64,000 nt of DNA. It comes from a virus. Under the pieces are notes generated by a model. The model was not told where the DNA came from and made no database searches. It worked only from the letters and a program-made list of their open reading frames with translations. The translations under genes and the position numbers were made by a program. Location: positions 1-64,000 of the IMG/VR virus record IMGVR_UViG_3300020411_000483; one strand, written 5' to 3'. Within the stretch, counting starts at the first letter, position 1, and every line of letters begins with the position of its first letter. Shown here one piece after another: positions 1 to 64,000 of this stretch.

Positions 1-1035
1 GTTGTTACCATTAAGAGCAGGAGCGTAGTCAAGAACGCCAGCCATTCCAAGAGCAGAAGCCACATCAGCAGAGCAGATGAGGATGTTGCCCTTCCCGCGA
101 CGAGTTTGCTGACCGATAGCGTTAGCATCTCGCTCTATCTGGAATAGAAGACCTTTAAATTTCTCAACAGACCATCTACCATTGGAGTCAACGTCTAAGT
201 CAAACTTACCAGCAGTAGCTGTGTTGTTTTGAGCACCAGCAACAGCGTTAGTATAGATTGTTCTAACGACTTCCCTGTTAATTTCAGCAAGGATTTCTGT
301 TGATAGGATGTTTGCAAGCTCCTGCTCGGCATCCAATCCATGAATTGCCTTGAGGTCTTGAGCCATCTCTATGCTGTACTCAGCTTTTAACGCACGGGCA
401 CGAGCAGTAACAGTTACTTTCTCGATTGAGAATCCCATCTCACGGAAGGCCGTGTTGGTGGCATTGCTGTCATCAAGAGCTTCAACTGTAGCAGTTGTCA
501 TACCAGTAGCATCACCTGTCTGCTCATATGTTCCAGCAGGGGAATCATTGAGAAGTGCAGGGTTGTTGCCTTCTGCGTCGTTGTTTGCAGATGAAGAAGC
601 ACCTGGATCGTAAGTGTTTCCACCACCACCAGAGAAACCTGCGTTAGGCTCATCGAAGAATGCTTCATCGTAACCACCAGCGGCTGGAGCACGCTCTGCA
701 CCGTAGTTGGTTCTCATTGCAAAGATAAGTCCTGTAGGACCTGTCATTGGTTGTACGCCTGCAACGTCATATGCAATAAGCATAGGCATTGAGCGTCTGA
801 TTAGGCTAATCAATACTGGGTCGAAACCTGCAACTGGACCAGTTGCTGTGTCGCCAGCAGTGTAACCTGTGGTTTGAAGAGTCTCAGTAAGTATCTTACC
901 CTCTTCACTAATTGCTTTTTCTTGGTTTTCAAGAAGTTGTGCGACTACGCCTTTCTTATAGGTATCACCGATCTCTGGAAGAGCGTCGTGATTCAGAACG
1001 GGTGCCCACTTTTCTTGGAGTGATTTAAGTGACAT
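1..1035 (-). CDS. gp23: major capsid protein gp23 (5' part, runs off window)
   Basis: Manual translation from ATG at 1035: MSLKSLQEKWAPVLNH...FDPVLISLIRRSMP..IAYDVAGVQPMTGPTGLIFAMR. AGAGGA RBS upstream; follows gp22. Confidence 0.97.
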   Translation of the reverse strand, partial: MSLKSLQEKWAPVLNHDALPEIGDTYKKGVVAQLLENQEKAISEEGKILTETLQTTGYTAGDTATGPVAGFDPVLISLIRRSMPMLIAYDVAGVQPMTGPTGLIFAMRTNYGAERAPAAGGYDEAFFDEPNAGFSGGGGNTYDPGASSSANNDAEGNNPALLNDSPAGTYEQTGDATGMTTATVEALDDSNATNTAFREMGFSIEKVTVTARARALKAEYSIEMAQDLKAIHGLDAEQELANILSTEILAEINREVVRTIYTNAVAGAQNNTATAGKFDLDVDSNGRWSVEKFKGLLFQIERDANAIGQQTRRGKGNILICSADVASALGMAGVLDYAPALNGNN

Positions 1036-1059
1036 TTGTCTCCTCTAAAAGTAGTTATT

Positions 1060-1067
1060 AATTTATA
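1060..1067 (-). promoter_or_regulatory. T4-type late promoter variant (TATAAATT) upstream of gp23
   Basis: 7/8 match to TATAAATA in the gp22-gp23 intergenic gap. Confidence 0.6.
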
Positions 1068-1068
1068 A

Positions 1069-2109
1069 TCATTTAGACCAATTGCTTAAAGCATCAACGT
1101 ACTTAGACATTGATGTGCTATTGGTATCTTCCACAAGGGGTTCCCCTTTGTCTTCGGTAGGATCTGCAACCTCGGTTGCTTCCTTGCGAGCAAAGTAGCT
1201 TTCCTTGATTGTCTCGACCTTATTTCTAAAGTCTTCTTCAGTTTCAAACTCAACACCCTCGGCTAGAGAAGCGAGCTTCTCTCTCTGAGTTTCAGCAAGA
1301 CCTGCTGATACCTCATTCACGATTTCCATTCTTGTAAGTTGTCCAAGTCTCTTATTGAGTTGGACGTTAGCGTCGATTTGCTCATTGAGTTTTGCTTCCA
1401 TCTCATCAAGCTCTCCAACCATACCGTCAAGTAGGTTGAATTTTTCTTCGGGCACAGTCAAGTTGTGCTCTACGAAGAGTCCTTTTAGACCAGCAAAGAA
1501 TGATTCTGCCATCTCTACCTTAATACCGTGCTCGACAGCTAGTGCATTTTCTTCTAGCCAAGTCTTAGCAGCGTAGGAGATGTAATCATCAACCTTTTCG
1601 GCCAATTCTGTTTTGATTTTCTCTGTCTCTTCAGTCAGAGTTTCGTCAAATGCTTGTTGTACAATCTTAAGTTCCTCGTTAACCTTAGAGGTTACTGCGG
1701 CTTCAAAGATCGTTACGGCTCTGGCTCTGAATTCTTCTGATAATTCTTCACCAGCGACAAGAGCGTCAACATCTTCAGTAAAGTCGTATTTGGTTTCAGG
1801 CTCTTCTTGGATGACTTCTTCGTCATTCTCGACTTCCTCCTGCTTAGATGATGCGTCCGAAGGCTTCGTCTTCAGGGACTTATCCTTCTCTACACTAACA
1901 GAGTTAGCAGCAGATTTTCCAGCGTTTTTGGTGCCAGCGGCTCCTTCAAGTGAATCCGTATCTACGTGGACAACTTTCTTACCACTGCCACCCAGAGAAT
2001 CAGATGACCCAGAGGTGTCAATCTTTTCGGCTGGTTTAGCATTTTTGGTAACAACGTTAGAACCCTCAGACACTTCTTCCATATTATCTAATTTCTGATT
2101 GTCAGACAT
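1069..2109 (-). CDS. gp22: prohead core/scaffold protein gp22
   Basis: Acidic coiled-coil; LSEEF..RA.TIFEAAV and KVDDY..Y...WL.EN motifs; lies between gp21 and gp23. Confidence 0.93.
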   Translation of the reverse strand: MSDNQKLDNMEEVSEGSNVVTKNAKPAEKIDTSGSSDSLGGSGKKVVHVDTDSLEGAAGTKNAGKSAANSVSVEKDKSLKTKPSDASSKQEEVENDEEVIQEEPETKYDFTEDVDALVAGEELSEEFRARAVTIFEAAVTSKVNEELKIVQQAFDETLTEETEKIKTELAEKVDDYISYAAKTWLEENALAVEHGIKVEMAESFFAGLKGLFVEHNLTVPEEKFNLLDGMVGELDEMEAKLNEQIDANVQLNKRLGQLTRMEIVNEVSAGLAETQREKLASLAEGVEFETEEDFRNKVETIKESYFARKEATEVADPTEDKGEPLVEDTNSTSMSKYVDALSNWSK

Positions 2110-2144
2110 TTGTTTTTACTCCGTTCAGTGCTTTAGTCTTTGAT

Positions 2145-2152
2145 TATTTATA
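2145..2152 (-). promoter_or_regulatory. T4-type late promoter TATAAATA upstream of gp22
   Basis: Exact consensus about 35 nt before the gp22 start. Confidence 0.8.
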
Positions 2153-2153
2153 A

Positions 2154-2798
2154 TTATAAACTCTTTAGAAACTTACTGAATGCGGAAACCTTCCGTTCTT
2201 GTAAGTTTATTAGAGTTGCCTCATCAATTTCCTGCTTAATTTGAGCAACAGCAGACTCTTTTAGTAAGCCGTTATCCCAAACCCACTCCTTTCCTTCCAT
2301 GATTCCATCTACAAATGCATCTGGAGCCGAAGGATCCGCTACTATATCAGCAGCAGTGGCAAGCATGAAGTCATCACAAACTATGTTACAGCCCTCTTCT
2401 TTCTTAAGAGAACCCATCCCACGACTAGAAACTCCTAGTCTTACACCTTCATCAAGTAAGTTTTTAGCAATTGATCCCATTGGTGTGTCAAGAATCTTGG
2501 CTCTACCAATGAAATTATTACCTTCTTGCTTTAGTGACTCGATCTTGTGGGACACACGATCAAGATTTATGCTAGGACCGTCGGGATGTCCTAACTCACC
2601 TAGAGCACGACCCTTTTGGATATGATGCTCATCATATTTAGCGACTTCTCTTTCGAGAGTCTTGACAGGATACTTCCTACCATTTTTATTTTGAAGTTCA
2701 GCCTGAAGGAATACACCTTCTATGAAGTGATTCTTCTTGCCTTCCTTTTCCTCAGATAGAAATTTAACCTGAGTTATTTCTTCAGCTATCAGTCTCAT
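2154..2798 (-). CDS. gp21: prohead protease gp21
   Basis: IEGVFLQ..NKNGR.YP, ALGELGHP, GVSSRGMGS, DIVADPSAPDAFV motifs. Confidence 0.96.
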   Translation of the reverse strand: MRLIAEEITQVKFLSEEKEGKKNHFIEGVFLQAELQNKNGRKYPVKTLEREVAKYDEHHIQKGRALGELGHPDGPSINLDRVSHKIESLKQEGNNFIGRAKILDTPMGSIAKNLLDEGVRLGVSSRGMGSLKKEEGCNIVCDDFMLATAADIVADPSAPDAFVDGIMEGKEWVWDNGLLKESAVAQIKQEIDEATLINLQERKVSAFSKFLKSL

Positions 2799-3153
2799 CT
2801 TCGGGTTCCTCCTCTTGGTTTACTTCATCAGTCTCAGCAGATGCCTCTACTGATGCTGGGGTTCCAGGAGCTTCCTCACCTTCTGGGGGATCTTCTGGAA
2901 GACGCACACCAGATGTATCTACATCTGTTACTTCAGCATCACCTACTCCGTCAATAGATTTCTCTACTTCATCAGCAGATGCCTGAGCAGTGTCGTCTAG
3001 GTCAAAGCCCATCTGCTTTGCAAACTCAAGCTTCTTTGCTTGAATCATGTCATATGTAGTCGCTGAAATAGCGTCATTGGTGGCATCAATAGCCGAAGCT
3101 TTCTGGTCACCAAATATTTTATCTACAATATCAAGGGCTGCATCTGATGGCAT
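2782..3153 (-). CDS. acidic hypothetical protein at the gp67/gp68 prohead-core position
   Basis: 123-aa ORF between gp20 and gp21 with a very acidic C-terminus; CTAAATA motif upstream (~3182-3188). Confidence 0.65.
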   Translation of the reverse strand: MPSDAALDIVDKIFGDQKASAIDATNDAISATTYDMIQAKKLEFAKQMGFDLDDTAQASADEVEKSIDGVGDAEVTDVDTSGVRLPEDPPEGEEAPGTPASVEASAETDEVNQEEEPEDETDS

Positions 3154-3191
3154 AACGATAAATCCTAGTCAATACAACAACTATTTAGCAA

Positions 3192-4793
3192 TTAAAACTC
3201 TGCTCTTTTCAAATCTGCGGGGTCAGGTTGAATTTCTTCCTGTGCAGGAGCTGCTTCTGCGCCAGCAGCAGGGTCAATTCCTGCCTCCATTGCAGCTAAT
3301 TCTTCAGGGCTTTGTATGATACCTGCTTCAGTTTCTTCTTCTATCTGCTTATCAATTTCCTTGATTTCAACGTCTGTCTGCTTAAGTACTTGACGACGAA
3401 TGTAGTCCACAGAGAAGTATTTGCCTACAAATGGATCCATTGTAGCAACTTGATTCATCCTCTCATTGCGGATTTCAATCTCTTTTAATTCTGTGAAGTA
3501 GTTGTCAGCAACATAATCAAACTGGATATGCTCCTTCATGGTATCCCAGTCTTCAAGTGTTACAATACCTTTAAGAACAAGTTGAGTTTTGAGCAAATCA
3601 ATAAACATCTCAGAGAAACGTTTACGCAATCTTGCGACAAACTTCTGGAATTTAACTTCGTCTCTGGTTATCTCAGCAGCACGACCAATGTTAAATGTAG
3701 TCTCTGTCTCCAGTCTGGAGTTAGGTACGTTTAATGACTTGTATAATTTCTTCTGGAAATACTTAACGTCTTCTAATTCACCTAAGTTTTGTCCACCTGG
3801 TAGTGTAGTAATCTCAGTACCTCTACCACCTTCTCTCCTAGGTAACCAGAAATCTTCTAGCATAGAAAGGAATTTCTTATCATCCTTAATCTCACCAGTG
3901 TTAGCATCATATACAAGTTTGTTTCTGTAACGACCCATTACCTCACGGAGGTATTGCTCTGCTTTATTCTTAGGTAAGTTACCAACATCGATGTAGAATA
4001 TTCTACGCTCTGGTGCTCTTGACAATCTGTATATAACAAGAGAGTCTTCAATCATCCTTAACTGGTTGACTGCTTTAATTGCTTTATGCAAATGACTCAA
4101 TGTCATGTTCTTATTCAAGTCCATGATACCTGAATGAACATAACAAATAGAATCTGGAGCAATCTTTAATCCCTGTGTAGGAGTTTGATTCTTCAGACCC
4201 TTTGGATCGTATAGGTAGTATGATGCAGACCTTTGAGTCAACATCTCATTGATTCCTAATCCTGGTCTTAAATCCTGTTTCTTCTTCTCGTGCTCTGAAA
4301 CCTTACGGATTTTACGAGGATCAATGTAACGTAATTCTATTAGACCTTCTCTAGGTTTCTTAGGGTCTATTACCTTATGATAAAATAATCTCCCATCAAC
4401 ATACCAGCGACGGAAGATTTCATAACTTCTATTTTCAAAATCTAATAAGCGAAGAATCTCTTGGAATTCCTCCCTCATTATTTTCTTAATCTTTTCTCCA
4501 ACCTTTAAGTTGGACAATTCTAATTCTACTGGGACATCATCAAAGTTACCACAAATAGTTTCATTAACGATATCATCAACAGCAGCATCACACTCAGGTT
4601 GTAGAACCATCTCTCTATAACGAGAGATTAATTGAAATTCATTTCTTACCTGACCATCAAAATCGATAGAGTAACCATAGTGACCACCCCCTGCAACGGG
4701 TTGTGATCCATCCAGGTTATCTTTTTGCACGAAGGAAGGCCCCTTCGGAGCCTTCTTCTTGCGATCTAACGAAAAACCAAATAGCTGAGACAT
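3192..4793 (-). CDS. gp20: portal vertex protein gp20
   Basis: IYRLSRAPERRIFYIDVGNLPK, EDFWLPRREGGRGTEITTLPGGQNLG. Confidence 0.98.
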   Translation of the reverse strand: MSQLFGFSLDRKKKAPKGPSFVQKDNLDGSQPVAGGGHYGYSIDFDGQVRNEFQLISRYREMVLQPECDAAVDDIVNETICGNFDDVPVELELSNLKVGEKIKKIMREEFQEILRLLDFENRSYEIFRRWYVDGRLFYHKVIDPKKPREGLIELRYIDPRKIRKVSEHEKKKQDLRPGLGINEMLTQRSASYYLYDPKGLKNQTPTQGLKIAPDSICYVHSGIMDLNKNMTLSHLHKAIKAVNQLRMIEDSLVIYRLSRAPERRIFYIDVGNLPKNKAEQYLREVMGRYRNKLVYDANTGEIKDDKKFLSMLEDFWLPRREGGRGTEITTLPGGQNLGELEDVKYFQKKLYKSLNVPNSRLETETTFNIGRAAEITRDEVKFQKFVARLRKRFSEMFIDLLKTQLVLKGIVTLEDWDTMKEHIQFDYVADNYFTELKEIEIRNERMNQVATMDPFVGKYFSVDYIRRQVLKQTDVEIKEIDKQIEEETEAGIIQSPEELAAMEAGIDPAAGAEAAPAQEEIQPDPADLKRAEF

Positions 4794-4825
4794 TATATTT
4801 TTTGACTTAGTTTAAATCCCTACCT

Positions 4826-4833
4826 TATTTATA
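4826..4833 (-). promoter_or_regulatory. late promoter TATAAATA upstream of gp20
   Basis: Exact consensus in the gp19-gp20 gap. Confidence 0.8.
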
Positions 4834-4849
4834 GGGGTTTGGAAGTCGG

Positions 4850-5452
4850 TTATTTCTTAGCCGCTTCAGGAGTCCAGTATTGGACTTGTAGCTCAACAGT
4901 GAATTCTTCCACTGCGTCGTTACTTCCGAAGTCTAAGTCTATTGCAGCAACGTTACTTGGGAATACGTTGTAGAATTTATAACCTTTAAGAATCTTAGGA
5001 GCCTCAGTCTTATTACCTGTTGCTACAGTTGCACCTGTGTCTCTGGCAAGTTGCCAAACACTCATGTCTGCAAAGTAACCAGTTGAATCACTGTCGTCAC
5101 CTAATGTGCCAGCAGCAGTAAAGTTTTCATTACTTGCTTGAATTGCGTCAACCCATAACTCGAATGCATTCCTTAAGACGAAACCAGAATCATTCATGAT
5201 TGTGATTGTCCATGGCTCGAATGTACGGTCTCCAGCAATCTTTAATACTCTTCCTCGGAAGGGTACTTCAATTACTCCGATTTGTGATGCGGGTAAATTA
5301 GCAGCTCTAACTGTAAACTTTCCAAGGTTTGAAAGTGCTGCGTCGTTTATTATACCTGTTGGGAAGTTTAAATCCACCTGAAACAGGTTAGGGCGAGCGA
5401 AGTCGGATACAACACTTGCCTTAAAGTCATCAATAGTGCCTCTAATTGCCAT
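4850..5452 (-). CDS. gp19: tail tube protein gp19
   Basis: ARPNLFQV, VPFRGRVLKIAGDRTFEPWTITIMND, EEFTVELQVQYW. Confidence 0.96.
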   Translation of the reverse strand: MAIRGTIDDFKASVVSDFARPNLFQVDLNFPTGIINDAALSNLGKFTVRAANLPASQIGVIEVPFRGRVLKIAGDRTFEPWTITIMNDSGFVLRNAFELWVDAIQASNENFTAAGTLGDDSDSTGYFADMSVWQLARDTGATVATGNKTEAPKILKGYKFYNVFPSNVAAIDLDFGSNDAVEEFTVELQVQYWTPEAAKK

Positions 5453-5477
5453 TGTTTTTTATAGCTCCGTTTGCAAC

Positions 5478-5484
5478 TATTTAG
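5478..5484 (-). promoter_or_regulatory. late promoter variant CTAAATA upstream of gp19
   Basis: Lies between the gp18 terminator and the gp19 start. Confidence 0.55.
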
Positions 5485-5504
5485 ACTTTCCGCTTTTTTG
5501 ACAC

Positions 5505-5531
5505 AAAAAAAGAGACCCCGTAGGGTCTCTT
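5505..5531 (-). terminator. rho-independent terminator after gp18
   Basis: Minus strand AAGAGACCC-TACG-GGGTCTCTT followed by a T-run; cUACGg tetraloop. Confidence 0.9.
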
Positions 5532-5548
5532 GATTGTTTTTATTTAAT

Positions 5549-7807
5549 TTAACCAGCAACCTCAGCGAAAGAAACGCCAGTTCTTGTTGCTACGAATGTT
5601 AGAGTAATGTAGTTAATCGTGCGAGTTGGTTTCACGAATATCTCTGCGTAGAATTCTCCACGGTCAACAGATGCTGGTGGGTTATTCTCCTCGTCACACT
5701 TGACTAAGAAGTCTGTTACACCACGACGACCTTGGACATCTCTCAAGTATGGCTCAACAATGTTGAGGAAGAGATTTCTTTGTGCCTCATCGTTTTGCTC
5801 GAAGAGTTGTGTCTTAGCAGCAGTGCTAATAACTCTCTCGATAACAAGGAATAAGCGACGGACGTTGATTCTATCGAATGCACTTGCGAATCCTTGAGCA
5901 GTTTTGTCACCGAATAATACGATGCCTTGTCCTGGGAAGGAAACAACAGGGTTAATTCTATTTGCATAGAGGGTATCACGCTGTGTCTTGTTAGGTGAAT
6001 ATGCAATTTTAATTGCATTTCTTAATCCACCACGAGAGAAACCAGCAGGTGAGAACCATGGTTCTGCTATCTCAGCAGTTTGAAGTACTAGTCCAGCAAT
6101 GTCTCCGTTGCAAGGGACATAACGATAAACATCATTATACTTGTCATAGATGTACTTGTAACCAGAGTCAAATACGCAATAGTTACTTGAAGGTAACTGG
6201 TCGAAGTAATCAACTATATTTGTTGTAATTTGTGCAGGGTCAGTTATACCAATAACGTCTGCTCTTGTTGGTGAGAAGAATGCCATGCAGTCACGACGCT
6301 CTTCAACAATGTTTGTAATTGATGTTGCCTTAGCAATAGCAGCAGCATCCGTTGCACCAGCTGGTCCAGAAAGGATGAAGTCAATTGTTTGTGATTCAGG
6401 GTCATCAACTAAACCATATGCAGTAGCGATGTCAGTATTAGAAACTGTATATACACCTGAGCCAGTTGTATATGTTGCACCACTTGCTAGGCGATAGTAG
6501 TGTGTTGAGTTGGACTTAGATCCAATTGTGATAGCACCACTTGGATATGCAGTAGTACCAGCAGCGGAACGAAGTAGGTTAAATCTGCGGTTGATAGCAG
6601 ATAGTGACCAGTTACCATCTGAAGCAGTTGCGTTTCCTGTGAAAGGAGCAGCTTCATCAGATCCCCAATAGATGTATTGTGACTTCTGCTTGATAACTTC
6701 TTTGTAGTAGTTAACTTCACCAACAGAAGACTTACCGTCAGTTGCTTTAGATACACCAACGAATCTTTCTAAGATTGATCCAGGGTTACCAGTAATTTCT
6801 CCGTCAACGTCAACAACCAAGATATGTAATTCATCATTCTCTCCACCAACTGAGTTAGCGTAGATAGAAGTTCCAGGTCTTGGAGCAACGTTAATCCACT
6901 TAGAACCAGGTAGATACTCACGCTCTGCATACTCATTTCTTACTGAAGTAACAGTAGCAGCGTTAGATGCACTGTCTGTAAGAGCATCAGAAGCAGCGAA
7001 GTCGATGCTTGCTTTGTCCTTACCAATGTAAAGAAGACGAGTAATACCAGCAGTACCGATAACAGCAGTGTTACTTCCTTGAGTTACAGTCTGACCATCA
7101 GCGATGATACCAGTAACACCACCTGAAGGAATACCGATTTCAAGAATCTTGTTACCTGCATCCCATGCTAGGACATCAACTGCTTCAGCAGAACCACCAA
7201 TTCCGATACTTGTAGAAGCACCAGGTACGAATGTTCCAACTAGAGTTGTTACTGTTAGACGAATTGAATACTTATATACTTTACCTTTTGCACCTGATGC
7301 AGCAGTTAGAGCTAAATCTTCAGCATATCTCCACTCGTTACCTGATCCAGGAGCAGGGATTACAGCAATCTGGTCAGGACCAGCGTCTGTTGCGAAGATA
7401 CCTAGGGAGTTTCCAAGTAAGCCAGGAGTTCTCGATGCATAAGTCCAAGCGTTGCTATTGCTACTCTCGTAAGTTGTCTCGTAGTCTTGTAAATTCTTGA
7501 TTAAAGGAGCAGTACCTGTATCAACAGCATTCTTCAATGCACTGTCATTGATACGGATAGTCTTTAAGATACCACCATAGGATAAAAACTGTGCAGCAGT
7601 AAACCAGAACTCATAGTTGTTCTCATTCGGCTCACCGAAAACTGAAACCAGACTCCTTTCAGAAGCGATTTGCACAATCTCTTCGACTGGCCCTTGTGCA
7701 AATGGAGCTGCTAAAACTCCGATATTAAAACCAGCTGGAGCAGTTACGGTGGTAAGATCCCTTTCCTGTACTACTACACCTGGAGAAAGCTGATTAGAAA
7801 CGCCCAT
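5549..7807 (-). CDS. gp18: tail sheath protein gp18
   Basis: SPGVVVQERDLT, PWFSPAG..RG, FDRINVRRLF, KPTRTINYITLTFVATRTG. Confidence 0.97.
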   Translation of the reverse strand: MGVSNQLSPGVVVQERDLTTVTAPAGFNIGVLAAPFAQGPVEEIVQIASERSLVSVFGEPNENNYEFWFTAAQFLSYGGILKTIRINDSALKNAVDTGTAPLIKNLQDYETTYESSNSNAWTYASRTPGLLGNSLGIFATDAGPDQIAVIPAPGSGNEWRYAEDLALTAASGAKGKVYKYSIRLTVTTLVGTFVPGASTSIGIGGSAEAVDVLAWDAGNKILEIGIPSGGVTGIIADGQTVTQGSNTAVIGTAGITRLLYIGKDKASIDFAASDALTDSASNAATVTSVRNEYAEREYLPGSKWINVAPRPGTSIYANSVGGENDELHILVVDVDGEITGNPGSILERFVGVSKATDGKSSVGEVNYYKEVIKQKSQYIYWGSDEAAPFTGNATASDGNWSLSAINRRFNLLRSAAGTTAYPSGAITIGSKSNSTHYYRLASGATYTTGSGVYTVSNTDIATAYGLVDDPESQTIDFILSGPAGATDAAAIAKATSITNIVEERRDCMAFFSPTRADVIGITDPAQITTNIVDYFDQLPSSNYCVFDSGYKYIYDKYNDVYRYVPCNGDIAGLVLQTAEIAEPWFSPAGFSRGGLRNAIKIAYSPNKTQRDTLYANRINPVVSFPGQGIVLFGDKTAQGFASAFDRINVRRLFLVIERVISTAAKTQLFEQNDEAQRNLFLNIVEPYLRDVQGRRGVTDFLVKCDEENNPPASVDRGEFYAEIFVKPTRTINYITLTFVATRTGVSFAEVAG

Positions 7808-7848
7808 TAGTAAAACTCCGTTTGATTAGTGCATCGTTTGTCTAAGAA

Positions 7849-7856
7849 TATTTATA
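7849..7856 (-). promoter_or_regulatory. late promoter TATAAATA upstream of gp18
   Basis: Exact consensus in the gp17-gp18 gap. Confidence 0.8.
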
Positions 7857-7867
7857 ATTTTGAAACG

Positions 7868-9541
7868 TCACCTATACTCCCACATGTAAGAACTATCCCC
7901 GTACTCTCCTACAGATGCGGAATTCTCAGCAACCTTCCACACATCTCCCTGAGCATCTTTAAAAACTTCTTCCTCAAATCCGTCGCTCACAAAACCGAAT
8001 GGAGCCATGTCTTGCTCAATTGCTTCTCTCTGATCTCTATAGATTCTTGCTCTAACATCAGTATCATTAAGCTCTTTAAAGTATTGCTGCATAGCAAGCC
8101 AAGCAAAAATAACCATACACATAGCAAGGTCATCGTTACATCCTTCTTCCGCTTGGAATGATTGTCCCTTTTGAATGAATGTAGTTAACTCTGCAATACA
8201 TTCATAATCTGGAATCAATAATTTATTATCTTCTACTAATACTTTTAAGTTGGAACAACCAACTTGCTTAACAGCAGTAGACATCTTGACTCCCATCTGT
8301 GTCTTCTTACCTGAGAATCCTTGTCCTACCTGTTGTCCTGCTCTACCCCGCATTGCACACATGAGTAGATTATCATACTCTAAATCATACTGAATAATAT
8401 CCGCTACCTGACCACCAACATCATTTACTTCTACTAATATAAATGCACCATTATAATTTCTAGCAACATCTACCAGTATGTTAGGGAATAGAATAGGTTT
8501 AACATCATTATTTCTATATCTAGCAACTATCTTATAGGGGATTGTTGTTGTATCAACCACCAGAAATGCAGAATAATCACCAGATACGCCCCTTGCAACG
8601 TCAGCAGTGATAACGTAGTTATGCTTTTCCTCGACATTTTCATAAATTGCTAGACCTTTGTTTTCATTAAGTGGATCCTCATATGTCATAGTCCTCAATG
8701 CAGTAGGACTAATAAGAGTGTCAACTGATCCTAAGAATTCACACTCAAACTCAACTTTGAATTGCTGCTCTGAAGTGTTTGCAATGGTTTGCTCTTTCCA
8801 TCTAGCATCTCTACCAGGTACTTGAGACCAATGAACCTCAGTTGGTACATATTCATTCTTCTTTCTTTCAGCATCATGCCAAAGTTTATAAAACATATTC
8901 ATACCGTGTGGGGTAGAAATGATTATAACTTTAGTTTTCTTACCAGAAGATATAGTAGGATAAACTGAACTAAAGAATTGGTCAGCAATATGATTCGGTA
9001 CGAATGCAAATTCGTCTAAGAATATAACGTTGAATGACATACCACGAACTGCTGATGCAGAAGTGGATGCTGCCATAATCTTACTACCATTCTCTAATTC
9101 CAGACTACCTTTATTCCATTCGTTAATACCCTGTTGCAACCAACGTGGTAAATTTTCATAAGATAATTGGAGACGACCAAGCATTTCCCTAGCCGTTGCA
9201 GCTTTGTTTGCAAGAATTGCTACGTTTACATTCTGATTAAACAGGACATACCATAAAAGATATGCTGTAACAATTGTTGACTTCCCAGACTGTCTAGGTA
9301 ACTTTGCTATATTGAATCTTTCAGTATGAAACTTCTGCACCATTTCCTCTTGGAAATCGTACATATCAAAAGAGACTAAACCTTCATCCAGAGATACAAT
9401 CTTTAAGTACTGTCTGATAAAGTATATTGGATCATCAGCACATTTAAGATATTCCTGAATCTGATCAGGTGTAAAGTCCTCAGAAACGTTTGCCTTTTTA
9501 AGGTTCGGGTTACCTAAGTATATGTCTTGGGCTTTAGCCAT
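7868..9541 (-). CDS. gp17: terminase large subunit gp17
   Basis: YLGNPNLKKAN, Walker A PRQSGKS, Walker B IFLDEFAF, nuclease motifs DVARG / NDDL. Confidence 0.97.
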   Translation of the reverse strand: MAKAQDIYLGNPNLKKANVSEDFTPDQIQEYLKCADDPIYFIRQYLKIVSLDEGLVSFDMYDFQEEMVQKFHTERFNIAKLPRQSGKSTIVTAYLLWYVLFNQNVNVAILANKAATAREMLGRLQLSYENLPRWLQQGINEWNKGSLELENGSKIMAASTSASAVRGMSFNVIFLDEFAFVPNHIADQFFSSVYPTISSGKKTKVIIISTPHGMNMFYKLWHDAERKKNEYVPTEVHWSQVPGRDARWKEQTIANTSEQQFKVEFECEFLGSVDTLISPTALRTMTYEDPLNENKGLAIYENVEEKHNYVITADVARGVSGDYSAFLVVDTTTIPYKIVARYRNNDVKPILFPNILVDVARNYNGAFILVEVNDVGGQVADIIQYDLEYDNLLMCAMRGRAGQQVGQGFSGKKTQMGVKMSTAVKQVGCSNLKVLVEDNKLLIPDYECIAELTTFIQKGQSFQAEEGCNDDLAMCMVIFAWLAMQQYFKELNDTDVRARIYRDQREAIEQDMAPFGFVSDGFEEEVFKDAQGDVWKVAENSASVGEYGDSSYMWEYR

Positions 9542-9725
9542 TCGCTTCTTTTATTGCCTCAACTATAATCTTTTTCAATTGTCTGCTTTTCTTTCTACCT
9601 AGACCAGCAGATGTATCTATCTTTACCTTAACCCAGTAAAGACCAATTAATACAAGGACAAATGGAATAGCATCTCCCCATGAGATTTCATTCCATGCCT
9701 CTACAACATTCAATACTCCAAACAT
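9534..9725 (-). CDS. small membrane protein (hypothetical)
   Basis: One hydrophobic segment (AIPFVLVLIGLYWV) followed by a basic tail; overlaps the gp17 start. Confidence 0.7.
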   Translation of the reverse strand: MFGVLNVVEAWNEISWGDAIPFVLVLIGLYWVKVKIDTSAGLGRKKSRQLKKIIVEAIKEANG

Positions 9726-9727
9726 AA

Positions 9728-10192
9728 TTAACCCTCATTAAGTGTCCCAAAGGATCTACGAATCTCTCGTAAATCCTCGAAGTTTTTTTGCTTAGTTCCA
9801 CCATCGTAAGGCCAAGCATAACCTTCATCAATCATTTGCTCATTGAGTGAGATTGATTCCTCCCCAACGTAAAGCCAACCCAGAAGCCGACCGTACTTGC
9901 CGACACCACCATGAAGCTCAGTGCGAATAGTGAGCTCATCATCGCCAGCCAGAGTGCTTTCCAATTTTTCTTTGAGCCAGTTTGTTGCATCTATTCCCAG
10001 TTCCTTTTCTTCCAAGTCTCTTGTTCTTTTCTCTGGCGTATCAACTCCTGCAATTCTAACTCTTTCTTTCTTGTATAGATCAAACCCGAGATCAATAGTA
10101 ACGTCAATAGTGTCACCATCAAGTACCTTGTTTATCTCCGTCACCCTGAAGTTGTAACAGCTCTTCCTGCTCGGTGGAGTCATCGCACCCAT
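9728..10192 (-). CDS. staphylococcal nuclease (SNase/thermonuclease)-like endonuclease
   Basis: VLDGDTI, RVRIAGVDTPE, GKYGRLLG, LNEQMIDEGYA motifs. Confidence 0.85.
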   Translation of the reverse strand: MGAMTPPSRKSCYNFRVTEINKVLDGDTIDVTIDLGFDLYKKERVRIAGVDTPEKRTRDLEEKELGIDATNWLKEKLESTLAGDDELTIRTELHGGVGKYGRLLGWLYVGEESISLNEQMIDEGYAWPYDGGTKQKNFEDLREIRRSFGTLNEG

Positions 10193-10337
10193 GTTCTTCC
10201 ATCTCCAATTCTAGTATTGAAGTATTTATAGATTCCTCAACAGGGGTTCTATTCTGCTCCGAGTGCCAATCCCTCATCCTCTGAATCCACTCTCCTGGTG
10301 TGGGAGTCATCAATATGGGGGTTAGGATACCAATCAT
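10119..10337 (-). CDS. hypothetical protein (heavily overlapping, uncertain)
   Basis: 72-aa ORF overlapping both neighbours in different frames. Confidence 0.35.
   Translation of the reverse strand: MIGILTPILMTPTPGEWIQRMRDWHSEQNRTPVEESINTSILELEMEEHGCDDSTEQEELLQLQGDGDKQGT
10223..10230 (-). promoter_or_regulatory. late promoter TATAAATA upstream of nuclease/gp17
   Basis: Exact consensus 30 nt upstream of the nuclease ATG. Confidence 0.7.
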
Positions 10338-10425
10338 CGTATTTAAAGATCCAAAATATAGTGTAGCCGACTGCTACTAACAGTATAGCACACATTATAT
10401 TTATTGACCAGACTACTTCACTCAA
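10249..10425 (-). CDS. small single-TM protein downstream of petE (not in ORF track)
   Basis: TTG start overlapping the petE end; MSEVVWSINIMCAILLVAVGYTIFWIFKYDDWYPNP..., 58 aa. Confidence 0.7.
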   Translation of the reverse strand: MSEVVWSINIMCAILLVAVGYTIFWIFKYDDWYPNPHIDDSHTRRVDSEDEGLALGAE

Positions 10426-10780
10426 CGTGAATCACCCCCTTCATTCCAGCACCAGCATGTGGATCACATTGAAACTCAAAATCTCCTGCTTCTGTAAAAG
10501 TAACTGGAAATTGCTCTCCACTCATAAATGCTAAGTCGGGATGAGATAACTCATCATGTCCTGCAAATACTACATTGTGAGGAGGTAACTCACCATTCAC
10601 AAATGTAACTGTATCTCCAACACTAACTGTTAATTCATTTGGTTCAAAAATTAAATTTCCCCCAGAACCCATTTGTATAGTATCAGCAGCATATGCTTTT
10701 GCTGCCAACGTCATTGATAATGCTAAAGATGTTAGCATGATAGTGATTCTACTCATCCACCACATTATTTGGTGTTTCAT
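10418..10780 (-). CDS. petE: plastocyanin
   Basis: Signal peptide ending AYA; L.FEP.ELTV..GDTVTF, PHNVVF, C-DP-H-AGAG-M type-1 Cu ligands. Confidence 0.95.
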   Translation of the reverse strand: MKHQIMWWMSRITIMLTSLALSMTLAAKAYAADTIQMGSGGNLIFEPNELTVSVGDTVTFVNGELPPHNVVFAGHDELSHPDLAFMSGEQFPVTFTEAGDFEFQCDPHAGAGMKGVIHVE

Positions 10781-10783
10781 AAT

Positions 10784-10945
10784 TTATTCCTCCTTTAGGA
10801 TGTAATCAAAAAAATGAGGATGCTCCCTTAGATATGGGACATCCTCTTTGCTGTGTTGCATTGCTTCGTATGCATCTTGGGCATACTCGCAGATTTCTAA
10901 ATGTTGTTGGTCGAGGGTATGATACCCTACAGTGTAATGAGACAC
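10784..10945 (-). CDS. small His/Tyr-rich protein upstream of petE (not in ORF track)
   Basis: GTG start; MSHYTVGYHTLDQQHLEICEYAQDAYEAMQHSKEDVPYLREHPHFFDYILKEE (53 aa); its 3' end supplies the AGGAGG RBS of petE. Confidence 0.8.
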   Translation of the reverse strand: MSHYTVGYHTLDQQHLEICEYAQDAYEAMQHSKEDVPYLREHPHFFDYILKEE

Positions 10946-10978
10946 GATTTATAGCCGTGGGCTCGCTTAATACACTTT

Positions 10979-10986
10979 TATTTATA
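10979..10986 (-). promoter_or_regulatory. late promoter TATAAATA upstream of the petE cassette
   Basis: Exact consensus; a second TATAAATC at 10946-10953. Confidence 0.75.
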
Positions 10987-10993
10987 AGTAATA

Positions 10994-11128
10994 TTACTCA
11001 ATGTCGTTTCGGTTTGAAGACGCTGTTCGTATCTCCTTACATTTCTTTTTGAAGTCTACCTGATCAAGTAGTCTCTGAGTTGCAGCCAGTCTTTCTGCCT
11101 TTTCTTTTGGACTTTCCTTCCGTTCCAT
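10994..11128 (-). CDS. small hypothetical protein (not in ORF track)
   Basis: ATG...MERKESPKEKAERLAATQRLLDQVDFKKKCKEIRTASSNRNDIE (44 aa); fills the gap before the late promoter. Confidence 0.5.
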   Translation of the reverse strand: MERKESPKEKAERLAATQRLLDQVDFKKKCKEIRTASSNRNDIE

Positions 11129-11318
11129 AGTTTTCGATGAATTGCTTGTAAGTCAACGGTGGCTTGACCATTTCCTTTTGGGCTAACTTATTAGCCGTAG
11201 CATACATCACTTCCTTGTCACGTTTACCATAAAGTCTTTTAAAGTCAGAGGAACGACGTTTCATTCCTTTGACTATTTTTTCAGCTTTCTGATTTACAAG
11301 AGGCATATCAACCTCCAA
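11064..11318 (-). CDS. basic hypothetical protein, possible internal head protein
   Basis: KAEKIVKGMK...YGKRDKEVMYATANK motif and LTYKQFIE; true start may be the ATG of MPLV. Confidence 0.7.
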   Translation of the reverse strand: MEVDMPLVNQKAEKIVKGMKRRSSDFKRLYGKRDKEVMYATANKLAQKEMVKPPLTYKQFIENYGTEGKSKRKGRKTGCNSETT

Positions 11319-11844
11319 CTACTTGTACCTCTTCAACTATAATTGCTTGACCACCAGCAGTTATTTTAACTGCTCTCTGTACTATTGCTTGGTTACCAGA
11401 GTAAGCATAGGTGTAGTCAGCACTAGCTGATGAAGAGTCAATATCTGTACTTATTGTAGTATCTGTTGCTGCTGTTACCTTTTTACCAGCAGTTACTGCT
11501 GATAAGAAATTACTGTCAATAGCAGGAGAAGTGCTGTCATCCACCACAGCGATATAATCTCCTGTTGAAAAAGGATGTGTTGCAGACCTTTCTCCAAGAT
11601 TAGTTCCTAACTGATAATCTGCTGTTGAATCATCAACTGCTTTTTGTATCCTTGCTTGTCCAGGCTTAGCATTACCCTTTAAAAGTACTGGGGAGTTTGC
11701 AAAAACTTGGATTACTGGTCCTGCTCCAAATTGTACTGTAGATGCTGCTGTAGCACTTACACGATAGAAACCAGTTTGTACCACTTGATACTCAGATTGA
11801 GATGCACTTATAGAATTTGTGCTTAATACGTTAAGGACTGTCAT
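11308..11844 (-). CDS. hypothetical beta-rich virion-type protein
   Basis: 178-aa Ser/Thr/Ala-rich ORF; GATAAATA late-promoter variant at 11869-11876. Confidence 0.8.
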   Translation of the reverse strand: MTVLNVLSTNSISASQSEYQVVQTGFYRVSATAASTVQFGAGPVIQVFANSPVLLKGNAKPGQARIQKAVDDSTADYQLGTNLGERSATHPFSTGDYIAVVDDSTSPAIDSNFLSAVTAGKKVTAATDTTISTDIDSSSASADYTYAYSGNQAIVQRAVKITAGGQAIIVEEVQVVGG

Positions 11845-11851
11845 GTCGGGT

Positions 11852-12277
11852 CTATGTAGATTCGATATTATTTATCTCTTTTTGCTTCTTCAACATCTTT
11901 TGTAGGTCAGCAGTGCTTCCTACAAACATAGTATTATTAATTGTTGATGGTCCTTTCTTATCTTCTTTATCCAATTCTTTCATCTTACCTTGCAAGTCAA
12001 TCAACTTGTCTGTCGTATCTGCCACGTGTTTGATGAGTTGACCAGCAACTTCATAAGCACGAGGATGATCAGACGCTCGTGCCACATCAAGTATGCCATC
12101 TACTGCCTCCTGTCCTTTCATTACTAAGTTATGTAGATTAGCACGACTCATTTCATAGTCTTGCTTAATGTCTTGCGTCTCACTCTTCTTGAGTGATGGC
12201 TTGACTGCTTCTACATGCTTCTGTAATTCAGAAGGTTCTGCTCCAAATACTTTGTCTAGTCCATCGAAAGTTGCCAT
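11852..12277 (-). CDS. gp16: terminase small subunit gp16
   Basis: DYE.SRANL, HPRAYEVAGQLIK, NNTMFVGSTADLQKMLK. Confidence 0.93.
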   Translation of the reverse strand: MATFDGLDKVFGAEPSELQKHVEAVKPSLKKSETQDIKQDYEMSRANLHNLVMKGQEAVDGILDVARASDHPRAYEVAGQLIKHVADTTDKLIDLQGKMKELDKEDKKGPSTINNTMFVGSTADLQKMLKKQKEINNIEST

Positions 12278-12279
12278 AA

Positions 12280-13311
12280 TTAAATTGCCTCATCTGCACC
12301 ACTTAAAGGATTACGTTTCTTCATGTCAGTGAAGTCAGAATACAATTCGCCGAATCCGAAATCGTCATCAGCTTCGATGGTTGCATGATCTGCCTCATCG
12401 ATTTCAAGTATTCCTGATCCAGCAACGTGACCTGCAATAGTACTACCATTCCATCCACGTTTAACATGTAAGGTGCTACCGACAATCCTATCGATACGCA
12501 TTACCTCAGTGTCAATTTGAATGTTGGTATTCTCTGCAAGACTGGATACATCTCCGACTGTAATAATACCGTCGTTGATATCCATAGCATTGGTAAGTGT
12601 AGTAACTGCTGCACCAGTAACGTTGGTCAAAGCAACTGGAGTTGCCTGATAACGTACTTGTCTTGGTGCTGCTGTAGTGCTTGTAGAAGTATAGTAATCT
12701 GTGATAGCCTTCTTGATAACTTTGCTGTCTGTAACAGGACCGTATAGGTAAGTCTTTGCTGTAAACTGTAGAGTCCAAATGATTGCTCTACGTTGAGTAA
12801 ATTCTCCTTCGTAATCATCCTCATAGTCTACACTGTTTAGTGTTACTGGAACATCCTTAACTTCATTTACAGTAGTCAAGAGTTTGATAGAAAGATTATA
12901 ATGTGGTTGGAAGTATGGTAGTATCTGCTCTATAATCTGCAAACCATCTTCCTGATTCTTTGCAATGATTGCCAATTCAAATCCTACATTGTAGGGTACT
13001 GGCATAAATGCATTCTTATTCTTGGTTGTCGTACTAGCAATTTTAATCTTTTGAGTAGGTGATACCTTCCTTGATGAATCATAGGTAATCCCATTCATTT
13101 CAAATGAGATTCTAGGAAGAGTAATCTGCACTCTTTTATTGGTAGGGTCAGGCATCTGATCCAACCTTGCCAAGAATTTCTGCTTAGGACCATATGCCAA
13201 AGGCACTTTCATGACCTCGTTTGCTCTCCTCAATTCGATGTTATTAAACATCGTACCAAAGGCAACGACAGTCTTCCTAAAAATTTCGTGATAACTATAT
13301 GTGCCTAACAT
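12280..13311 (-). CDS. gp15: tail sheath stabiliser/terminator gp15 with an extra C-terminal beta domain
   Basis: VPLAYGPKQKFLARL, LPRISFEM, QIIEQILPYFQP, F.AKTYLYGP. Confidence 0.95.
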   Translation of the reverse strand: MLGTYSYHEIFRKTVVAFGTMFNNIELRRANEVMKVPLAYGPKQKFLARLDQMPDPTNKRVQITLPRISFEMNGITYDSSRKVSPTQKIKIASTTTKNKNAFMPVPYNVGFELAIIAKNQEDGLQIIEQILPYFQPHYNLSIKLLTTVNEVKDVPVTLNSVDYEDDYEGEFTQRRAIIWTLQFTAKTYLYGPVTDSKVIKKAITDYYTSTSTTAAPRQVRYQATPVALTNVTGAAVTTLTNAMDINDGIITVGDVSSLAENTNIQIDTEVMRIDRIVGSTLHVKRGWNGSTIAGHVAGSGILEIDEADHATIEADDDFGFGELYSDFTDMKKRNPLSGADEAI

Positions 13312-14237
13312 TAGATTGTAGTGTCAGTAAGTGATCCAACAGAACCAAATGGATTTGTCTCAGAGAAGTCAATGATATCATTATCTCCTATTTCGTAATC
13401 AGCGTTTTGGTCATATTCTGAGTTGGTATTATTTATCGTGTTGTAAGATGCTGTTGTCCAGGAGGCACTTGATGTCCCACCTGTAATAGTTTCTGGAATC
13501 TGGAAAGTCCCAGAGCGATTGATAACAATAAGAGTGCGTGTAGCATTATCCCAAGACTTAACCTCAGCAGTAACATTACTTGTTCCTCCAGTGACAGTCT
13601 CACCAACGGTGAAGTCGCCACTACCACCTGCTACGAGACCAACAGTAATTGCATTAGCAAACGCAGTCTCGATAGCATCAATCTCAGCGATTCCAGTATC
13701 AATTTGCTCATCAGCATACTGGAAGAGCTCACACTGACATTCCCAAACATATCCTTTTCCTAGTTGGTAGAAAGGTTTCTCTACTTCTACAAACTGTATC
13801 TCAAACAAATGCTTTGTTACGGGGAAGTAAATTAAATCCCCCTCATTTGGTCGTCCCTCGACATTAAGTGTAACATTGTCGTCCACTTTTTCTTTAAACT
13901 TTTTACGGGATAAGATAAACGTCGTCTTATCTTCGACTCGTACGCCAAATTTGCTAAGAAGTTCTCCTTGGCCCTCCCATCCTTCGACATTATTGACATA
14001 TGCTCGGATTGGGTAGTTGGTCGAAAAAGTGCTGTTATCAACTTCATCTAGTATAGTGTCCCTGTTAATATAAGTCCTAGGTAAATAATACACGTTTTGG
14101 CCATAAATTTCAATAGTCTCAACTATAAGATTTTCTATAAATCCTTGCTCTTGTGATGATCCGTTGATATTAACCCGACATGCACTGGTATAATCGGACT
14201 GGACACAAGGGTTTGCTGGAGAATTACTGTATGCCAT
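13311..14237 (-). CDS. gp14: neck protein gp14
   Basis: E.IEIYGQNVYYLPR, RPNEGDLIYFP, PFYQLGK, DFSETNPFG. Confidence 0.95.
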   Translation of the reverse strand: MAYSNSPANPCVQSDYTSACRVNINGSSQEQGFIENLIVETIEIYGQNVYYLPRTYINRDTILDEVDNSTFSTNYPIRAYVNNVEGWEGQGELLSKFGVRVEDKTTFILSRKKFKEKVDDNVTLNVEGRPNEGDLIYFPVTKHLFEIQFVEVEKPFYQLGKGYVWECQCELFQYADEQIDTGIAEIDAIETAFANAITVGLVAGGSGDFTVGETVTGGTSNVTAEVKSWDNATRTLIVINRSGTFQIPETITGGTSSASWTTASYNTINNTNSEYDQNADYEIGDNDIIDFSETNPFGSVGSLTDTTI

Positions 14238-14238
14238 A

Positions 14239-15045
14239 TTAGCCTACTAAATCCATTGGTGGTATTTCATAACGATCACGAAGTTGTGTTTCTAAATCTG
14301 TTTTAAATGTAGAAGCATCTTCGAGTATTTGACGACCATTGAGTGTCACACCACCCAACATTTGAATACCGTCATATTTACTTAGGTTCCTTCCCCACTG
14401 TTGTTGGAATAATGCTTCAATATAATCCTTCAACCAGTTATCATTAAACATATCTGTAAAGGTTGTAGGGTCTTGACGCATCTTCATATCGACCATTATA
14501 TAATCACCTGCTTGTAAGTCACCCCAATCGAAGTCAAGATATAATCTATTGCTATGCTCATTCCATCTAACTCTTCTATTTGCTTGAGAGTTAGTAATCC
14601 AGTCTAATGTTTCAAGATACTGGGATGTCATAAAGTAATGTAATATCTGACCATGAGTCATGGCATAGATATCATTCAAGAAAATCTGGTATTTGATATT
14701 AAAAATATTTCCAGGTACAACACTAGATGCTCCTATACCTGTGAATACTTGATTAATACCTAAAACTCCTGGTGGAGTTGATATGTAATTCTTTTGGCCA
14801 TACCATGTGGTAGACCCTTCTTGATCCCACTCTTGTGCAGCAGTCTTAATTGCATCAGTAACTTCTACTCTCATGAAAGCATCATAACTTCCATTGTAAT
14901 GATACTCTTGATAGTAATCAATTCCTTCTTCGATTAAGTCATCCAGTTGTTCATCACAAACGTTAATATCAATCGCAGGATAACCTAGTCTGCGAAGTGC
15001 ATACAATTTTAATTCTGCTTTAGTGGCTGGTCTTGTAGCTGACAT
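14239..15045 (-). CDS. gp13: neck protein gp13
   Basis: YALRRLGYP.I.INV..EQ, QWGRNLSKY.G.Q..GGVTLNG. Confidence 0.95.
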   Translation of the reverse strand: MSATRPATKAELKLYALRRLGYPAIDINVCDEQLDDLIEEGIDYYQEYHYNGSYDAFMRVEVTDAIKTAAQEWDQEGSTTWYGQKNYISTPPGVLGINQVFTGIGASSVVPGNIFNIKYQIFLNDIYAMTHGQILHYFMTSQYLETLDWITNSQANRRVRWNEHSNRLYLDFDWGDLQAGDYIMVDMKMRQDPTTFTDMFNDNWLKDYIEALFQQQWGRNLSKYDGIQMLGGVTLNGRQILEDASTFKTDLETQLRDRYEIPPMDLVG

Positions 15046-15050
15046 TTATT

Positions 15051-18000
15051 TTAAGCGAATGAGGAAATAGTCAAGTTAGTTACATCATTAGCACCAACGG
15101 TCTCTCCTTTCTTGAAGAATCCATCTACATTATCAACGGTAATTGCGTTAGTACCAAGTGCGGTAATAACAGCAGTTGTACCAGAGGTTCCCCCTGTTAC
15201 TGTTGCACCAACTTCCATCGTTGTGATATCTGAAAGTGCGAATGTTGCATTAACAAATACGGTAGCAATATCAATCGTTGCACCGTTTCCATGAATTGCA
15301 GAAACTGGGATAGTAGCATTTCCACCACCACCTGAGATAGTGATGACTTCAGATGCAGCGTAACCAGATCCATCATTATTAATTGTGACACCCGTTACTG
15401 CACCAGCAGAAGTTGTAATATCAACTGTCAATCCTGTACCAGATCCACTAGAAGATGTAGCAACTCCAGTTGCATTAGAGTATCCACTACCACCAGCACT
15501 GATGCTTCCAAGTGTCTTAACACCAGATGCGTTAGCATTAGCAATAGTTATTGTGTTTCCAGCAGCATATCCTGAGCCAGCAGTGTTAACTGTGACTCCA
15601 GTAATACCACCACTAGATGCTGTAATATCGACTGTTAGACTTGATCCATCACCTCCTGTTGCAGAAATGTTAGTACCTGAAGCGTATCCTGTGCCAGCAG
15701 TTAATGTTGCGTTGTTAAAGGTCTTAACACCACCAGCATTAGGGTTAGCGATTGAAAGTGTATCTCCAATTAGATATCCACTACCAGCAGCATTCAGAGC
15801 GATTGCAGTAATCACTCCACCTACTGTAGTAGTATCAACTGTTAGTCCACTACCTGTGCCTCCAGTGGTAGCAACTCCAGTGCCATTAGAGAATCCACCA
15901 ACACCATCGTTGGAAATGGATCCGAGAGTTACAACGGATCCAGGTGTTGGGTCTCCAGAGAGATTTAATGTTAATGTTGTTGAGGTCGCAAGGTTATTCA
16001 ACATTGCTCTTAATTGCTCATAAGCATTGTCGAGTTTTGCTTGGACTCTTGCCTCTGTATAGTAGAGGTTAGTTCCTTCTGCAAGACCACCAGTATTGTG
16101 GTTGGTTAGGTTTGCTGCCTGAGTAGCAGTTGCAGGAGTAATGTTAGCACTACCATCGAATGATGTGCCACCGATTGTCCTTGCTGTTGCTAGAGCAGTT
16201 GCAGTTGCTGCGTTTCCACTTGTGTCTTGACTACCAGCAGCATTAACGCCTGGTAGGTTGATATTGGCAGACCCATCAAAGGATACTCCACCAATCGTGC
16301 GAGCAGTTGCAAGTTTAGTTGCAGTTCCAGCATTACCTGTTGCATCACCAGTCACGTTACCAGTGATAGGACCAGCGAATCCTGTTGCAGTCAGAATTCC
16401 AGTCGCAGAGTTAAAGGTTAGGTTTGTACCAGTCTTAGGTGCTAGGTTACCAGTGGCACCTGTTGCGAATAGGACGTTACATGATGTATCTGTAGATTCA
16501 TCAGCAAGTGTAACGGTTGTTGCTATAGCAGCAGTACCAGAAGTATCTTGGTTACCAGCAGCGTTAACGCCTGGTAGATTAATGTCAGCAGAGCCATTGA
16601 AGGATACACCACCAATATTTCTTGCTGTTTCTAAAGTCGTAGCAGTGTCAGCGTTTCCAGTAAGGTCACCAGTTACATCTCCTGTTAACGTTCCGACGAT
16701 GTTTGTTGCCGAAAGAGTGTTAGTAGAAGGATTGTAAGTGATACCAGCGTCAGTATATACAGTCTCAGCAGTAGCTGAACCGTTGTCACTGTTGACAAAA
16801 GTTGGATAGTATGATGCATTGCCAGATCCTTGGATAGTCTTGACCTGCGTTGCTGTATCAGCATTACCAGTTAGGTCACCAGTTACATTACCTGTTAAGG
16901 TTGCAGTAATAGTGCCAGCAGCAAAGTTGCCTGATCCGTCTCTTAGGACTAAGTTATTCGCAGAGTTGGATGCTGTTGAAGCAACGTTAATTGTTGTGTT
17001 ACCTGAAACACCATCAGCATTTGTAAGAGTAACACCAGAGTTAGCTGTAACAGCTAATGTGCGTTGTGCATATGTATTTGCAGCAGTCCTTACAACGTAT
17101 CCTGTGCCAGACATTCCTGCTAAAGCAGTAATATCAGCATCAACAAATGTTGTAGTAATGCTTACGTCTGCACTACCGTTGAATGCAACGGTACCAGAAA
17201 CAGCTCCAGCAACAGCAATATTTCGTGCTGTCTGTAAAGTTGTTGCTGTAGATGCATTACCAGTTAAGGCAGCAGTAATTGTACCTGCTGCGAAGTTACC
17301 AGATGCATCACGATTAACAACTGTAGATGCAGTATTTGCAGTAGCAGTTGTCATGCCATCTAACAAGTCTGCGTTTAGATTGTTAATCTTATCTGTTGTT
17401 GGAATAACAAGTGCAGGACCAGATGAAACCTGTGAGATGATTTGACCATCTACAGTTAGTGTGCCATCTATATTTGCATTGTTATCAATGTCAACTGATG
17501 TACCAGCACCAGTTACATTAATAGACCCAACTCTTAAAGCACCATCGGTGCCTGCCATTACCTCAGCAGTATTTGTAACTGTTGTTAGGAATGTGAACTG
17601 TTGGGAGGATCTATCGAATCCGAAGAAACCAATTTTCGCTGAGCCGTCGTAATAACGGAATTCAACACCACGATCCTTAGCGTCGTCAGACGACGGTGCT
17701 GTGTCACCACCCAAAGTAATAACAGGGTCGTCGAGAGTAGTGACCGTGCTGTTGACAGTAGTGGTTGTGCCATTTACAATTAGGTTACCTCCAACCGTCA
17801 TGTCGTTGTGTAGAGTAGCATCTCCTGTGCTTACATCTACCATAAATGCGTTGCGTGTGTTAGCAGAATCATATACGATAAAGTCTCCACCAACGTAGGT
17901 GTTCTTATCGATTGTTGCACCACCAGCAACTTGCAATGCAACTGATCCATCTGCTAGAGATGTTGCTTCGTCTGTATTACTTACTACTAAATTACCTGAT

Positions 18001-21000
18001 ATATCTGCACTGTTGTTAAGGTCTAAAGTACCTGTCAACTCTGTATTGCCGTAGACTCGTGCCCCGCCACCAACTGCTAGGTTTTTAGCTAGTCCTATAC
18101 CACCAGAGAATCTTGCAGCACCATCAGCAGCATATGATCCTGTTAGAGTTTGCTCTGTGTTATTAGTATGTGTGTTGACACCTGATGTGCCAAATGTATC
18201 GTTAATCTGTGTCGCATCACCAACGGTTAATGTACCAATAATGTTAGTGTTACCGTTGTCAGTATCAACTTCAAACTTAGTAACAGCAGAACCGTTTTGG
18301 ACCGTAAGAGTTTTATTAGCATCGTTAATTAATACACCTGATGTGATTGTAACTGCTTCATCTACGGTAAGTGTGCCGTCAATAACGGTATTACCAGTTG
18401 CAGCAGCAATAGTAAACTTGTTTGTGCCAATATCAAAGTTTCCATCAATTCCTACAGCACTTGTTACATCTAATGTACCAGCTATTACTGTATTACCATT
18501 ATCTGAATCGACAGTAAACTTATCTGCTCCAGCATTATTTTCGATGGTAAACATCTTACCATCACCATTGATGTTAACGTTACTTTGGAAAGTAGCATTA
18601 CCATCTACATTTAAAGTCGTATCAAAATCACCTGCACCATTTACAGTGAGGTCACCTGCAACAACTGTATTACCATTGTCTGTATCAATAGTAAACTTGT
18701 CAGCAGATGAATTGTTTTGTACTTTAAAGAATTTGTTATCTGCGTTGATAGTAACATTGTCTTGGAATGTTGCTCCACCATCAACGTTTAGAGTCGAATC
18801 AAAGTCAACTCCATTTGTTACATCAAGAGTACCTTGAATTTCTGTATTACCTGTAGCACCTAGGACACTAAACTTAACTGTGTCTCCAGAGTTTTTCTTA
18901 CCAACGAAAAGACCTTCGCCAGATCCTGTAGCACCAATATGTAAATTCTGAGCAATACCTCCACCACCATATACTCTTAGGTTAGAAGTATTGTGTGTAG
19001 CATAAGTTGGATTGTAAGCAACACTACTACCAACCCTAAACTTATATCTTACCTGCAACCAGTTCCGTAAACCCCAACTCTCTGTTCCACTATCTCTCTG
19101 GTTGAAGTTACCATTTAGATAGATGTCATTATTAAATAACACATCCTTAGCAAAGTAACCACCACCATCACATCTTAATGCACCATAGTCACTACTCTGA
19201 ATTTCATAAAGGTTTGTGCTGTTGTTTAGAGCAACGTTAGGCTCATCAGTTGATTCAAAGTAAACTAAAGATGCTACGTTTAGATTAGCATTAGCATCGA
19301 TATTACCAGTGTTAGTTAAGACACCACCAATCTCAGCATTACCTGTTGTAGTATGGAAGGTAGTTTTAGTTGTGCCACTACCATTCTTTAATTCAAATGT
19401 CTTAGAAGCACCTTGGAATACAATATTATCATCAAATCTACTTGTAGAGTTGGCACGGAATGTCCCATCTACATCTAAAAGTCCACCAATATTAACTGCT
19501 TGTCCAATACCAGCACCACCTGCTACTACCAAATCTCCAGTAGTATTAGATGTTGAGTTAGTATTTGTTGTAAGTTTTAAATTACCAGCGATGATCCCTG
19601 CATCTGTTCCAGAGAATACTTCTGAGGTATTTGTGGCATTGTAGAGGAAGGAGAATGCTCCTGTATGACCTCCAAGATCAGAGGCCGAATCGTCGTAACC
19701 AAAGAATCCAATTCTTGCTTGAGAGTCATAGTATCTGAATTCAACTCCTCGATCCTTATTGTCGTCCGAAGTTGGAGCAGTATCACCGCCAAGAGTAAGA
19801 ATAACATCATCCACCTGCATAGTAGTGGAATTAACTGTTGTAGTCGTGCCATCTACTTGTAAATCTCCATGTATCCTACAGGTACCAGAGACAGCTCTAT
19901 CATCACCTGGGTCGAGGTGTAAAGTAGCACCAGTTGATCCTATGTAATCAGCTTGGAATTTTGTCCCTTCAACATGTACCTTACCATTAGTTCCTTCAGT
20001 TGCTTTAATATCAACTAAGTCTTCTGCTGTAATATTAAGTGTGCTTGATCCTGCACCAGAGTTAGTAACACCTAAATTAAATGTTCTAGCATTACTTGAA
20101 TTCTGTGTAGACTGAATAGTGAAGTTTCCATCACCAGTCTTGTCTATAGTTTGTGAAGCCCCTCCGTCGAAGGTAACGTCTGGATCACTGAAATAGGATC
20201 TGACGTTGACATCAATCTCTCCAGCACCACCATCACCCGTATTATTTGCGCCAAACAGTAAAGCACCACTTGTGTTATTAACCTTGACATAGTTAAGATA
20301 GTTAAAACCTTTGTTTGCTGTAGCAGCAGTCTTCTCACTGTCTAACGAGAAGTCTTCCTTCGTATTGCTATCAGAGAAGGATATTTTATTGTTTTGAAGT
20401 TGAGTATTGTCAACACCAGCAGCAGAAATGCTAACATGACCTGCTGCTGATACATCAAAATCTTCTTGAGCAAAGGAAGCGAGTCCTTTTTGTTGTGTTG
20501 TAACAGCACCCAAGTATCTCCACGATCCAGCATCGCTAGTATCTGAATGAGTTGGTGCCCCAGCTCCTGCCGAAATACCCGCAATGGCTTGATAAAGCTT
20601 CGATGCGTTAGTAATCTTATCGTCTCTGGAATAGGTCGTTGCTGCATTATATGCTGCTGCTGTAGTTCCTTCTACTGCTGTTGCAATAGGAAGTGTCGCT
20701 GATGCTGTTAGTCTACCATATGCATCAACTGTATAGTTTGTAGCGTTAACAGTCTGTGATCCACCAGCAGATGTTAATGATGCTGCGTTATATTCAGCAG
20801 CAGTTACAGCAGTTGTAATTAGGTCAATGGTTGGGTTTGCTGATATACCACCACCATCTGAAATTTGAATTCTTTGTGCAGTACCAGTGATAGTCCTGGT
20901 TGCCATAGTACCAGCAGAAGTCCTAGAAATTAATCCAGTAGTTGTTAATCCTGCAACAGCAATCAGATCATTATCATATGGTTGAGCAGATGATCCCTCA

Positions 21001-21509
21001 ACTGTACCGTCGAGACCATATGCAGCAAGAGTAGTTGGGTTTGAAGCATTTGTAATTCTACCTTTAGCATCAACTACTACTTTAGTATATGTCCCAGTAG
21101 GTGTTGCTGTGCCATCATAATGAGGCAGAGTAGAAATAAGTGAAAGAGAAGTATTAAGCGTTAGGTTTGCACTACCATCAAAAACACCAGTAGCAGAAAC
21201 GTCATCAGCTAATTGAAATTGTCTAGTTGAAGCAAGTCTTGAAGCAGTAGAAGAGTTACCAATAAGCGTTGAAGTAATTGTGCCAGCAGCAAAGTTACCG
21301 TCGGCATCTCGTTGTACTAAAGTATTTGCAGTGTTTGAAGTTGATTCTACTGGTCTCTCATAACGTAATGAGTTCCATGCGGTTACACCATCTCCGATTT
21401 TAAACCGACCAGTATCCAACTCTATACCTAACTCACCTTGTGCTAGTGTAGGGTTGGCGTTTGCCCATTCTTGGGCACCACCTCGTCTTAATTGAATTCT
21501 ATTTGCCAT
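15051..21509 (-). CDS. long fibre protein (wac/fibritin position) with Mtd-like N-terminal domain
   Basis: N-terminus IQLRRG...W..ANP.LA.GELG.E.DT.RFKIGDG; many G/T/A/N-rich beta repeats; short coiled coil near the C-terminus. Confidence 0.85.
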   Translation of the reverse strand: MANRIQLRRGGAQEWANANPTLAQGELGIELDTGRFKIGDGVTAWNSLRYERPVESTSNTANTLVQRDADGNFAAGTITSTLIGNSSTASRLASTRQFQLADDVSATGVFDGSANLTLNTSLSLISTLPHYDGTATPTGTYTKVVVDAKGRITNASNPTTLAAYGLDGTVEGSSAQPYDNDLIAVAGLTTTGLISRTSAGTMATRTITGTAQRIQISDGGGISANPTIDLITTAVTAAEYNAASLTSAGGSQTVNATNYTVDAYGRLTASATLPIATAVEGTTAAAYNAATTYSRDDKITNASKLYQAIAGISAGAGAPTHSDTSDAGSWRYLGAVTTQQKGLASFAQEDFDVSAAGHVSISAAGVDNTQLQNNKISFSDSNTKEDFSLDSEKTAATANKGFNYLNYVKVNNTSGALLFGANNTGDGGAGEIDVNVRSYFSDPDVTFDGGASQTIDKTGDGNFTIQSTQNSSNARTFNLGVTNSGAGSSTLNITAEDLVDIKATEGTNGKVHVEGTKFQADYIGSTGATLHLDPGDDRAVSGTCRIHGDLQVDGTTTTVNSTTMQVDDVILTLGGDTAPTSDDNKDRGVEFRYYDSQARIGFFGYDDSASDLGGHTGAFSFLYNATNTSEVFSGTDAGIIAGNLKLTTNTNSTSNTTGDLVVAGGAGIGQAVNIGGLLDVDGTFRANSTSRFDDNIVFQGASKTFELKNGSGTTKTTFHTTTGNAEIGGVLTNTGNIDANANLNVASLVYFESTDEPNVALNNSTNLYEIQSSDYGALRCDGGGYFAKDVLFNNDIYLNGNFNQRDSGTESWGLRNWLQVRYKFRVGSSVAYNPTYATHNTSNLRVYGGGGIAQNLHIGATGSGEGLFVGKKNSGDTVKFSVLGATGNTEIQGTLDVTNGVDFDSTLNVDGGATFQDNVTINADNKFFKVQNNSSADKFTIDTDNGNTVVAGDLTVNGAGDFDTTLNVDGNATFQSNVNINGDGKMFTIENNAGADKFTVDSDNGNTVIAGTLDVTSAVGIDGNFDIGTNKFTIAAATGNTVIDGTLTVDEAVTITSGVLINDANKTLTVQNGSAVTKFEVDTDNGNTNIIGTLTVGDATQINDTFGTSGVNTHTNNTEQTLTGSYAADGAARFSGGIGLAKNLAVGGGARVYGNTELTGTLDLNNSADISGNLVVSNTDEATSLADGSVALQVAGGATIDKNTYVGGDFIVYDSANTRNAFMVDVSTGDATLHNDMTVGGNLIVNGTTTTVNSTVTTLDDPVITLGGDTAPSSDDAKDRGVEFRYYDGSAKIGFFGFDRSSQQFTFLTTVTNTAEVMAGTDGALRVGSINVTGAGTSVDIDNNANIDGTLTVDGQIISQVSSGPALVIPTTDKINNLNADLLDGMTTATANTASTVVNRDASGNFAAGTITAALTGNASTATTLQTARNIAVAGAVSGTVAFNGSADVSITTTFVDADITALAGMSGTGYVVRTAANTYAQRTLAVTANSGVTLTNADGVSGNTTINVASTASNSANNLVLRDGSGNFAAGTITATLTGNVTGDLTGNADTATQVKTIQGSGNASYYPTFVNSDNGSATAETVYTDAGITYNPSTNTLSATNIVGTLTGDVTGDLTGNADTATTLETARNIGGVSFNGSADINLPGVNAAGNQDTSGTAAIATTVTLADESTDTSCNVLFATGATGNLAPKTGTNLTFNSATGILTATGFAGPITGNVTGDATGNAGTATKLATARTIGGVSFDGSANINLPGVNAAGSQDTSGNAATATALATARTIGGTSFDGSANITPATATQAANLTNHNTGGLAEGTNLYYTEARVQAKLDNAYEQLRAMLNNLATSTTLTLNLSGDPTPGSVVTLGSISNDGVGGFSNGTGVATTGGTGSGLTVDTTTVGGVITAIALNAAGSGYLIGDTLSIANPNAGGVKTFNNATLTAGTGYASGTNISATGGDGSSLTVDITASSGGITGVTVNTAGSGYAAGNTITIANANASGVKTLGSISAGGSGYSNATGVATSSSGSGTGLTVDITTSAGAVTGVTINNDGSGYAASEVITISGGGGNATIPVSAIHGNGATIDIATVFVNATFALSDITTMEVGATVTGGTSGTTAVITALGTNAITVDNVDGFFKKGETVGANDVTNLTISSFA

Positions 21510-21543
21510 TTTGTTAGGACAACGCTAGTACTTGCTTCCAAGT

Positions 21544-21551
21544 TATTTATG
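21544..21551 (-). promoter_or_regulatory. late promoter variant CATAAATA upstream of the fibre gene
   Basis: Directly after the terminator, 35 nt before the ATG. Confidence 0.6.
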
Positions 21552-21556
21552 TCATT

Positions 21557-21578
21557 AAAAAGGGGGACTTACTCCCCC
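21557..21578 (-). terminator. rho-independent terminator
   Basis: GGGGGA-GTAAG-TCCCCC-TTTTT on the minus strand; the loop contains the stop codon of the 76-aa ORF. Confidence 0.85.
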
Positions 21579-21799
21579 GTGACTATTTCGTCTGTTACGT
21601 TAGTGTTTTCAGGTTCTTCTGGTTTCTCTATAAAGTAATCCAGTGTCTCTAAAGCACCTTGTAATTTCAGGGCAGTAACTTCATTTTCTCTAATTTTTGC
21701 AGCCAATTTTTTGTTTTCTTCTAGCAAGGCAGTGTACCTTGTTTGAAACTGTGACTGCATTTCCTCTTGGGAAACCTTTTCAACTGGTTGGTCTGTCAT
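21569..21799 (-). CDS. small coiled-coil hypothetical protein
   Basis: Heptad pattern ending LKLQGALETL. Confidence 0.75.
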   Translation of the reverse strand: MTDQPVEKVSQEEMQSQFQTRYTALLEENKKLAAKIRENEVTALKLQGALETLDYFIEKPEEPENTNVTDEIVTGE

Positions 21800-22016
21800 G
21801 ATCTTTAGCTAACGTTAGTAATAAGGATTTAATTTCACCCAATTCAGATTTTAACTCAGAAACATCATTTTGTAAAGTGTTAATCTTCTTTTCTTTAGCC
21901 TTCTCAGCATTTACTCCTGCCATATATTTTAAATATGCTGATTGATTTCCTAAATCAACCCCTCCAGAGTCGGTATCTTTAAACCATCCCTGTAGGTCTT
22001 TCACTGGCACTTTCAT
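21780..22016 (-). CDS. small coiled-coil hypothetical protein downstream of VrlC
   Basis: INTLQNDVSELKSELGEIKSLL heptads; start overlaps the VrlC stop. Confidence 0.8.
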   Translation of the reverse strand: MKVPVKDLQGWFKDTDSGGVDLGNQSAYLKYMAGVNAEKAKEKKINTLQNDVSELKSELGEIKSLLLTLAKDHDRPTS

Positions 22017-25000
22017 TAGATTGCTAAAGCGATTCCTCTAAAGTCTTTAATTACAGGACTGTATGCTTGACTTGGTGAAGCGAATACAATCTTAATCTGG
22101 AATTGGTCAAACGACAAACCAGAAACCTCATATTCATAATCCTTAAACACGTAGTTATCAGTTGTACCAGGTACTATCTGATTAGCGGTAGGGAAGAATT
22201 CAAACCCGAATTTTTCAATTGGGTCAGTGTTTCCAGTTGGACGCACTCTATATAGGACTCTAATAATAGCATTAGTTGGGCGGAAAGCCGCAAACATTGC
22301 TTTAATAGCACCAGAAGAGTTTGTCAATGTAGCAGTTCTTGTTATATAAACTGCTTCATGCTCATCACCAGTAGAAAGTTTAGCAGAATCTATATTACTT
22401 GGGTTATTAATTCGGTTAGAAACTAATACTGCACTCATCCTATCAGTATCAATAATAGGAGAAACGTTAGTTGCTGTTGTCTTTAAGTTTAAATCTAACC
22501 TTAAAGACTTCTCACCACTCAATTCTTCAGATTCATTAATCTGTGAACAAATCAGTTTAGGTGAGGTCAACTGATTGTTGTTTTGTATTAGAAGGTCATA
22601 GAAGATTCCATCATTTGCAAAAGAACCAGATAGTGATGTTGCACCATCGTTAATAGATGTGCCACTAATAAAGTTTGCTCTTGCTGTAATAGAAGTCTTA
22701 GGTAGAATCATCCTCTGGATTTGAGGAACGATATTCTCAAACTGTAAGTTTTGAGTAGCAGTTGCATTTGCACCACCACCTCTAATACCTACATCACCAA
22801 GAGATGTAACTGCAATTTCATAAGAATCCAATGTAGGATTCTGAATAGCAGCATGTGTCTTATTCAATTCTGGTAAAGGAATACCATCAAGGTTATAACA
22901 TGACACTACAGACTCATCTGCATGAGATGCAGCAGTTGTATTATCTTGTGCTCTTGCTTGAATAGTCATTGTCTTACCATCATTAGAGATAGCAGAGTAT
23001 GACATTATTTCAGTACCAATCTTAATAAATCCTACGTTAGATGCACTAATTGCTTGTCCATTAATTGTCTTATGGAATGCACTAGCATCATTAACTGTTA
23101 TGGATGTATCTGTTGCTGAAATAGCAGCAGTTAGATATGTATCACTAATCTCAGATATCAAACCTGTCAATGTGACATTGTTTGAGATGTCATGCATTGC
23201 ATGATTAGTATGATACACCTTAATCTTCCTTTGATCAGTAGTATATGTTGGTGTAACGTCAGGGAATGCATCGGAAATTGCTCCAGTCTCTACAGCGTCA
23301 CCAGATGGAGTGAAGACATTAACAGTTGCAGTCTTACCAGATGTGCCACCTGTTATAACTTCAGTTGAGTTGGTAAAGTCATCAGAGACAGATGTCAATG
23401 CAAACGTTGCTGCACCACCACCATTGTCTGTCCAAGTACCTACAACAGCAGTTGGAGCACCAGAGGAGTTACCAGTAATGGTTTCTCCAACAGTAAATGC
23501 ACCAGATGCACCTGTTACAGTCATTGCAGCAGTTGTCTTAGATGATACGATACGGTTAGTTACGGTACCACCAGCAGAAGAACCTTGTGCAAATGTACCT
23601 GAGATATTATCTAATGTAATAGCAACACCAGCAGTTAAGGTTTCAACTTTAACAATTGTACCTTCTGCAAGAGTTGTCTTCTGATAAACTCTAGCACCAA
23701 CAGTATATGGTAGTGTTGTAGAGTTAAGTACTAAACGAATTTGAGGTTGGAAAGTTTCAATAGGATCTCTTCTCAGTGCTAATACACCTTTATTACCAAC
23801 ACCTAGTTTAGCGTTGTTTAATGTAACCTGAGTATTACCACTATTATCGAATTCTGCTCTATAGATACTAAACTTCAAATCTTCGTATTGGTCAGCAGTC
23901 CATGTAGATGCGTTTTGTGATTTGAATAACACACCAGCATATGGCTGCTCAGATATAGTCCTGTCTCCAGTAATATCTAACTCACCCATTCGAGATATCC
24001 AAACCTGATATGAGTTGGAGTCAGAGAGCAATACGAAACAATGCTCTTGAGACTGAGGAATATAAACTGGTGCTCTGAATGTAAACTTAGTAGCAACCGC
24101 ACCAACTTCAGATAACTGAACTTGTGATGGGTTTAAAGTTGTATCAGAGAATGGAAGAATGGTCTTCGTAGGATAACCATTTTCCATAGTCCTTATCTGC
24201 ATTGAGATAGGGATGTTTGTATCTTTTGTATTGAAGTAAACGTCAACAGAAGTTAGATATACACCACCTTCTTCGTCACAAATAAATGATTGTGCAAGAG
24301 GGTCATACCAACCAATCTGTCTTGTCTCTGTCCTAGTGGTATTAATAACTCTTTCTTCTGTTACTGTATCACGGACAACTTCAGCATTTCTTATAGCAAG
24401 AATATTTTCTTGGACTGTATTTAATGTACCTGTTGCTGAGTATTCAGTTTCAGCAGATGAATCTACTGTACCAGCAAGTCTACTATCTGAATCAGATGTA
24501 GTAAAACGTAATGTCCTACTACCAGTAGCCCAACGTGGGTTAGTATTTACACCTGGATTTGGAATAAAGAATGACCCAGAGAATTGACCTAATCTATCAG
24601 AAAGGACTCTTCTATCTTTAACAACTGCTTTAGCACCTGAAGCACCTGTTAGAATCTCACCAACTTGCATATTACCATAGTAATCACCAACTGCTTGCTC
24701 TGCAAGAGAGTCAAGGTCGATGTTTAGATATGCAGTAGTTGATGCATATGATGTAGCAGTTGCAGTATCATCATATGGACTGTATTCAAACTTATCATTA
24801 GGTGCTGCAACTTTAAATCTTACACCACTTGTCTCACCTACAACGGTTTCTCCAATAACAAATGGAGTTGAGTTTGTCCTAGCATCCACAGCAGGATCCT
24901 TAACTAACTCAATAATCTTAGGCATTATATAACCATCTATATTTGTGCCATCAAAGAATGTGAAGAATTGAGTCCTAGGCTTCATACGGACAACATTCAC

Positions 25001-28000
25001 AGCAAGGTTTCTTGACCTTACCCAAGGTATAGTAGTTGCAGATATAAGTCTATCACCCTGTGATACTCTATCAATCCTTGGTACAACTCTAGTCCTAATA
25101 CCTTCTCTTGACTGACCTGCATTAACTCTAATCGTAGTAACTCTGTTAATACGACGCATACCACGACCATCCCATACATCAGGTCGAGGTGACTTACCAA
25201 TATCTTCTGCTATCCAATGCTGGTTATGTACAACCTCAGAGGAAATAACTTCTTCATCACCACCCCAGTTAGTCTGCCATGATCCCCACTCAATAGGTAA
25301 CATTCCATTCTGGTCAACACCTAATTCACCAGATACTTGTTGGAAATCACCCTCAGTTGGGATAACTCTTTCAGGTAGTCTTTCAGTATCAATCCAATCA
25401 TCAGATGATGGAGTTAAATCAATACGTCCAATATATGTGAAGACGTTAAATGGGTTAACGTTTTCAACTCTGGAAGCATAAGGTTGGTCAATGATTTTAA
25501 ATTCTGTATAAGGTAACGAGATTAGTGGACCAGTTACCTGATAGTTTGTTGATAATGTAGTATTAAGTATTAAGGCAACGTTAGTTGTATAGTGAGATGC
25601 TCTACAAATACCTTCTCTAAAGTCTAATGAAGCACCAAAATCTTCATGGGATGTATCTGACTTACTATGATCTGCAAAGTCATCAACAATAAATCCATTT
25701 TTGAAACGATCCTTACCAGTAGAATCTACAATAGTAGTATTGAAAGTATCAGTTTCAAGCATGTTGAGTGAAGTATAATACTCAACTTGGTCTAATCTAC
25801 GCTCAAGAGCACCAATGTCTCTCATAGTATAGCGTCTATTATCAGACCTCTTAATTACGGTATCGTTATCATCTCCAAATCCATATGGTCTATGCTTAAG
25901 GGTAGCAAGATGCATACCATCTTTTAGACTATCTGGGTCTTGTGGTTCAGATGATGACTTACCTTTAACAATCTGGAATTCACCATTAGGAAGTAAGAAT
26001 ATCTTATCAGTCCTAGGTAGATACCAATCAAAGTCACAACGGAAATCACTATCTAACTTAGGAATATCAAAGATAGTAGAGTTAGTTGTGCCACCAATCG
26101 TGAATACTCTTGACTTAAAGTCAAAAGTAGAGCAGTTTACATATGCAGGAGTATTAATTGTACCTGCATCACTATAAAGATTCTTAGCACCTGGTCTCCA
26201 ATCTAAGTAATCTGCCAAGAAGTTGACATTAAAGAATGGAATATCTGTATATGCTGTATTAAGATATGATTGACCAGAGAAGTAATCACCTGTAGAAGAA
26301 TGCTGATAGAAATCACAAACAATCTTCAACTGACGAATTGGTTTTGAAACACCTTTCTTACGAATACATCTTGCTGTATCGTATATAAATCCTGTCTGAC
26401 CATCTTCTAAGTAGAAGTTGTCAGTAACAACTTTAGATCCTTTAACAACTGATGCTGCACCGTCATTGATAATACCAGTGATTGCATTTCCTGCACTATC
26501 TTGACCAGTAATAGTTTCACCTGGTACAAACTGAGTATCACCAACATAAACAAGACTTAGTTTCAAACTTGCAGATGCAAATTCAACAACCTTTGCTCTT
26601 GCTGCTGATGTTCTACCTGTAACGATAGTATTAGTAGCAAAGAATACTGGCTCAACTAGAGTTACACTTGGTACAACTGCTTCATTATCATCATATGATT
26701 CGTAGATAGCATGTAATCTATATGCATCAACTAAACCTAATGATATATCTTTATCTTCAATTCTTGTGCCATACAGTGTGGAGAATGTCAAACCATACTG
26801 AGGCTTATCGAGACTTCTAATTGTCTTATTAACTTTCAAGACAAACATCTCTTTCATTGATTTTGTCTTCTTAGTAGTTACGTTCTTAGATACTGTTGCT
26901 GTAACTTTAATAGAAGTAATGTTTGTTAGGTTAGCAATCGATAGAGTAGTCCTATCAGATGTTGTGAATGTGCAATAACCTACACTACCAGAGTTAGTAG
27001 TGTTAATAGCAAGTTGGTCACCTACAGGGTGTGTGCTATTACTACCTGCTAATACAGTAATATTATAATGCTCTTGGTCTAATGCAACAAACTGCTCATT
27101 CTCAGGTAGAGTTATTGATACAGCATTTGAAGCAACAGTTTGTGCATCAAATGTCCTTCTAACAATAGATGATTCGTCAGAAATACTCTTGATGTATTTC
27201 TTAGGCATTGGACTGAATAGGTCAGCATTATCAATACCTTGTAATTTACCACGGTATCTAACCAATACTGTATATTCTCCAGCAGAAGGGGCAGCAGCAC
27301 CAGCACCAGGAGTTACATTAGCAGTCTGGTTACCATAATTAAATATGCTAGACATACCAGTAGAACTTAAACTACCTGGAGTTACCTTATCAATATCAAC
27401 ATACTTAGTTGAGCTAAAGTAAACTCTATCACCAGGACGTAAGTCAATAGCGAAGTTAGAGTTTAAACCAGTAATCTTTTCAGAACCACCAGTAGCATCA
27501 TAAGTGAATGAGTCACCTTCTAGTCTAAGAATATCTTCAAGAACCAAGTCAGCAGTAAATTCAACTGCACTTGTGCTCTCATCTCTTGTAAGTAACTGAC
27601 GAGTGTCAGAGAACTTATAACTATGGACATCAGCAATGGTGTCAACATTTTCACCATTGAGTAAAAGCATCTCTCCTTTTACGAATGTACCTTCTACTTG
27701 ATATAAAATCCAATCATCATTGGATGATACTGTGTTAACAATATATCCTCTTGCACCAGATGTACCACCTACAAGTATTGACCCTTGGTCAACTGACTTA
27801 GCAGATGATAGAGTAACCAAAGTAAACATCTGTACATCAAAGATGTTTATCTTATATTTGTCATCAGGGTTACCGAAAGTATTATCAGGGTCTTCAACAT
27901 GCTCAATAGCAGCAGTACGAGCATATCCAATAAGATTACCTTGCTGGTCACCAGGAGTACCTGAATAAGTATCACGCAACTCAATAACTTGATAGTTATT

Positions 28001-29242
28001 TTGTACAGTAGAACCTGTTAGATTAGGGAAACCATACATGTTGTTAATTCTTGCCCAGTTACCCAATTCAAATGGAATGATTTTGTTTTGTACTGAGTCT
28101 GTATCCCTTGGTTTTTCTAAGTCAACATAAGTTGGGGATAACGTTTTAATTCTATAACCTCTAACATAAGCAAGACCTGGACCTAACTCTACTGAAAATA
28201 GATTCTCAGCAGCAGTTACACCACCAGAAGTAGTCTGACCAGTAGTATAAACACCATTATTAAAACCATCAGAGAGGTTTTGTCTCATGGTGATCTGGAA
28301 ATCAGATACAACATAGTTGCCAGATTCTTCGTATGTCCTTAATGCTAATGATTTCTCTAACTCATCATAAGCTGAACGGTCAACGAGTTTCTCAATCTTA
28401 GACCCATTGATACGAAGTAATTCAATGAAATCTTTATCTGCGTCGTCTGTTAAAAGTTTCTTATTTAATTTTGTGGTTATTCGGAACCTATGAGCACCAG
28501 GAGCAGCATAATTAGATGTGCCTGCTGCGTTATCATTGAGTGATAAGTCATCTTCGGGGGTGATGATAGACTCTTGGATGTCAAGTCCGACTCGATAGGA
28601 TGGGGTGTTTCCATATTGATCTAATAAAATATACTGATAAGGTACGTCTACAAAGAAACCACGAATGTAGTAGACACCTGTTTGGACATAAGCAACACTA
28701 CCAGTTTGTAATGCAGCAGTAGGAAGTAATTGTGCAAATGGTGAACCAATCTCAATTAGAGTTGTACCAAATGTAATTTCCTTCTCTGTAATTAACTGCT
28801 CGTTATTGGAGAATGTTCCTTGGTCATTTTTTGTACCACCTGATTCGATATACTTAACGTAGATAGTAATATATCCTTTATCTGAATCGGTAGATGAAAT
28901 ACTATATAATACTTTTGCTCTAACACCAGATGTTAGACCTTCTATAATTAAACCGTCTAATTGAGACCTATAATTTTCAACTTCTGCTCCTAAGAAACTC
29001 TCCTGTAGCATGATACAATCGACATTCAGGTCATAACCAACTTGACCTGGAATAACCATTGCACCATCTTTAAAGAGATGACCACCAATGTTTTCTATCT
29101 GGTTTTGTAAGATGGACTGTGAAGTAGTTAACTCTCTAGCTTGTATCGGGAAGCCAGGGCGATATAACACTCGATAAAAGTTTTTACTTTTATCAAAGTC
29201 GTCATAATAGGGAGTGACGTTTAGGTTGGTATTCTGTGCCAT
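22016..29242 (-). CDS. VrlC-like / DUF4815 large virion structural protein
   Basis: N-terminus NLNV.PYYDDFD..KNFY.VL.RPGFPIQARELT; RFKNGFIVDDF; DPLAQSF; LFKSQNASTW. Confidence 0.9.
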   Translation of the reverse strand: MAQNTNLNVTPYYDDFDKSKNFYRVLYRPGFPIQARELTTSQSILQNQIENIGGHLFKDGAMVIPGQVGYDLNVDCIMLQESFLGAEVENYRSQLDGLIIEGLTSGVRAKVLYSISSTDSDKGYITIYVKYIESGGTKNDQGTFSNNEQLITEKEITFGTTLIEIGSPFAQLLPTAALQTGSVAYVQTGVYYIRGFFVDVPYQYILLDQYGNTPSYRVGLDIQESIITPEDDLSLNDNAAGTSNYAAPGAHRFRITTKLNKKLLTDDADKDFIELLRINGSKIEKLVDRSAYDELEKSLALRTYEESGNYVVSDFQITMRQNLSDGFNNGVYTTGQTTSGGVTAAENLFSVELGPGLAYVRGYRIKTLSPTYVDLEKPRDTDSVQNKIIPFELGNWARINNMYGFPNLTGSTVQNNYQVIELRDTYSGTPGDQQGNLIGYARTAAIEHVEDPDNTFGNPDDKYKINIFDVQMFTLVTLSSAKSVDQGSILVGGTSGARGYIVNTVSSNDDWILYQVEGTFVKGEMLLLNGENVDTIADVHSYKFSDTRQLLTRDESTSAVEFTADLVLEDILRLEGDSFTYDATGGSEKITGLNSNFAIDLRPGDRVYFSSTKYVDIDKVTPGSLSSTGMSSIFNYGNQTANVTPGAGAAAPSAGEYTVLVRYRGKLQGIDNADLFSPMPKKYIKSISDESSIVRRTFDAQTVASNAVSITLPENEQFVALDQEHYNITVLAGSNSTHPVGDQLAINTTNSGSVGYCTFTTSDRTTLSIANLTNITSIKVTATVSKNVTTKKTKSMKEMFVLKVNKTIRSLDKPQYGLTFSTLYGTRIEDKDISLGLVDAYRLHAIYESYDDNEAVVPSVTLVEPVFFATNTIVTGRTSAARAKVVEFASASLKLSLVYVGDTQFVPGETITGQDSAGNAITGIINDGAASVVKGSKVVTDNFYLEDGQTGFIYDTARCIRKKGVSKPIRQLKIVCDFYQHSSTGDYFSGQSYLNTAYTDIPFFNVNFLADYLDWRPGAKNLYSDAGTINTPAYVNCSTFDFKSRVFTIGGTTNSTIFDIPKLDSDFRCDFDWYLPRTDKIFLLPNGEFQIVKGKSSSEPQDPDSLKDGMHLATLKHRPYGFGDDNDTVIKRSDNRRYTMRDIGALERRLDQVEYYTSLNMLETDTFNTTIVDSTGKDRFKNGFIVDDFADHSKSDTSHEDFGASLDFREGICRASHYTTNVALILNTTLSTNYQVTGPLISLPYTEFKIIDQPYASRVENVNPFNVFTYIGRIDLTPSSDDWIDTERLPERVIPTEGDFQQVSGELGVDQNGMLPIEWGSWQTNWGGDEEVISSEVVHNQHWIAEDIGKSPRPDVWDGRGMRRINRVTTIRVNAGQSREGIRTRVVPRIDRVSQGDRLISATTIPWVRSRNLAVNVVRMKPRTQFFTFFDGTNIDGYIMPKIIELVKDPAVDARTNSTPFVIGETVVGETSGVRFKVAAPNDKFEYSPYDDTATATSYASTTAYLNIDLDSLAEQAVGDYYGNMQVGEILTGASGAKAVVKDRRVLSDRLGQFSGSFFIPNPGVNTNPRWATGSRTLRFTTSDSDSRLAGTVDSSAETEYSATGTLNTVQENILAIRNAEVVRDTVTEERVINTTRTETRQIGWYDPLAQSFICDEEGGVYLTSVDVYFNTKDTNIPISMQIRTMENGYPTKTILPFSDTTLNPSQVQLSEVGAVATKFTFRAPVYIPQSQEHCFVLLSDSNSYQVWISRMGELDITGDRTISEQPYAGVLFKSQNASTWTADQYEDLKFSIYRAEFDNSGNTQVTLNNAKLGVGNKGVLALRRDPIETFQPQIRLVLNSTTLPYTVGARVYQKTTLAEGTIVKVETLTAGVAITLDNISGTFAQGSSAGGTVTNRIVSSKTTAAMTVTGASGAFTVGETITGNSSGAPTAVVGTWTDNGGGAATFALTSVSDDFTNSTEVITGGTSGKTATVNVFTPSGDAVETGAISDAFPDVTPTYTTDQRKIKVYHTNHAMHDISNNVTLTGLISEISDTYLTAAISATDTSITVNDASAFHKTINGQAISASNVGFIKIGTEIMSYSAISNDGKTMTIQARAQDNTTAASHADESVVSCYNLDGIPLPELNKTHAAIQNPTLDSYEIAVTSLGDVGIRGGGANATATQNLQFENIVPQIQRMILPKTSITARANFISGTSINDGATSLSGSFANDGIFYDLLIQNNNQLTSPKLICSQINESEELSGEKSLRLDLNLKTTATNVSPIIDTDRMSAVLVSNRINNPSNIDSAKLSTGDEHEAVYITRTATLTNSSGAIKAMFAAFRPTNAIIRVLYRVRPTGNTDPIEKFGFEFFPTANQIVPGTTDNYVFKDYEYEVSGLSFDQFQIKIVFASPSQAYSPVIKDFRGIALAI

Positions 29243-29243
29243 C

Positions 29244-30776
29244 TTAGAATTCTATTACGATTTTAATGTCTTCGATTTGGTCGTTTGCACGACTAATGGA
29301 TCTCCTGTTATCGATGTAAATGATTTGACCATCGTTGGATTTAATTTCAGGTTTTGCATAACCATTGTTAAATTTCATACCCAAATCATATTCAGTATTG
29401 TTGATGGTACGTGAGGAGGAATTAGGGACGGCTGGGAAGTTAACATCAGGAGCACCTGCTGCACCACTCGTCGCACCACTAATTACGTTAGATCCATCAA
29501 ATTCATTAAGAGTACCAGTTACTTCTGGGAATATACCATCAACTGCGTTTTGATAGTATTTCAAAAGCTTTGTAGTTGCATTCCATGAAATGACTCTACC
29601 ACGAGCCGTAACGTTAGTACCTCCGACTACTCTTGTCTGAGTGATGATTTCATCAGGGACGTAGTTACCTTGGAATGTAGGTGAGAAAATAACTGCTTTA
29701 GCTGCTGATACAGTTAAGTCAGCAAGTAATTCAGTTGTGCCGAATTTTAATGGGTTAGTGATAAGACCAATTCGACGATAGTCATTATCTACAGGGAAGT
29801 CACCAGCACCCTCATCATATGAGAGTTTGGCATTAATCATTACCCTGAACGCTCCCATCTCCACCACTGGATCATATCCATGACCACCAGGAGGAGGAAT
29901 GATAACGTCCACCTGACCGCCAGTACCAGTACCAATACCTGTAATATTGTCAATACTAATTTTACCAAAGGTATAGCCAGTACCACCAGAAGTAACAGTA
30001 GCAGAAATAATGCGACCACCATCGACGACAATTGAGACACGACCACCAGTCCCATCGCCGTTAATAGCAACATTGTCATAGGTTCCATTGTTATATCCTG
30101 ACCCTGCTGAGTTTATCACAACGGTATCAATTTCACCAGCAACAGCATTTGTCTTCACCGCATCATTGGTGAAAACAGGCATATAGTCATTACTAAAGAA
30201 TTTTAAAACGGAAGCAACAGGAATAGTATAAAGATACTTCCAACGATAGCTATCGGCGGTAGTGATAATACTTGTTGAAGTACCTGTCGGCTCCACTGTG
30301 GAAGGTTTACCATTTGGGTCGGATGGACTTGTACCGTTATATATGCACTTATAGACTTGATACTGACTGTTTACAACATAAAAGTCAGAATCGTATAGTT
30401 TTGTAGCACCAGATGATGCTGTTTTACTTGGTGAGTAATCGTGACGATACATGTCATAGGTGAAACCTAGACCACCAGTAGTTTGCTCAGGACTTACCCA
30501 GTCGATACGACGTACCACTTGAACCGTGTCGGCAGCTAATACACGCTTCAGTGAAATCATATCGTCATAGGAAGACGAAAATTCCAAAAAGGAGTCTACT
30601 GCTTGTGGAGGTGAGTTTTCATCATCCCAAGCTTGAGGTCTACCAATAAAGATATAAACCCTGTCTCTAGTTGCTCCAGCATCGGAGTCACTCTGTGTCG
30701 ATATTGGACCTTCGAGTGCTTTAATGAATTTTTGAGCAGAAAAGATTCTAAATTGATCTGTTAATAACGCTGCCAT
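29244..30776 (-). CDS. gp8: baseplate wedge subunit gp8
   Basis: YIFIGRPQAW.DE..PP, VYKCIYN, D.YRWKYLYTIP, IYIDNR..I.R..DQ.EDIKIVIEF. Confidence 0.93.
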   Translation of the reverse strand: MAALLTDQFRIFSAQKFIKALEGPISTQSDSDAGATRDRVYIFIGRPQAWDDENSPPQAVDSFLEFSSSYDDMISLKRVLAADTVQVVRRIDWVSPEQTTGGLGFTYDMYRHDYSPSKTASSGATKLYDSDFYVVNSQYQVYKCIYNGTSPSDPNGKPSTVEPTGTSTSIITTADSYRWKYLYTIPVASVLKFFSNDYMPVFTNDAVKTNAVAGEIDTVVINSAGSGYNNGTYDNVAINGDGTGGRVSIVVDGGRIISATVTSGGTGYTFGKISIDNITGIGTGTGGQVDVIIPPPGGHGYDPVVEMGAFRVMINAKLSYDEGAGDFPVDNDYRRIGLITNPLKFGTTELLADLTVSAAKAVIFSPTFQGNYVPDEIITQTRVVGGTNVTARGRVISWNATTKLLKYYQNAVDGIFPEVTGTLNEFDGSNVISGATSGAAGAPDVNFPAVPNSSSRTINNTEYDLGMKFNNGYAKPEIKSNDGQIIYIDNRRSISRANDQIEDIKIVIEF

Positions 30777-30805
30777 TTAACTATAGGTACTTAATGTCCT
30801 TTGTC

Positions 30806-30813
30806 TATTTATC
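30806..30813 (-). promoter_or_regulatory. late promoter variant GATAAATA upstream of gp8
   Basis: Intergenic, 30 nt before the ATG. Confidence 0.55.
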
Positions 30814-30817
30814 AAGG

Positions 30818-33800
30818 TTACTGAGTCCTTGCTATTGTTTGGAACTCGATGCTCTTAATTCGATAAGAAGCACCACCGTTTCCTACCAGTTTTTCACCAC
30901 CTAAAATCGCTTGTGCAACTGCGGTTGTGCCACTTGAAGGTGCAGCGATTGTTATTGTTGGGTGAATATTATATGTATTGTCTACAGTCTGTTTATATCC
31001 ATAACCACCATTAGTTATGGTTATAGATGCAACTTGGTCTCCAGCAGCAGTTAAGACTGCTGTACCTGTTGCCTGTATATCACCAATAGCTTCAATAGTA
31101 ACTCCTGGTACTGAGCTATAGTTAGTACCAGCATTCTGTATATTGAAATCTATTATAGTTCCTGTATCGGAGAATTTATACAAGTAACCAGCAACACCAA
31201 CGTTAACATTACCTGTATTAAATGGTATGATATCACCAACTATCAGTTTACCTGTGCTTGGGTTCCAAGACACTACAGTGCCTTTAACACCAGATACATC
31301 ACCAGTTACCACTTCATTAACTGCATAATTATTTCCATTACCATCATTAGCATCAATAGTGATTTCCATTAATGCTGTATGAGGCACACCTTCATTCAAT
31401 GCACCAGCAGATGTAATTGTTGCATACTTGAATGGAATGTCTGCATCTTTAATACTGTCTCCAGCTTGGAATAGGGTTGTGTTTGTGCCACCCTGAGTTT
31501 CCTCAATACCATAAAGTGAACTGAATATACCACCTTCGAGTGATATTTGGTTTTCAAATTCTGTTCCTGTATTTACTAGGTCAGGAATACCGTCTCCAGC
31601 ACCAGAGTTTTCTGCGATATCTTGGAATTTCTTATCTTGTAATGTTGTAATAGGTACTGTTAATGTAGTAATAACATCACCAGGTGAGTTTAATACCACG
31701 TGTGGTTGGAATCCTGAGTTAGCAGAATCAGCAACACCAGCATCAAACTGTACAATTGCATCTTCTGTAGATGGAATACCTGCATCAATGAATGCCAATT
31801 CATCAACTTCAAATGCTACAAGTAATTCTCTTGTCTGAGCATTCCAGTCATATACTTTTGCTATCTTGTTCTGGGCATTTTCAACCCTTCTAATTACTCG
31901 GTCACCAACATTAAACTTATAGTTTGAAGTGCCATCAGATAGATTCTGTCCACTATCAAGAATAACACGTTGGTCATAGTTGAAATTAAGACCTCTTGTT
32001 ACATTACTAAACTTCTCTCTTGATTTGGAAGAATATGAAACTGTCTCATTTCCAATAATTAATTTACCTGAACCTGGATATGCGTCTGTAGAATCAACAT
32101 ATATCTCAGTCTGACTAGCAGTCATATTTGCTAGTAGTCCAGTTAGATAGAATGCTGTAGAGTTAAGTGACTGTCTAGCAGCAGTCTTCCTCTTAAGATT
32201 AACTAACTTAGTAAAGATAACATTAGGAGCAGAGGTAAATCCTTGACCTTGCTCTGTTACTGTAATACCAGTAATTTTACCTTGACTTACTTGAGCAGTT
32301 GCTCTAGCACCAATACCGCCACCACCAGTAATTAAAACATAAGGTGGTTCTTGATAGAATTCACCAGCATTTACAACACTAATAGATGTAACCTTACCTG
32401 TAACATCAATCTTTGCAGCACCTTTAGCGTTTTGTCCACCACCACCTTCAACAATTAGAGTAGGAGGAGTAGCAAAACTTCTACCTGGGTTTAATAATGC
32501 AAGACCTGTAACAGTTTGGACGGTAGGAGTTGCAGTAGCACCAGTACCTCCACCACCTAAAATCTTTGCTTCTGCTGTACCAAAGTAACCATCACCAAAT
32601 TTCTCCATCCTAATGTAAGAAACTTTACCAGCATCAGCACCTGTTCCCAATACAACTTCACCTTCTGCACCACTAGGGAATTCTGTAGGAACATCTCCTA
32701 AAGTATCACCTTCAAATGTAGGTACTCCTCTAAACTGAGGTCCAATAACATAAGGATAAACAGGATTACCTGAACTATCCTCTGTCATAAAGTAAGCATA
32801 AGTGCCGTTTGGATACTCTGGAGTAGTAGCAAATCTACCATTAAACTTATCTAAAGTTGCACCAGAAACAGCAGAATCCCAGATATAGTCTTGAGTTAGG
32901 TCACCCATTAAGTAACCATCTTGGACTAATCTAAATCCCATATCAGCTGTTGAATATGAGAATGTATAAAGTAGTCTAGGGCAATCTGTTCTGGGAGCAA
33001 ATGTTAAACGTCTTTGGGTTGCAGCATTAAATCCTGAAATATATTCTGTATATGTCTTAGCAACTCCATCTAACTCATAGGTAACACCTTCTGTATGTAA
33101 GATTGAAGTATCACCATTAGCAGTACCAGCCGCTTGCCAACCATTTTCTTGTGTGCTTAATAACAGGAAGTTACTATTATTAGTAGCATGATCCTGATTG
33201 AAAACGTATGTCTTACCTCTGAATAAATTTAAGAATTGTACTTCACTACCACCGACATAGAATTTGCCATTAGATACGGTAATAGTCTGTGTTACTGTAG
33301 ATGCTGTAACAACAGCAGGTCTAGCACCGTCAATTTCAACACCAGTTTTTAATCTATATCCTGATACTTCTCTAGCAGCAACACCAGAAGAATTGTATCC
33401 CCAAGGTCCATAGATTGGATATCCATCATAGGACATACCTAAAATCTTAGAATGTCCATCTGCATGTCTACCGTAGTCAGGACCAGTAGCAAAGAAATCT
33501 GTAACGTAATAATTATTAGTTGGTGTAAAATTCTCTACTGTAGAATCAAGAATCATATATCCTTCATCACCAGTATATCCAGACATATATCTGTGATACT
33601 TACAGTAATAATAGATTCTATTAGTCTCATCAGCATTCATCAAGAAGAGTGGCATAAACTCATTCTCGTAATCAGTTGCCCAACCAGCATCTGATCCAGT
33701 GCTATTTGTGTATAGTGTGCCACCATTTAACAGACCATCTTGTGTGGTACTGAATTGCATTGGGTGACCATGTTGATGTGTCTGAGAAGGTTGGTTACTT

Positions 33801-34966
33801 GTATCAGATTGATTCCACTTAATTAGATAATTTCTTTGAACCTTAATGTTTTCAGGTGATAGATACCATCCATTAACATCAAAACTACCAAATTCAGCAG
33901 CATCAGGTCCAAAATTAATATAGAAAAGACCATTAGGGAATGTAGTAGGGTCATTATTAATGGTCATTTGGAAACCATTTGCACCTAACAGATTATCTCC
34001 ATTAGCAAATGTGCCATTAACAAGTCTTACATATACTCTCTGGACAATACCAGAACCATTTCTAACAATTTTTGCAACTTCACATGTTGCATTACCACCA
34101 ACTTTTTCAATAAGTCTACCAACTTCAACACTTCCCATCGTCTCAGAGACGTTACCAACAGGAAGCATTAAGTTATCAAATTCTGTTTTAATATTCCAAG
34201 TGAATGTTTGTATGAAACCATTTTGAAATGGTCCATTCTTTAATGCTAAATGATTGATTAGTTTATTTGAATGATAATAATAAACGTTATTATCAACTGC
34301 ACCACCATAAACATCACTATTTTTAATGAATGATGACTTTACAGTATCTAAACTGAATCCTACAGGGACATCACTATGTCCTTGTCCCCATTCTGGAGTA
34401 TGGAGTAACACTCCATTTGCCATAATACCCAAAGCCTTATTCTTCTGGTCAGGTCTTGGTTCAGCAGCAGGTACGTCCTTACCACCTCTATATACGAATG
34501 CTTGATTGAAATTTCTATCTACTAAAGGTCCACCACCTGGTGCTCTTTCTGTGCCATAGTCAGCAGGTTTTGGATGATTATCTGAAACAATAGTTAGTCT
34601 GTCTGTTGCTCCTGAAAATGATGCTGTTGTCGTTGACTGCGGATTGCTTTGCCATATTCTATTAATGTCAAATGACGTAACAACGTTTGGCGTATCAGAA
34701 GTTGGTAAAATGTTGAGTCTGAGTGGATCATAACCCCTCCCTTTGTTTAATACTCGTACATGGACAATCCTACCTGACGCATCGTCAATGATAGGATAGA
34801 GTATTGCTTCTTCATCTGGTGTGCCACAACCAGTAACAGTTAGTCTTGGTGGATCCGCAGAAGTATAATCCTTCCCTCCTTCCAAAACTTCGACTGCTCT
34901 AACACCAAATACTTCGTTGAATAATGGTTTGATAGAAGCACCAGAACCAGGTATCGTCCTCGCCAT
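30818..34966 (-). CDS. virion structural protein with split YHYH domain and cupredoxin-like inserts
   Basis: ALGIMANGV, YYYH, HSKILG.SYDGYPIYGP, LDKFNGR..TPEYPNGTYAY; GxGY/P.V.I.GGGG repeats. Confidence 0.85.
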   Translation of the reverse strand: MARTIPGSGASIKPLFNEVFGVRAVEVLEGGKDYTSADPPRLTVTGCGTPDEEAILYPIIDDASGRIVHVRVLNKGRGYDPLRLNILPTSDTPNVVTSFDINRIWQSNPQSTTTASFSGATDRLTIVSDNHPKPADYGTERAPGGGPLVDRNFNQAFVYRGGKDVPAAEPRPDQKNKALGIMANGVLLHTPEWGQGHSDVPVGFSLDTVKSSFIKNSDVYGGAVDNNVYYYHSNKLINHLALKNGPFQNGFIQTFTWNIKTEFDNLMLPVGNVSETMGSVEVGRLIEKVGGNATCEVAKIVRNGSGIVQRVYVRLVNGTFANGDNLLGANGFQMTINNDPTTFPNGLFYINFGPDAAEFGSFDVNGWYLSPENIKVQRNYLIKWNQSDTSNQPSQTHQHGHPMQFSTTQDGLLNGGTLYTNSTGSDAGWATDYENEFMPLFLMNADETNRIYYYCKYHRYMSGYTGDEGYMILDSTVENFTPTNNYYVTDFFATGPDYGRHADGHSKILGMSYDGYPIYGPWGYNSSGVAAREVSGYRLKTGVEIDGARPAVVTASTVTQTITVSNGKFYVGGSEVQFLNLFRGKTYVFNQDHATNNSNFLLLSTQENGWQAAGTANGDTSILHTEGVTYELDGVAKTYTEYISGFNAATQRRLTFAPRTDCPRLLYTFSYSTADMGFRLVQDGYLMGDLTQDYIWDSAVSGATLDKFNGRFATTPEYPNGTYAYFMTEDSSGNPVYPYVIGPQFRGVPTFEGDTLGDVPTEFPSGAEGEVVLGTGADAGKVSYIRMEKFGDGYFGTAEAKILGGGGTGATATPTVQTVTGLALLNPGRSFATPPTLIVEGGGGQNAKGAAKIDVTGKVTSISVVNAGEFYQEPPYVLITGGGGIGARATAQVSQGKITGITVTEQGQGFTSAPNVIFTKLVNLKRKTAARQSLNSTAFYLTGLLANMTASQTEIYVDSTDAYPGSGKLIIGNETVSYSSKSREKFSNVTRGLNFNYDQRVILDSGQNLSDGTSNYKFNVGDRVIRRVENAQNKIAKVYDWNAQTRELLVAFEVDELAFIDAGIPSTEDAIVQFDAGVADSANSGFQPHVVLNSPGDVITTLTVPITTLQDKKFQDIAENSGAGDGIPDLVNTGTEFENQISLEGGIFSSLYGIEETQGGTNTTLFQAGDSIKDADIPFKYATITSAGALNEGVPHTALMEITIDANDGNGNNYAVNEVVTGDVSGVKGTVVSWNPSTGKLIVGDIIPFNTGNVNVGVAGYLYKFSDTGTIIDFNIQNAGTNYSSVPGVTIEAIGDIQATGTAVLTAAGDQVASITITNGGYGYKQTVDNTYNIHPTITIAAPSSGTTAVAQAILGGEKLVGNGGASYRIKSIEFQTIARTQ

Positions 34967-34969
34967 TTA

Positions 34970-36196
34970 TTAAGTTACTACGTTGATTGTACCGTTCATC
35001 AATGCATGTAATGTGCATTGGTAATATAGAGTTGTTGGAGCATCCATAGGGACAGTCCAATATAAAACTGTGATTCCACTACCAGTTTGACCAGCAGTAT
35101 ATGGAGTCCCAGCTAATCCAGTTGTGCTCTGAATTCTGAATGGGTGACCAGCACCTTGGACAGAATTATCAAATGCATAAGTTTGTCCTCTCTGGACATA
35201 TAACGTTGGGTCATTTGTAGCAGCAGAGAAACCTGGTCCAGAGAATGTATAATGGTCTGCACCATCAGCATTCACTTCCCACCAAGTAATTGGACTACGG
35301 GTTGGTACCCAGTTTGTGCCATTGTAGAAGAGTGAATCTCCTTGGACAAGACCACCAATATTTGTATCAGTCAGAGCAGCAAATGTTGTAGTCAGAGTTC
35401 CAGAGAAATTAACTGTCAAAGTATCCCCAGAAACGGCTGTGGTAATGTTTGTACCACCAGCAATCGTTAGAGTATCAGATTGTGTATTAGCAGTAGTGGA
35501 TCCTGTATCACCAGCAACTGATGCCCAAAGGTTAAGTGAGGATATACCTGAGTCATCATCAGCAGGTGCCCACTTACTTGTAGAAGAATTCCACTTTAAA
35601 ACTTGATTATTTGTAGGTGCAGCAGTATTTGTATCAACGTCAACCAAATCATTAACACCTGAATATTGTGTCAATAATTTTGCTTGGGTAGCACCAACAC
35701 CACCAGCAGTAATATTAATGTTTACATATGGATTATCATCACCGTTAACTGTAAAGAAATATCCCTTATATGATGCAGCAGCAGGAGAAGCAGCAAGTGA
35801 TGCCCACTCATTCTTATACTTTACTGTCGTAGGGAAATCAATTCCTCCACCAGAACCCGCAAATGTATTGGTAACACCACCAACGCCAAGTGTTAAGTTA
35901 CCCGTGCCATTCGGAGCGATATTGATATTTCCATTACTTGAAGAAACAATACTATTACCGTTAACATCCAAACCAGCAGTGAGGTTTGTATAGTCAGATG
36001 GAAGAAATGTCGATCCATTATATCTAAGTACCTGTCCTACAGCAGCATTGGTAACACTAAGTTGCAACGTAGTGCCATTACCTATACCAGTGTATATTTC
36101 GTTAAAATTGTCATTAATCTTGTCACCACCAACTCTCAGGGTATCACCCGTGTTGTCGTTAGCTGCAGTACCAAGACCTAGCGTTTGTTTAGCCAT
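34970..36196 (-). CDS. gp9/gp10-like baseplate connector (N-terminal) with C-terminal cupredoxin-like domain
   Basis: MAKQ.LG.GT.AND.TGDTLR.GG.KINDNF.EIY is the T4 gp9/10 N-terminal signature; C-terminus GHPF...LYYQCTLHALM. Confidence 0.8.
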   Translation of the reverse strand: MAKQTLGLGTAANDNTGDTLRVGGDKINDNFNEIYTGIGNGTTLQLSVTNAAVGQVLRYNGSTFLPSDYTNLTAGLDVNGNSIVSSSNGNINIAPNGTGNLTLGVGGVTNTFAGSGGGIDFPTTVKYKNEWASLAASPAAASYKGYFFTVNGDDNPYVNINITAGGVGATQAKLLTQYSGVNDLVDVDTNTAAPTNNQVLKWNSSTSKWAPADDDSGISSLNLWASVAGDTGSTTANTQSDTLTIAGGTNITTAVSGDTLTVNFSGTLTTTFAALTDTNIGGLVQGDSLFYNGTNWVPTRSPITWWEVNADGADHYTFSGPGFSAATNDPTLYVQRGQTYAFDNSVQGAGHPFRIQSTTGLAGTPYTAGQTGSGITVLYWTVPMDAPTTLYYQCTLHALMNGTINVVT

Positions 36197-36215
36197 TTAC
36201 CTTACAATTTTTAGT

Positions 36216-36223
36216 TATTTATG
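36216..36223 (-). promoter_or_regulatory. late promoter variant CATAAATA overlapping the gp7 stop
   Basis: Immediately upstream of the gp9-like gene. Confidence 0.5.
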
Positions 36224-39200
36224 GGATTATCTCAGGGTCAATTACTTCTTCACCATATTGACTTAAGTCTGGAGCAGTCCAATCATCAGGGACTGAAGTA
36301 TCAACCGATATACCAGGAGCAGAATATCCACTTCCTTGGTTAGAAATTACACACTCACCAACACCAACCAGTGCCTTAATCTGTGCGTCAAATCCAGAGA
36401 TGGAGTCAACCCTTACAGATGGTCTAGTTGTATATCCAGATCCAACAGAGGTAACTTGGACACTAGCGATAGACCCACTTGTAATCGTTGCAGATCCAAC
36501 TGCGTCCTTACCAAAGACTGATCCGAGATAGTCGAATGTGATTAGAGAGTTAGAAGATTCAATAACAGCAACTTCTCTGTCTGAAGTCTCACCTTGAATG
36601 TCAATAAAGTCACCTGGTTCAATTGGTGGGACAACTTCAGCAGCGTCAACGTCTGCCTCACTACCCACGTAAGAGAATGCAACGAATGTAGACCCAACAC
36701 GAGGTATTTCAGAGAAGATTATTCGAGAACCAACAAGCTCGAAACCTACGCCTGGTTCCTGAATAACACCATTGAGTGAAACGATGATATTATTTTCTGG
36801 ACGTATAACCGTAGACTGGACACCATCGGTAAGTGTTAGTGAGTAGAATACTCCATTACGCTTGAGGTTGAATGACTGTCTCAATGAGTCGAAGTCGAAT
36901 GAGATGTCATCTAACTGTCTCAACTTACCAACGTAGAATCCTGTGAATGCAGACCCTATCGTAGGTGCTTCAGTAAACTGAATTGTGTCTGAGAATGCTG
37001 TGTATGCGTTAGCTGCACCTGGAGGTTGTAGAATACCATTAACAAATATGAGCATATGTCCTTCAGAGTCAGGCAAGTATGCTGTACCATTATTCTGTGT
37101 AAGTTTGAATTGTGTTTGGACACCATCGAATCCCTTGAAGGATCTCTTAACACGTGCCTTAATATCTTGCTTACTCTTAACAACTGCCTTATATCCATTA
37201 AGTGACTTGATTGCGTCCTTAGTATCGAAGGTACCTACGATGTCACTCATGTAGATACGCTTGTTAACACCAACTGTCTCAATGTCTTGGACAAGAGCAC
37301 CAGCAGCACCTGCTGTTACAACAGAAGTTGTAATGGTTGCGTAACCAACTGGGAAGGATTCACCTTGACCGTAGTCACCAACGATATCACCGTTAGTTAG
37401 TGATCCCATTACAGGAGCGTAGTAGATGTAGTTATTGCTTAGGTCAACTGAAGTAATGATACCGTAATTTGCAGTATCTTGGACACCTGATACAACCTTA
37501 TAAAGTCTGTTACCAACAGTGAAGTTATTCAAGTTGGTTAGTATGCTAATACCAATTCTTGTGTATCCGTCTGATACAATTCTATTACCGATAGCAACAT
37601 CTAAACCACCAAACTTAGCAACCTCTAAGTATTGTCTTGAGCTTTCTGCGTAAACAACAGCAGTCTTCTCAAATGTTCCTAATAGAGATGCAGTATCAAC
37701 AACTAACTTACCACCAGTGTTTGTAAGGACAGCAGCTTCAGCAGTGATATTTGCGTTAACATCAGCAGTAGCACCCGAAGTATATCCTTGGAATCCTACA
37801 TTAGCATCAAATGTACCAATCTTATCGATGATATGCATTCTTGTCTCAATGTTACTAATCTGACAAGTAGTTGAGTTAGCAGCACCGACTATAGTGTCTA
37901 GGACTGCGAATGTACCAGCAGTAATCTTAACATCGACATACTTGAAGTTAGCATCTTCATGGAATCCATAAACAATACCTGTCTTAGTGTTATCACCTTG
38001 CTTTTGAATTGCCTCATTCATTGTGAATGGACCATCAGTGATAGTGCCATCAATTCTGAATCTGGAGTAGACTTGGACAATCTTACCTTCATTCCTTGTG
38101 ATTGATTCAACTTCAGCATATGCACCTGAAGTACCACCAAAGAAGTTGTCAGCATTATTAATTCCACCACCAAGAGGTATTGGAATATCTCTAGTGCCGT
38201 ATGTCTTAGCAGGAGTAACAATACCAGTTTGATTGGTAATATTTGTATAATGAGCGTTATTAACAAGTTGCTTCTTAACCATACCTAAGAGATATCTCAC
38301 AACTCTCATAATTGAGAGAGTGTTATAATCTTTTGCTAAAGTAGCAGAGGTGAATGCGTAGAAGGAAGCACCAGGAGAAGGAGAAGTTAGACTTTGAGAA
38401 AGTGCTCCATCAATCTGTGTTTCTAATGTCTCAAGAATGTAATTCTTAATGTTGAAATCGTTATCAGCATAGAATGTTGTGCCGTATGCAGAAACATATG
38501 GGTCAAGTGCAGACTTAGTTAGTTTTGCACCCCAAACATATACACCACTTACACCATCACCAGCGTAGTTAGTTGAACCACCAGCATTCTTAACGATAAC
38601 CTTGTTAGTTAAGGTTGTGAAACCGAAGGAGAATGTAATTTGAATATATGCTCTTATCCATCCACCACCAACAGGGACTGATCCATATGCGTTAGCAGTA
38701 ATACCTTGCTGAGGTGTGAATATGCTACCGAAGGATGCGTTACTTAAATCAAGGTCAAAGAATGCATTCTGCTCTGCTGATGTACCAGTATCCAATGTCA
38801 TTTGGAATCTAACCTTATCAAATTCTGCTTTCTTAATGAATGCAGAGAATGTGAATGTCTGAGCAGTAGTAATAGCACCTTCGTCAAACTTCTGACCTGT
38901 AGTATCCCACTTGATAGAAGTATCATCAAATGTATCGTAAGCAGTTAGACTATAATTTCTTGAAATTGTATGCTCACCAGTGCTACTATCAACTACAACC
39001 TTCTCAGCAAGTAATTGATCGTCTGGGTCAGCAGTTACATTACCGTCTATACTAGAACCGCTTGCAGTCCAGTTAGCAGTAAAGTCTTCAGGATTAGTAA
39101 AGAGGTTAATACCTGCAACTTGATCAGCAATACCTGTTGTTATAATTCTTGTAGAAGCAAGTGACTGGACGTTAGCAACAGTTGTGTAGTAATCGTAGGT

Positions 39201-42200
39201 AGGACCAACAACATTAACTACAGCAGTTGCACCGCTAGTGCCAGTTAAGTCATCTACAGATGCCCAATTTGTACCTGTAACATCACCAATAACCAACATC
39301 TGAGTCTCAGTGATATATTCCTTAACAGATGCATAACCACCACCAGATGAAGTTACAACTTCACCCTCAGAGAATTCTCCAATTACATTGGTAAGAGTGA
39401 TGTTTCTAGCATTACCAAACTTAGATGTATCAGTAATTGCTAAGTCATGAATTACATCATTAACTGTAGTCTCTAGGAATGTATTGATATCTGCTGACCA
39501 TGCACCAGAACCCCACTGACTGTTAACTAGATTTTCTAATTCTTGGTCGTAGTAATTCTTGTTATTAAGAATCATTCTACCAGCAGACCTACCAGCATCA
39601 TCTGAAGGAGATAGAGTATCAATTGCGATATCCATCAAGTTCTCAAATGCGTTAACTGCATCAATACAATCATCACTTAAGTATGCAGTATCACCCTTAC
39701 TATCGGTAATAGTTGCATCACGGTATGCAACTTCTGTAGTCCACATAGCAGCATACTGGTCACCAGTTAATCCAGTTATACCTTGGTTATAAAGGTTATT
39801 GATTATTGCTAGTTTACCAAGTTTCTTAACTTGCTGGAAGGCATACATGGTTGAGAGTAATTGATCCTCAACTTGTTTGATACCACCAGAAGTAGCAATA
39901 TAATTTTCAATTGCTCTAATAGTATTACTGTTACCACCAGTTTGTAGGTCACTGATGACACTATCAAGCAATAGTTTAATATCTTTCTTACATGTATCTC
40001 TACCAGTAGCACCACCTGGATACTGGAAGGATTGATAAAGGATGTTGTTTAGAGTATATGAGAATTCAGCATCTAGTAAACCAACTGCCTCTTCAGCAAT
40101 GTAATCCTTATTGAAGTGTAGAAGGTCACCTGCATCTCTATATCTGTCACCATTAGGAGCAAGAGTCTCATTTGCCAATAGGACTAAAGTATCAAGTGCA
40201 TCCTTAACGTTTGTGCAATCGCCAGGGGCAGTTACAGAGTTAGCAACAGCAGATACAAATGTATGAGCATAGTTACCACCTGTGACTATAGCATTAGCAG
40301 AAGCAGAAACAAATAGGTGTGCAGTTGTGTTAGTAGATGTACCAACGTTAACTGTGATTGTATTATCATCAACAGCAGTAATTGCTACAGCATCGTTGTA
40401 TGCAGGGTCATCTGCGGATGCTCCACCTTGTCCATTAGCACGAGGATATTGGTGATTAGATCCATGACTGTCCTGAGCACAAGTGAATGTTAATGATTGT
40501 TGTGCAATCTGAATTGCTGTGCCAACTGCTAAGTTATGAGCACCGATTGTTAATACCAATACACCTGTAGTAGGATCGTATGTTGCAGCAGTAGGAGTAA
40601 AGTATTTGGTAGGTGATGCACCAATGTTAACTGTAATAGTTGTTGCAGTAACTGCCTTAATTAAAATATTCTTGTTATACCAAGGGTCAGATGCTCTTGG
40701 ATAATCCTTAGCAGAACTGTTACCATCCATTGCACAAGTGAATTTCAATCCACCAGCAGCAATGTTAATCTTTCTACCAACTGTCAAACTGTGTGTTCCA
40801 ATGGTTAATACCATGTCACCAGTTACAGGATCGTATGTTGCAGCAGTAGGACTAAAGTTAGTAGCAGTATCTTGGGTAATACCCCAATCACCAATGATAA
40901 CAGAATCAGTATTAGCGTCAGTTAAATCACCTGTTACTGATTGCTTGGCATAGAATCCAAGTCTGTTATGAGCATATAGAGATTGAAGTAGTTGGAGTCT
41001 AACGTGTTGAATCTCATCGTTAGTTCCAAGGTAATTCTTAACTGCAATTAGAGTATTGAAGTTACCACCATCTTCGATGTCATTTGCAATAGCATCTAAG
41101 ATAATTCCTAAGTCAGTCTTACAACGTAGAGTACCAGCACCACTACCATCAGCATTTCTAGGCATTCCTAGAGTCAACTCAGGATAACGAGCAATCATAT
41201 CAGCAGCAGTCTTATCTACGATAGGACCACGATTGAGTCTGATTAGATTTGCAGCATCACGGAATCTGTCTCTAGTTGCTAGGTCAACTCTTTGTGTATA
41301 AGCAAGACCAGTAGCAACGTCATCGATGTTAAATGGTATTTCTAAGAATGCATCAGCAGTTGCACCAACATACTCATGTTGTGGAGTTAGTTTTGTAATA
41401 GTTGCTAGATGGTCTACAGCAACTGCCTGATTTGCTTCAATCAATGTATCAATAACAACTGATAATAGGTTATCAACAGTAGATTGTACGTCTGAGCAAT
41501 CACCGTTACTGTATCCAAGGACCTTAACGCAATCAGCGACTGCCTTAACCCACTTATGAGTATGCAACCATTTCTTAATAGCACCACCCTTAGCACTTAC
41601 AAATAAGTGTGAAGAGTTTGGAGTGTAAGAAACAGCGTTAGAAGCAGCAGTTACAAATGTATGAGCATAGTCACCACCTGCGTGGATTACTGCTCTCTTA
41701 ATTCCATTTGCAGTAGCAGAAACGAATGTATGTGCAGAAACGTTTGTGGAAGGTAGAGAATCTAATACTTGTACTTGGAATGTGTTTGTAGTAACTCCAG
41801 AAATAGTTAACCACTTACCAGATACAGGATCACTTGGTCTTGGATATGTGTGGTTAGTAGCATTACTATCCTTAGCACAACTGAAAGTTAAAGAGTTATC
41901 TGCAATCTTAATTCTTTCTCCATTAACGAAACCATGACCATTAACAGTCAATGTCAATAGACCTGTAGTTGGACTATAAGTTGCACCAGTTGCAGTATAG
42001 TTACTATTTGCACTTACAAATGTATGTGCAGTTGTGTTAGAAGAAGTTCCAACGTTTAGAGTAATTGTTGTTGCTGTTACAGCAGTAATTGTTACAGCAT
42101 CGTTGTATGCTGGATCGTCAGCAGATGCACCACCTTGACCGTTTGCACGAGGATAAGTGTGGTTGGATCCATGACTATCTTGAGCACATGTAAAGGTTAG

Positions 42201-45200
42201 AGAATTATTTGCAATTCTAACCTTATGATTTGTAGTGAGGTCATGCTCACCGATTGTTACTGTTAGAAGTCCAGTAGCAGGTACGAATGATGCAGCAGAT
42301 ACATCGTAACCGATAGCAGGAGACTTACCAACATTAACTGTAATTACACCTGACTGCTTTCTAATACCGTTTGTAGCAGCAGAGACGAATGAATGAGTTG
42401 TAGTATCAGATGATATACCAACATTAACTTGGAAAGTATCTGTAGCAACGTTAGAAATCTTTAACCACTTACCGTAATATGGGTCTGTCTTTCTAGGATA
42501 TGCATGGTCTGTCTGATTTCCATCAAGAGCACATCTCATTACTAGAGACCCTTCAACGATTTGAATGTAATCGTTATTGGAGTATCCATGAGAAGGAACT
42601 GTAATTACCATTACACCTGTAGAAGGTGTATAAGCAACGTTAGTAGCAGTAGTAGAAACATATCCTACTTCATCAACACGAATAGACTTGCTTTGACCAT
42701 ATGGGTCTGTAGCACGAGGATAAGTCTTATTAGAAGACCCTCCGTCCATTGTGCAGTTGAATGTTAATGAATCATTAGCAAGGACAATGTTAGATCCAAC
42801 CTGAATGCCATGCTGACCAATAGTCAGTGTCATGTCACCAGTTACAGCATTGTAAGTAGCAGCAGATGGAGTAAACTGTGCGTTTGTACCAGCAGCACCA
42901 ACATTAACTGTAATCTGACCATTCTGCCTCTTCATTCCGTTATTTAAAGCAGAAGCAAAGTTATGAGCAGTAGTATTAGTTGAAGTACCAACTTGAATAT
43001 CAAATTGAGTTGTAGTTACATTAGTAATCTTTAACCACTTACCGAATGTTGGGTCAGTAGTCCTTGGATATGCATGGTTAGTAGCATTACTGTCTTGTGC
43101 ACAAGTAAAGGTTACAGCACCAGCATCAAACTTAACTCTATCACCAGCAGAGAATCCATGAGCATCTAGGGTAATTGTCATTACACCTGTAGTTGGATTA
43201 TATGCTGCAAAACTTGGAGTATGACTTGTTGAACCAATAGCAGTTACAGCCTTCAACTTACCTGAAGTCCTAGTATCATGTCCAGGACGAGGATATGTCT
43301 TCTGAGACTGGTTATTGTCCATTGCACAAGTGAATGTCAATGAATTATCATCAATCTCAACGAAGTCATCTGTAGTAATATCATGTGTACCAATGGTTAA
43401 TACCATATCACCAGTTGCAGGATCATAAGTTGCAGCAGATGGAGTATATGGAATATAATCATCAGGTTGAGTTGACTTACCTACATTAACTGTAAATGTG
43501 TTGGTAGTTGCTTTAACAATTGGTAATACCTTATTGTAGAAAGGATCAGATGTCCTTGGATATGTGTGCTCTGAACCAAACTCATCTAAAGCACATTCAA
43601 ATGTAAGTGATTCTTTATCGATAGTGATAGAAGAACCTTCCTTATGGAATGCATTAGTCTTACCAGATACAAATGTATGAGCATGGTCTCCACCAGACAT
43701 TATGACTGCTCTGCTAACACATCCAGAAATTGCAGAAACGAATGTATGAGTTGAAGTATTAGAAGAAGCACTCACATTTACATTAAATGTATTTGTAGTT
43801 ACACCAGAAATCTTCAACCACTTACCAGAAGCAGGGTCTCTAGTTTGAATACCATTTGCACTAGCAGAAACAAATGTATGAGTTGAGGTATTAGAAGATG
43901 GAGTGATGTCTAATACTTGGACATCGAATGATGTAGATGCTACGTTAGAAACTTTTAACCACCTAGCACTTACAGGGTCAGAAGCACGAGGATAGGTTTT
44001 ATTAACTGTATTGCCATCCATTGCACATGTAAATGTCAATGAATCATTAGCAATCTTAATCTCATCACCATTTGCTAGGTTATGAGCAGCAGTTGTAGTA
44101 ATGCTTAAGATACCTGTTGTTGGGTTATAAGCAGTACCAGTTGTTGCTGTAAATTGAGCACCAGCAGCACGAGGATAGGTATGGTTTGTTGCGTTGCTAT
44201 CCTGAGCACAGGTAAAGGTTAATCCATTATCAGCAATCTTAACCCACTCACCATTCTGGAATCCATGACCATTAATGGTTAGTGTTAAAACACCTGTTGC
44301 AGGGGTGTAAGACGCTGTAGATGGTGTATATGTGTTATTTGCATTCTTGAATGTATGAGCATAAACTCCACCTGCCTTAACTGCACCAGCAGTAGCAGAT
44401 ACGAATGCGTGAGTTGTAGTATTAGAAGAAATACCAACGTTAACTGAGATAACACCAGTTTGCTTCTTAATTCCGTTAGAAGTTGCAGAAACGAATGTGT
44501 GAGCAGAAGTGTTAGTAGATGGTCCTGTGTTAACATCAAATGTGTTAGTTGTTACTCCAGTAACAGGCACCCATTGTGATGCAAGAGGATCAGTTACACG
44601 AGGATATGTGTGGTTAGTAGCATTACTATCCTTAGCACATGTAAATGTTAATGAATCTGCATCAAACTTAACCATATCTCTTGCTCTGAGCAATCCATTA
44701 GATGCCCAAGAGATGAAGGTATGTGCAGAAAGGTCTTGTGACTTATGAACGTCAACTGTAAATGAATTAGTATCAATCTTAGTAATTGGTAACCACTTAC
44801 CAGATACAGGATCAGATGAGCGAGGATATGTATGGAATGTAGCATCACTATCCTTAGCACAAGTCATAGTCAATGAATTGTCTACGATTTGTATTCTGTC
44901 ACCGTTAGAGAATCCATGACTTGATAAAGTAATGGTTAATATACCAGTAGCAGGAGCATAAGATGCAGCAGTTGGAGTATGTTGTGTAGCTCCAGTCAAT
45001 CCATGACTGTTGCTGGTAATTGTTAACTTACCAGTAGTAGGTGTATATGCAGCAGTAGATGCAGTTAGGTTTGTAGTACCAACTCCAGTAACCTCTATTG
45101 CAGTATCATATGCTCTATCTTTCTTCTGCTTAACTCCATTAGAAACAGCAGATACAAATGTATGAGCAGAAGTGTTAGTAGAAGGTGCAGAATCTAATAC

Positions 45201-48200
45201 CTGAATATCAAAGCCATTTGTAGATACGTTAGAAACTTGAATCCACTTATTAGCAATTGGGTCAGTTGACCTTGGATATGTGTGGTTAGTTTGGTTAGAG
45301 TCAGCAGCACAAGTGAATGTTAAGCAATTAGCATCTAACTTAACCCAATCACCATCCAACATGCCATGACCACCAACAGTAAGACTTAAAATACCTGTTG
45401 TAGGGTTATATGTAGCATTGGTTGGTGTATGATTTAAAATATCTGTTCTTGGATAGGTATGGTTTGTAGCATTACTATCCTGTGCACAAGTAAATGTTAG
45501 AGAGTTATCTGCAAACTTGATGCTATCACCAACTAATAGGTTATGAGATCCAATAGTGATGTCCAAAGCACCTGAAGCAGGTGTAAATGAAGCAGCAGAA
45601 ACGTCATGCTGAATTATTGGAGACTTACCAACATCTAATTGTATAGTATTATCTTTCTTAACTACGCTGTTATGATCCCATCTTAGATAAGTATGTGCAG
45701 AAATATCAGGAGACTTACCAACGTTAATTGTAAATGTATTAGTAGTTACAGCAGAAATTGTTATCCAACTATTAGCAACTGGGTCTGTTGCTCTAGGATA
45801 TGAATGATCAGACTGGTTATTATCCTTAGCACAACTGAAAGTTACAGCACCATCAGAAAGTTTAACTTGGTCATTAACTGCAAATCCATGTCCTATTAAG
45901 GTAACAATCATTTCACCTGTTGTAGGTGTATAAACTGCATTAGTAGGAGTATATGGAGTACCTTCATACTTGATAGGAATTGCTTCTTCATATACTGGGT
46001 CAGTTGACCTTGGATAAGACTTAATTGCATTATTGTCATCCATCGCACAAGTAAAGTTGAGCGAATTATTTGCCAACTTAATTGTTTGACCAGCAGCGAA
46101 GTTATGATCACCAATGGTTAATGACATCAAACCAGTTGCAGCATCGTAAGTAGAAGCAGTTGGTTTGTAAGCAACTAAAGGTTTCTTACCAACGAATATT
46201 TCAAAAGTATTTGTTGATACTACACCAACTTCAATCCATTTCTCTGATGCAGGATCCTCTGGTCTAGGATATGCGTGCTCGGACTTATTACCGTCCATAT
46301 CACAAGTCATTGTGACTGCACCATCTTCCATCTTGACCTTATCGCCAGGATTTAAACCATGACCGTTAGAAGTAACGACCATAATACCTGTGTTGGCATC
46401 ATAAGTTGCACCTGTTGCTGTGATAGCAGCACCAGCAGTCAAACCATGAGCTGCCTTGGTTAGAGTCAATTCTCCAGTTGAGGTATCATAAGATCCTGTG
46501 GTAGGAGTAATTGTTGATGGAGAAGCGTTAGTAGAATCAGTAATAGTTGTATCAGTGACCTGAGTTAATCCATGATCACCTAATATTTGAATATGTTGGT
46601 TAGTAATAATTTGCTGTGCTAACCTAGATAACTCTTCATGTACCCAGATTGTCTCTTCTACTTCAGTTTCAATGTGGTTAACAGTGATAGGAGATACATT
46701 TCTATTAACATAAAGTGCAGCAGCATCCCAAAGATAACTGTTACCACCGTTTCTTACATCTTTTATTAGAGCATCGATGATATCTTGTACGTCATCAGTG
46801 CAATTTACAGTGCCAGTAAGGACATTGAATGGTGAATAAGGTGACTGATGCTCCAATCTCCATACAACTTCCTTAGCAAGGAATTCCTTATTACTATTAA
46901 GTAAATCAGCAGCATTAAGATATCTGTGAGTATTCAGACTATGAGCAGATAGGTTACCACCTGTCTTTCTCTTAGTAGCAAGAATAGCATCATTATTAAA
47001 GTAATCTCCATCTACCCAAGTTCCAGTACCAGACCAATCATCAACATAAGTTGCTGCGTCAGGACCATCAAAGTGATATAGTAATTTTGTATTACTATCT
47101 CCTTGGAAAATACCAGTTGGAAGAGTATAAGCACCTGTATATCTTGCAGTTGTTGAAACTCTTACTTCATCAATATGACCATTAAATCCTGTAGCACCTG
47201 CATAGTCAGCACCGATATAAACTGGTTTAGAAGCACCGTAGTTGTTATTATCAGTATAGGTACTACCAACCTGTGCTCCATTTACAAATATCTTAGTTGA
47301 AGTGCCAGTCTTAGTAACAGCAACATGATACCATGTGTTTATTGCAAGAGTGCCACCATTAGCAGCAGCTGTATTTCCTACAGCAACTTTAAGTGCAGTG
47401 CCATCAGTATAAAGTCTAAGAGCAGTATCTGTAGCAGATGCACTTCTAGTATCAATAATTGTATGCTCTCCAGTTACATTAGCAGGACGAATCCATGCTT
47501 CAAGAGTAAGAGCACCAGTGCCGAATCCAAATTCTTGGTTTGCAGCAACAAGTAAGTAGTCACCAGTACCATCAAGTAATAGAGATGCAGTGCCCCACTT
47601 CTTCTGAGCAGTGTCTAATTGTGCTCCACCATTGAATGTAACAGTATGGAAGTCAGAACCAGAAGCAGTTGACCTACCCATCTTACCTAGGTAAACAGTG
47701 CTTCTTGCTTGGTTATAACCAATAACTTCTGCCTTAGAATTCCTAGACCTAATTACATTACCTTGGTTAAAGAATCCAGCACCTTGCTTATCAGTAAAGG
47801 TTAGTTTTCTTACAAAACCTTCTTCATTTTCTAGGAAAGTACCAGAGTTATTTCCATAATCAATTTTATAATTTCTAATAAACTCATTTTCTTGGAATGT
47901 TCCAGTAATATTTGTTGTCTTAATAACGTAGTTGTTAATCAACTCGTTAGCAGGGAATTTAGAATCAAATGCTGTTAGATTATCAGTAAAGTCAACAATA
48001 GAAATCTGAGACTGTGAAATATCATCCAATACAACGTTTGGATAAGTCTGAGATGCAATTCTGTTGAATAGTAGACCGAAGAATGAGGATCCTTCAGATA
48101 TATTGACCTGACTAATAAATTCGTTAGTTACAGGGTCTTGATAAGGACTTGTAGATGCAATTGTTGCAACAACACCAGACTTAGCAGCAATGATAACATC

Positions 48201-51200
48201 ATTTAACTGAATATCAAATAGACCTGGAGTAGACTGATAAGTACCAGTTGTCTTACTCAAGACCAAAGCATTGGTAATAGTAATGTCTGTGCCGTATAAT
48301 GGAGTATTCTCTAACTGTGCAGTAGCAGCAGTACCAAGTTGTGCTCTTGTTACTCCAAGAGTTGTAGACTCTGCACCATCAGTAATAGTATCAACTCTGA
48401 ATATTTCAGAACCAAACTGGTAATTCTTAGTAGCAACGAATGTGCCAGCAGGTAAAGCAGCAGCAGCACCAGTTACAGGTACTACTTCAAATGATGTTGT
48501 GGATTGACCGATTGTATAACGTAGTTTTGCAAGAGGAGTTTCTTGACCTTTTGCTAGGTTAATTTCTTCAATCTTAGCAGTATTACCCTCAAAGTTAGTA
48601 ATAGTCTCACCAAACATGAATAGACCATTATTAACAACGTCTGTTTGACTATTCAGTGTTGCTGAGAAACCAGTTGCACTAACGTTAACTAATTCACCAA
48701 TAGTGAATGTACCTTCAGTGATATAACCAAAGATATCGTTACCAACAACAGAAGTTACTCTAAACTTAGCAGCAGAAGAAGATCCAACTACATATTGACC
48801 TGCTATTGGGAAGATACCACTAATATTACTAAAGACGAATTTCTTAGTTGCAATCTGTGTAATAGTTACAGATGCATACTTAATACTTGCAGGTGGTTGA
48901 GGTGGCTCACTAAAGACGATGTTGTCACTCTGGACTTGGAAAGAAATACCAGGAGTCTGTGCAATACCGTTAAGAATAATCATCAACTGGTTTGCGTTTG
49001 CAACAACGTTGTCTCCAGAAACTGTTAGAGGGAATGCAATTCTTTCACCGTCAAATAGGTTAGAAATATCATCAATTCTCTGGACAACAGAAGTCAAGAT
49101 ATTCTCAGAAGATGTTAATCTCTTCTGTCTGAATAATACCTCAGTGTTATTAAATTCTTGATAGACTGGCTCAACTAGAGCAAAGTTTTGAATATTTGGA
49201 ACAATTGCTGATTGTGCCAATTCAACTGACTTAGTTAACTGGAATGCAGTTTCTTTGTTTGGAATTGACCCATATTCTTGTAGATTTAATTCTCCAAATA
49301 CCTTAAATGATGCAGGGTGGACATTTCTAAGTAGAATATCTTTCCACTCACTAATAGAAGTAGCAGAGTTAACTGCATAAGAGAAGTCCTGATAATAGTA
49401 GGAGTCTTGAATCTTCTGAATGATTTCTGAAGGTTTACCTACGTCATCGATAAATTGACCTGTAGTTTGAGTGATAGACCCGATTTCTAGGACACCCTTA
49501 GCAATATTGAGGTCAGAGATAACACCAGAAGACTTAGAGATAACACCAGTTATCTTTTGTCCTTCAATGAAATCACCAGTGTAGTCAACAATCTTAAGGA
49601 TTCTAGGTCCAATCTGCCAACCATTGTTTTCAGAAACATATCCAGTAGCAGTTGCAGTAGCAAATGTATCACCTTGATATACTAATTCACCTTCGTCAAA
49701 GACTGAAGTTGCAACGTTAGCAGTAGCAGCACCACCGAAGGATTCGGTCAATACTTGCTGTCTTCCAGTACCTGCGTTAACGAAGCTAATAGCATCTCCT
49801 AAAGCTGCGTTACTAGCAGTAATTGCCAGTTTCAACTGGTCAGTTTCTAATGAGTTTGCTGCTCCAGCAATAGCATAGTAAGTAGTAGAAGAGTTTAATC
49901 TACCAATAGCACCAGCAGCAAGAGGATACTCAGCACCATCACCAGTATCAACTACATTAAGTGTTACAGCAGATCCATTCGCAATACCATGTGGGAAAGC
50001 AAACTGTAGTAATCCCAAGTCAAGGTTTACAACATAGTTAAATGCAGACCTTAAAGCAATTGTAGGTGTAGATGAATATCCAGCACCTGGATCCTTAACG
50101 ATTATATTATCTAATCTACCATTCTTAATAGATGCTTCAGCAACAGCACCAGATCCACCACCACCTGTAATTACAACAGCAGGTGCTTGTGAATACCCAG
50201 AACCTGGGTCAGTAACTGTAATACTAGCAAGTATAGATGTGCTAGTTAATTGACAGTTTAGAGGGAAAGTAATCTCAGGACGTAAAGTATAGTCATGAGG
50301 ATAATCATAACCAAAGTTATTATTCTTAAGTTTCTTAATTTTACCAACTTTATCTCCTTTAGTGAAAATAGATGCACCACTACCAGAGGAAGGAATGACA
50401 ACAGTCAATTCTGCTCCAGAACCAGTTAGTCCACTACCAAGTATGCCAGGAATTGAGTCAATGTCAATAGATGCAGTAGTATAATTCTTACCTGGAGAAG
50501 TAACAGCAACACTGTTAATCTGACCTGGAATTGTTACACCTTCAGCATCAGTGCCATCTGCAACTGTAATTGATACTAAACCACCTTCACCATCACCAGC
50601 AATAGGTACTCCAGTGTATTCTCCTACAGCATATTCAGTACCTGGAGTCTTAATATCAACTCTCTCAATCTTTCTTGTTGATTCAATATTAGAAATAATA
50701 GGTAATTTAGTATAGAAACCACCTGAGTTAACAATACGAATAGAAGCAATTGAACCAACTGCCTTAACAGAACTGGTAGAGTAACTAGAAGGAGATACTT
50801 CAGCAGCACCTTCTGGCTCATTTGCCAATATGAATCGCATAGCATCATCACCTCTAGTAATTGTCGCACCAGAAGTAGATGAAATTTCAAATGTACCCTT
50901 ATAAGGAGAATCTACAACATCAAGATAACTTCCTGGAATTACAGGAGATGTATCAGATGTAGTCCTAGATGGGTCGAAATAGTAAGAAATATTAGTAACA
51001 ACATCACCATCAACTTTAAACTTAACAGATGGAGTAGGTACACCTTGACCAGTTACTCCAGGTGTTCCAATTCTTTCAATGCTGTTAAAGGAATATTCGA
51101 GTTTATAGAGACTATCTTTAGCAAAGGATAGGTTACCACCAACCAAAGATGAATGGCTGAGGTCAAAGATATATTGGTGTCCATAGAACATCTTCAGAGT

Positions 51201-54200
51201 TGGGGACTTCACAAAGATGCTAACATTACCAGGAGTTGTAGCAGGATCAGTTACTGCTGCCTGTGGCAGTTTGTAAGTGAATTCCTTAACACTAATAACA
51301 TCTTTTACAAAGAATGCACCATCATATTCATCATAAACTACAGAGTTATATGTCTGTGATGGGTTACCATCAACATAAACCATTTCACCAGGTGTGAGAT
51401 AATGACTTGTAGATGTAATTACATAAACTTGGTCACTATTAGCAACTGAAGAAACTTGAAGAATCTTAGTTAAATTTGCAACAAGAGTAATCTTAGTAAC
51501 AGCAGTCAATCCAGTGATTTGAAGAGTGCTGTATGCAGCATTAAATGAAGTCTGGTTAGCAGGGACATCTACAACAGATCCAACAATATATGCTGACCCT
51601 CCTGCAACTTCATCGATTCTTACAGTATAGTCACTACCAGACCATGCTTTAAACTTAGCAAAACTATCAAGGTTTTGACTACCACCAGCATTATAAGTGC
51701 CGTCTAAATTATAATCGTCTAGGTCAATATCAAATGTACCAGGAGTTGTGTTATTAACTTCTGCAAATGTATATGCAGCAATTTCATTGGTATCATTTGG
51801 TATAGGACCACGAATACCATAAGTGGATTGCTCATCAAATCTTTCTGTAGAAAGTTGACCTGTATTGGTATCGTTAGTCCAAACATTATTATTAACAGCA
51901 ACGTAAACCTTATTATTATCCTTATCAACACTGGTAATATAACCACTATTAATAAAGGTGTTGCCATTCTTGAGCATCAACTTAGCACCAACAGTAAAGT
52001 TGAATGCTTGGTTGATAGTTAATTCTTGTATATTATCAATCTTAGAAGTATCTGTTACCTTAAAGAAGTAACGGTCTTTAACCTTAGCAGTTGCATTAAC
52101 CTTAGTAGAACCAGGAGAAGGAACTGTACCTGTCCTAGATGACCAAATATCTTGGACATAAGTCATTGATTCAGTTGCTTCAGTATATGCTACGTTAGCA
52201 TCGTCAAAGTCTAGTGACTGGAATCCAGCATCACCTAATGATAGACCAACATTACCGATAGTCAAAGTTGACCCTGTAACAGGAGTAATAGCAGTCCTTG
52301 TTAGAGAAAGTTGTGTATTTGTAAATGCAGTTTTAACACCTAATCTTGCAGCATCAGCATTCTTATCAACTTTCAGTCCAACAGCATTAAAGTCAATGTA
52401 ATCATACTTATTAAGATGATTAGTAAACCATGCATCATCTACCCAGTCAAATGTTAAACCATAACTTGCTACTGGAGGTAGAGTTGTAATATCAGAAGGA
52501 ACTGTAGGAACAAGTGCCCTATTTCTCAATCTAATGTTATCAATATAGAATTGTCCTTGCTTACCAGCAGAGAAATCTGTTGCACCACTACCGAAACCAA
52601 TCTGGTTACCAAAGTAGAGTGTCTTATTACCGAGTGAAGTATTTGATTGTGTGCCACTTAATACTTCAATACCATTAACATATGCTTTAAATGTATCACC
52701 ATTCTTACTTACTCCAATTGTCTGCCAACTGTTATTAGCATACATTGTTGTCTGAGTAGACTCAATAGCACTACCAGCAGCAATTGTAGTAGAATTATTA
52801 GTTACAACGAAAGTTAACTTACCGTTAGAAGTATTATATCCTAACCATAGTCCACCAGTTGCATCTTGAGCACCACCAATACCTACAAGAGTTTGGAAAC
52901 CTTGAGATAAAGTCTGTGATTCACTAGCATTCTTATAGATGAAGAATTCAAGAGTCCAGTTATCACCTAGTTTTGTACCTAATTGAGTATTAGTTACAGA
53001 AAGATATGAATTGACCCATGTAGAGTTAGATCCAGCAGGGTTATATCCATATATCTTCGCCATATTATCGGCGACTGTAACTGAGTTAGTAGTTTGTCCA
53101 ATTCCAAGTGTATAATGACCTGTTATATCAGTTGTTTGGTTACTTGCAAAGTCGTATATAAATTCGTTTCTATTATGAGATGCCTGACCAAATACATGAA
53201 GGTCACCTGAATTATCAATATCAAGTGAATGTGCAGTCCATCCCTCAGTAGTATTTGCGGTAGCAGTATCAACACGGAATTCATTACTTGTATGATTTAA
53301 CATCGTGCCATCATACTTAATCTTAGCAGTGTTAACTATCTTCTTACCATCTACCTGAGAGGCAGAATGAGTATAAGCAACGTTAACATCACCAAAGATA
53401 TCAACTCTAGTCTTACCAACTACTTCAATATCTCTTGCTTCTGCAACATATCTCTTATTCCAAAGTACTGCACCAGCAGCATCAAACTTACAAATCCAGA
53501 AACTATCCTTAGTTACATCATCAGACTTAAGTCTACAAGTAGCAGTAACATAGAATTCGTTAAATTCATCAAAACATACACTAGCATTCTGGAAGGAATA
53601 TAGAGTATTGCTTATTTCTTTAATCCATTCAATCGTAATTACATTAATACCTACAGTTGCTTTACCAAAGGATACGTTAATATCATTTGAAGCAGCAGAT
53701 GTAGATGTCTCCATAGTAAAGTAAACTGAACCATCACTAGCAACTGTAATGTCAGTAATCTTCTCATTTCCAGCAGCAGTTGCTAATTTTCTCTTAACAA
53801 CGAAAGAACCAGCAGTATCAGTAACTGCTAAGAATGCATCATAAGGATTAGCAGAGTTAGTATTAGTATAACCACCCATTATGAAACGAGTAGGATTGCT
53901 AGACAACTTAGTCAGAGCAGTTACATAATCTTCTCTAGTAGAACCTGAAATACCAGCATATGCCTTCTGAATTGCTAATCCAGCACTCAAACCATTTGAT
54001 GCTTCAAGATACTTACATAGGATTACATCAGGGTTATATGCATCCAATACAGTAATATTTGGTCTATTAGTACCAGCAACCCAAATATCATTACCATCAA
54101 CGTAAATCTTATTAAATTCTAGGTAAGTTGTGCCTGTGTTAGGAGCAGTAGATTCTAATGTCTTCTCCCATTCCTTAACACCAGTAGCAGACAGTTTTGC

Positions 54201-57200
54201 AACTATACCTACAGTATTACCAGAAGTATCCTTTGTCTTACCACAAACATATACTTCTTTAGTAGTATTGACGAAAATATCGTTAATCTTAACGAAATCG
54301 TTATTACTAATCAATGAAGCATAATAATCACACTTCTTGAATACCTGTGGGTGAGATAGAATAACACGAGGGTTACTTGTATATCCAGACCCTGAATTTA
54401 GAATCTTGAATGATTCAATAGATCCAACAGAAGAAACAACTGCTTCTATAGATCCACCAGTACCGCTATCACTATCAATAGTAACAGTAGGAGGAATGTC
54501 TGTGTTATATCCACTTCCGATTGTATTAACAATAACTTCTTCTATACCTTTGTATTGACGGACTACAAATGTCTTATTTGTATTGTCCATTGTAGGAGCA
54601 TAGTCTACAAAGACTGTATCTCCAGCAACTAGGTTATGAGGATTAACTGAGGTTAAAATACCATAGTTAACTCCATCAAGGGTTTCATAAGTATATGACT
54701 CAACTGCTTCACCTTTAATTCTTGCAACACGAGCAGAAACACCACTACCATCAGTATCAGTGTTATCAAATATTAGACGGTCATTAACCTGATAAGATAT
54801 ACCTGGGTTTTCAACAGTAAATCCAGTTACAGATGCATCTTCAAACTTGGTAATAGTATCAACTTCAATATCAACCTTAGAATCAAATCTTACTTTAGGG
54901 AAGTAATCAAACAGTTGTAGAGGTGCTTCCTCAAACATCTGTTCTGGATCTGCGGTCTCATCAGCAGTAATAACACCATCTCTATTTTCGTCTTCTGGGT
55001 CAAATAGGAGTATATCACCTGCTTCAGTAGTTAAAGCGTTTGTAGAGGCATTTGGAGTCCTCTCAACGTCAATATCTACATTCTCGTATGGGTCTCTATA
55101 ACGGACAACACCAGTAGGAATATTCTGTTGGACAGCATCATCTACTAGGTTCCATGTATCAACTACAGAGTTATAACTTGGTCCTAAAATATAAGGGAAT
55201 TTTGGATTACCTGCTTCAGCAGCATCAATAGTAACGAAATAGCAGTATCTACCAGCAGAGAATTCAGGAGTCTTACAGAAACGTCCATTATACTGGTCTA
55301 AGTCACCACTACCAAATACATATTCGTAGTCTTCAACAAACTTACCAGCAGCTTCGTCTGTTAGTAAAGGACCATCAGTTCTTACAGGATATGGGTTTGA
55401 AACAGCATCATAGACTAGATTTGTCTTAAGACTATAAGATGTGTTTAATCTTTGTACCTGTGAAGTCTGATTAGTTGGGTCAGAGTAACCATAAGGTCCA
55501 TAAATTGGGTTACCATCAAATGCCCACCCAATAATAGGTGAGTGTGTTAACTGGACATCCTGCTCAAGGATTGTACCAGATTCTGATTCATATAGATTAT
55601 CACCTAAAATATATCTTAATTTCTGTGGGTTAGAGAGGTGAGCATATTCTCCACCATATTGTACGTTAAATCCTTCAAATACAGATCCTTTCGCAGTATC
55701 GAAGGTAGAAGTCTCTTGTAAATTATAAGTCCACTCAAATACGTTTGCTGTAAAGGTAGCATTAATACCAATAGAAGTGAGGTTAATTAATGTTGTACCT
55801 TGAATATATCCAATACCTTTGTTGGTAATAGTGATACCAGTAACTTTACCAGCATTCTCACCGTCAACATCGATAGTTGCTTTTGCTACAGCACCAAATC
55901 CTTGACCCTGTATGCTAACTTCAGGAGCAGTAGTGTATCCGCTACCAGCAGAAATAATAGCAATCGATATAATTCTACCATTGTTAACAATTGCCTGAGC
56001 AACAGCACCACTACCAGATGATAGTTTTACATTTGGTTTTGAAGTATAAGATGCACCACCATTGGTGATATTAACAGTCTTAATTGGACCTCTGACAGAT
56101 GCAGTAGCAGTTGCCCCAGATCCACCTCCACCGACTATAGTTATCTCAGGTTGAGAAGTATATCCACTTCCTCCAGCATTTATTAGTACTCTTGAAACGA
56201 CTCCTTTCGTTATAATCGCAGTTGCAGCAGCACCTGAGCCACCTCCACCAACGATAGAAACAAGAGGTGAAGAAGTGTAACCACTACCACCTGCTGTTAC
56301 ATCAATAGAAGAAATTGCACCGTCAACTGTAACAGTTGCAGTTGCTCCAGATCCACCACCCCCAGTAAGGGTCATTGCAGGAGGAGAAGCAGCATCGTAA
56401 CCTTCACCAGCAGCAGAAATGCTAATAGAGGTTACAGCACCAAAGGTTTTAGTTTGTTTAGACTTATAAGACCAAATTGATACACCATTAACCCATGTTC
56501 CAATTGGACCAGGGACAATAGCAGTCTTAGTTGAAATAGTAGTAGGAAGTAAGGCAAACCTGTTTAATTTACGTTGGTTGCCTGGTAATAAAGCAGATCC
56601 AGGGAATGGACCAATTTCATAGTTTGGAATACCAGTAGATGCAACATAAACGTAACTGGTATTGAAAAATGTATTCTGAACGTTAGTAGTGTAAGGTCCA
56701 ATAGCATTACTAATTGCAGTATTAACTGACTTACCTTTGTTAAGGTCAACTGAAATTAGAATATTACCCTGTGGCACAACTTGTGCTGGTTGAGGTAATT
56801 GATATTGGAATACAGTCGTGGAATCCCTTGATGTTACTAGGAAACTTCCGTTATAAAGAATTGGGTTTGCACCATAAATTGTAACTTGGTCTCCAACCAA
56901 TAAACCATGAGGGTTAGCACAAGTAACTGTAGCAGACTGATTATTAACACCACCATAAGCAATGCTAGTTACATTAATGAGTTTCTTAACGTTATACAAC
57001 CAAGTTGTTAGTTGAGGTTGTGTAGATGTGCCTCCCAACTTAGAAACAGTTAATTTATCTCCTGGTAGGTAGTAAGAACCTGTATCAGTTAATGTAGTTT
57101 GGTTAGCATCAACGATACCAACCACATTCATCACAACTTCTTGTAATGTGCCTTTATTGAGGTAAACTACGAAATTAGACTTAACTACTGTAGCAGAGTC

Positions 57201-59795
57201 CCAAATTTGTGCATTTGATGCTCTAGTACACTCAATAAACTGGTTTAATGACTTTTCTTTATATCTAACCGTCTCTTTGTCACCAATGACTATTTCACCG
57301 TTCCTTTCTGGCCAACCGATGGTGGAGTCAACCGTAATAATGTCACTGGTGGCTGTGAGAGGCTCAGCGAGTTTTGTTTTGTAAGGTACAATAAATGTGC
57401 CTTGAATAGTTTCTTCTGATAGGACTAATTCAAATATCTCTAGGTCAGAAGTCTTAATTGAAATATAGTTTTCAACCAATGCAGATGCTGCTTTAATATT
57501 AGGGTCAGCAATATCAGCAACCTGTTGAATTAAAGCATCTTGAATGTTGCGAGGGTCACCTGAAACCAGTGTAGCACGCAAAATTGTGTTAATAGACCAA
57601 GTAGCAGCAGATGGCTTAGTAATTTGGTCTTTTGGATATGAAATACTTACACTTTCACCATATAGTAACTTAAAGAGATAAGCAATACTAAATGATGTGC
57701 CTTTTGTTGAATAGAAGGTCTTAATGTGCTTAATAGCACTTCTTACATCAATACTATCATAATCTAACTGAGGAACATCAGGAAGGAATTGCTCTGTGTA
57801 CTTATCAAGCAATCTCTTAACAAATAGTGCATCAAGACACTTAACTTCAGAATCAACAGCATGTGCAGCAGCAGAAGTGTCTCCAGAGAATACTGCGTTA
57901 CCTTCTTCAGTATATTCCTTAATACCACTAGCAGCTCTAGCACAACCAGTTAGTTTACATTTGGTGTAATTGGCACCAGCATTGATAACTTGGAAACCAG
58001 TTACTTCACCCAAACCAATATCTACAGATGCAGAAGCATGTGGAGGTGGTTGAATAAAGACTTTTGGAGGATTAGCAGCACTATAACCACTACCAAAGGC
58101 AGTTATGTTAATATCAGTAATAGCACCGTTAAAAATGGATGCAGCAGCAGTTGCTCCTGATCCTGGATTTGTAGTCCTTTCATCAACGATATAAACAGAT
58201 GGAATATCCTCATATCCACTGCCACCAGATAATAATTCGATGTCAGTGATTCTTCCATCACCATCAACCTTAGTTTCTAGTATTTGAGCACCAACTGGGT
58301 CAATAACTGCAACCCTTGGTGTTGTTTCATAACCTTGACCAGCATTCAATACAGTTATACTTGCAAGTTCTCCAGTAGGAGTTAATACAGTCTGGAATGA
58401 TGCTTTAATACCATTTAACCCAGTAGGCTCATCAACATAGATTGCTGGAGGTGTAGTATATCCAAATCCATTCTTAGTAATAGGAGGAGCAGCAGCAAAA
58501 CTACCAGCAGTGATAGTTGGGGTGCCTAATTCAGCTCCACCAGGTTGCACAAAGGTTAATCTTGGTGTAAAGGTGTATCCTGACCCACTACTGGTGACAG
58601 TAAGAGCAGTAACAGCACCATCTACAACTGTTGCATTAACAGTAGCAGCAGTTGAACCTTCTTTGGTTGGAGTTTGAATTTGGACGACTGGAGGGTTGGA
58701 TGTAGAATATCCAGCACCACCTGTTAGTAGTGATACAGATTTAACACCATTAATTAATGGTTTTACAGAAGCATCTCTACCAGTCGTTGATTTGACTGAA
58801 ATCTTAGGTGGAAACTCAAATCTATAATTTTTACCAGTATTATTAACTTCAACTGAACTTAGTGCTCCTAATGCATCAACACGAGAGAATCCAACAGCAC
58901 CAGTACCAAAAGAAGGAATTGGTGCTTCAATTGAGAATACATCTAGTCTTCTACCTGCAATAGGAGTAAATCCTAGGGTAATATATGTCTCGTCAAACGT
59001 AAAATCAACTTTTGGTGTTAAAAGTCTGTTATCATAAATCGCAATACAATATTCGTCTACAATCGGTGCATAAGGTAAATTTGCAACCGTCATTTGGAAA
59101 GTTTTCTTACCATCTCCAAATGAACCTGAAATATTATCTAATGCTACAATACTATTCTCAATAAAACCATTGAGATATGTGATATTAGTTGCTGTTGTAT
59201 CATCTGATGCAAGTCTAGTCCTTGGTGCAACACTGAATACAATACTTGTGCCATCTATAGTATAATCAACGCCTGGTACCTGTATTTCACCATATACCTT
59301 TACTATTAGGTGTTGAGCACTTGGAGGTGCTACAGGAGCGTCCTGAGAGGTTAATGAAAACCTTTGTGTGTTACCATCAAACTGATTAATAATATTAGCA
59401 AGAGTAATCCACTTAAGTTTTACCTGCTCATATGAAATACCTGGTGAAAGTGCAATACTTGGAGAAGCAACTGCTTTTTCATAGAAGATGATCTCATCTC
59501 CTATCATCACACTACCATTATCAGTTAAAAATTTATCTACGTTCTCAACAACAATCTCTGTATCATCTATTAATGAAGCTTCAACAATCTTTGTAGCACC
59601 ACCTAATATCCCAACATCTAGTTTATCAATATCGAGATAATTTAGAAAATTATTAAGTATATTTTGTCCAAACCCTGTCTTCTCTTGTGACTTATAATAA
59701 TACTCCAGAAACTTGTCAAACAGGGGATACCCGTCCGAAATGAACTGAGGGGTCTGTCTTGCTATCGCTTGCGATACCTTACTACTTGTCGTCAT
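36219..59795 (-). CDS. gp7: giant gp7-type baseplate wedge protein (7858 aa)
   Basis: Follows gp6; N-terminus PQFI...YPLF.KFLEYYY.SQE; IK.FY..KGT..S..LFKLLYG; KIQDSYYYQDFSY..HPA.FKVFG; contains YHYH, propeller, LamG and CBM-like modules. Confidence 0.88.
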   Translation of the reverse strand: MTTSSKVSQAIARQTPQFISDGYPLFDKFLEYYYKSQEKTGFGQNILNNFLNYLDIDKLDVGILGGATKIVEASLIDDTEIVVENVDKFLTDNGSVMIGDEIIFYEKAVASPSIALSPGISYEQVKLKWITLANIINQFDGNTQRFSLTSQDAPVAPPSAQHLIVKVYGEIQVPGVDYTIDGTSIVFSVAPRTRLASDDTTATNITYLNGFIENSIVALDNISGSFGDGKKTFQMTVANLPYAPIVDEYCIAIYDNRLLTPKVDFTFDETYITLGFTPIAGRRLDVFSIEAPIPSFGTGAVGFSRVDALGALSSVEVNNTGKNYRFEFPPKISVKSTTGRDASVKPLINGVKSVSLLTGGAGYSTSNPPVVQIQTPTKEGSTAATVNATVVDGAVTALTVTSSGSGYTFTPRLTFVQPGGAELGTPTITAGSFAAAPPITKNGFGYTTPPAIYVDEPTGLNGIKASFQTVLTPTGELASITVLNAGQGYETTPRVAVIDPVGAQILETKVDGDGRITDIELLSGGSGYEDIPSVYIVDERTTNPGSGATAAASIFNGAITDINITAFGSGYSAANPPKVFIQPPPHASASVDIGLGEVTGFQVINAGANYTKCKLTGCARAASGIKEYTEEGNAVFSGDTSAAAHAVDSEVKCLDALFVKRLLDKYTEQFLPDVPQLDYDSIDVRSAIKHIKTFYSTKGTSFSIAYLFKLLYGESVSISYPKDQITKPSAATWSINTILRATLVSGDPRNIQDALIQQVADIADPNIKAASALVENYISIKTSDLEIFELVLSEETIQGTFIVPYKTKLAEPLTATSDIITVDSTIGWPERNGEIVIGDKETVRYKEKSLNQFIECTRASNAQIWDSATVVKSNFVVYLNKGTLQEVVMNVVGIVDANQTTLTDTGSYYLPGDKLTVSKLGGTSTQPQLTTWLYNVKKLINVTSIAYGGVNNQSATVTCANPHGLLVGDQVTIYGANPILYNGSFLVTSRDSTTVFQYQLPQPAQVVPQGNILISVDLNKGKSVNTAISNAIGPYTTNVQNTFFNTSYVYVASTGIPNYEIGPFPGSALLPGNQRKLNRFALLPTTISTKTAIVPGPIGTWVNGVSIWSYKSKQTKTFGAVTSISISAAGEGYDAASPPAMTLTGGGGSGATATVTVDGAISSIDVTAGGSGYTSSPLVSIVGGGGSGAAATAIITKGVVSRVLINAGGSGYTSQPEITIVGGGGSGATATASVRGPIKTVNITNGGASYTSKPNVKLSSGSGAVAQAIVNNGRIISIAIISAGSGYTTAPEVSIQGQGFGAVAKATIDVDGENAGKVTGITITNKGIGYIQGTTLINLTSIGINATFTANVFEWTYNLQETSTFDTAKGSVFEGFNVQYGGEYAHLSNPQKLRYILGDNLYESESGTILEQDVQLTHSPIIGWAFDGNPIYGPYGYSDPTNQTSQVQRLNTSYSLKTNLVYDAVSNPYPVRTDGPLLTDEAAGKFVEDYEYVFGSGDLDQYNGRFCKTPEFSAGRYCYFVTIDAAEAGNPKFPYILGPSYNSVVDTWNLVDDAVQQNIPTGVVRYRDPYENVDIDVERTPNASTNALTTEAGDILLFDPEDENRDGVITADETADPEQMFEEAPLQLFDYFPKVRFDSKVDIEVDTITKFEDASVTGFTVENPGISYQVNDRLIFDNTDTDGSGVSARVARIKGEAVESYTYETLDGVNYGILTSVNPHNLVAGDTVFVDYAPTMDNTNKTFVVRQYKGIEEVIVNTIGSGYNTDIPPTVTIDSDSGTGGSIEAVVSSVGSIESFKILNSGSGYTSNPRVILSHPQVFKKCDYYASLISNNDFVKINDIFVNTTKEVYVCGKTKDTSGNTVGIVAKLSATGVKEWEKTLESTAPNTGTTYLEFNKIYVDGNDIWVAGTNRPNITVLDAYNPDVILCKYLEASNGLSAGLAIQKAYAGISGSTREDYVTALTKLSSNPTRFIMGGYTNTNSANPYDAFLAVTDTAGSFVVKRKLATAAGNEKITDITVASDGSVYFTMETSTSAASNDINVSFGKATVGINVITIEWIKEISNTLYSFQNASVCFDEFNEFYVTATCRLKSDDVTKDSFWICKFDAAGAVLWNKRYVAEARDIEVVGKTRVDIFGDVNVAYTHSASQVDGKKIVNTAKIKYDGTMLNHTSNEFRVDTATANTTEGWTAHSLDIDNSGDLHVFGQASHNRNEFIYDFASNQTTDITGHYTLGIGQTTNSVTVADNMAKIYGYNPAGSNSTWVNSYLSVTNTQLGTKLGDNWTLEFFIYKNASESQTLSQGFQTLVGIGGAQDATGGLWLGYNTSNGKLTFVVTNNSTTIAAGSAIESTQTTMYANNSWQTIGVSKNGDTFKAYVNGIEVLSGTQSNTSLGNKTLYFGNQIGFGSGATDFSAGKQGQFYIDNIRLRNRALVPTVPSDITTLPPVASYGLTFDWVDDAWFTNHLNKYDYIDFNAVGLKVDKNADAARLGVKTAFTNTQLSLTRTAITPVTGSTLTIGNVGLSLGDAGFQSLDFDDANVAYTEATESMTYVQDIWSSRTGTVPSPGSTKVNATAKVKDRYFFKVTDTSKIDNIQELTINQAFNFTVGAKLMLKNGNTFINSGYITSVDKDNNKVYVAVNNNVWTNDTNTGQLSTERFDEQSTYGIRGPIPNDTNEIAAYTFAEVNNTTPGTFDIDLDDYNLDGTYNAGGSQNLDSFAKFKAWSGSDYTVRIDEVAGGSAYIVGSVVDVPANQTSFNAAYSTLQITGLTAVTKITLVANLTKILQVSSVANSDQVYVITSTSHYLTPGEMVYVDGNPSQTYNSVVYDEYDGAFFVKDVISVKEFTYKLPQAAVTDPATTPGNVSIFVKSPTLKMFYGHQYIFDLSHSSLVGGNLSFAKDSLYKLEYSFNSIERIGTPGVTGQGVPTPSVKFKVDGDVVTNISYYFDPSRTTSDTSPVIPGSYLDVVDSPYKGTFEISSTSGATITRGDDAMRFILANEPEGAAEVSPSSYSTSSVKAVGSIASIRIVNSGGFYTKLPIISNIESTRKIERVDIKTPGTEYAVGEYTGVPIAGDGEGGLVSITVADGTDAEGVTIPGQINSVAVTSPGKNYTTASIDIDSIPGILGSGLTGSGAELTVVIPSSGSGASIFTKGDKVGKIKKLKNNNFGYDYPHDYTLRPEITFPLNCQLTSTSILASITVTDPGSGYSQAPAVVITGGGGSGAVAEASIKNGRLDNIIVKDPGAGYSSTPTIALRSAFNYVVNLDLGLLQFAFPHGIANGSAVTLNVVDTGDGAEYPLAAGAIGRLNSSTTYYAIAGAANSLETDQLKLAITASNAALGDAISFVNAGTGRQQVLTESFGGAATANVATSVFDEGELVYQGDTFATATATGYVSENNGWQIGPRILKIVDYTGDFIEGQKITGVISKSSGVISDLNIAKGVLEIGSITQTTGQFIDDVGKPSEIIQKIQDSYYYQDFSYAVNSATSISEWKDILLRNVHPASFKVFGELNLQEYGSIPNKETAFQLTKSVELAQSAIVPNIQNFALVEPVYQEFNNTEVLFRQKRLTSSENILTSVVQRIDDISNLFDGERIAFPLTVSGDNVVANANQLMIILNGIAQTPGISFQVQSDNIVFSEPPQPPASIKYASVTITQIATKKFVFSNISGIFPIAGQYVVGSSSAAKFRVTSVVGNDIFGYITEGTFTIGELVNVSATGFSATLNSQTDVVNNGLFMFGETITNFEGNTAKIEEINLAKGQETPLAKLRYTIGQSTTSFEVVPVTGAAAALPAGTFVATKNYQFGSEIFRVDTITDGAESTTLGVTRAQLGTAATAQLENTPLYGTDITITNALVLSKTTGTYQSTPGLFDIQLNDVIIAAKSGVVATIASTSPYQDPVTNEFISQVNISEGSSFFGLLFNRIASQTYPNVVLDDISQSQISIVDFTDNLTAFDSKFPANELINNYVIKTTNITGTFQENEFIRNYKIDYGNNSGTFLENEEGFVRKLTFTDKQGAGFFNQGNVIRSRNSKAEVIGYNQARSTVYLGKMGRSTASGSDFHTVTFNGGAQLDTAQKKWGTASLLLDGTGDYLLVAANQEFGFGTGALTLEAWIRPANVTGEHTIIDTRSASATDTALRLYTDGTALKVAVGNTAAANGGTLAINTWYHVAVTKTGTSTKIFVNGAQVGSTYTDNNNYGASKPVYIGADYAGATGFNGHIDEVRVSTTARYTGAYTLPTGIFQGDSNTKLLYHFDGPDAATYVDDWSGTGTWVDGDYFNNDAILATKRKTGGNLSAHSLNTHRYLNAADLLNSNKEFLAKEVVWRLEHQSPYSPFNVLTGTVNCTDDVQDIIDALIKDVRNGGNSYLWDAAALYVNRNVSPITVNHIETEVEETIWVHEELSRLAQQIITNQHIQILGDHGLTQVTDTTITDSTNASPSTITPTTGSYDTSTGELTLTKAAHGLTAGAAITATGATYDANTGIMVVTSNGHGLNPGDKVKMEDGAVTMTCDMDGNKSEHAYPRPEDPASEKWIEVGVVSTNTFEIFVGKKPLVAYKPTASTYDAATGLMSLTIGDHNFAAGQTIKLANNSLNFTCAMDDNNAIKSYPRSTDPVYEEAIPIKYEGTPYTPTNAVYTPTTGEMIVTLIGHGFAVNDQVKLSDGAVTFSCAKDNNQSDHSYPRATDPVANSWITISAVTTNTFTINVGKSPDISAHTYLRWDHNSVVKKDNTIQLDVGKSPIIQHDVSAASFTPASGALDITIGSHNLLVGDSIKFADNSLTFTCAQDSNATNHTYPRTDILNHTPTNATYNPTTGILSLTVGGHGMLDGDWVKLDANCLTFTCAADSNQTNHTYPRSTDPIANKWIQVSNVSTNGFDIQVLDSAPSTNTSAHTFVSAVSNGVKQKKDRAYDTAIEVTGVGTTNLTASTAAYTPTTGKLTITSNSHGLTGATQHTPTAASYAPATGILTITLSSHGFSNGDRIQIVDNSLTMTCAKDSDATFHTYPRSSDPVSGKWLPITKIDTNSFTVDVHKSQDLSAHTFISWASNGLLRARDMVKFDADSLTFTCAKDSNATNHTYPRVTDPLASQWVPVTGVTTNTFDVNTGPSTNTSAHTFVSATSNGIKKQTGVISVNVGISSNTTTHAFVSATAGAVKAGGVYAHTFKNANNTYTPSTASYTPATGVLTLTINGHGFQNGEWVKIADNGLTFTCAQDSNATNHTYPRAAGAQFTATTGTAYNPTTGILSITTTAAHNLANGDEIKIANDSLTFTCAMDGNTVNKTYPRASDPVSARWLKVSNVASTSFDVQVLDITPSSNTSTHTFVSASANGIQTRDPASGKWLKISGVTTNTFNVNVSASSNTSTHTFVSAISGCVSRAVIMSGGDHAHTFVSGKTNAFHKEGSSITIDKESLTFECALDEFGSEHTYPRTSDPFYNKVLPIVKATTNTFTVNVGKSTQPDDYIPYTPSAATYDPATGDMVLTIGTHDITTDDFVEIDDNSLTFTCAMDNNQSQKTYPRPGHDTRTSGKLKAVTAIGSTSHTPSFAAYNPTTGVMTITLDAHGFSAGDRVKFDAGAVTFTCAQDSNATNHAYPRTTDPTFGKWLKITNVTTTQFDIQVGTSTNTTAHNFASALNNGMKRQNGQITVNVGAAGTNAQFTPSAATYNAVTGDMTLTIGQHGIQVGSNIVLANDSLTFNCTMDGGSSNKTYPRATDPYGQSKSIRVDEVGYVSTTATNVAYTPSTGVMVITVPSHGYSNNDYIQIVEGSLVMRCALDGNQTDHAYPRKTDPYYGKWLKISNVATDTFQVNVGISSDTTTHSFVSAATNGIRKQSGVITVNVGKSPAIGYDVSAASFVPATGLLTVTIGEHDLTTNHKVRIANNSLTFTCAQDSHGSNHTYPRANGQGGASADDPAYNDAVTITAVTATTITLNVGTSSNTTAHTFVSANSNYTATGATYSPTTGLLTLTVNGHGFVNGERIKIADNSLTFSCAKDSNATNHTYPRPSDPVSGKWLTISGVTTNTFQVQVLDSLPSTNVSAHTFVSATANGIKRAVIHAGGDYAHTFVTAASNAVSYTPNSSHLFVSAKGGAIKKWLHTHKWVKAVADCVKVLGYSNGDCSDVQSTVDNLLSVVIDTLIEANQAVAVDHLATITKLTPQHEYVGATADAFLEIPFNIDDVATGLAYTQRVDLATRDRFRDAANLIRLNRGPIVDKTAADMIARYPELTLGMPRNADGSGAGTLRCKTDLGIILDAIANDIEDGGNFNTLIAVKNYLGTNDEIQHVRLQLLQSLYAHNRLGFYAKQSVTGDLTDANTDSVIIGDWGITQDTATNFSPTAATYDPVTGDMVLTIGTHSLTVGRKINIAAGGLKFTCAMDGNSSAKDYPRASDPWYNKNILIKAVTATTITVNIGASPTKYFTPTAATYDPTTGVLVLTIGAHNLAVGTAIQIAQQSLTFTCAQDSHGSNHQYPRANGQGGASADDPAYNDAVAITAVDDNTITVNVGTSTNTTAHLFVSASANAIVTGGNYAHTFVSAVANSVTAPGDCTNVKDALDTLVLLANETLAPNGDRYRDAGDLLHFNKDYIAEEAVGLLDAEFSYTLNNILYQSFQYPGGATGRDTCKKDIKLLLDSVISDLQTGGNSNTIRAIENYIATSGGIKQVEDQLLSTMYAFQQVKKLGKLAIINNLYNQGITGLTGDQYAAMWTTEVAYRDATITDSKGDTAYLSDDCIDAVNAFENLMDIAIDTLSPSDDAGRSAGRMILNNKNYYDQELENLVNSQWGSGAWSADINTFLETTVNDVIHDLAITDTSKFGNARNITLTNVIGEFSEGEVVTSSGGGYASVKEYITETQMLVIGDVTGTNWASVDDLTGTSGATAVVNVVGPTYDYYTTVANVQSLASTRIITTGIADQVAGINLFTNPEDFTANWTASGSSIDGNVTADPDDQLLAEKVVVDSSTGEHTISRNYSLTAYDTFDDTSIKWDTTGQKFDEGAITTAQTFTFSAFIKKAEFDKVRFQMTLDTGTSAEQNAFFDLDLSNASFGSIFTPQQGITANAYGSVPVGGGWIRAYIQITFSFGFTTLTNKVIVKNAGGSTNYAGDGVSGVYVWGAKLTKSALDPYVSAYGTTFYADNDFNIKNYILETLETQIDGALSQSLTSPSPGASFYAFTSATLAKDYNTLSIMRVVRYLLGMVKKQLVNNAHYTNITNQTGIVTPAKTYGTRDIPIPLGGGINNADNFFGGTSGAYAEVESITRNEGKIVQVYSRFRIDGTITDGPFTMNEAIQKQGDNTKTGIVYGFHEDANFKYVDVKITAGTFAVLDTIVGAANSTTCQISNIETRMHIIDKIGTFDANVGFQGYTSGATADVNANITAEAAVLTNTGGKLVVDTASLLGTFEKTAVVYAESSRQYLEVAKFGGLDVAIGNRIVSDGYTRIGISILTNLNNFTVGNRLYKVVSGVQDTANYGIITSVDLSNNYIYYAPVMGSLTNGDIVGDYGQGESFPVGYATITTSVVTAGAAGALVQDIETVGVNKRIYMSDIVGTFDTKDAIKSLNGYKAVVKSKQDIKARVKRSFKGFDGVQTQFKLTQNNGTAYLPDSEGHMLIFVNGILQPPGAANAYTAFSDTIQFTEAPTIGSAFTGFYVGKLRQLDDISFDFDSLRQSFNLKRNGVFYSLTLTDGVQSTVIRPENNIIVSLNGVIQEPGVGFELVGSRIIFSEIPRVGSTFVAFSYVGSEADVDAAEVVPPIEPGDFIDIQGETSDREVAVIESSNSLITFDYLGSVFGKDAVGSATITSGSIASVQVTSVGSGYTTRPSVRVDSISGFDAQIKALVGVGECVISNQGSGYSAPGISVDTSVPDDWTAPDLSQYGEEVIDPEIIP
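39605..46925 (-). repeat. three helical phycobiliprotein/globin-like repeats within gp7
   Basis: R.xDA..L...N...I, C-x-x-D-x14-GG and (G/D)DC motifs recur three times; repeat starts at ~46925, ~41267 and ~40145. Confidence 0.7.
40228..46514 (-). repeat. 18 copies of a ~104-aa Cys/His module, recursively nested
   Basis: Motif Y.P.TG...HG / LTFTCA.D...H.YPR / DP...W / F.VNVG.S / AHTFVSA; 18 YPR motifs counted (16 in 41520-46514, 2 in 40228-40860). Confidence 0.9.
47060..47650 (-). other. LamG/concanavalin A-like domain in gp7
   Basis: SLLLDGTGDYL..TLEAWIRP..WYHVAVT..FNGHIDEVRVS; a second copy lies at ~52500-53000. Confidence 0.8.
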
Positions 59796-59801
59796 TATAC
59801 C

Positions 59802-61862
59802 TTAGAAACAAGATTGTGTTGTAGTGCTGCCAACGTTGGTAACAGTAATAGGATCGAGTGTAGTTGGTGTGCTCGAAGTCTCAAAAATGGTTGGCGTAAG
59901 ACTATTTAGTGGGATACTGGTAGGTGGAGTAGTACCAATCGCACCAATGTCAATCGTTGGGTTTATTACACCGATAATAGTATCTGGACTTGGAGTAGGT
60001 ATTTGAGATGCGTTTGCAGGAATAATCTGTACAGGAATGTTTAAATCTCCTAATGCAGCAAGGTTTGCAGCAGAAGAATCTACTGTGCCACCTTCAAATA
60101 CACCGTCTGCATCAGTATCAACTGCTGTACCTGCTAATACTCCCAAATTATTACCTGCTGCACCTGTTACATTTGCAGGACCAAAACAGATATCACCAGT
60201 TGTATAGTTAACTGTACCAGCAGAAGAATTAGTAATAACTTTTCTATTACCACTGTTGTAATAAGTTCTTAAGTTTCCAAACCCATCATCCTCGAAATAC
60301 TGGTCTACAGTAGGACGATCAGCGAGTCTAAACCTACCAGAAACGATTACAGGCTCTTTGACACAACCATCTGCATTAGAAGTCTTACCTGGAGCACTAT
60401 CGTAGATAGGAGCACCAGTTGATATACAGTATGTGTTTGTTTCTGCTGGTTTTGGATTAATATATTTTAGTAGTGAGACTTGAGTCGAAACATCAGAAAT
60501 ACACTTATCTGCAAGTGTTATTGCCTTCTGGAATTTCGCAAGACTGAATGAAGAATTGAAGTTGTTAACTTTAGAAGCAACTGCCCACTCATTAATAGCA
60601 TTTTGAGCATTTGATTCGATAGCAGAGACGCTTCTAGCAGAGCAAGCAGGGTCATAAGTGATAAACACTTTAGGATAGACGTAAATGCTCTCAGCATCGG
60701 TTACAACGGGTTCAATCGATGCCATAGCGTATGCTCTCAACTGTTTAGAGAGGTTTATCTTTGTTGCATCGTTTAATTTAGATCCTGTCTTAGTTTTGAC
60801 TGCGATGTAGACTTTTCCATATACAGGAGGATATAATTCATCTCCACCATAAGCGACAACGCTTGCCACGTTATCATATATCTTTTGCATGATAACTTCG
60901 TAATCCTTTGAAGTAACTGCACGATATTGGGCAGAATAGTATCTTGGAGCATTATATTTGATGGATTCAACGCTTTCTTCATCAGAACCTCCGTAGGATG
61001 TATTCTTAACTATTACGTCTACATCAGATGCAGAATAGTTAACACCATTACTATCAGAGATTAAACCGATAAATGCAAAGCTTGTTACATCATTTGCACC
61101 TTTTCCAGCAGTTACAAGGTATTCAAGGTCAATAACCTCACCATCAGTTAATTTTCTACCAATTACATCATCACCAAAAGTCAATTCATATCTCATATCC
61201 TCTGTTTCGGATAAGAAATAAACCCTGTCAGTTGCTGTTACATTAGTAACATTTTCTACTTTATTATAAACGTCTGAGCTAGTGCTACTTTCGTTTGCTC
61301 TAACACTAACTTTTAGAGTGGCAATATCTGCATCAGATGTTGGTACCACATAATTCTGTTTAGCAAATGTGTTAACAAGATACGAGAAGTTGATAACGCT
61401 ACCTTCTTGTATCAATACACATTTTAATGTTGCAATTCCTGTTGTTTGATCAACCTCAGCAGTGAATGGCTCTAGTCTATTCCAAGTGTAATTACCACCA
61501 GTAGCAACGGATCCCTTCGCTAAAGTGACTGAAGCAGGCCAAGCACCAGCAGTTTGATTAGTTTGTATCGCTAATTCCAAATACGCCTTAGAAGCAGTAA
61601 CAGAATTAGGTGTATAGTTTAAAAGCTTCGCAATATTGACAATATTATCTCTTACAGTAGATGATGCTATAAATGCCTCATTCATTGACATATTTGCCAT
61701 GAATGCACTATAATAAGTGTTATAAGCAAGAGTATCAATTAAATACGACAGACCTGACCCTTCAAAGTCATAATCTGAAAATTCACTACGAGTTCGCAGA
61801 TATGCCTTGATAGAAGACTTAATATCTGTAAAATCTAATGCTGTTAAATTATTCGGTTGCAT
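59802..61862 (-). CDS. gp6: baseplate wedge subunit gp6
   Basis: LDF..IK..IK.YL, DYDFEGS.L..LID.LAYNTYY, FGD.V.G, ES.ESIKYNAP..Y.AQ.RAVT..DY. Confidence 0.96.
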   Translation of the reverse strand: MQPNNLTALDFTDIKSSIKAYLRTRSEFSDYDFEGSGLSYLIDTLAYNTYYSAFMANMSMNEAFIASSTVRDNIVNIAKLLNYTPNSVTASKAYLELAIQTNQTAGAWPASVTLAKGSVATGGNYTWNRLEPFTAEVDQTTGIATLKCVLIQEGSVINFSYLVNTFAKQNYVVPTSDADIATLKVSVRANESSTSSDVYNKVENVTNVTATDRVYFLSETEDMRYELTFGDDVIGRKLTDGEVIDLEYLVTAGKGANDVTSFAFIGLISDSNGVNYSASDVDVIVKNTSYGGSDEESVESIKYNAPRYYSAQYRAVTSKDYEVIMQKIYDNVASVVAYGGDELYPPVYGKVYIAVKTKTGSKLNDATKINLSKQLRAYAMASIEPVVTDAESIYVYPKVFITYDPACSARSVSAIESNAQNAINEWAVASKVNNFNSSFSLAKFQKAITLADKCISDVSTQVSLLKYINPKPAETNTYCISTGAPIYDSAPGKTSNADGCVKEPVIVSGRFRLADRPTVDQYFEDDGFGNLRTYYNSGNRKVITNSSAGTVNYTTGDICFGPANVTGAAGNNLGVLAGTAVDTDADGVFEGGTVDSSAANLAALGDLNIPVQIIPANASQIPTPSPDTIIGVINPTIDIGAIGTTPPTSIPLNSLTPTIFETSSTPTTLDPITVTNVGSTTTQSCF

Positions 61863-62278
61863 TATGGTCTCTGTAAGACGAAGGTGATATTCTCAATTAC
61901 TGGAAGACCAACTATTTGGTATTCTAGGTCAACGGTTATAGCGTTGTCATCATAATCAGGTACGCACTCTAGGCTAGTAATCTTTATACGTGGCTCGTGT
62001 TGCTGTAATGTATTTAGTATCTCACTATGGATCGAGTCAATTAAAAATGGGTCTAACGGCTCAAATAGCATTTGAGATACATTAGAACCAAAATTAGGTT
62101 GAAATGGTTTTTCTCCAGGAGTTGTTAATATAATATTTTTGACCGCTTGTTTTATTGCTTGGTCATTTTTAGTAGGTTGTACGTCTTTCGTAAATGGGTT
62201 CTTGGTAAAACCGACGGGAATGTCCTTAAACGCTCTCGACTTATTAAATTCCTTACCTGTTATCGGTTTTAATGCCAT
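61862..62278 (-). CDS. gp25: baseplate wedge subunit gp25
   Basis: AIKQAVKNIILT.PGEKPF.P.FGS, LFEP, HEPRI. Confidence 0.93.
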   Translation of the reverse strand: MALKPITGKEFNKSRAFKDIPVGFTKNPFTKDVQPTKNDQAIKQAVKNIILTTPGEKPFQPNFGSNVSQMLFEPLDPFLIDSIHSEILNTLQQHEPRIKITSLECVPDYDDNAITVDLEYQIVGLPVIENITFVLQRP

Positions 62279-62562
62279 TAGACTTCATAGAAAGTATATC
62301 TCAAGAATAGTTCCTCCATAGGACCTATAGACCTAATGGTCTTAACATAATATTTGTTTCCGACTTGATACTTAACACAATTAGGGTTTATGCTATGATT
62401 TAGAAATCCACCTAGGGGTGTTCTGTATATTTCGCCGTTTTCAAGGTAATGTGACATACCAAGCTCTTTGCCTTCGGTTAATTCATATCGTGTGAATATA
62501 CCTTGTCCTGCTACTGGACTATTTTGCACAAAAAGTCCTTCAGGAAGTGCTCTGTAGGTCAC
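62278..62562 (-). CDS. minimal SET-domain protein (putative lysine methyltransferase)
   Basis: SPVAGQGIFT (motif I), FLNHS.NPNC (motif III), I...EEL.L.Y (motif IV); GTG start. Confidence 0.85.
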   Translation of the reverse strand: MTYRALPEGLFVQNSPVAGQGIFTRYELTEGKELGMSHYLENGEIYRTPLGGFLNHSINPNCVKYQVGNKYYVKTIRSIGPMEELFLRYTFYEV

Positions 62563-62583
62563 TATTCATAATGTAACTAATTA

Positions 62584-62778
62584 TTATTTATCAGAGAAAC
62601 GGACACCTTTGCATCCCTCTTTAGAACAGTAGTATCTTCCTTCACCTTGATTAGGTGTCAAATAGTCAACACCTTCTGCCCATTCATCCATTGCTTCTCT
62701 CACAATAGACTTTATTTCATTACGAATATACTCTTTCTGCTTTTCTCTACGCTCTTTAATCTTTTTGAAGTTAAACAT
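62584..62778 (-). CDS. hypothetical protein
   Basis: 64-aa ORF coupled to the ho1 stop (TAATG); C-x4-C near the C-terminus. Confidence 0.65.
   Translation of the reverse strand: MFNFKKIKERREKQKEYIRNEIKSIVREAMDEWAEGVDYLTPNQGEGRYYCSKEGCKGVRFSDK
62585..62592 (-). promoter_or_regulatory. late promoter variant GATAAATA upstream of SET-gp25-gp6
   Basis: Overlaps the end of the 64-aa ORF, 22 nt upstream of the SET start. Confidence 0.5.
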
Positions 62779-63455
62779 TAGTTTCCCCGTAAAAAACCTA
62801 ATAACACTTTCCAGAATCCTTTAGTAGCAGATCCTTGAATTTCATCAAATAGGTACATATTTAACCTAAATGCATAATTTGCCTCTGTAATTAGTGCATT
62901 TGTTTGAGATTCATCTAAACCAAGATTATCTAAAACGTTCCTATAGTTATTCTTAAACTCTTTAGCATCAGGTATCTTACTAAAATCGTAAAACCATAAT
63001 CCTTCACCTTTAGGTGGATTAAGTGCTTTTTGAGCAATATTGCATAAAATCTGTCCTCCAGACAAATCACCGATATATCTCGTGTAATGATGTCCTATTA
63101 ATAGGTAAGGTTCATCATTAGCAACTTGATTAATTCTATAACAATATGTGTTACATGCCTCAGTAGGTATCTGTAATGCTCTCCAATTAGGACCATAGAA
63201 GTATCTAAGGTCTCTTTCTAAGTTATTAACACGCTCTAACTCACCTTGGAATCCACTTATTATTTTCACCCAAGGATCCTCGGATTTCCTAATTTGCTCC
63301 TCCATCGTCTGATAGACGTAATAGAAATTAGTCAATAATTGACGATATTGCTCAGGGTCTAACACCCCTTTAAGGAATCCAGAAACAAATTTAGTGTTTT
63401 CTGCTGCTGAATGGGACTTTTTAGTCCCTTCCTTCAATGCTAGTGCTAATCCCAT
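62778..63455 (-). CDS. ho1: heme oxygenase (biliverdin-forming)
   Basis: LKEGTKKSH..AEN..F (proximal His), HHYTRYIGDLSGGQIL, EANYAFRLN. Confidence 0.96.
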   Translation of the reverse strand: MGLALALKEGTKKSHSAAENTKFVSGFLKGVLDPEQYRQLLTNFYYVYQTMEEQIRKSEDPWVKIISGFQGELERVNNLERDLRYFYGPNWRALQIPTEACNTYCYRINQVANDEPYLLIGHHYTRYIGDLSGGQILCNIAQKALNPPKGEGLWFYDFSKIPDAKEFKNNYRNVLDNLGLDESQTNALITEANYAFRLNMYLFDEIQGSATKGFWKVLLGFLRGN

Positions 63456-63637
63456 TATTCTGTCTCCGCAGTTTCAAATTCTTCAATTTGGTCAACATAC
63501 ACCTCATTTCCAGCAATGCGGTATTTGTGACCTCTTTCATCCTCACCAAGATATTCAAGACTATTCTCACCAGAGAAACTATGCTCTCTTAGAACAGCTT
63601 GAAGTCTATAGTGGAGCAAATCAACGTGTGATATCAT
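63455..63637 (-). CDS. hypothetical protein
   Basis: 60-aa ORF with start/stop overlaps on both sides (ATGA, TAATG). Confidence 0.7.
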   Translation of the reverse strand: MISHVDLLHYRLQAVLREHSFSGENSLEYLGEDERGHKYRIAGNEVYVDQIEEFETAETE

Positions 63638-63783
63638 CTACCCTGTCCTCTATAACGCTTCTTTGCGTTATTGCGGGAAGTAGCAGACAACTTAGTGTGC
63701 ATACTTGAGCCTTGTCTAGTCTTTTTAGGGTTTGGTTGCACATAGTTAGTGGTAATCCATGCACCACCTTTTGCTTTTGCCAT
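63634..63783 (-). CDS. small basic protein ending KKRYRGQGR (not in ORF track)
   Basis: MAKAKGGAWITTNYVQPNPKKTRQGSSMHTKLSATSRNNAKKRYRGQGR (49 aa); tightly packed between neighbours. Confidence 0.8.
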   Translation of the reverse strand: MAKAKGGAWITTNYVQPNPKKTRQGSSMHTKLSATSRNNAKKRYRGQGR

Positions 63784-63785
63784 AG

Positions 63786-64000
63786 TTAATCACCTACGAA
63801 TACATTATTAGAAGCACCTGCAATGGTAGAGTAACACTCACCTTCAATACCTCCGTTTAGAGGATCACCGAATCTATTTGCCAATTTTCCCATTATATAC
63901 ACTGTTTTAGTGGTTGCGTGGGAAACTCGCTTATGTTTACCGCCATCACGGACATCTTCAGAGGTAAGGTACTTACCATTACAGATATCTGGTGGAGGTG
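63786..64000 (-). CDS. PAAR-like spike-tip protein (gp5.4-like), 3' part
   Basis: ...HATTKTVYIMGKLANRFGDPL...CYSTIAGASNNVFVGD* matches the PAAR C-terminal pattern. Confidence 0.75.
   Translation of the reverse strand, partial: PPPDICNGKYLTSEDVRDGGKHKRVSHATTKTVYIMGKLANRFGDPLNGGIEGECYSTIAGASNNVFVGD

Follow-up and report, generated by a model that had tools for sequence, protein, structure and literature searches.

Phycobiliprotein-like domains in a giant gp7-like baseplate protein of a marine cyanophage, with a putative bilin on the virion

The window analyzed here, the first 64,000 nucleotides of a 74-kb viral record, comes from a T4-like virus of marine cyanobacteria. It contains a giant gene whose product shares with T4 gp7, a protein of about 1000 aa, the gene order and a match near the N terminus to Baseplate_wedge (PF23786; aa 676–726, 33.9 bits versus a Pfam cut-off of 27). 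The gene is flanked by gp6-like and wedge-connector genes, with phrog_219 (gp6-like) upstream and the wedge proteins phrog_677/708/438 downstream; it thus shows both the wedge domain and the order gp6–gp7–further wedge genes that characterize a T4-type gp7. Its orthologues are annotated as gp7 or baseplate wedge initiator, and its own PHROG matches (phrog_701/18802) are to virion structural protein. The mass in excess of T4 gp7 includes YHYH and laminin-G-like domains (Pfam YHYH and Laminin_G_3), beta-barrel repeats, and phycobiliprotein-like modules. The giant gene ends a same-strand chain in which ho1 comes first, followed by three small ORFs and gp6, and stop and start codons abut or overlap at 62778, 62278, and 61862. 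No cpeT or bilin reductase gene was seen in the 74-kb record, which is itself 42% complete.

Table 1. Positions of the giant gp7-like gene, its neighbors, and the parts of its phycobiliprotein-like repeats in the window
Feature	Position	Strand	Remarks
Giant gp7-like baseplate wedge protein (P0001)	36219..59795	-	ORF of 7858 aa
gp6-like baseplate wedge subunit, directly upstream of giant gene	59802..61862	-	phrog_219, E 4.5e-222
Heme oxygenase gene ho1	62778..63455	-	PF01126, E 3.8e-69
Repeat 1, N-part (helices A–G of globin core)	46509..46925	-	Cys1 C4332, codon 46800–46802, C-T-D-D
Insert in G–H loop of repeat 1	41544..46508	-	~1650 aa; missing from uninterrupted R1 orthologues
Repeat 1, C-part (helix H)	41421..41543	-	Cys2 C6100, codon 41496–41498, G-D-C-S
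Repeat 2, N-part	40899..41267	-	Cys1 C6225, codon 41121–41123, R-C-K-T-D; end G-I-T-Q-D; profile E 4.9e-22
Insert in G–H loop of repeat 2	40239..40862	-	208 aa; two small beta-barrel modules
Repeat 2, C-part (helix H)	40149..40238	-	Cys2 C6527, codon 40215–40217, P-G-D-C-T
Repeat 3, uninterrupted domain	39597..40148	-	184 aa; Cys1 C6602, codon 39990–39992, C-K-K-D; Cys2 C6710, codon 39666–39668, D-D-C-I; AlphaFold model, Foldseek, VIA
Possible fourth-copy remnant, first helix only, without Cys	39516..39596	-	Profile positions 4–29, pairwise E 0.016

Three helical repeats (R1, R2, and R3) had been predicted in the giant protein from the sequence alone. A profile built from R3 orthologues detects R1 and R2 at E values of 6e-15 and 2e-16, and the boundaries derived from it (46925–46587 for R1, 41267–40908 for R2, and 40145–39603 for R3) agree with the predicted ones. 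The N-parts of R1 and R2 share 31–34% identity with R3, and the three are true paralogues; a profile search found no further copies in other ORFs of the window. In repeat 1, the N-part matches the family profile at E 5e-28 over profile positions 1–145, and the C-part, which by itself matches the profile weakly, can be aligned with TGDCTDV...DTLTQAN at the end of uninterrupted R1 orthologues. All six cysteine codons lie where the original prediction had placed them (46800/41496, 41121/40215, and 39990/39666). The prediction of a fourth, Cys-less copy starting at ~39595 fared less well: a first helix of 26 residues fits the profile, but nothing beyond that helix does. Some orthologous proteins have 4–5 copies, as in S-CREM1.

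Repeats 1 and 2 are each interrupted in the G–H loop, just ahead of the second cysteine and two to three residues from it. That these segments are inserts, as had been proposed, is proven by uninterrupted orthologues: 55 of 60 R2 orthologues lack the insert, having a length of 172–178 aa and reading GITND-PGxCANV, and uninterrupted R1 orthologues align across the ~1650-aa segment of the window protein. In the repeat 1 insert, the motif L-T-F-T-C-A-x-D-x5-H-x-Y-P-R marks diverged beta modules, of which there are at least 15; the insert matches phrog_1276 and phrog_2885, and no tandem repeat was found in it at the DNA level. The modules of the repeat 2 insert are of the same type. This insert is all-beta in the predicted model (residues 143–354) and weakly resembles (Z 7–8) small beta-barrels found in E1 enzymes and in phage proteins. 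The inserts in both repeats are lineage-specific beta-barrel arrays.

The original prediction had proposed AlphaFold and Foldseek as a check; modeling and structure searches of repeats 2 and 3 returned a globin fold with phycobiliproteins ranked first. Template-free AlphaFold (AF2) models of repeat 3 and of repeat 2 with its insert fit the phycobiliprotein-type globin fold (helices A, B, E, F', F, G, and H). For repeat 3 (model m4231e356d9a5; pLDDT 86.4, pTM 0.85), the best 50 matches of a Foldseek search of the PDB were all phycobiliproteins (TM 0.50–0.66, normalized by query); the "bacterial fluorescent protein" 8u0f was among the Foldseek matches. In a VIA structure search covering 48,161 solved chains, the first eight matches to repeat 3 were phycobiliprotein or ApcE chains (best 5aqd_M, Z 15.8, rmsd 2.3 Å over 148 residues), and heme globin sensors ranked lower (Z about 11). 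The repeat 2 model has helices at residues 3–34, 51–73, 77–84, and 96–119 and a further helix, 359–376, that packs back on the globin core; its VIA alignment to phycoerythrin beta (Z 16.7, 2.6 Å, 155 residues) spans the insert, covering model residues 1..377. The N-terminal X/Y helices are missing, as predicted: the structural alignments enter phycoerythrin beta only at residue 27–33, and helix A of each repeat begins directly after helix H of the preceding one. Since X/Y helices are what pairs alpha with beta subunits, the repeats would form no canonical alpha-beta monomer or (alpha-beta)3 disc.

Profile comparisons point to the same family. Of 25 matches of the R3-orthologue profile to the PDB, 24 are alpha chains of phycocyanin or phycoerythrin, in which Cys84 is the residue aligned with the conserved Cys. 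A profile of 1340 phage copies scored 29.3 bits against Acaryochloris CpcA (E 9.4e-6 in a 177,635-sequence space), and profile–profile alignment with hhalign gave 96% probability (P 2e-9). The R2 type aligned to CpcB over 141 columns that include both cysteines (P 5.7e-5), and the CpcB alignment of the original prediction proved correct when compared with actual Acaryochloris CpcB sequences, GITQ..GDC[ST]N being part of the match. The Pfam profile PF00502 (gathering threshold 22.2 bits) had no match at E ≤10 in the three repeats, in aa 6085–6800, or in 59 orthologues, and none in a six-frame search of the whole 74-kb record. The assignment to phycobiliprotein-type domains is borne out by fold, profile–sequence, and profile–profile homology but not by PF00502, which scores no copy. 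Because template-free models, two structure aligners, profile-to-sequence search, and profile–profile alignments agree, we are highly confident that the three domains are true, diverged homologues of phycobiliproteins.

The first cysteine (Cys1) lies in helix E at the Cys84-type site, and the second (Cys2) at the beta-153-type site directly before helix H. Over the 1340 copies, otherwise about 25–30% identical, the Cys84-type motif retains Cys in 96%, Arg in 92%, and Asp in 98%, and the family consensus K-C-x-R-D-[VI]-G-[YL]-I..Y-x-L-x-x-G-G fits helix E of CpcA. In the window protein, Cys1 and the bilin-contacting Asp at +3 are present in three of three repeats, and the C-x-x-D-x14-GG spacing equals that of CpcA Cys84 exactly in each. 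The +2 position, where phycobiliproteins have an Arg in contact with the bilin propionate, is occupied instead by Asp (R1), Thr (R2), or Lys (R3); all of this is as the original prediction had it. This Arg is never or rarely found in R1 and R2 orthologues; those of R1 carry C-E-D-D as their signature, and 31 of 32 have the Cys. That no window copy retains the Arg weakens the case for bilin. Both cysteines are invariant in R2 orthologues (48/48 each), where Cys2 aligns to CpcB Cys153 within an invariant GIT..GDC site. In R3 orthologues, Cys2 is Cys in 26 of 66 and I/A/V/M in the other 40. The claim that both cysteines are kept thus stands for the three window repeats, whose second motifs are G-D-C-S, P-G-D-C-T, and D-D-C-I, and for R2 orthologues, but not for Cys2 across R3 orthologues.

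Phycobiliprotein subunits (PF00502) have in common with the phage domains a globin-type core of helices A–H, an identically spaced Cys84-type motif (K-C-x-R-D-[IV]-G-Y...Y-x-L-x-x-G-G), and, in the beta subunits, G-I-T-x-G-D-C-[ST]-N before helix H. By fold and second site, the nearest are the beta subunits of phycoerythrin and phycocyanin (CpeB and CpcB), with the ApcE bilin-binding domain also close and the long G–H loop resembling that of phycoerythrin beta; by sequence around Cys84, the nearest is C-phycocyanin alpha (CpcA). Unlike the free 17–20 kDa subunits, however, the phage domains form part of giant virion proteins, each chain holding 3 to about 29 of them; they lack X/Y helices and fall below the Pfam threshold, and the window copies have the Arg replaced and G–H-loop beta-barrel arrays of up to ~1650 aa. 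The bilin biosynthesis-associated globins (BBAGs) of heterotrophic bacteria (Rockwell, Martin and Lagarias 2023, PMC10151467) are, like the phage domains, phycobiliprotein relatives outside the phycobilisome that are linked to bilin synthesis genes through gene neighborhood. They differ in being small free-standing cellular proteins, and PMC10151467 mentions phages only for PcyA/PcyX. Our literature search found no paper describing phycobiliprotein-like domains in a cyanophage baseplate protein.

When 50,697 phage genomes were searched by tblastn with three queries, every genome found to carry the domain was that of a cyanophage (364 records with the R3 query and 349 with a domain-only query), with tandem copies reaching 26–29 per fiber protein. 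Among 19 records, a small and phylogenetically non-independent sample, cpeT and the domain occur together in 12; 2 (B23 and ACG-2014f) carry the domain with no cpeT detected, 5 have neither, and none has cpeT only. In S-PM2, S-RIM44, S-CAM1, and S-WAM2, cpeT lies 0.7–3 kb upstream of a domain-bearing fiber gene on the same strand. We know of no experiment connecting phage CpeT to a virion protein. P-HM1 CpeT, a phage T-type lyase, was reportedly studied by Gasper et al. 2017 (J Biol Chem 292:3089), where the CpeT–PEB complex is said to have given no pigment transfer to the host beta subunit, the substrate being left open. In phycobiliprotein beta subunits, T-type lyases act on the cysteine at beta-153/155 (PMC10452541), the type of site retained as Cys2 in the phage domains.

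Adsorption requires light in P-HM1 and S-PM2 and proceeds in the dark in P-SSM2 and P-SSP7 (PMC6628666). P-HM1, which also has cpeT, has 6 copies of the domain and S-PM2 has 9, and an exhaustive search found none in P-SSM2 or P-SSP7, so that domain presence agrees with the published phenotype in four of four phages, again few and phylogenetically non-independent. P-SSM2 is annotated with ho1 and also carries pebS and pcyA; having bilin genes but no domain, it indicates that the domain alone does not account for phage bilin genes.

These observations can be joined in a single proposal, in which the domains would take up a linear tetrapyrrole while the virion assembles in the cyanobacterial cytoplasm. 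The bilin could come from the host or, in the window phage, partly through its own heme oxygenase. Attachment at Cys1 would be covalent, either autocatalytic or via host S/U- or E/F-type lyases, and in copies with Cys2 the phage T-type lyase CpeT might attach bilin there, so that baseplate and fibers would bear bilins. More speculatively, light absorbed by the bilin might shift the conformation of baseplate or fibers and so gate adsorption, which would explain how adsorption of cyanomyoviruses can depend on light yet not on host photosynthesis.

Phycobiliprotein-like domains carrying a putative bilin on the virion are, as a whole, the best explanation we have, with a probability of about one half. 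Whether at least some of the family's copies bind bilin we consider an evenly balanced question; a light-sensing role in adsorption seems unlikely, if well short of fanciful. Support for a virion bilin, whether for sensing, photoprotection, or mimicry, is circumstantial: the cyanophage-only range, the co-occurrence and synteny with cpeT, the adsorption match, and ho1 in the gene chain. Against it count the replacement of Cys2 in 40 of 66 R3 orthologues, the silence of PF00502, and the domain carriers that lack cpeT. To our knowledge, color or fluorescence of cyanophage particles has not been reported, and most phycobiliproteins are light harvesters, not photoswitches or photochromic proteins.

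The most serious competitor, tentative but of real weight, is that a host phycobiliprotein gene was captured and its product reused in fibers and baseplates, where it would be a pigment-free scaffold or rigid helical spacer that retains the C-x-R-D..GG residues for folding or inter-domain contacts. A purely architectural module would equally suit the building-block-like arrays of up to 26–29 tandem copies, the tolerance of large beta-barrel arrays next to Cys2, the loss of X/Y helices and of the Arg in R1 and R2 of gp7 orthologues, the hydrophobic residue at Cys2 in many R3 copies, and the presence of the domain without cpeT in B23 and ACG-2014f. It is less clear, however, why a lone helix Cys should then be 96% retained over so many copies at such low identity, which is seldom seen, and together with the bilin-holding Arg and Asp; nor would a neutral spacer explain the cyanophage-only range, the absence of cpeT without the domain, or the cpeT–fiber synteny in four genera.

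Alternatively, bilin could be bound in a non-sensory role, stabilizing the fold or fiber, quenching reactive oxygen, screening light, or serving as a bilin sink in the infected cell. This draws on the same site conservation and cpeT link and suits the non-photochromic nature of most phycobiliproteins. Fold stabilization by covalent bilin is already described for phycobiliproteins (PMC2327270). A non-sensory role leaves unexplained both the match between domain and light-dependent adsorption in four phages and the placement specifically in the host-recognition apparatus, and we consider it improbable. Less probable still is another ligand, be it a tetrapyrrole (heme or a different one) as sensor globins have or a molecule on the host surface, the phycobiliprotein likeness being only ancestral. 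Heme globin-coupled sensors, photocobilins, and RsbR-type non-heme globins do rank next in structure searches (Z 10–12), and ho1 in the gene chain is also suggestive of heme chemistry, but both searches rank phycobiliproteins clearly higher than heme globins, conservation falls on bilin-site residues and not on a proximal His, and the sequence profiles match phycobiliproteins only. Chance or convergent likeness of a helical bundle is already disfavored and of negligible probability, although helical bundles often yield middling structure scores and Pfam PF00502 finds no match: the residues picked out by five independent measures are the same and in register, and K-C-x-R-D-[IV]-G-Y and G-I-T-x-G-D-C are both correctly placed in the fold.

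With homology to phycobiliproteins and kept pigment-attachment cysteines, a putative pigment on the cyanophage virion and possible light sensing by the particle are now open to testing.

The three helical repeats of the giant gp7-like baseplate wedge protein (giant gp7; repeats R1, R2, and R3) are true paralogues, as had been claimed, with N-terminal parts that are 31-34% identical. A profile built from R3 orthologues alone recovers R1 (E 6e-15) and R2 (E 2e-16), reproduces the repeat boundaries originally drawn, and matches none of the other ORFs of the window. All six cysteine codons had been placed correctly, and the C-x-x-D-x14-GG spacing is exact in R1, R2, and R3. In the fourth copy proposed by the original prediction, the first helix does match weakly, but the rest finds no support.

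It is very likely that these domains are diverged homologues of phycobiliproteins, although strictly they fall outside PF00502. That family scores none of the repeats even at E 10, and a Pfam hmmscan of the repeats and 59 orthologues at the same threshold returned only noise matches (GCIP_C, PutA_1st, and Spore_YunB); a search of the ESM Atlas gave no usable match. Against the full set of 177,635 distinct PDB sequences, the profile made from 59 R3 orthologues gave 25 matches at E values up to 1, of which 24 are alpha chains of phycocyanin or phycoerythrin (best E 0.024), and its conserved cysteine falls on Cys84 of those chains. A broader family profile, built from 1340 domain copies, scores CpcA of the Acaryochloris plasmid pREB3, our source of reference phycocyanin sequences, at 29.3 bits (E 9.4e-6 in a PDB-sized search space), and profile-profile alignment to phycobiliprotein yields a probability of 96% (P 2e-9).

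The predicted structures agree with this assignment. AlphaFold and Foldseek had been suggested as a check, and the best 50 Foldseek matches to a template-free AlphaFold2 model of R3 (pLDDT 86.4, pTM 0.85) are all phycobiliproteins (50/50). When the same model was compared with 48,161 representative chains by a Foldseek-independent aligner, phycobiliprotein or ApcE chains took ranks 1-8 (phycoerythrin beta: Z 15.8, 2.3 A across 148 residues), followed by heme sensor globins, photocobilins, and RsbR-type globins at Z 10-12. R2, modeled together with its insert (pLDDT 84), aligns with phycoerythrin beta at Z 16.7 over model residues 1..377; the insert forms two small beta-barrels, after which the last helix comes back to complete the core. 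The uninterrupted R2 type aligns with CpcB across 141 columns, both cysteines included (P 5.7e-5), reproducing the alignment given in the original prediction. The X/Y helices are indeed missing: in the beta subunit, the structural alignments cover nothing before residue 27-33. Compared with phycobiliproteins, then, the phage branch lacks the X/Y helices and takes an insertion of more than 1600 residues beside the chromophore-type site.

Giant gp7 lies in a T4-like cyanophage structural module that runs entirely on the minus strand (see the table); the parent IMG/VR record is 74 kb long and 42% complete. A Pfam Baseplate_wedge match lies close to its N terminus, YHYH and laminin-G-like domains occur elsewhere in it, and its orthologues in isolated cyanophages are annotated as gp7, baseplate wedge initiator, or virion structural protein. 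The second laminin-G/concanavalin-like domain is directly upstream of R1. The phycobiliprotein-like domain is absent from the two other giant structural ORFs of the window. A same-strand chain of abutting genes leads from the heme oxygenase gene ho1 through ORFs of 64, 94, and 138 amino acids (small-ORF region 61862-62778) to gp6 and giant gp7, so placed that ho1 resembles an auxiliary metabolic gene within the baseplate operon. The ho1 gene is not a general feature, as it is present in one of five other genomes examined. In P-SSM2, ho1 adjoins tail fibre-like genes too, and in P-HM1 it has no such neighbours. Neither cpeT, the T-type bilin lyase gene, nor a bilin reductase gene occurs in the 74-kb record, itself a fragment.

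Features of giant gp7 and its surroundings (nucleotide positions in the window unless marked aa)
Feature	Position	Strand	Remarks
Giant structural ORF	15051-21509	-	2152 aa; phrog_697 structural protein, tail-fibre-like parts; 3' of giant gp7
Giant structural ORF	22016-29242	-	2408 aa; phrog_358, function unknown; 3' of giant gp7
Giant gp7	36219-59795	-	7858 aa; 3' of gp6-like wedge gene, 5' of more wedge genes
YHYH domain in giant gp7	aa 1331-1525	-	PF14240, E 4.6e-31
Two laminin-G/concanavalin-like domains in giant gp7	aa ~2319-2403 and 4075-4218	-	PF13385, E 6.9e-29
R2 insert	40239-40862	-	2 diverged beta modules
R1 insert	41544-46508	-	at least 15 diverged beta modules
ho1, heme oxygenase	62778-63455	-	PF01126, E 3.8e-69

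That R1 and R2 are split by inserts is proven by uninterrupted orthologues. Other cyanophage contigs supply 60 distinct R2 orthologues; 55 of them run uninterrupted through 172-178 amino acids and read 'GITND-PGxCANV', and in the window 208 residues separate 'GITQD' from 'PGDC'. Uninterrupted R1 orthologues read '...HGLTQT..TLTDS....AYTTGDCTDV...'; in the window, about 1650 residues separate 'TITDS' from 'SNGDC', and the segment past the insert aligns closely with the last helix of the orthologues. The insert modules, at least 17 in total, share the motif L-T-F-T-C-A-x-D-x5-H-x-Y-P-R, whose conserved Cys and His could bind a metal (Asp and Tyr-Pro-Arg are also conserved). Tandem Repeats Finder detected no repetition at the DNA level in the inserts, and the beta-barrel modules have no Pfam family; their structure matches are weak (Z 7-8), the partners being small barrels in E1 enzymes, a phage FCWL1 protein, and the phi92 endosialidase.

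The domain appears to be a cyanophage trait. A tblastn search with R3 against 50,697 phage genomes found 364 records, and one with a four-copy tandem stretch of the S-WAM2 fibre found 349, all of them cyanophages; 3 kb of the window searched by megablast against the phage collection gave no match. Among 1.8 billion representatives there are 516 relatives, and almost all those listed are giant, with the domain matched in up to 29 stretches; a profile scan of our own distinguishes at most 26 copies in one protein. Four metagenomic relatives (P0002, P0003, P0005, and P0014) are fibre proteins of 2500-6400 amino acids made almost wholly of domain copies (the profile counts 13 to 26, and phmmer as many as 29 stretches); the P0014 array comes after a tail-fibre N terminus and a beta-helix-like region. 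With whole P0014 as query, Vibrio, Ralstonia, and Pelagibacter phages also matched, but these matches vanished with a domain-only query and thus stem from other parts of the protein; P0014 as a query for related loci in IMG/VR found none. Short representatives (P0085, P0074, P0068, and P0053) were considered as free-standing forms and rejected, since they look like pieces of gp7-like proteins. Across 185,579 species genomes, scanned with one narrow peptide pattern and therefore lending limited weight to absence from cellular genomes, two MAG contigs encode close relatives of R3 (NZVD01000020.1 and CAYVOK010000024.1, labelled Rhodopirellula and Acidimicrobiaceae). Both are probably mis-binned cyanophage DNA, because one of them equals an IMG/VR viral contig in size (22,908 bp) and in identity to R3 (59%).

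At the attachment sites, each gp7 position has its own signature across orthologues. The consensus of the 1340 copies around the Cys84-type cysteine on helix E (Cys1) reads K-C-x-R-D-[VI]-G-[YL]-I...Y-x-L-x-x-G-G-N, with Cys in 96%, Arg in 92%, and Asp in 98%. R1 orthologues read C-E-D-D, keeping Cys1 in 31/32, with Asp in place of the Arg at +2 in 28/32, and retain the beta-153-type cysteine before helix H (Cys2) in 7/8 of those aligned there. R2 orthologues read R-C-K-T-D, with Cys1 in 60/60, Cys2 in 55/55 aligned, and Arg at +2 in none. R3 orthologues read C-x-R-D, with Cys1 in 63/66 and Arg in 45/66; Cys2, present in 26/66 and otherwise I, A, V, or M, accompanies a long G-H loop. In the window's own gp7 the Arg is replaced by D, T, and K in R1, R2, and R3, respectively. 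This conservation indicates that Cys1 and Asp are under strong constraint, and Cys2 is essential only at some gp7 positions. A Cys1-Cys2 disulfide was rejected because most family copies carry Cys1 alone and the two sites lie far apart in the phycobiliprotein fold.

Two lines of comparison bear on whether these sites carry pigment. Across 19 cyanophage records, cpeT and the domain occur together in 12 (six IMG/VR genomes that are complete or nearly so (98-100%), S-WAM2, P-HM1, S-PM2, S-RIM44, S-CAM1, and S-CREM1), the domain without cpeT in two (B23 and ACG-2014f), neither in five (P-SSM2, S-PRM1, P-SSP7, S-CBS2, and a MedDCM podovirus), and cpeT without the domain in none (Fisher's exact test, computed by hand: p ~0.002 over the whole set and 0.05 when restricted to Kyanoviridae, with records that are phylogenetically non-independent). 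In S-PM2, S-RIM44, S-CAM1, and S-WAM2, a fibre gene that bears the domain is preceded on its own strand by cpeT, 0.7-3 kb upstream, and the cpeT-linked giant genes of four cyanophage genera are annotated 'short tail fiber' or 'tail protein'. T-type lyases act on the beta-153 site (PMC10452541), which is the Cys2 site type kept in the phage domains. In S-PM2 (NC_006820.1 160834-173127), a 2OG-Fe(II) oxygenase gene stands between cpeT and the fibre gene. The S-PM2 RefSeq record also places fifteen tRNA features inside one long frame (3792 amino acids, four domain copies; locus 5095-12294), where tRNA coordinates or CDS look misplaced.

The other comparison concerns light-dependent adsorption, known in cyanophages since the 1970s. 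P-HM1 and P-HM2 fail to adsorb without light, S-PM2 adsorption needs light but not host photosynthesis, and darkness does not keep P-SSM2 and P-SSP7 from adsorbing; the authors suggest that receptors or tail fibres are light-sensitive (Liu et al. 2019, PMC6628666). P-HM1 has six domain copies and S-PM2 nine, and an unfiltered six-frame profile search, with positive controls included, found none in the whole genomes of P-SSM2 and P-SSP7. Domain presence thus agrees with phenotype in 4/4 phages, one T4-like phage lacking the domain among them, which is suggestive, though the sample is small.

Virion baseplate and fibre proteins of cyanomyoviruses, then, hold phycobiliprotein-derived domains with conserved attachment residues. 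The chances are about even that the domains acquire pigment as the virion assembles, on Cys1 and, in copies that have it, also on Cys2, where phage CpeT would act. A further step, that bound pigment would gate adsorption by light, is speculative and rather doubtful. On the boldest reading, cyanomyovirus virions bear photoreceptors of their own, with bilin-loaded gp7 and fibre domains switching adsorption on in light, and with CpeT and part of the phage bilin genes (e.g. the ho1 that heads the baseplate operon) pigmenting the virion rather than the host antenna; we put this at roughly 0.3. The main rival, a real contender but itself short of probable, holds that the domain is a pigment-free structural module. 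Several points speak against pigment: the Arg is lost in the window's gp7, tandem copies are numerous, two phages (B23 and ACG-2014f) have the domain but no cpeT, P-SSM2 has bilin genes but not the domain, and coloured virions are not known to have been reported; on the other side stand the constrained Cys1 and Asp and the co-occurrence with cpeT.

We found no description in the literature of phage proteins with phycobiliprotein-like domains, and a paper on phycobiliprotein origins names phages only for bilin reductases (PMC10151467). What this analysis adds is the orthologue-based proof of the inserts, a signature of the attachment sites for each gp7 position, the cases in which the domain goes without cpeT, and the agreement with adsorption phenotypes. 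The domains are a concrete candidate for light-dependent adsorption, seated in the adsorption structures. The role of cyanophage cpeT and bilin-synthesis genes is an old puzzle, above all in phages of Prochlorococcus, which to our knowledge lacks phycobilisomes; one testable answer is a substrate in the virion that offers a T-type (beta-153-like) site. We know of no virus particle that bears a photoreceptor. If cyanomyovirus virions do bear one, it would provide a viral mechanism for diel infection rhythms in the ocean. The phage domains could also supply new fluorescent tags. Should they bind no pigment, they would still clearly show how an antenna protein of the host was exapted to build virions.

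What the first reader, a model, noticed from the sequence alone, without database searches (positions are those of the whole stretch)
41520..46514. Recursively nested (Russian-doll) module array encoding a branched protein tree
Seen in sequence: the ~104-aa module has ordered parts A (Y.P.TG..LT...HG), B (K.ADNSLTFTCA.D...H.YPR), C (DP...W..I), D (T.F.VNVG.S) and E (AHTFVSA..NG). The 16 copies are not tandem. Modules open, are interrupted by complete modules, then resume where they stopped, like balanced brackets: D1[D2[D3[D4][D5[D6][D7[D8]]][D9[D10]]]][D11[D12][D13[D14][D15[D16]]]]. Depth reaches 6, five different loops act as insertion sites, and some modules host 2-3 children. The end shows stacked closing strands (..AHTFVSATANG / DYAHTFVTAA / SSHLFVSAK / HTHKWVKAV). 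Inference: the folded product is a dendritic scaffold projecting from the baseplate, built by repeated self-insertion of one module.
Basis: seen in the sequence. Interest (0 to 1): 0.9.

Follow-up and report, generated by a model that had tools for sequence, protein, structure and literature searches.

The report
Self-nested beta-barrel tree in cyanophage gp7
A 7,858-residue baseplate protein (gp7) of a marine T4-like cyanophage carries 18 copies of one ~100-residue beta-barrel inserted into each other's loops up to six deep, a branched "Russian-doll" build described so far only for cyanobacterial RNA polymerase.

Summary
Window 41526-46514 (minus strand, aa 4428-6090 of one 7,858-aa ORF) is tiled, with linkers of 4 residues or fewer, by 16 copies of a ~103-aa His/Cys-bearing module. 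Nine of the 16 are split into 2-3 pieces by complete copies. A last-in-first-out parse closes every module with no order violation and reaches depth 6. Only 2 of 100,000 shuffles of fragment order parse as well. A second two-module nest lies at 40230-40862.

Rejoined modules measure 100-108 aa and match the module HMM full length. Three orthologs carry module M9 uninterrupted. AlphaFold2 folds native nested stretches confidently (209 aa: pLDDT 92.7, pTM 0.77; 626 aa: pLDDT 83.6).

The barrel is closest to E1-FCCH and phage endosialidase barrels (Z 7.6-8.3) and meets no Pfam family threshold. The protein is the gp7 ortholog. Each tree hangs from one loop of a helical, weakly phycocyanin-like host unit.

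The recursive architecture has a published precedent (RpoC2 Si3: 8 domains, 6 levels). I found no paper describing it in a virion. This scan has already noted the same build in at least 17 other cyanophage genomes.

The tree topology is supported. The 3-D "dendritic" shape, the function and a His/Cys metal site remain inference.

The parts
36219..59795 (-). Giant ORF, 7,858 aa; gp7 (baseplate wedge) ortholog of T4-like cyanomyoviruses
   Evidence: Synteny gp25-gp6-giant-gp8. Aa 600-1000 are 78-80% identical to Syn9 virion structural protein and P-SSM4 gp7.
41526..46514 (-). Array 1: 16 modules (M1-M16) in one nested tree, aa 4428-6090, depth 6
46425..46514 (-). M1 piece 1 (region A)
   Evidence: hmm 3-33
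43464..43640 (-). M1 piece 2 (regions B-D), resumes after the M2 subtree
   Evidence: hmm 29-86
41526..41576 (-). M1 piece 3 (closing E strand, motif HTHKWVKA)
   Evidence: E-block score 11.4 against null maximum 3.4
46182..46424 (-). M2 piece 1 (A-D)
   Evidence: hmm 4-83
43641..43700 (-). M2 piece 2 (E)
   Evidence: E-block score 18.6
45963..46172 (-). M3 piece 1 (A-C)
   Evidence: hmm 3-69
45615..45659 (-). M3 piece 2 (D)
   Evidence: D block
44328..44375 (-). M3 piece 3 (E)
   Evidence: E-block score 15.4
45660..45962 (-). M4, intact module (child of M3, C|D loop)
   Evidence: hmm 2-102, 151.9 bits
45441..45611 (-). M5 piece 1 (A-B)
   Evidence: hmm 3-58
45078..45125 (-). M5 piece 2 (C)
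   Evidence: C-block score 9.3
44376..44465 (-). M5 piece 3 (D-E)
   Evidence: hmm 75-101
45126..45434 (-). M6, intact (child of M5, B|C loop)
   Evidence: 158.9 bits
44991..45074 (-). M7 piece 1 (A)
   Evidence: hmm 2-29
44466..44684 (-). M7 piece 2 (B-E)
   Evidence: hmm 29-103, 104.2 bits
44685..44987 (-). M8, intact (child of M7, A|B loop); the deepest level (6)
   Evidence: 160.4 bits
44163..44327 (-). M9 piece 1 (A-B)
   Evidence: hmm 2-59. AF2 pLDDT 91-97.
43710..43844 (-). M9 piece 2 (C-E)
   Evidence: hmm 58-102. AF2. M9 is uninterrupted in orthologs P0006, P0010 and P0012.
43845..44156 (-). M10, intact (child of M9, B|C loop); absent from the 39-49% orthologs
43233..43451 (-). M11 piece 1 (A-C)
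   Evidence: hmm 3-72. AF2.
42885..42923 (-). M11 piece 2 (D)
   Evidence: Rejoined alignment. AF2 strand 174-184.
41577..41627 (-). M11 piece 3 (E, motif SHLFVSA)
   Evidence: E-block score 12.1. AF2 strand 616-621.
42924..43229 (-). M12, intact (child of M11, C|D loop)
   Evidence: 156.8 bits
42663..42881 (-). M13 piece 1 (A-C)
   Evidence: hmm 2-72
42312..42359 (-). M13 piece 2 (D)
   Evidence: D block. AF2 strand 364-374.
41628..41684 (-). M13 piece 3 (E, motif YAHTFVTA)
   Evidence: E-block score 19.6. AF2 strand 597-603.
42360..42659 (-). M14, intact (child of M13, C|D loop)
   Evidence: 154.9 bits
42000..42311 (-). M15, intact (child of M13, D|E loop), with an extra loop of about 8 aa
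   Evidence: 104.1 bits
41685..41999 (-). M16, intact (second child in the same D|E loop of M13)
   Evidence: 158.8 bits
40611..40862 (-).
   Evidence: hmm 2-85, 86.4 bits
40284..40607 (-). Array 2, M18, intact (child of M17, D|E loop)
   Evidence: 132.3 bits
40230..40283 (-). Array 2, M17 piece 2 (E)
   Evidence: E-block score 28.0
46536..46943 (-). Helical host unit H1, N-part (aa 4285-4420), immediately before array 1
   Evidence: 27-30% identical to H2 and H3, E 1e-11 to 1e-17. Alignment A6.
41424..41522 (-). H1 closing helix (aa 6092-6124), immediately after array 1
   Evidence: blastp to the closing helices of H2 and H3, E 0.003-0.03
40863..41288 (-). Helical host unit H2, N-part (aa 6170-6311), before array 2
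40161..40223 (-). H2 closing helix (aa 6525-6545)
39594..40172 (-). Helical host unit H3 (aa 6542-6734), carrying no beta-array

Best explanation
What it is. The region encodes a covalent tree of small beta-barrel domains made by recursive domain insertion. One ~103-aa, eight-stranded barrel serves both as host and as guest. Its conserved residues are Y11, G16, H25, C44, Y55-P56-R57, D60 and H90. Complete copies sit in four surface loops of other copies (after regions A, B, C and D). Nine of the 16 barrels in array 1, plus M17 in array 2, are therefore assembled from 2-3 chain segments up to about 1,600 residues apart.

How it is attached. The first and last strands of each guest run on directly from the host's flanking strands, so each guest sits on a two-stranded beta stalk. 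The 16-barrel tree, and the separate 2-barrel nest, each leave and re-enter the chain at one point: a loop of a helical host unit in the distal half of gp7, the baseplate wedge protein.

Inferred consequences (not shown).
- Because the tree is a side branch and not an in-line spacer, barrels can be added or lost without changing the register of the rest of gp7. This makes it an evolvable surface display on the baseplate periphery.
- The most likely role is multivalent binding to the host surface, perhaps to glycans, or structural decoration of the baseplate. I put this at roughly 35-40%.
- The invariant His/Cys/His trio probably forms a metal site that clasps regions A, B and E of each barrel. 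I put this at about 50%.
For: Shown:
- Fragments carry complementary HMM coordinates.
- The LIFO parse has no violations, no unclosed modules and depth 6. Only 2 of 100,000 fragment-order shuffles do as well.
- The pieces tile aa 4428-6090 with gaps of 4 aa or fewer. Rejoined modules are 100-108 aa and score 91-148 bits full-length, against 117-170 bits for intact modules.
- The tree is identical in orthologs at 98, 88 and 79% identity. In orthologs at 39-49% it differs by indels close to one or two module lengths.
- P0006, P0010 and P0012 carry an uninterrupted M9 (hmm 2-102, 111-117 bits). In P0006 it is 68% identical to the window's M9 A-B half.
- AF2 on native M9[M10], with a 31-row same-topology MSA: pLDDT 92.7, pTM 0.77. 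M9 has 5+3 strands in the same order as the 8 strands of M10.
- AF2 on the native 626-aa M11 subtree (6 modules, 12 rows): pLDDT 83.6, pTM 0.53, 542 of 626 residues at 70 or above. Continuous strands cross the junctions (67-78, 174-184, 257-268, 364-374), and the closing E strands are formed.
- Split-module complementation with ESMFold2, no alignments: verdict 'weak support'. Score 0.35 against a best control of 0.01. That mark was reached by 51 of 78 solved complexes and 2 of 108 mismatched pairs. At 0.60 or under, however, it was reached by only 5 of those 78 solved complexes and by all 4 mismatches that passed. The runs agree in at least 96% of contacts and the partner's pLDDT is at least 62.
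- gp7 identity and baseplate gene context.
- Family-wide conservation over 521 modules: C44 99.6%, H90 99.4%, H25 96%, YPR 99-100%, D60 99.4%.
- All 121 giant homologs nest to depth 4 or more, and break-points cluster at discrete loop positions.
Against: - No coordinates were available. I could not superpose rejoined barrels on intact ones, measure the overall shape (extended tree or compact cluster), or check that H25, C44 and H90 are close in space.
- The AF2 MSAs are shallow (12-31 rows), and pTM for the six-module piece is only 0.53.
- The LIFO assignment of consecutive closing E strands (M3 against M2; M13, M11, M1) is assumed, not proven. Local strand exchange between neighbouring barrels, as reported for Si3, is not excluded.
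- Three blocks (C of M11 and M13, D of M11) fall below the PSSM threshold and are placed by HMM alignment and AF2 only.
- Function and any oligomeric state are untested.
- H53 is Lys in 32% of modules, so a four-ligand site is not universal.
Confidence: 0.85

Rival explanations
1. Linear, strand-swapped chain. The fragments do not rejoin their distant complements. Each pairs with whatever lies next to it in sequence, giving a bead-like or domain-swapped rod and not a tree.
For: - Si3, the closest precedent, shows some exchange of secondary-structure elements between recursively inserted domains (PMC11515920).
- The AF2 model has long strands that run across parent/child junctions.
- No coordinates were inspected.
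Against: - Fragment HMM coordinates are exactly complementary and always close in LIFO order.
- Rejoined lengths are 100-108 aa.
- Orthologs carry M9 uninterrupted.
- Isolated 13-17-aa pieces (single C, D or E strands) have no complete partner among their sequence neighbours, which are intact barrels.
- AF2 is confident on both halves of M9, with the same strand order as M10.
Confidence: 0.05
2. Out-and-back trimeric fibre. As in the T4 gp37 needle, three chains run out to a tip and return, so outgoing and returning halves of each repeat look nested in sequence and His residues bind metal along the axis.
For: - The Syn9 ortholog is annotated 'putative fiber'.
- His-rich repeats and stacked closing strands at the end of the array resemble a returning chain.
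- The oligomeric state was not tested.
Against: - A hairpin fibre gives a purely linear nest. Here six hosts carry 2-3 children in different loops, and nine modules are uninterrupted.
- The monomer folds into discrete barrels at pLDDT 84-93.
- There are no periodic HxH motifs. The conserved His residues are single, one each in regions A and E, and often one in B.
- The barrel matches monomeric FCCH and endosialidase barrels.
Confidence: 0.05
3. Artefact. A mis-assembled repeat region or a decaying tandem array whose pieces only look ordered.
For: - The record is a metagenomic virus contig, linear and about 42% complete.
- Repeats are prone to mis-assembly.
Against: - One uninterrupted 23.6-kb reading frame.
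- Module copies are only 31-69% identical, too diverged to collapse in assembly.
- The identical tree appears in independent assemblies at 98, 88 and 79% identity, and related trees in more than 100 others.
- The fragment-order shuffle gives 2 of 100,000.
Confidence: 0.01

Closest known systems
Si3 insertion of cyanobacterial/plastid RNA polymerase beta' (RpoC2): recursively inserted SBHM/HABAS domains (PMC10895346, PMC11515920, PMC13114784)
   Same: - One small beta domain family is inserted into copies of itself.
- Continuous and discontinuous copies are mixed (SBHM-1, 6, 7 and 8 are continuous; 2-5 are built from distant segments).
- There are six nesting levels and bifurcating hosts.
- The whole array is a side branch from one loop of a host element (the trigger loop there, a helical unit here).
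- Both occur in the cyanobacterial world.
   Different: - Different barrel. No RNAP/SBHM chain is among the top 50 structural matches, which is inconclusive for remote homology.
- 16 domains in one tree, plus 2 in a second, against 8-10.
- Extracellular virion baseplate protein, not a cytoplasmic enzyme.
- The topology is rapidly remodelled between close relatives, whereas Si3 is described as ancient and retained.
- An invariant Cys/His set is present here.
FCCH beta-barrel of ubiquitin-activating enzyme E1 (Pfam PF16190; PDB 9mc4, 4p22, 2v31)
   Same: - Best structural match to the intact module: 9mc4_A Z 8.3, rmsd 2.8 A, 80 residues aligned; 4p22_B Z 7.8, rmsd 2.8 A, 77 aligned.
- It is also the best, though non-significant, Foldseek match.
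- FCCH is itself an inserted domain (my own knowledge).
   Different: - 6% sequence identity.
- Pfam hit only at E 0.11, in 1 of 9 modules.
- Z of 7-8 is in the range the tool calls common for unrelated models.
- No functional link.
Beta-barrel domain of phage endosialidases (Pfam PF12195; phi92 endosialidase 4hiz) and similar barrels in phage tail and neck proteins (FCWL1 9jlf_E, N4 9lc0_I, lambda gpJ 8iyk_J)
   Same: - 4hiz_A: Z 7.6, rmsd 2.4 A, 79 aligned, 19% identity. 9jlf_E: Z 7.3, rmsd 2.8 A, 82 aligned, 20% identity.
- Sub-threshold Pfam End_beta_barrel hits in 2 of 9 modules, best E 0.028.
- These are also phage tail accessory barrels. In endosialidase the barrel is an inserted, sugar-binding domain (my own knowledge).
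   Different: - Below every family threshold.
- Those barrels occur singly and are not self-nested.
- They lack the H25/C44/YPR/H90 signature.
T4 gp7 baseplate wedge protein
   Same: - Gene order gp25-gp6-[this]-gp8.
- 78.6% identity over 401 aa to P-SSM4 'gp7: baseplate wedge initiator'.
- Weak Pfam Baseplate_wedge hit at aa 676-726.
   Different: - About 7.6 times longer than T4 gp7 (1,032 aa, my own knowledge).
- The nested arrays, LamG, YHYH and helical units are cyanophage-specific additions.

Membership tests
Recursive self-nested domain-insertion architecture (Si3 type) | Domains of one family are inserted into loops of other copies of the same family | tested here: met
   HMM and PSSM parse; rejoined modules 91-148 bits
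Recursive self-nested domain-insertion architecture (Si3 type) | Discontinuous domains fold from distant chain segments | tested here: met
   AF2 of native nested stretches; uninterrupted ortholog of M9. Prediction and comparative evidence only, no experimental structure.
Recursive self-nested domain-insertion architecture (Si3 type) | Several nesting levels, with hosts that carry more than one guest | tested here: met
   Depth 6 (7 with the helical host). M1, M2, M3, M5 and M11 have 2 children each and M13 has 3.
SBHM / HABAS domain family (CATH 2.40.50.100) | Structural or sequence similarity of the module to SBHM/HABAS domains | tested here: inconclusive
   No RNAP or SBHM chain among the 50 best of 48,161 chains, nor in Foldseek. 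No profile comparison with HABAS was possible.
E1_FCCH (PF16190) | Pfam gathering-threshold match | tested here: not met
   1 of 9 modules, E 0.11; no hit at default thresholds
E1_FCCH (PF16190) | Same fold | tested here: inconclusive
   Z 8.3, rmsd 2.8 A, 80 aligned; Foldseek E 0.02-0.07
End_beta_barrel (PF12195) | Pfam gathering-threshold match | tested here: not met
   2 of 9 modules, best E 0.028. Structural match to 4hiz_A: Z 7.6, rmsd 2.4 A, 79 aligned.
T4-like gp7 baseplate wedge protein | Position between gp6 and gp8 in the baseplate gene block | tested here: met
   PHROG hits of the neighbours; same order in Syn9
T4-like gp7 baseplate wedge protein | Sequence similarity to annotated cyanophage gp7 | tested here: met
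   78-80% identity over 401 aa to Syn9, P-SSM4 and others
T4-like gp7 baseplate wedge protein | Pfam Baseplate_wedge (PF23786) above its cut-off | tested here: inconclusive
   25.5 bits against a cut-off of 27
T4-like gp7 baseplate wedge protein | Present in the virion | not tested
   Only the annotation 'virion structural protein' on relatives
Phycobiliprotein fold (PF00502), for the helical host units | Sequence or profile similarity to phycobiliproteins | tested here: inconclusive
   Profile of the 3 units: 28 of 32 PDB hits are phycocyanin alpha, best E 0.0078, and the Cys aligns with Cys84. Single units give no Pfam hit at E<=10.
Phycobiliprotein fold (PF00502), for the helical host units | Covalent bilin on the conserved Cys | not testable with these tools
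   -
gp37-type out-and-back metal-binding fibre | Purely linear nesting and periodic HxH motifs | tested here: not met
   Branched tree; single conserved His per region

The most novel reading that the evidence does not exclude
The barrel tree is a metal-clasped, multivalent receptor-binding 'dendrimer' displayed from a phycobiliprotein-like domain of gp7, which may itself bind a bilin. Whole-barrel gain, loss and circular permutation at loop positions would then be the way marine cyanomyoviruses retune host adsorption without touching baseplate assembly. This would be a mode of host-range evolution distinct from tail-fibre tip swapping.
Probability: 0.2. Interest if true: 0.85.

Novelty: new variant of a known kind. 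Interest (0 to 1): 0.7.

Why it matters
- Recursive self-insertion of a domain is documented in depth for essentially one system, RpoC2 Si3. A 2026 survey of 2.7 million domains cites its six levels as the most complex case.
- This protein reaches the same depth with twice as many domains in a single tree.
- It uses a different barrel and sits in an extracellular virion machine.
- Related phages still change the tree by whole-barrel gain and loss. That gives a living series for studying how nested architectures arise, fold (co-translationally the parent cannot close until all its descendants are made) and resist force.
- gp7 giants are among the largest proteins of abundant ocean viruses and are largely unannotated. 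A domain map is the first step toward understanding what the cyanomyovirus baseplate does at the cell surface.

Tried and rejected
- Megablast of the region against 50,697 phage records found no match.
- Pfam at default thresholds finds nothing over the arrays.
- A profile of the module against PDB sequences gave only a spurious iota-carbonic-anhydrase hit, E 6e-4, with no stretch passing on its own.
- A mixed-topology MSA for the M5 subtree (A3) was discarded. MAFFT paired region A of one module with B-E of another.
- The M5 subtree was not folded because only 7 same-topology relatives exist.
- Foldseek of the two-module model against PDB found nothing at E<=0.001.
- Foldseek of the six-module model against PDB gave only generic multi-beta-domain proteins, with TM<=0.11 and rmsd>=26 A.
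- ESM Atlas returned no usable hit for helical unit H3.
- Pfam at E<=10 gave nothing on the single helical units.
- No other ORF in the window, and no other place in the 74-kb record, carries the module.
- I looked for SBHM/RNAP among the structural matches and it is not listed.
- Six literature searches plus three paper look-ups found no description of nested barrels in a phage particle.

Full report
**What is there.** The finding lies inside a single 23.6-kb reading frame on the minus strand (36219-59795; 7,858 aa). It corresponds to residues 4428-6092. It also showed a second small cluster near aa 6310-6520.

An HMM built from eight uninterrupted copies (103 match states) finds 9 complete hits and 13 fragments with i-E below 1e-4. 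It also finds two short closing E strands at marginal scores. The fragments' HMM coordinates complement each other: 3-33 with 29-86, 2-29 with 29-103, 2-59 with 58-102, and 4-83 followed much later by an E strand. The genome search reproduced the same fragment map independently. It also showed that all 22 matches in the 74-kb virus record lie in this one ORF.

**Formal test of the bracket claim.** I built block PSSMs (A, B1, B2, C, D, E) from 521 complete modules collected from 121 giant homologs. I then ran a last-in-first-out stack parse.

The window protein gives these results:
- 18 modules and 85 exact block transitions;
- 3 blocks below threshold;
- no order violation inside the arrays and no unclosed module;
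- depth 6 (M1>M2>M3>M5>M7>M8).

The trees are [[[[][[][[]]]][[]]][[][[][][]]]] starting at aa 4433 and [[]] starting at aa 6318.

Two shuffle controls were run. Shuffling block order never came close (0 of 100,000; best shuffle 61 errors against 3). Keeping the 28 fragments intact and shuffling only their order matched the real parse in 2 of 100,000 trials.

The pieces tile aa 4428-6090 without overlap, leaving only linkers of 1-4 residues. Every rejoined module totals 100-108 aa, the same as the intact ones. Rejoined in silico, the nine split modules align full-length to the HMM at 91-148 bits, against 117-170 bits for intact modules.

- M9[M10] is a sibling of M3 in the D|E loop of M2, not a child of M3.
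- M15 and M16 are siblings, not nested.
- Four loops, not five, are used in this window.
- There is a second nest (M17[M18], window 40230-40862).

**Do the split modules fold?** Chimeric, rejoined sequences cannot be submitted to the structure tools, so I folded native nested stretches with MSAs restricted to rows of the same topology. A mixed MSA was rejected after I saw that MAFFT mis-paired fragments.

M9[M10] (209 aa, 31 rows) gave mean pLDDT 92.7 and pTM 0.77. The two halves of M9 scored 91-97 and 89-97. M9 has five strands before the insert and three after, in the same order as the eight strands of M10.

The M11 subtree (626 aa, 12 rows) holds six modules. It covers the C|D and D|E insertion sites, two siblings in one loop, and two stacked closing strands. 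It gave mean pLDDT 83.6 and pTM 0.53, with 542 of 626 residues at 70 or above. The isolated D and E pieces form strands. Strands of 11-12 residues run straight across the parent/child junctions. This suggests that each guest sits on a two-stranded stalk continuous with the host's flanking strands.

A split-module complementation test used the M9 A-B half and the M9 C-E half as two chains, folded by ESMFold2 without alignments. The verdict was 'weak support':
- Score 0.35 against a best control of 0.01.
- That mark was reached by 51 of 78 solved complexes and 2 of 108 mismatches.
- At 0.60 or under it was reached by only 5 of those 78 solved complexes and by all 4 mismatches that passed.
- The runs agree in at least 96% of contacts, and the partner's pLDDT is at least 62.

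The tools return no coordinates. I therefore could not superpose barrels or measure the overall shape.

**Nature's own controls.** The tree is identical in orthologs 98, 88 and 79% identical over this region. Orthologs listed at 39-49% identity share the right-hand subtree and the M5 subtree. Pairwise alignment shows indels of about 41-204 aa, most close to one or two module lengths.

In P0006, P0010 and P0012 the M9 position holds one uninterrupted full module (hmm 2-102, 111-117 bits). In P0006 its first 60 residues are 68% identical to the window's M9 A-B half. M10 is therefore a lineage-specific insertion right after 'YPR'. Conversely, M4 is a leaf here but a host in those orthologs.

Family-wide results:
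- All 121 giants nest to depth 4 or more, and fragment break-points cluster at discrete HMM positions.
- Insertions follow block D 695 times, A 336, B2 302 and C 266. The B2 count includes some C|D insertions whose C block fell below threshold.
- Insertions between B1 and B2 occur 15 times.
- In P0004 the second array is a host split at hmm 49|51. It carries a circularly permuted guest, E strand first.

Within the window, module pairs are 31-69% identical. Host-type modules (often lacking W66) resemble one another more than they resemble their own children. The tree is therefore old and remodelled, not a recent self-copy.

**What the barrel is.** Pfam has no family for it. At E<=10 there are only sub-threshold echoes: End_beta_barrel at E 0.028 and E1_FCCH at E 0.11. 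Foldseek against PDB finds nothing at E<=0.001; the best hits are E1 FCCH at E 0.02-0.07.

VIA-align against 48,161 chains aligns the intact module (model residues 58-168) as follows:
- UBA1 FCCH: Z 8.3, rmsd 2.8 A, 80 aligned.
- phi92 endosialidase barrel: Z 7.6, rmsd 2.4 A, 79 aligned, 19% identity.
- A phage FCWL1 neck protein: Z 7.3, rmsd 2.8 A, 82 aligned.
- FNR-type FAD barrels: Z 6-7.
- Barrels in N4 and lambda tail proteins: Z 5.3-6.1.

These Z values are in the range the tool warns can reflect a common arrangement. No RNA-polymerase SBHM appears in the list.

BFVD shows the same barrel in other cyanophage proteins. These include 'baseplate wedge initiator' of S-SSM7, a long tail fiber and an endosialidase.

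An exhaustive profile search of 1.84 billion representatives finds only 737 proteins at E<=0.001 (535 at 1e-10). All of the 150 listed carry two or more matched stretches. This is a small family that rarely, if ever, occurs singly.

Conservation is extreme at C44 (99.6%), H90 (99.4%), H25 (96%), Y55-P56-R57 (99-100%) and D60 (99.4%). H53 is His in 63% and Lys in 32% of modules. One Cys and two invariant His residues lie in regions A, B and E of an extracellular domain. This suggests a metal site that clasps the split barrel, but that is inference.

**Context.** The neighbouring genes are gp25, gp6, gp8-like and further wedge proteins. Residues 600-1000 are 78-80% identical to the Syn9 'virion structural protein' and to P-SSM4 'gp7: baseplate wedge initiator'. 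Syn9 has the same gene order and a 6,076-aa ortholog annotated 'putative fiber'. The giant also carries a YHYH domain and a LamG-type lectin domain.

Each array is flanked by a helical unit, about 130 aa before it and a closing helix after it. Three tandem copies exist, 27-30% identical (E 1e-11 to 1e-17), and the third carries no array. The trees are therefore insertions into a helical host, seven levels in all.

A profile of the three units hits almost only C-phycocyanin alpha subunits in the PDB (28 of 32 hits; best E 0.0078). The units' invariant Cys aligns with bilin-attachment Cys84. This is marginal, and single units do not hit PF00502.

**Comparison with what is known.** I read the papers that earlier scan notes pointed to.
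- Cyanobacterial RpoC2 Si3 has eight SBHM domains. Four are continuous and four are built from distant segments. They form a 150-A 'swordfish' (PMC10895346).
- A 2026 survey of 2.7 million domains names this six-level, eight-domain case, with bifurcating nodes, as its example of maximal complexity (PMC13114784).

The phage tree works the same way architecturally. It differs in barrel family, in having twice as many domains, in its location in a virion, and in ongoing remodelling between relatives.

Six searches and three paper look-ups found no description of it in a phage. The scan itself has noted the same build in at least 17 other cyanophage genomes. I checked the claims that I reuse.

**Verdict.** Nested-insertion architecture: confidence 0.85. 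Function (surface display or adhesion; metal clasp): inference at 35-50%. Novelty: a new variant of a known kind.

Noticed in passing
window 39594-40172, 40863-41288, 46536-46943 (minus strand; aa 6542-6734, 6170-6311, 4285-4420): There are three tandem helical units, 27-30% identical, two of which host the beta-trees in one loop. Their joint profile hits almost only C-phycocyanin alpha subunits in the PDB (28 of 32 hits; best E 0.0078). The units' invariant Cys aligns with bilin-attachment Cys84 (motif CK.D against KCARD), and FPY aligns with KFPYT. Single units do not reach Pfam PF00502.
   Followed up: partly
homolog P0004 aa 6309-6516 (79% ortholog; equivalent of window 40230-40862): In this close ortholog the second array has a different build. 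The host module is split inside region B (hmm 49|51) and carries a circularly permuted guest, with the E strand first and then A-D. A regex for this pattern occurs about 35 times in the 121 homologs.
   Followed up: partly
window 55221-55805 and 47142-47573 (minus strand; aa 1331-1525 and 4075-4218): The giant also carries a YHYH domain (PF14240, E 8e-31) and a Laminin_G_3/ConA-like lectin domain (PF13385, E 8e-24). The lectin domain lies just upstream of helical unit H1.
   Followed up: no
window ~55926-56528 and ~57900-58800 (minus strand; aa ~1090-1290 and ~330-620): There are runs of Gly-rich repeats of about 45 aa with the motif GGSGYTS.P.V.I.GGGGSGA. This is a different, apparently tandem repeat family in the N-terminal third. 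It was seen by eye in the translation.
   Followed up: no
window ~56700-56900, ~54500-54650, ~50750-50950 (minus strand; aa ~965-1030, ~1715-1760, ~2950-3010): Single copies of an 'HGL..GD.V.I' motif resemble the A/B region of the module but lack the Cys/YPR/His signature. They may be related stand-alone barrels. One homolog (P0013) carries a precomputed E1_FCCH Pfam hit.
   Followed up: no
window 15051-21509, 22016-29242, 30818-34966 (minus strand): Three further very large structural genes (2,152, 2,408 and 1,382 aa) have PHROG structural, tail-fibre or wedge matches. None carries the nested module.
   Followed up: partly
whole record (G000, 74,020 bases): The window comes from a linear IMG/VR virus contig that CheckV estimates to be about 42% complete. 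The absence of the module elsewhere in the phage genome therefore cannot be concluded.
   Followed up: yes
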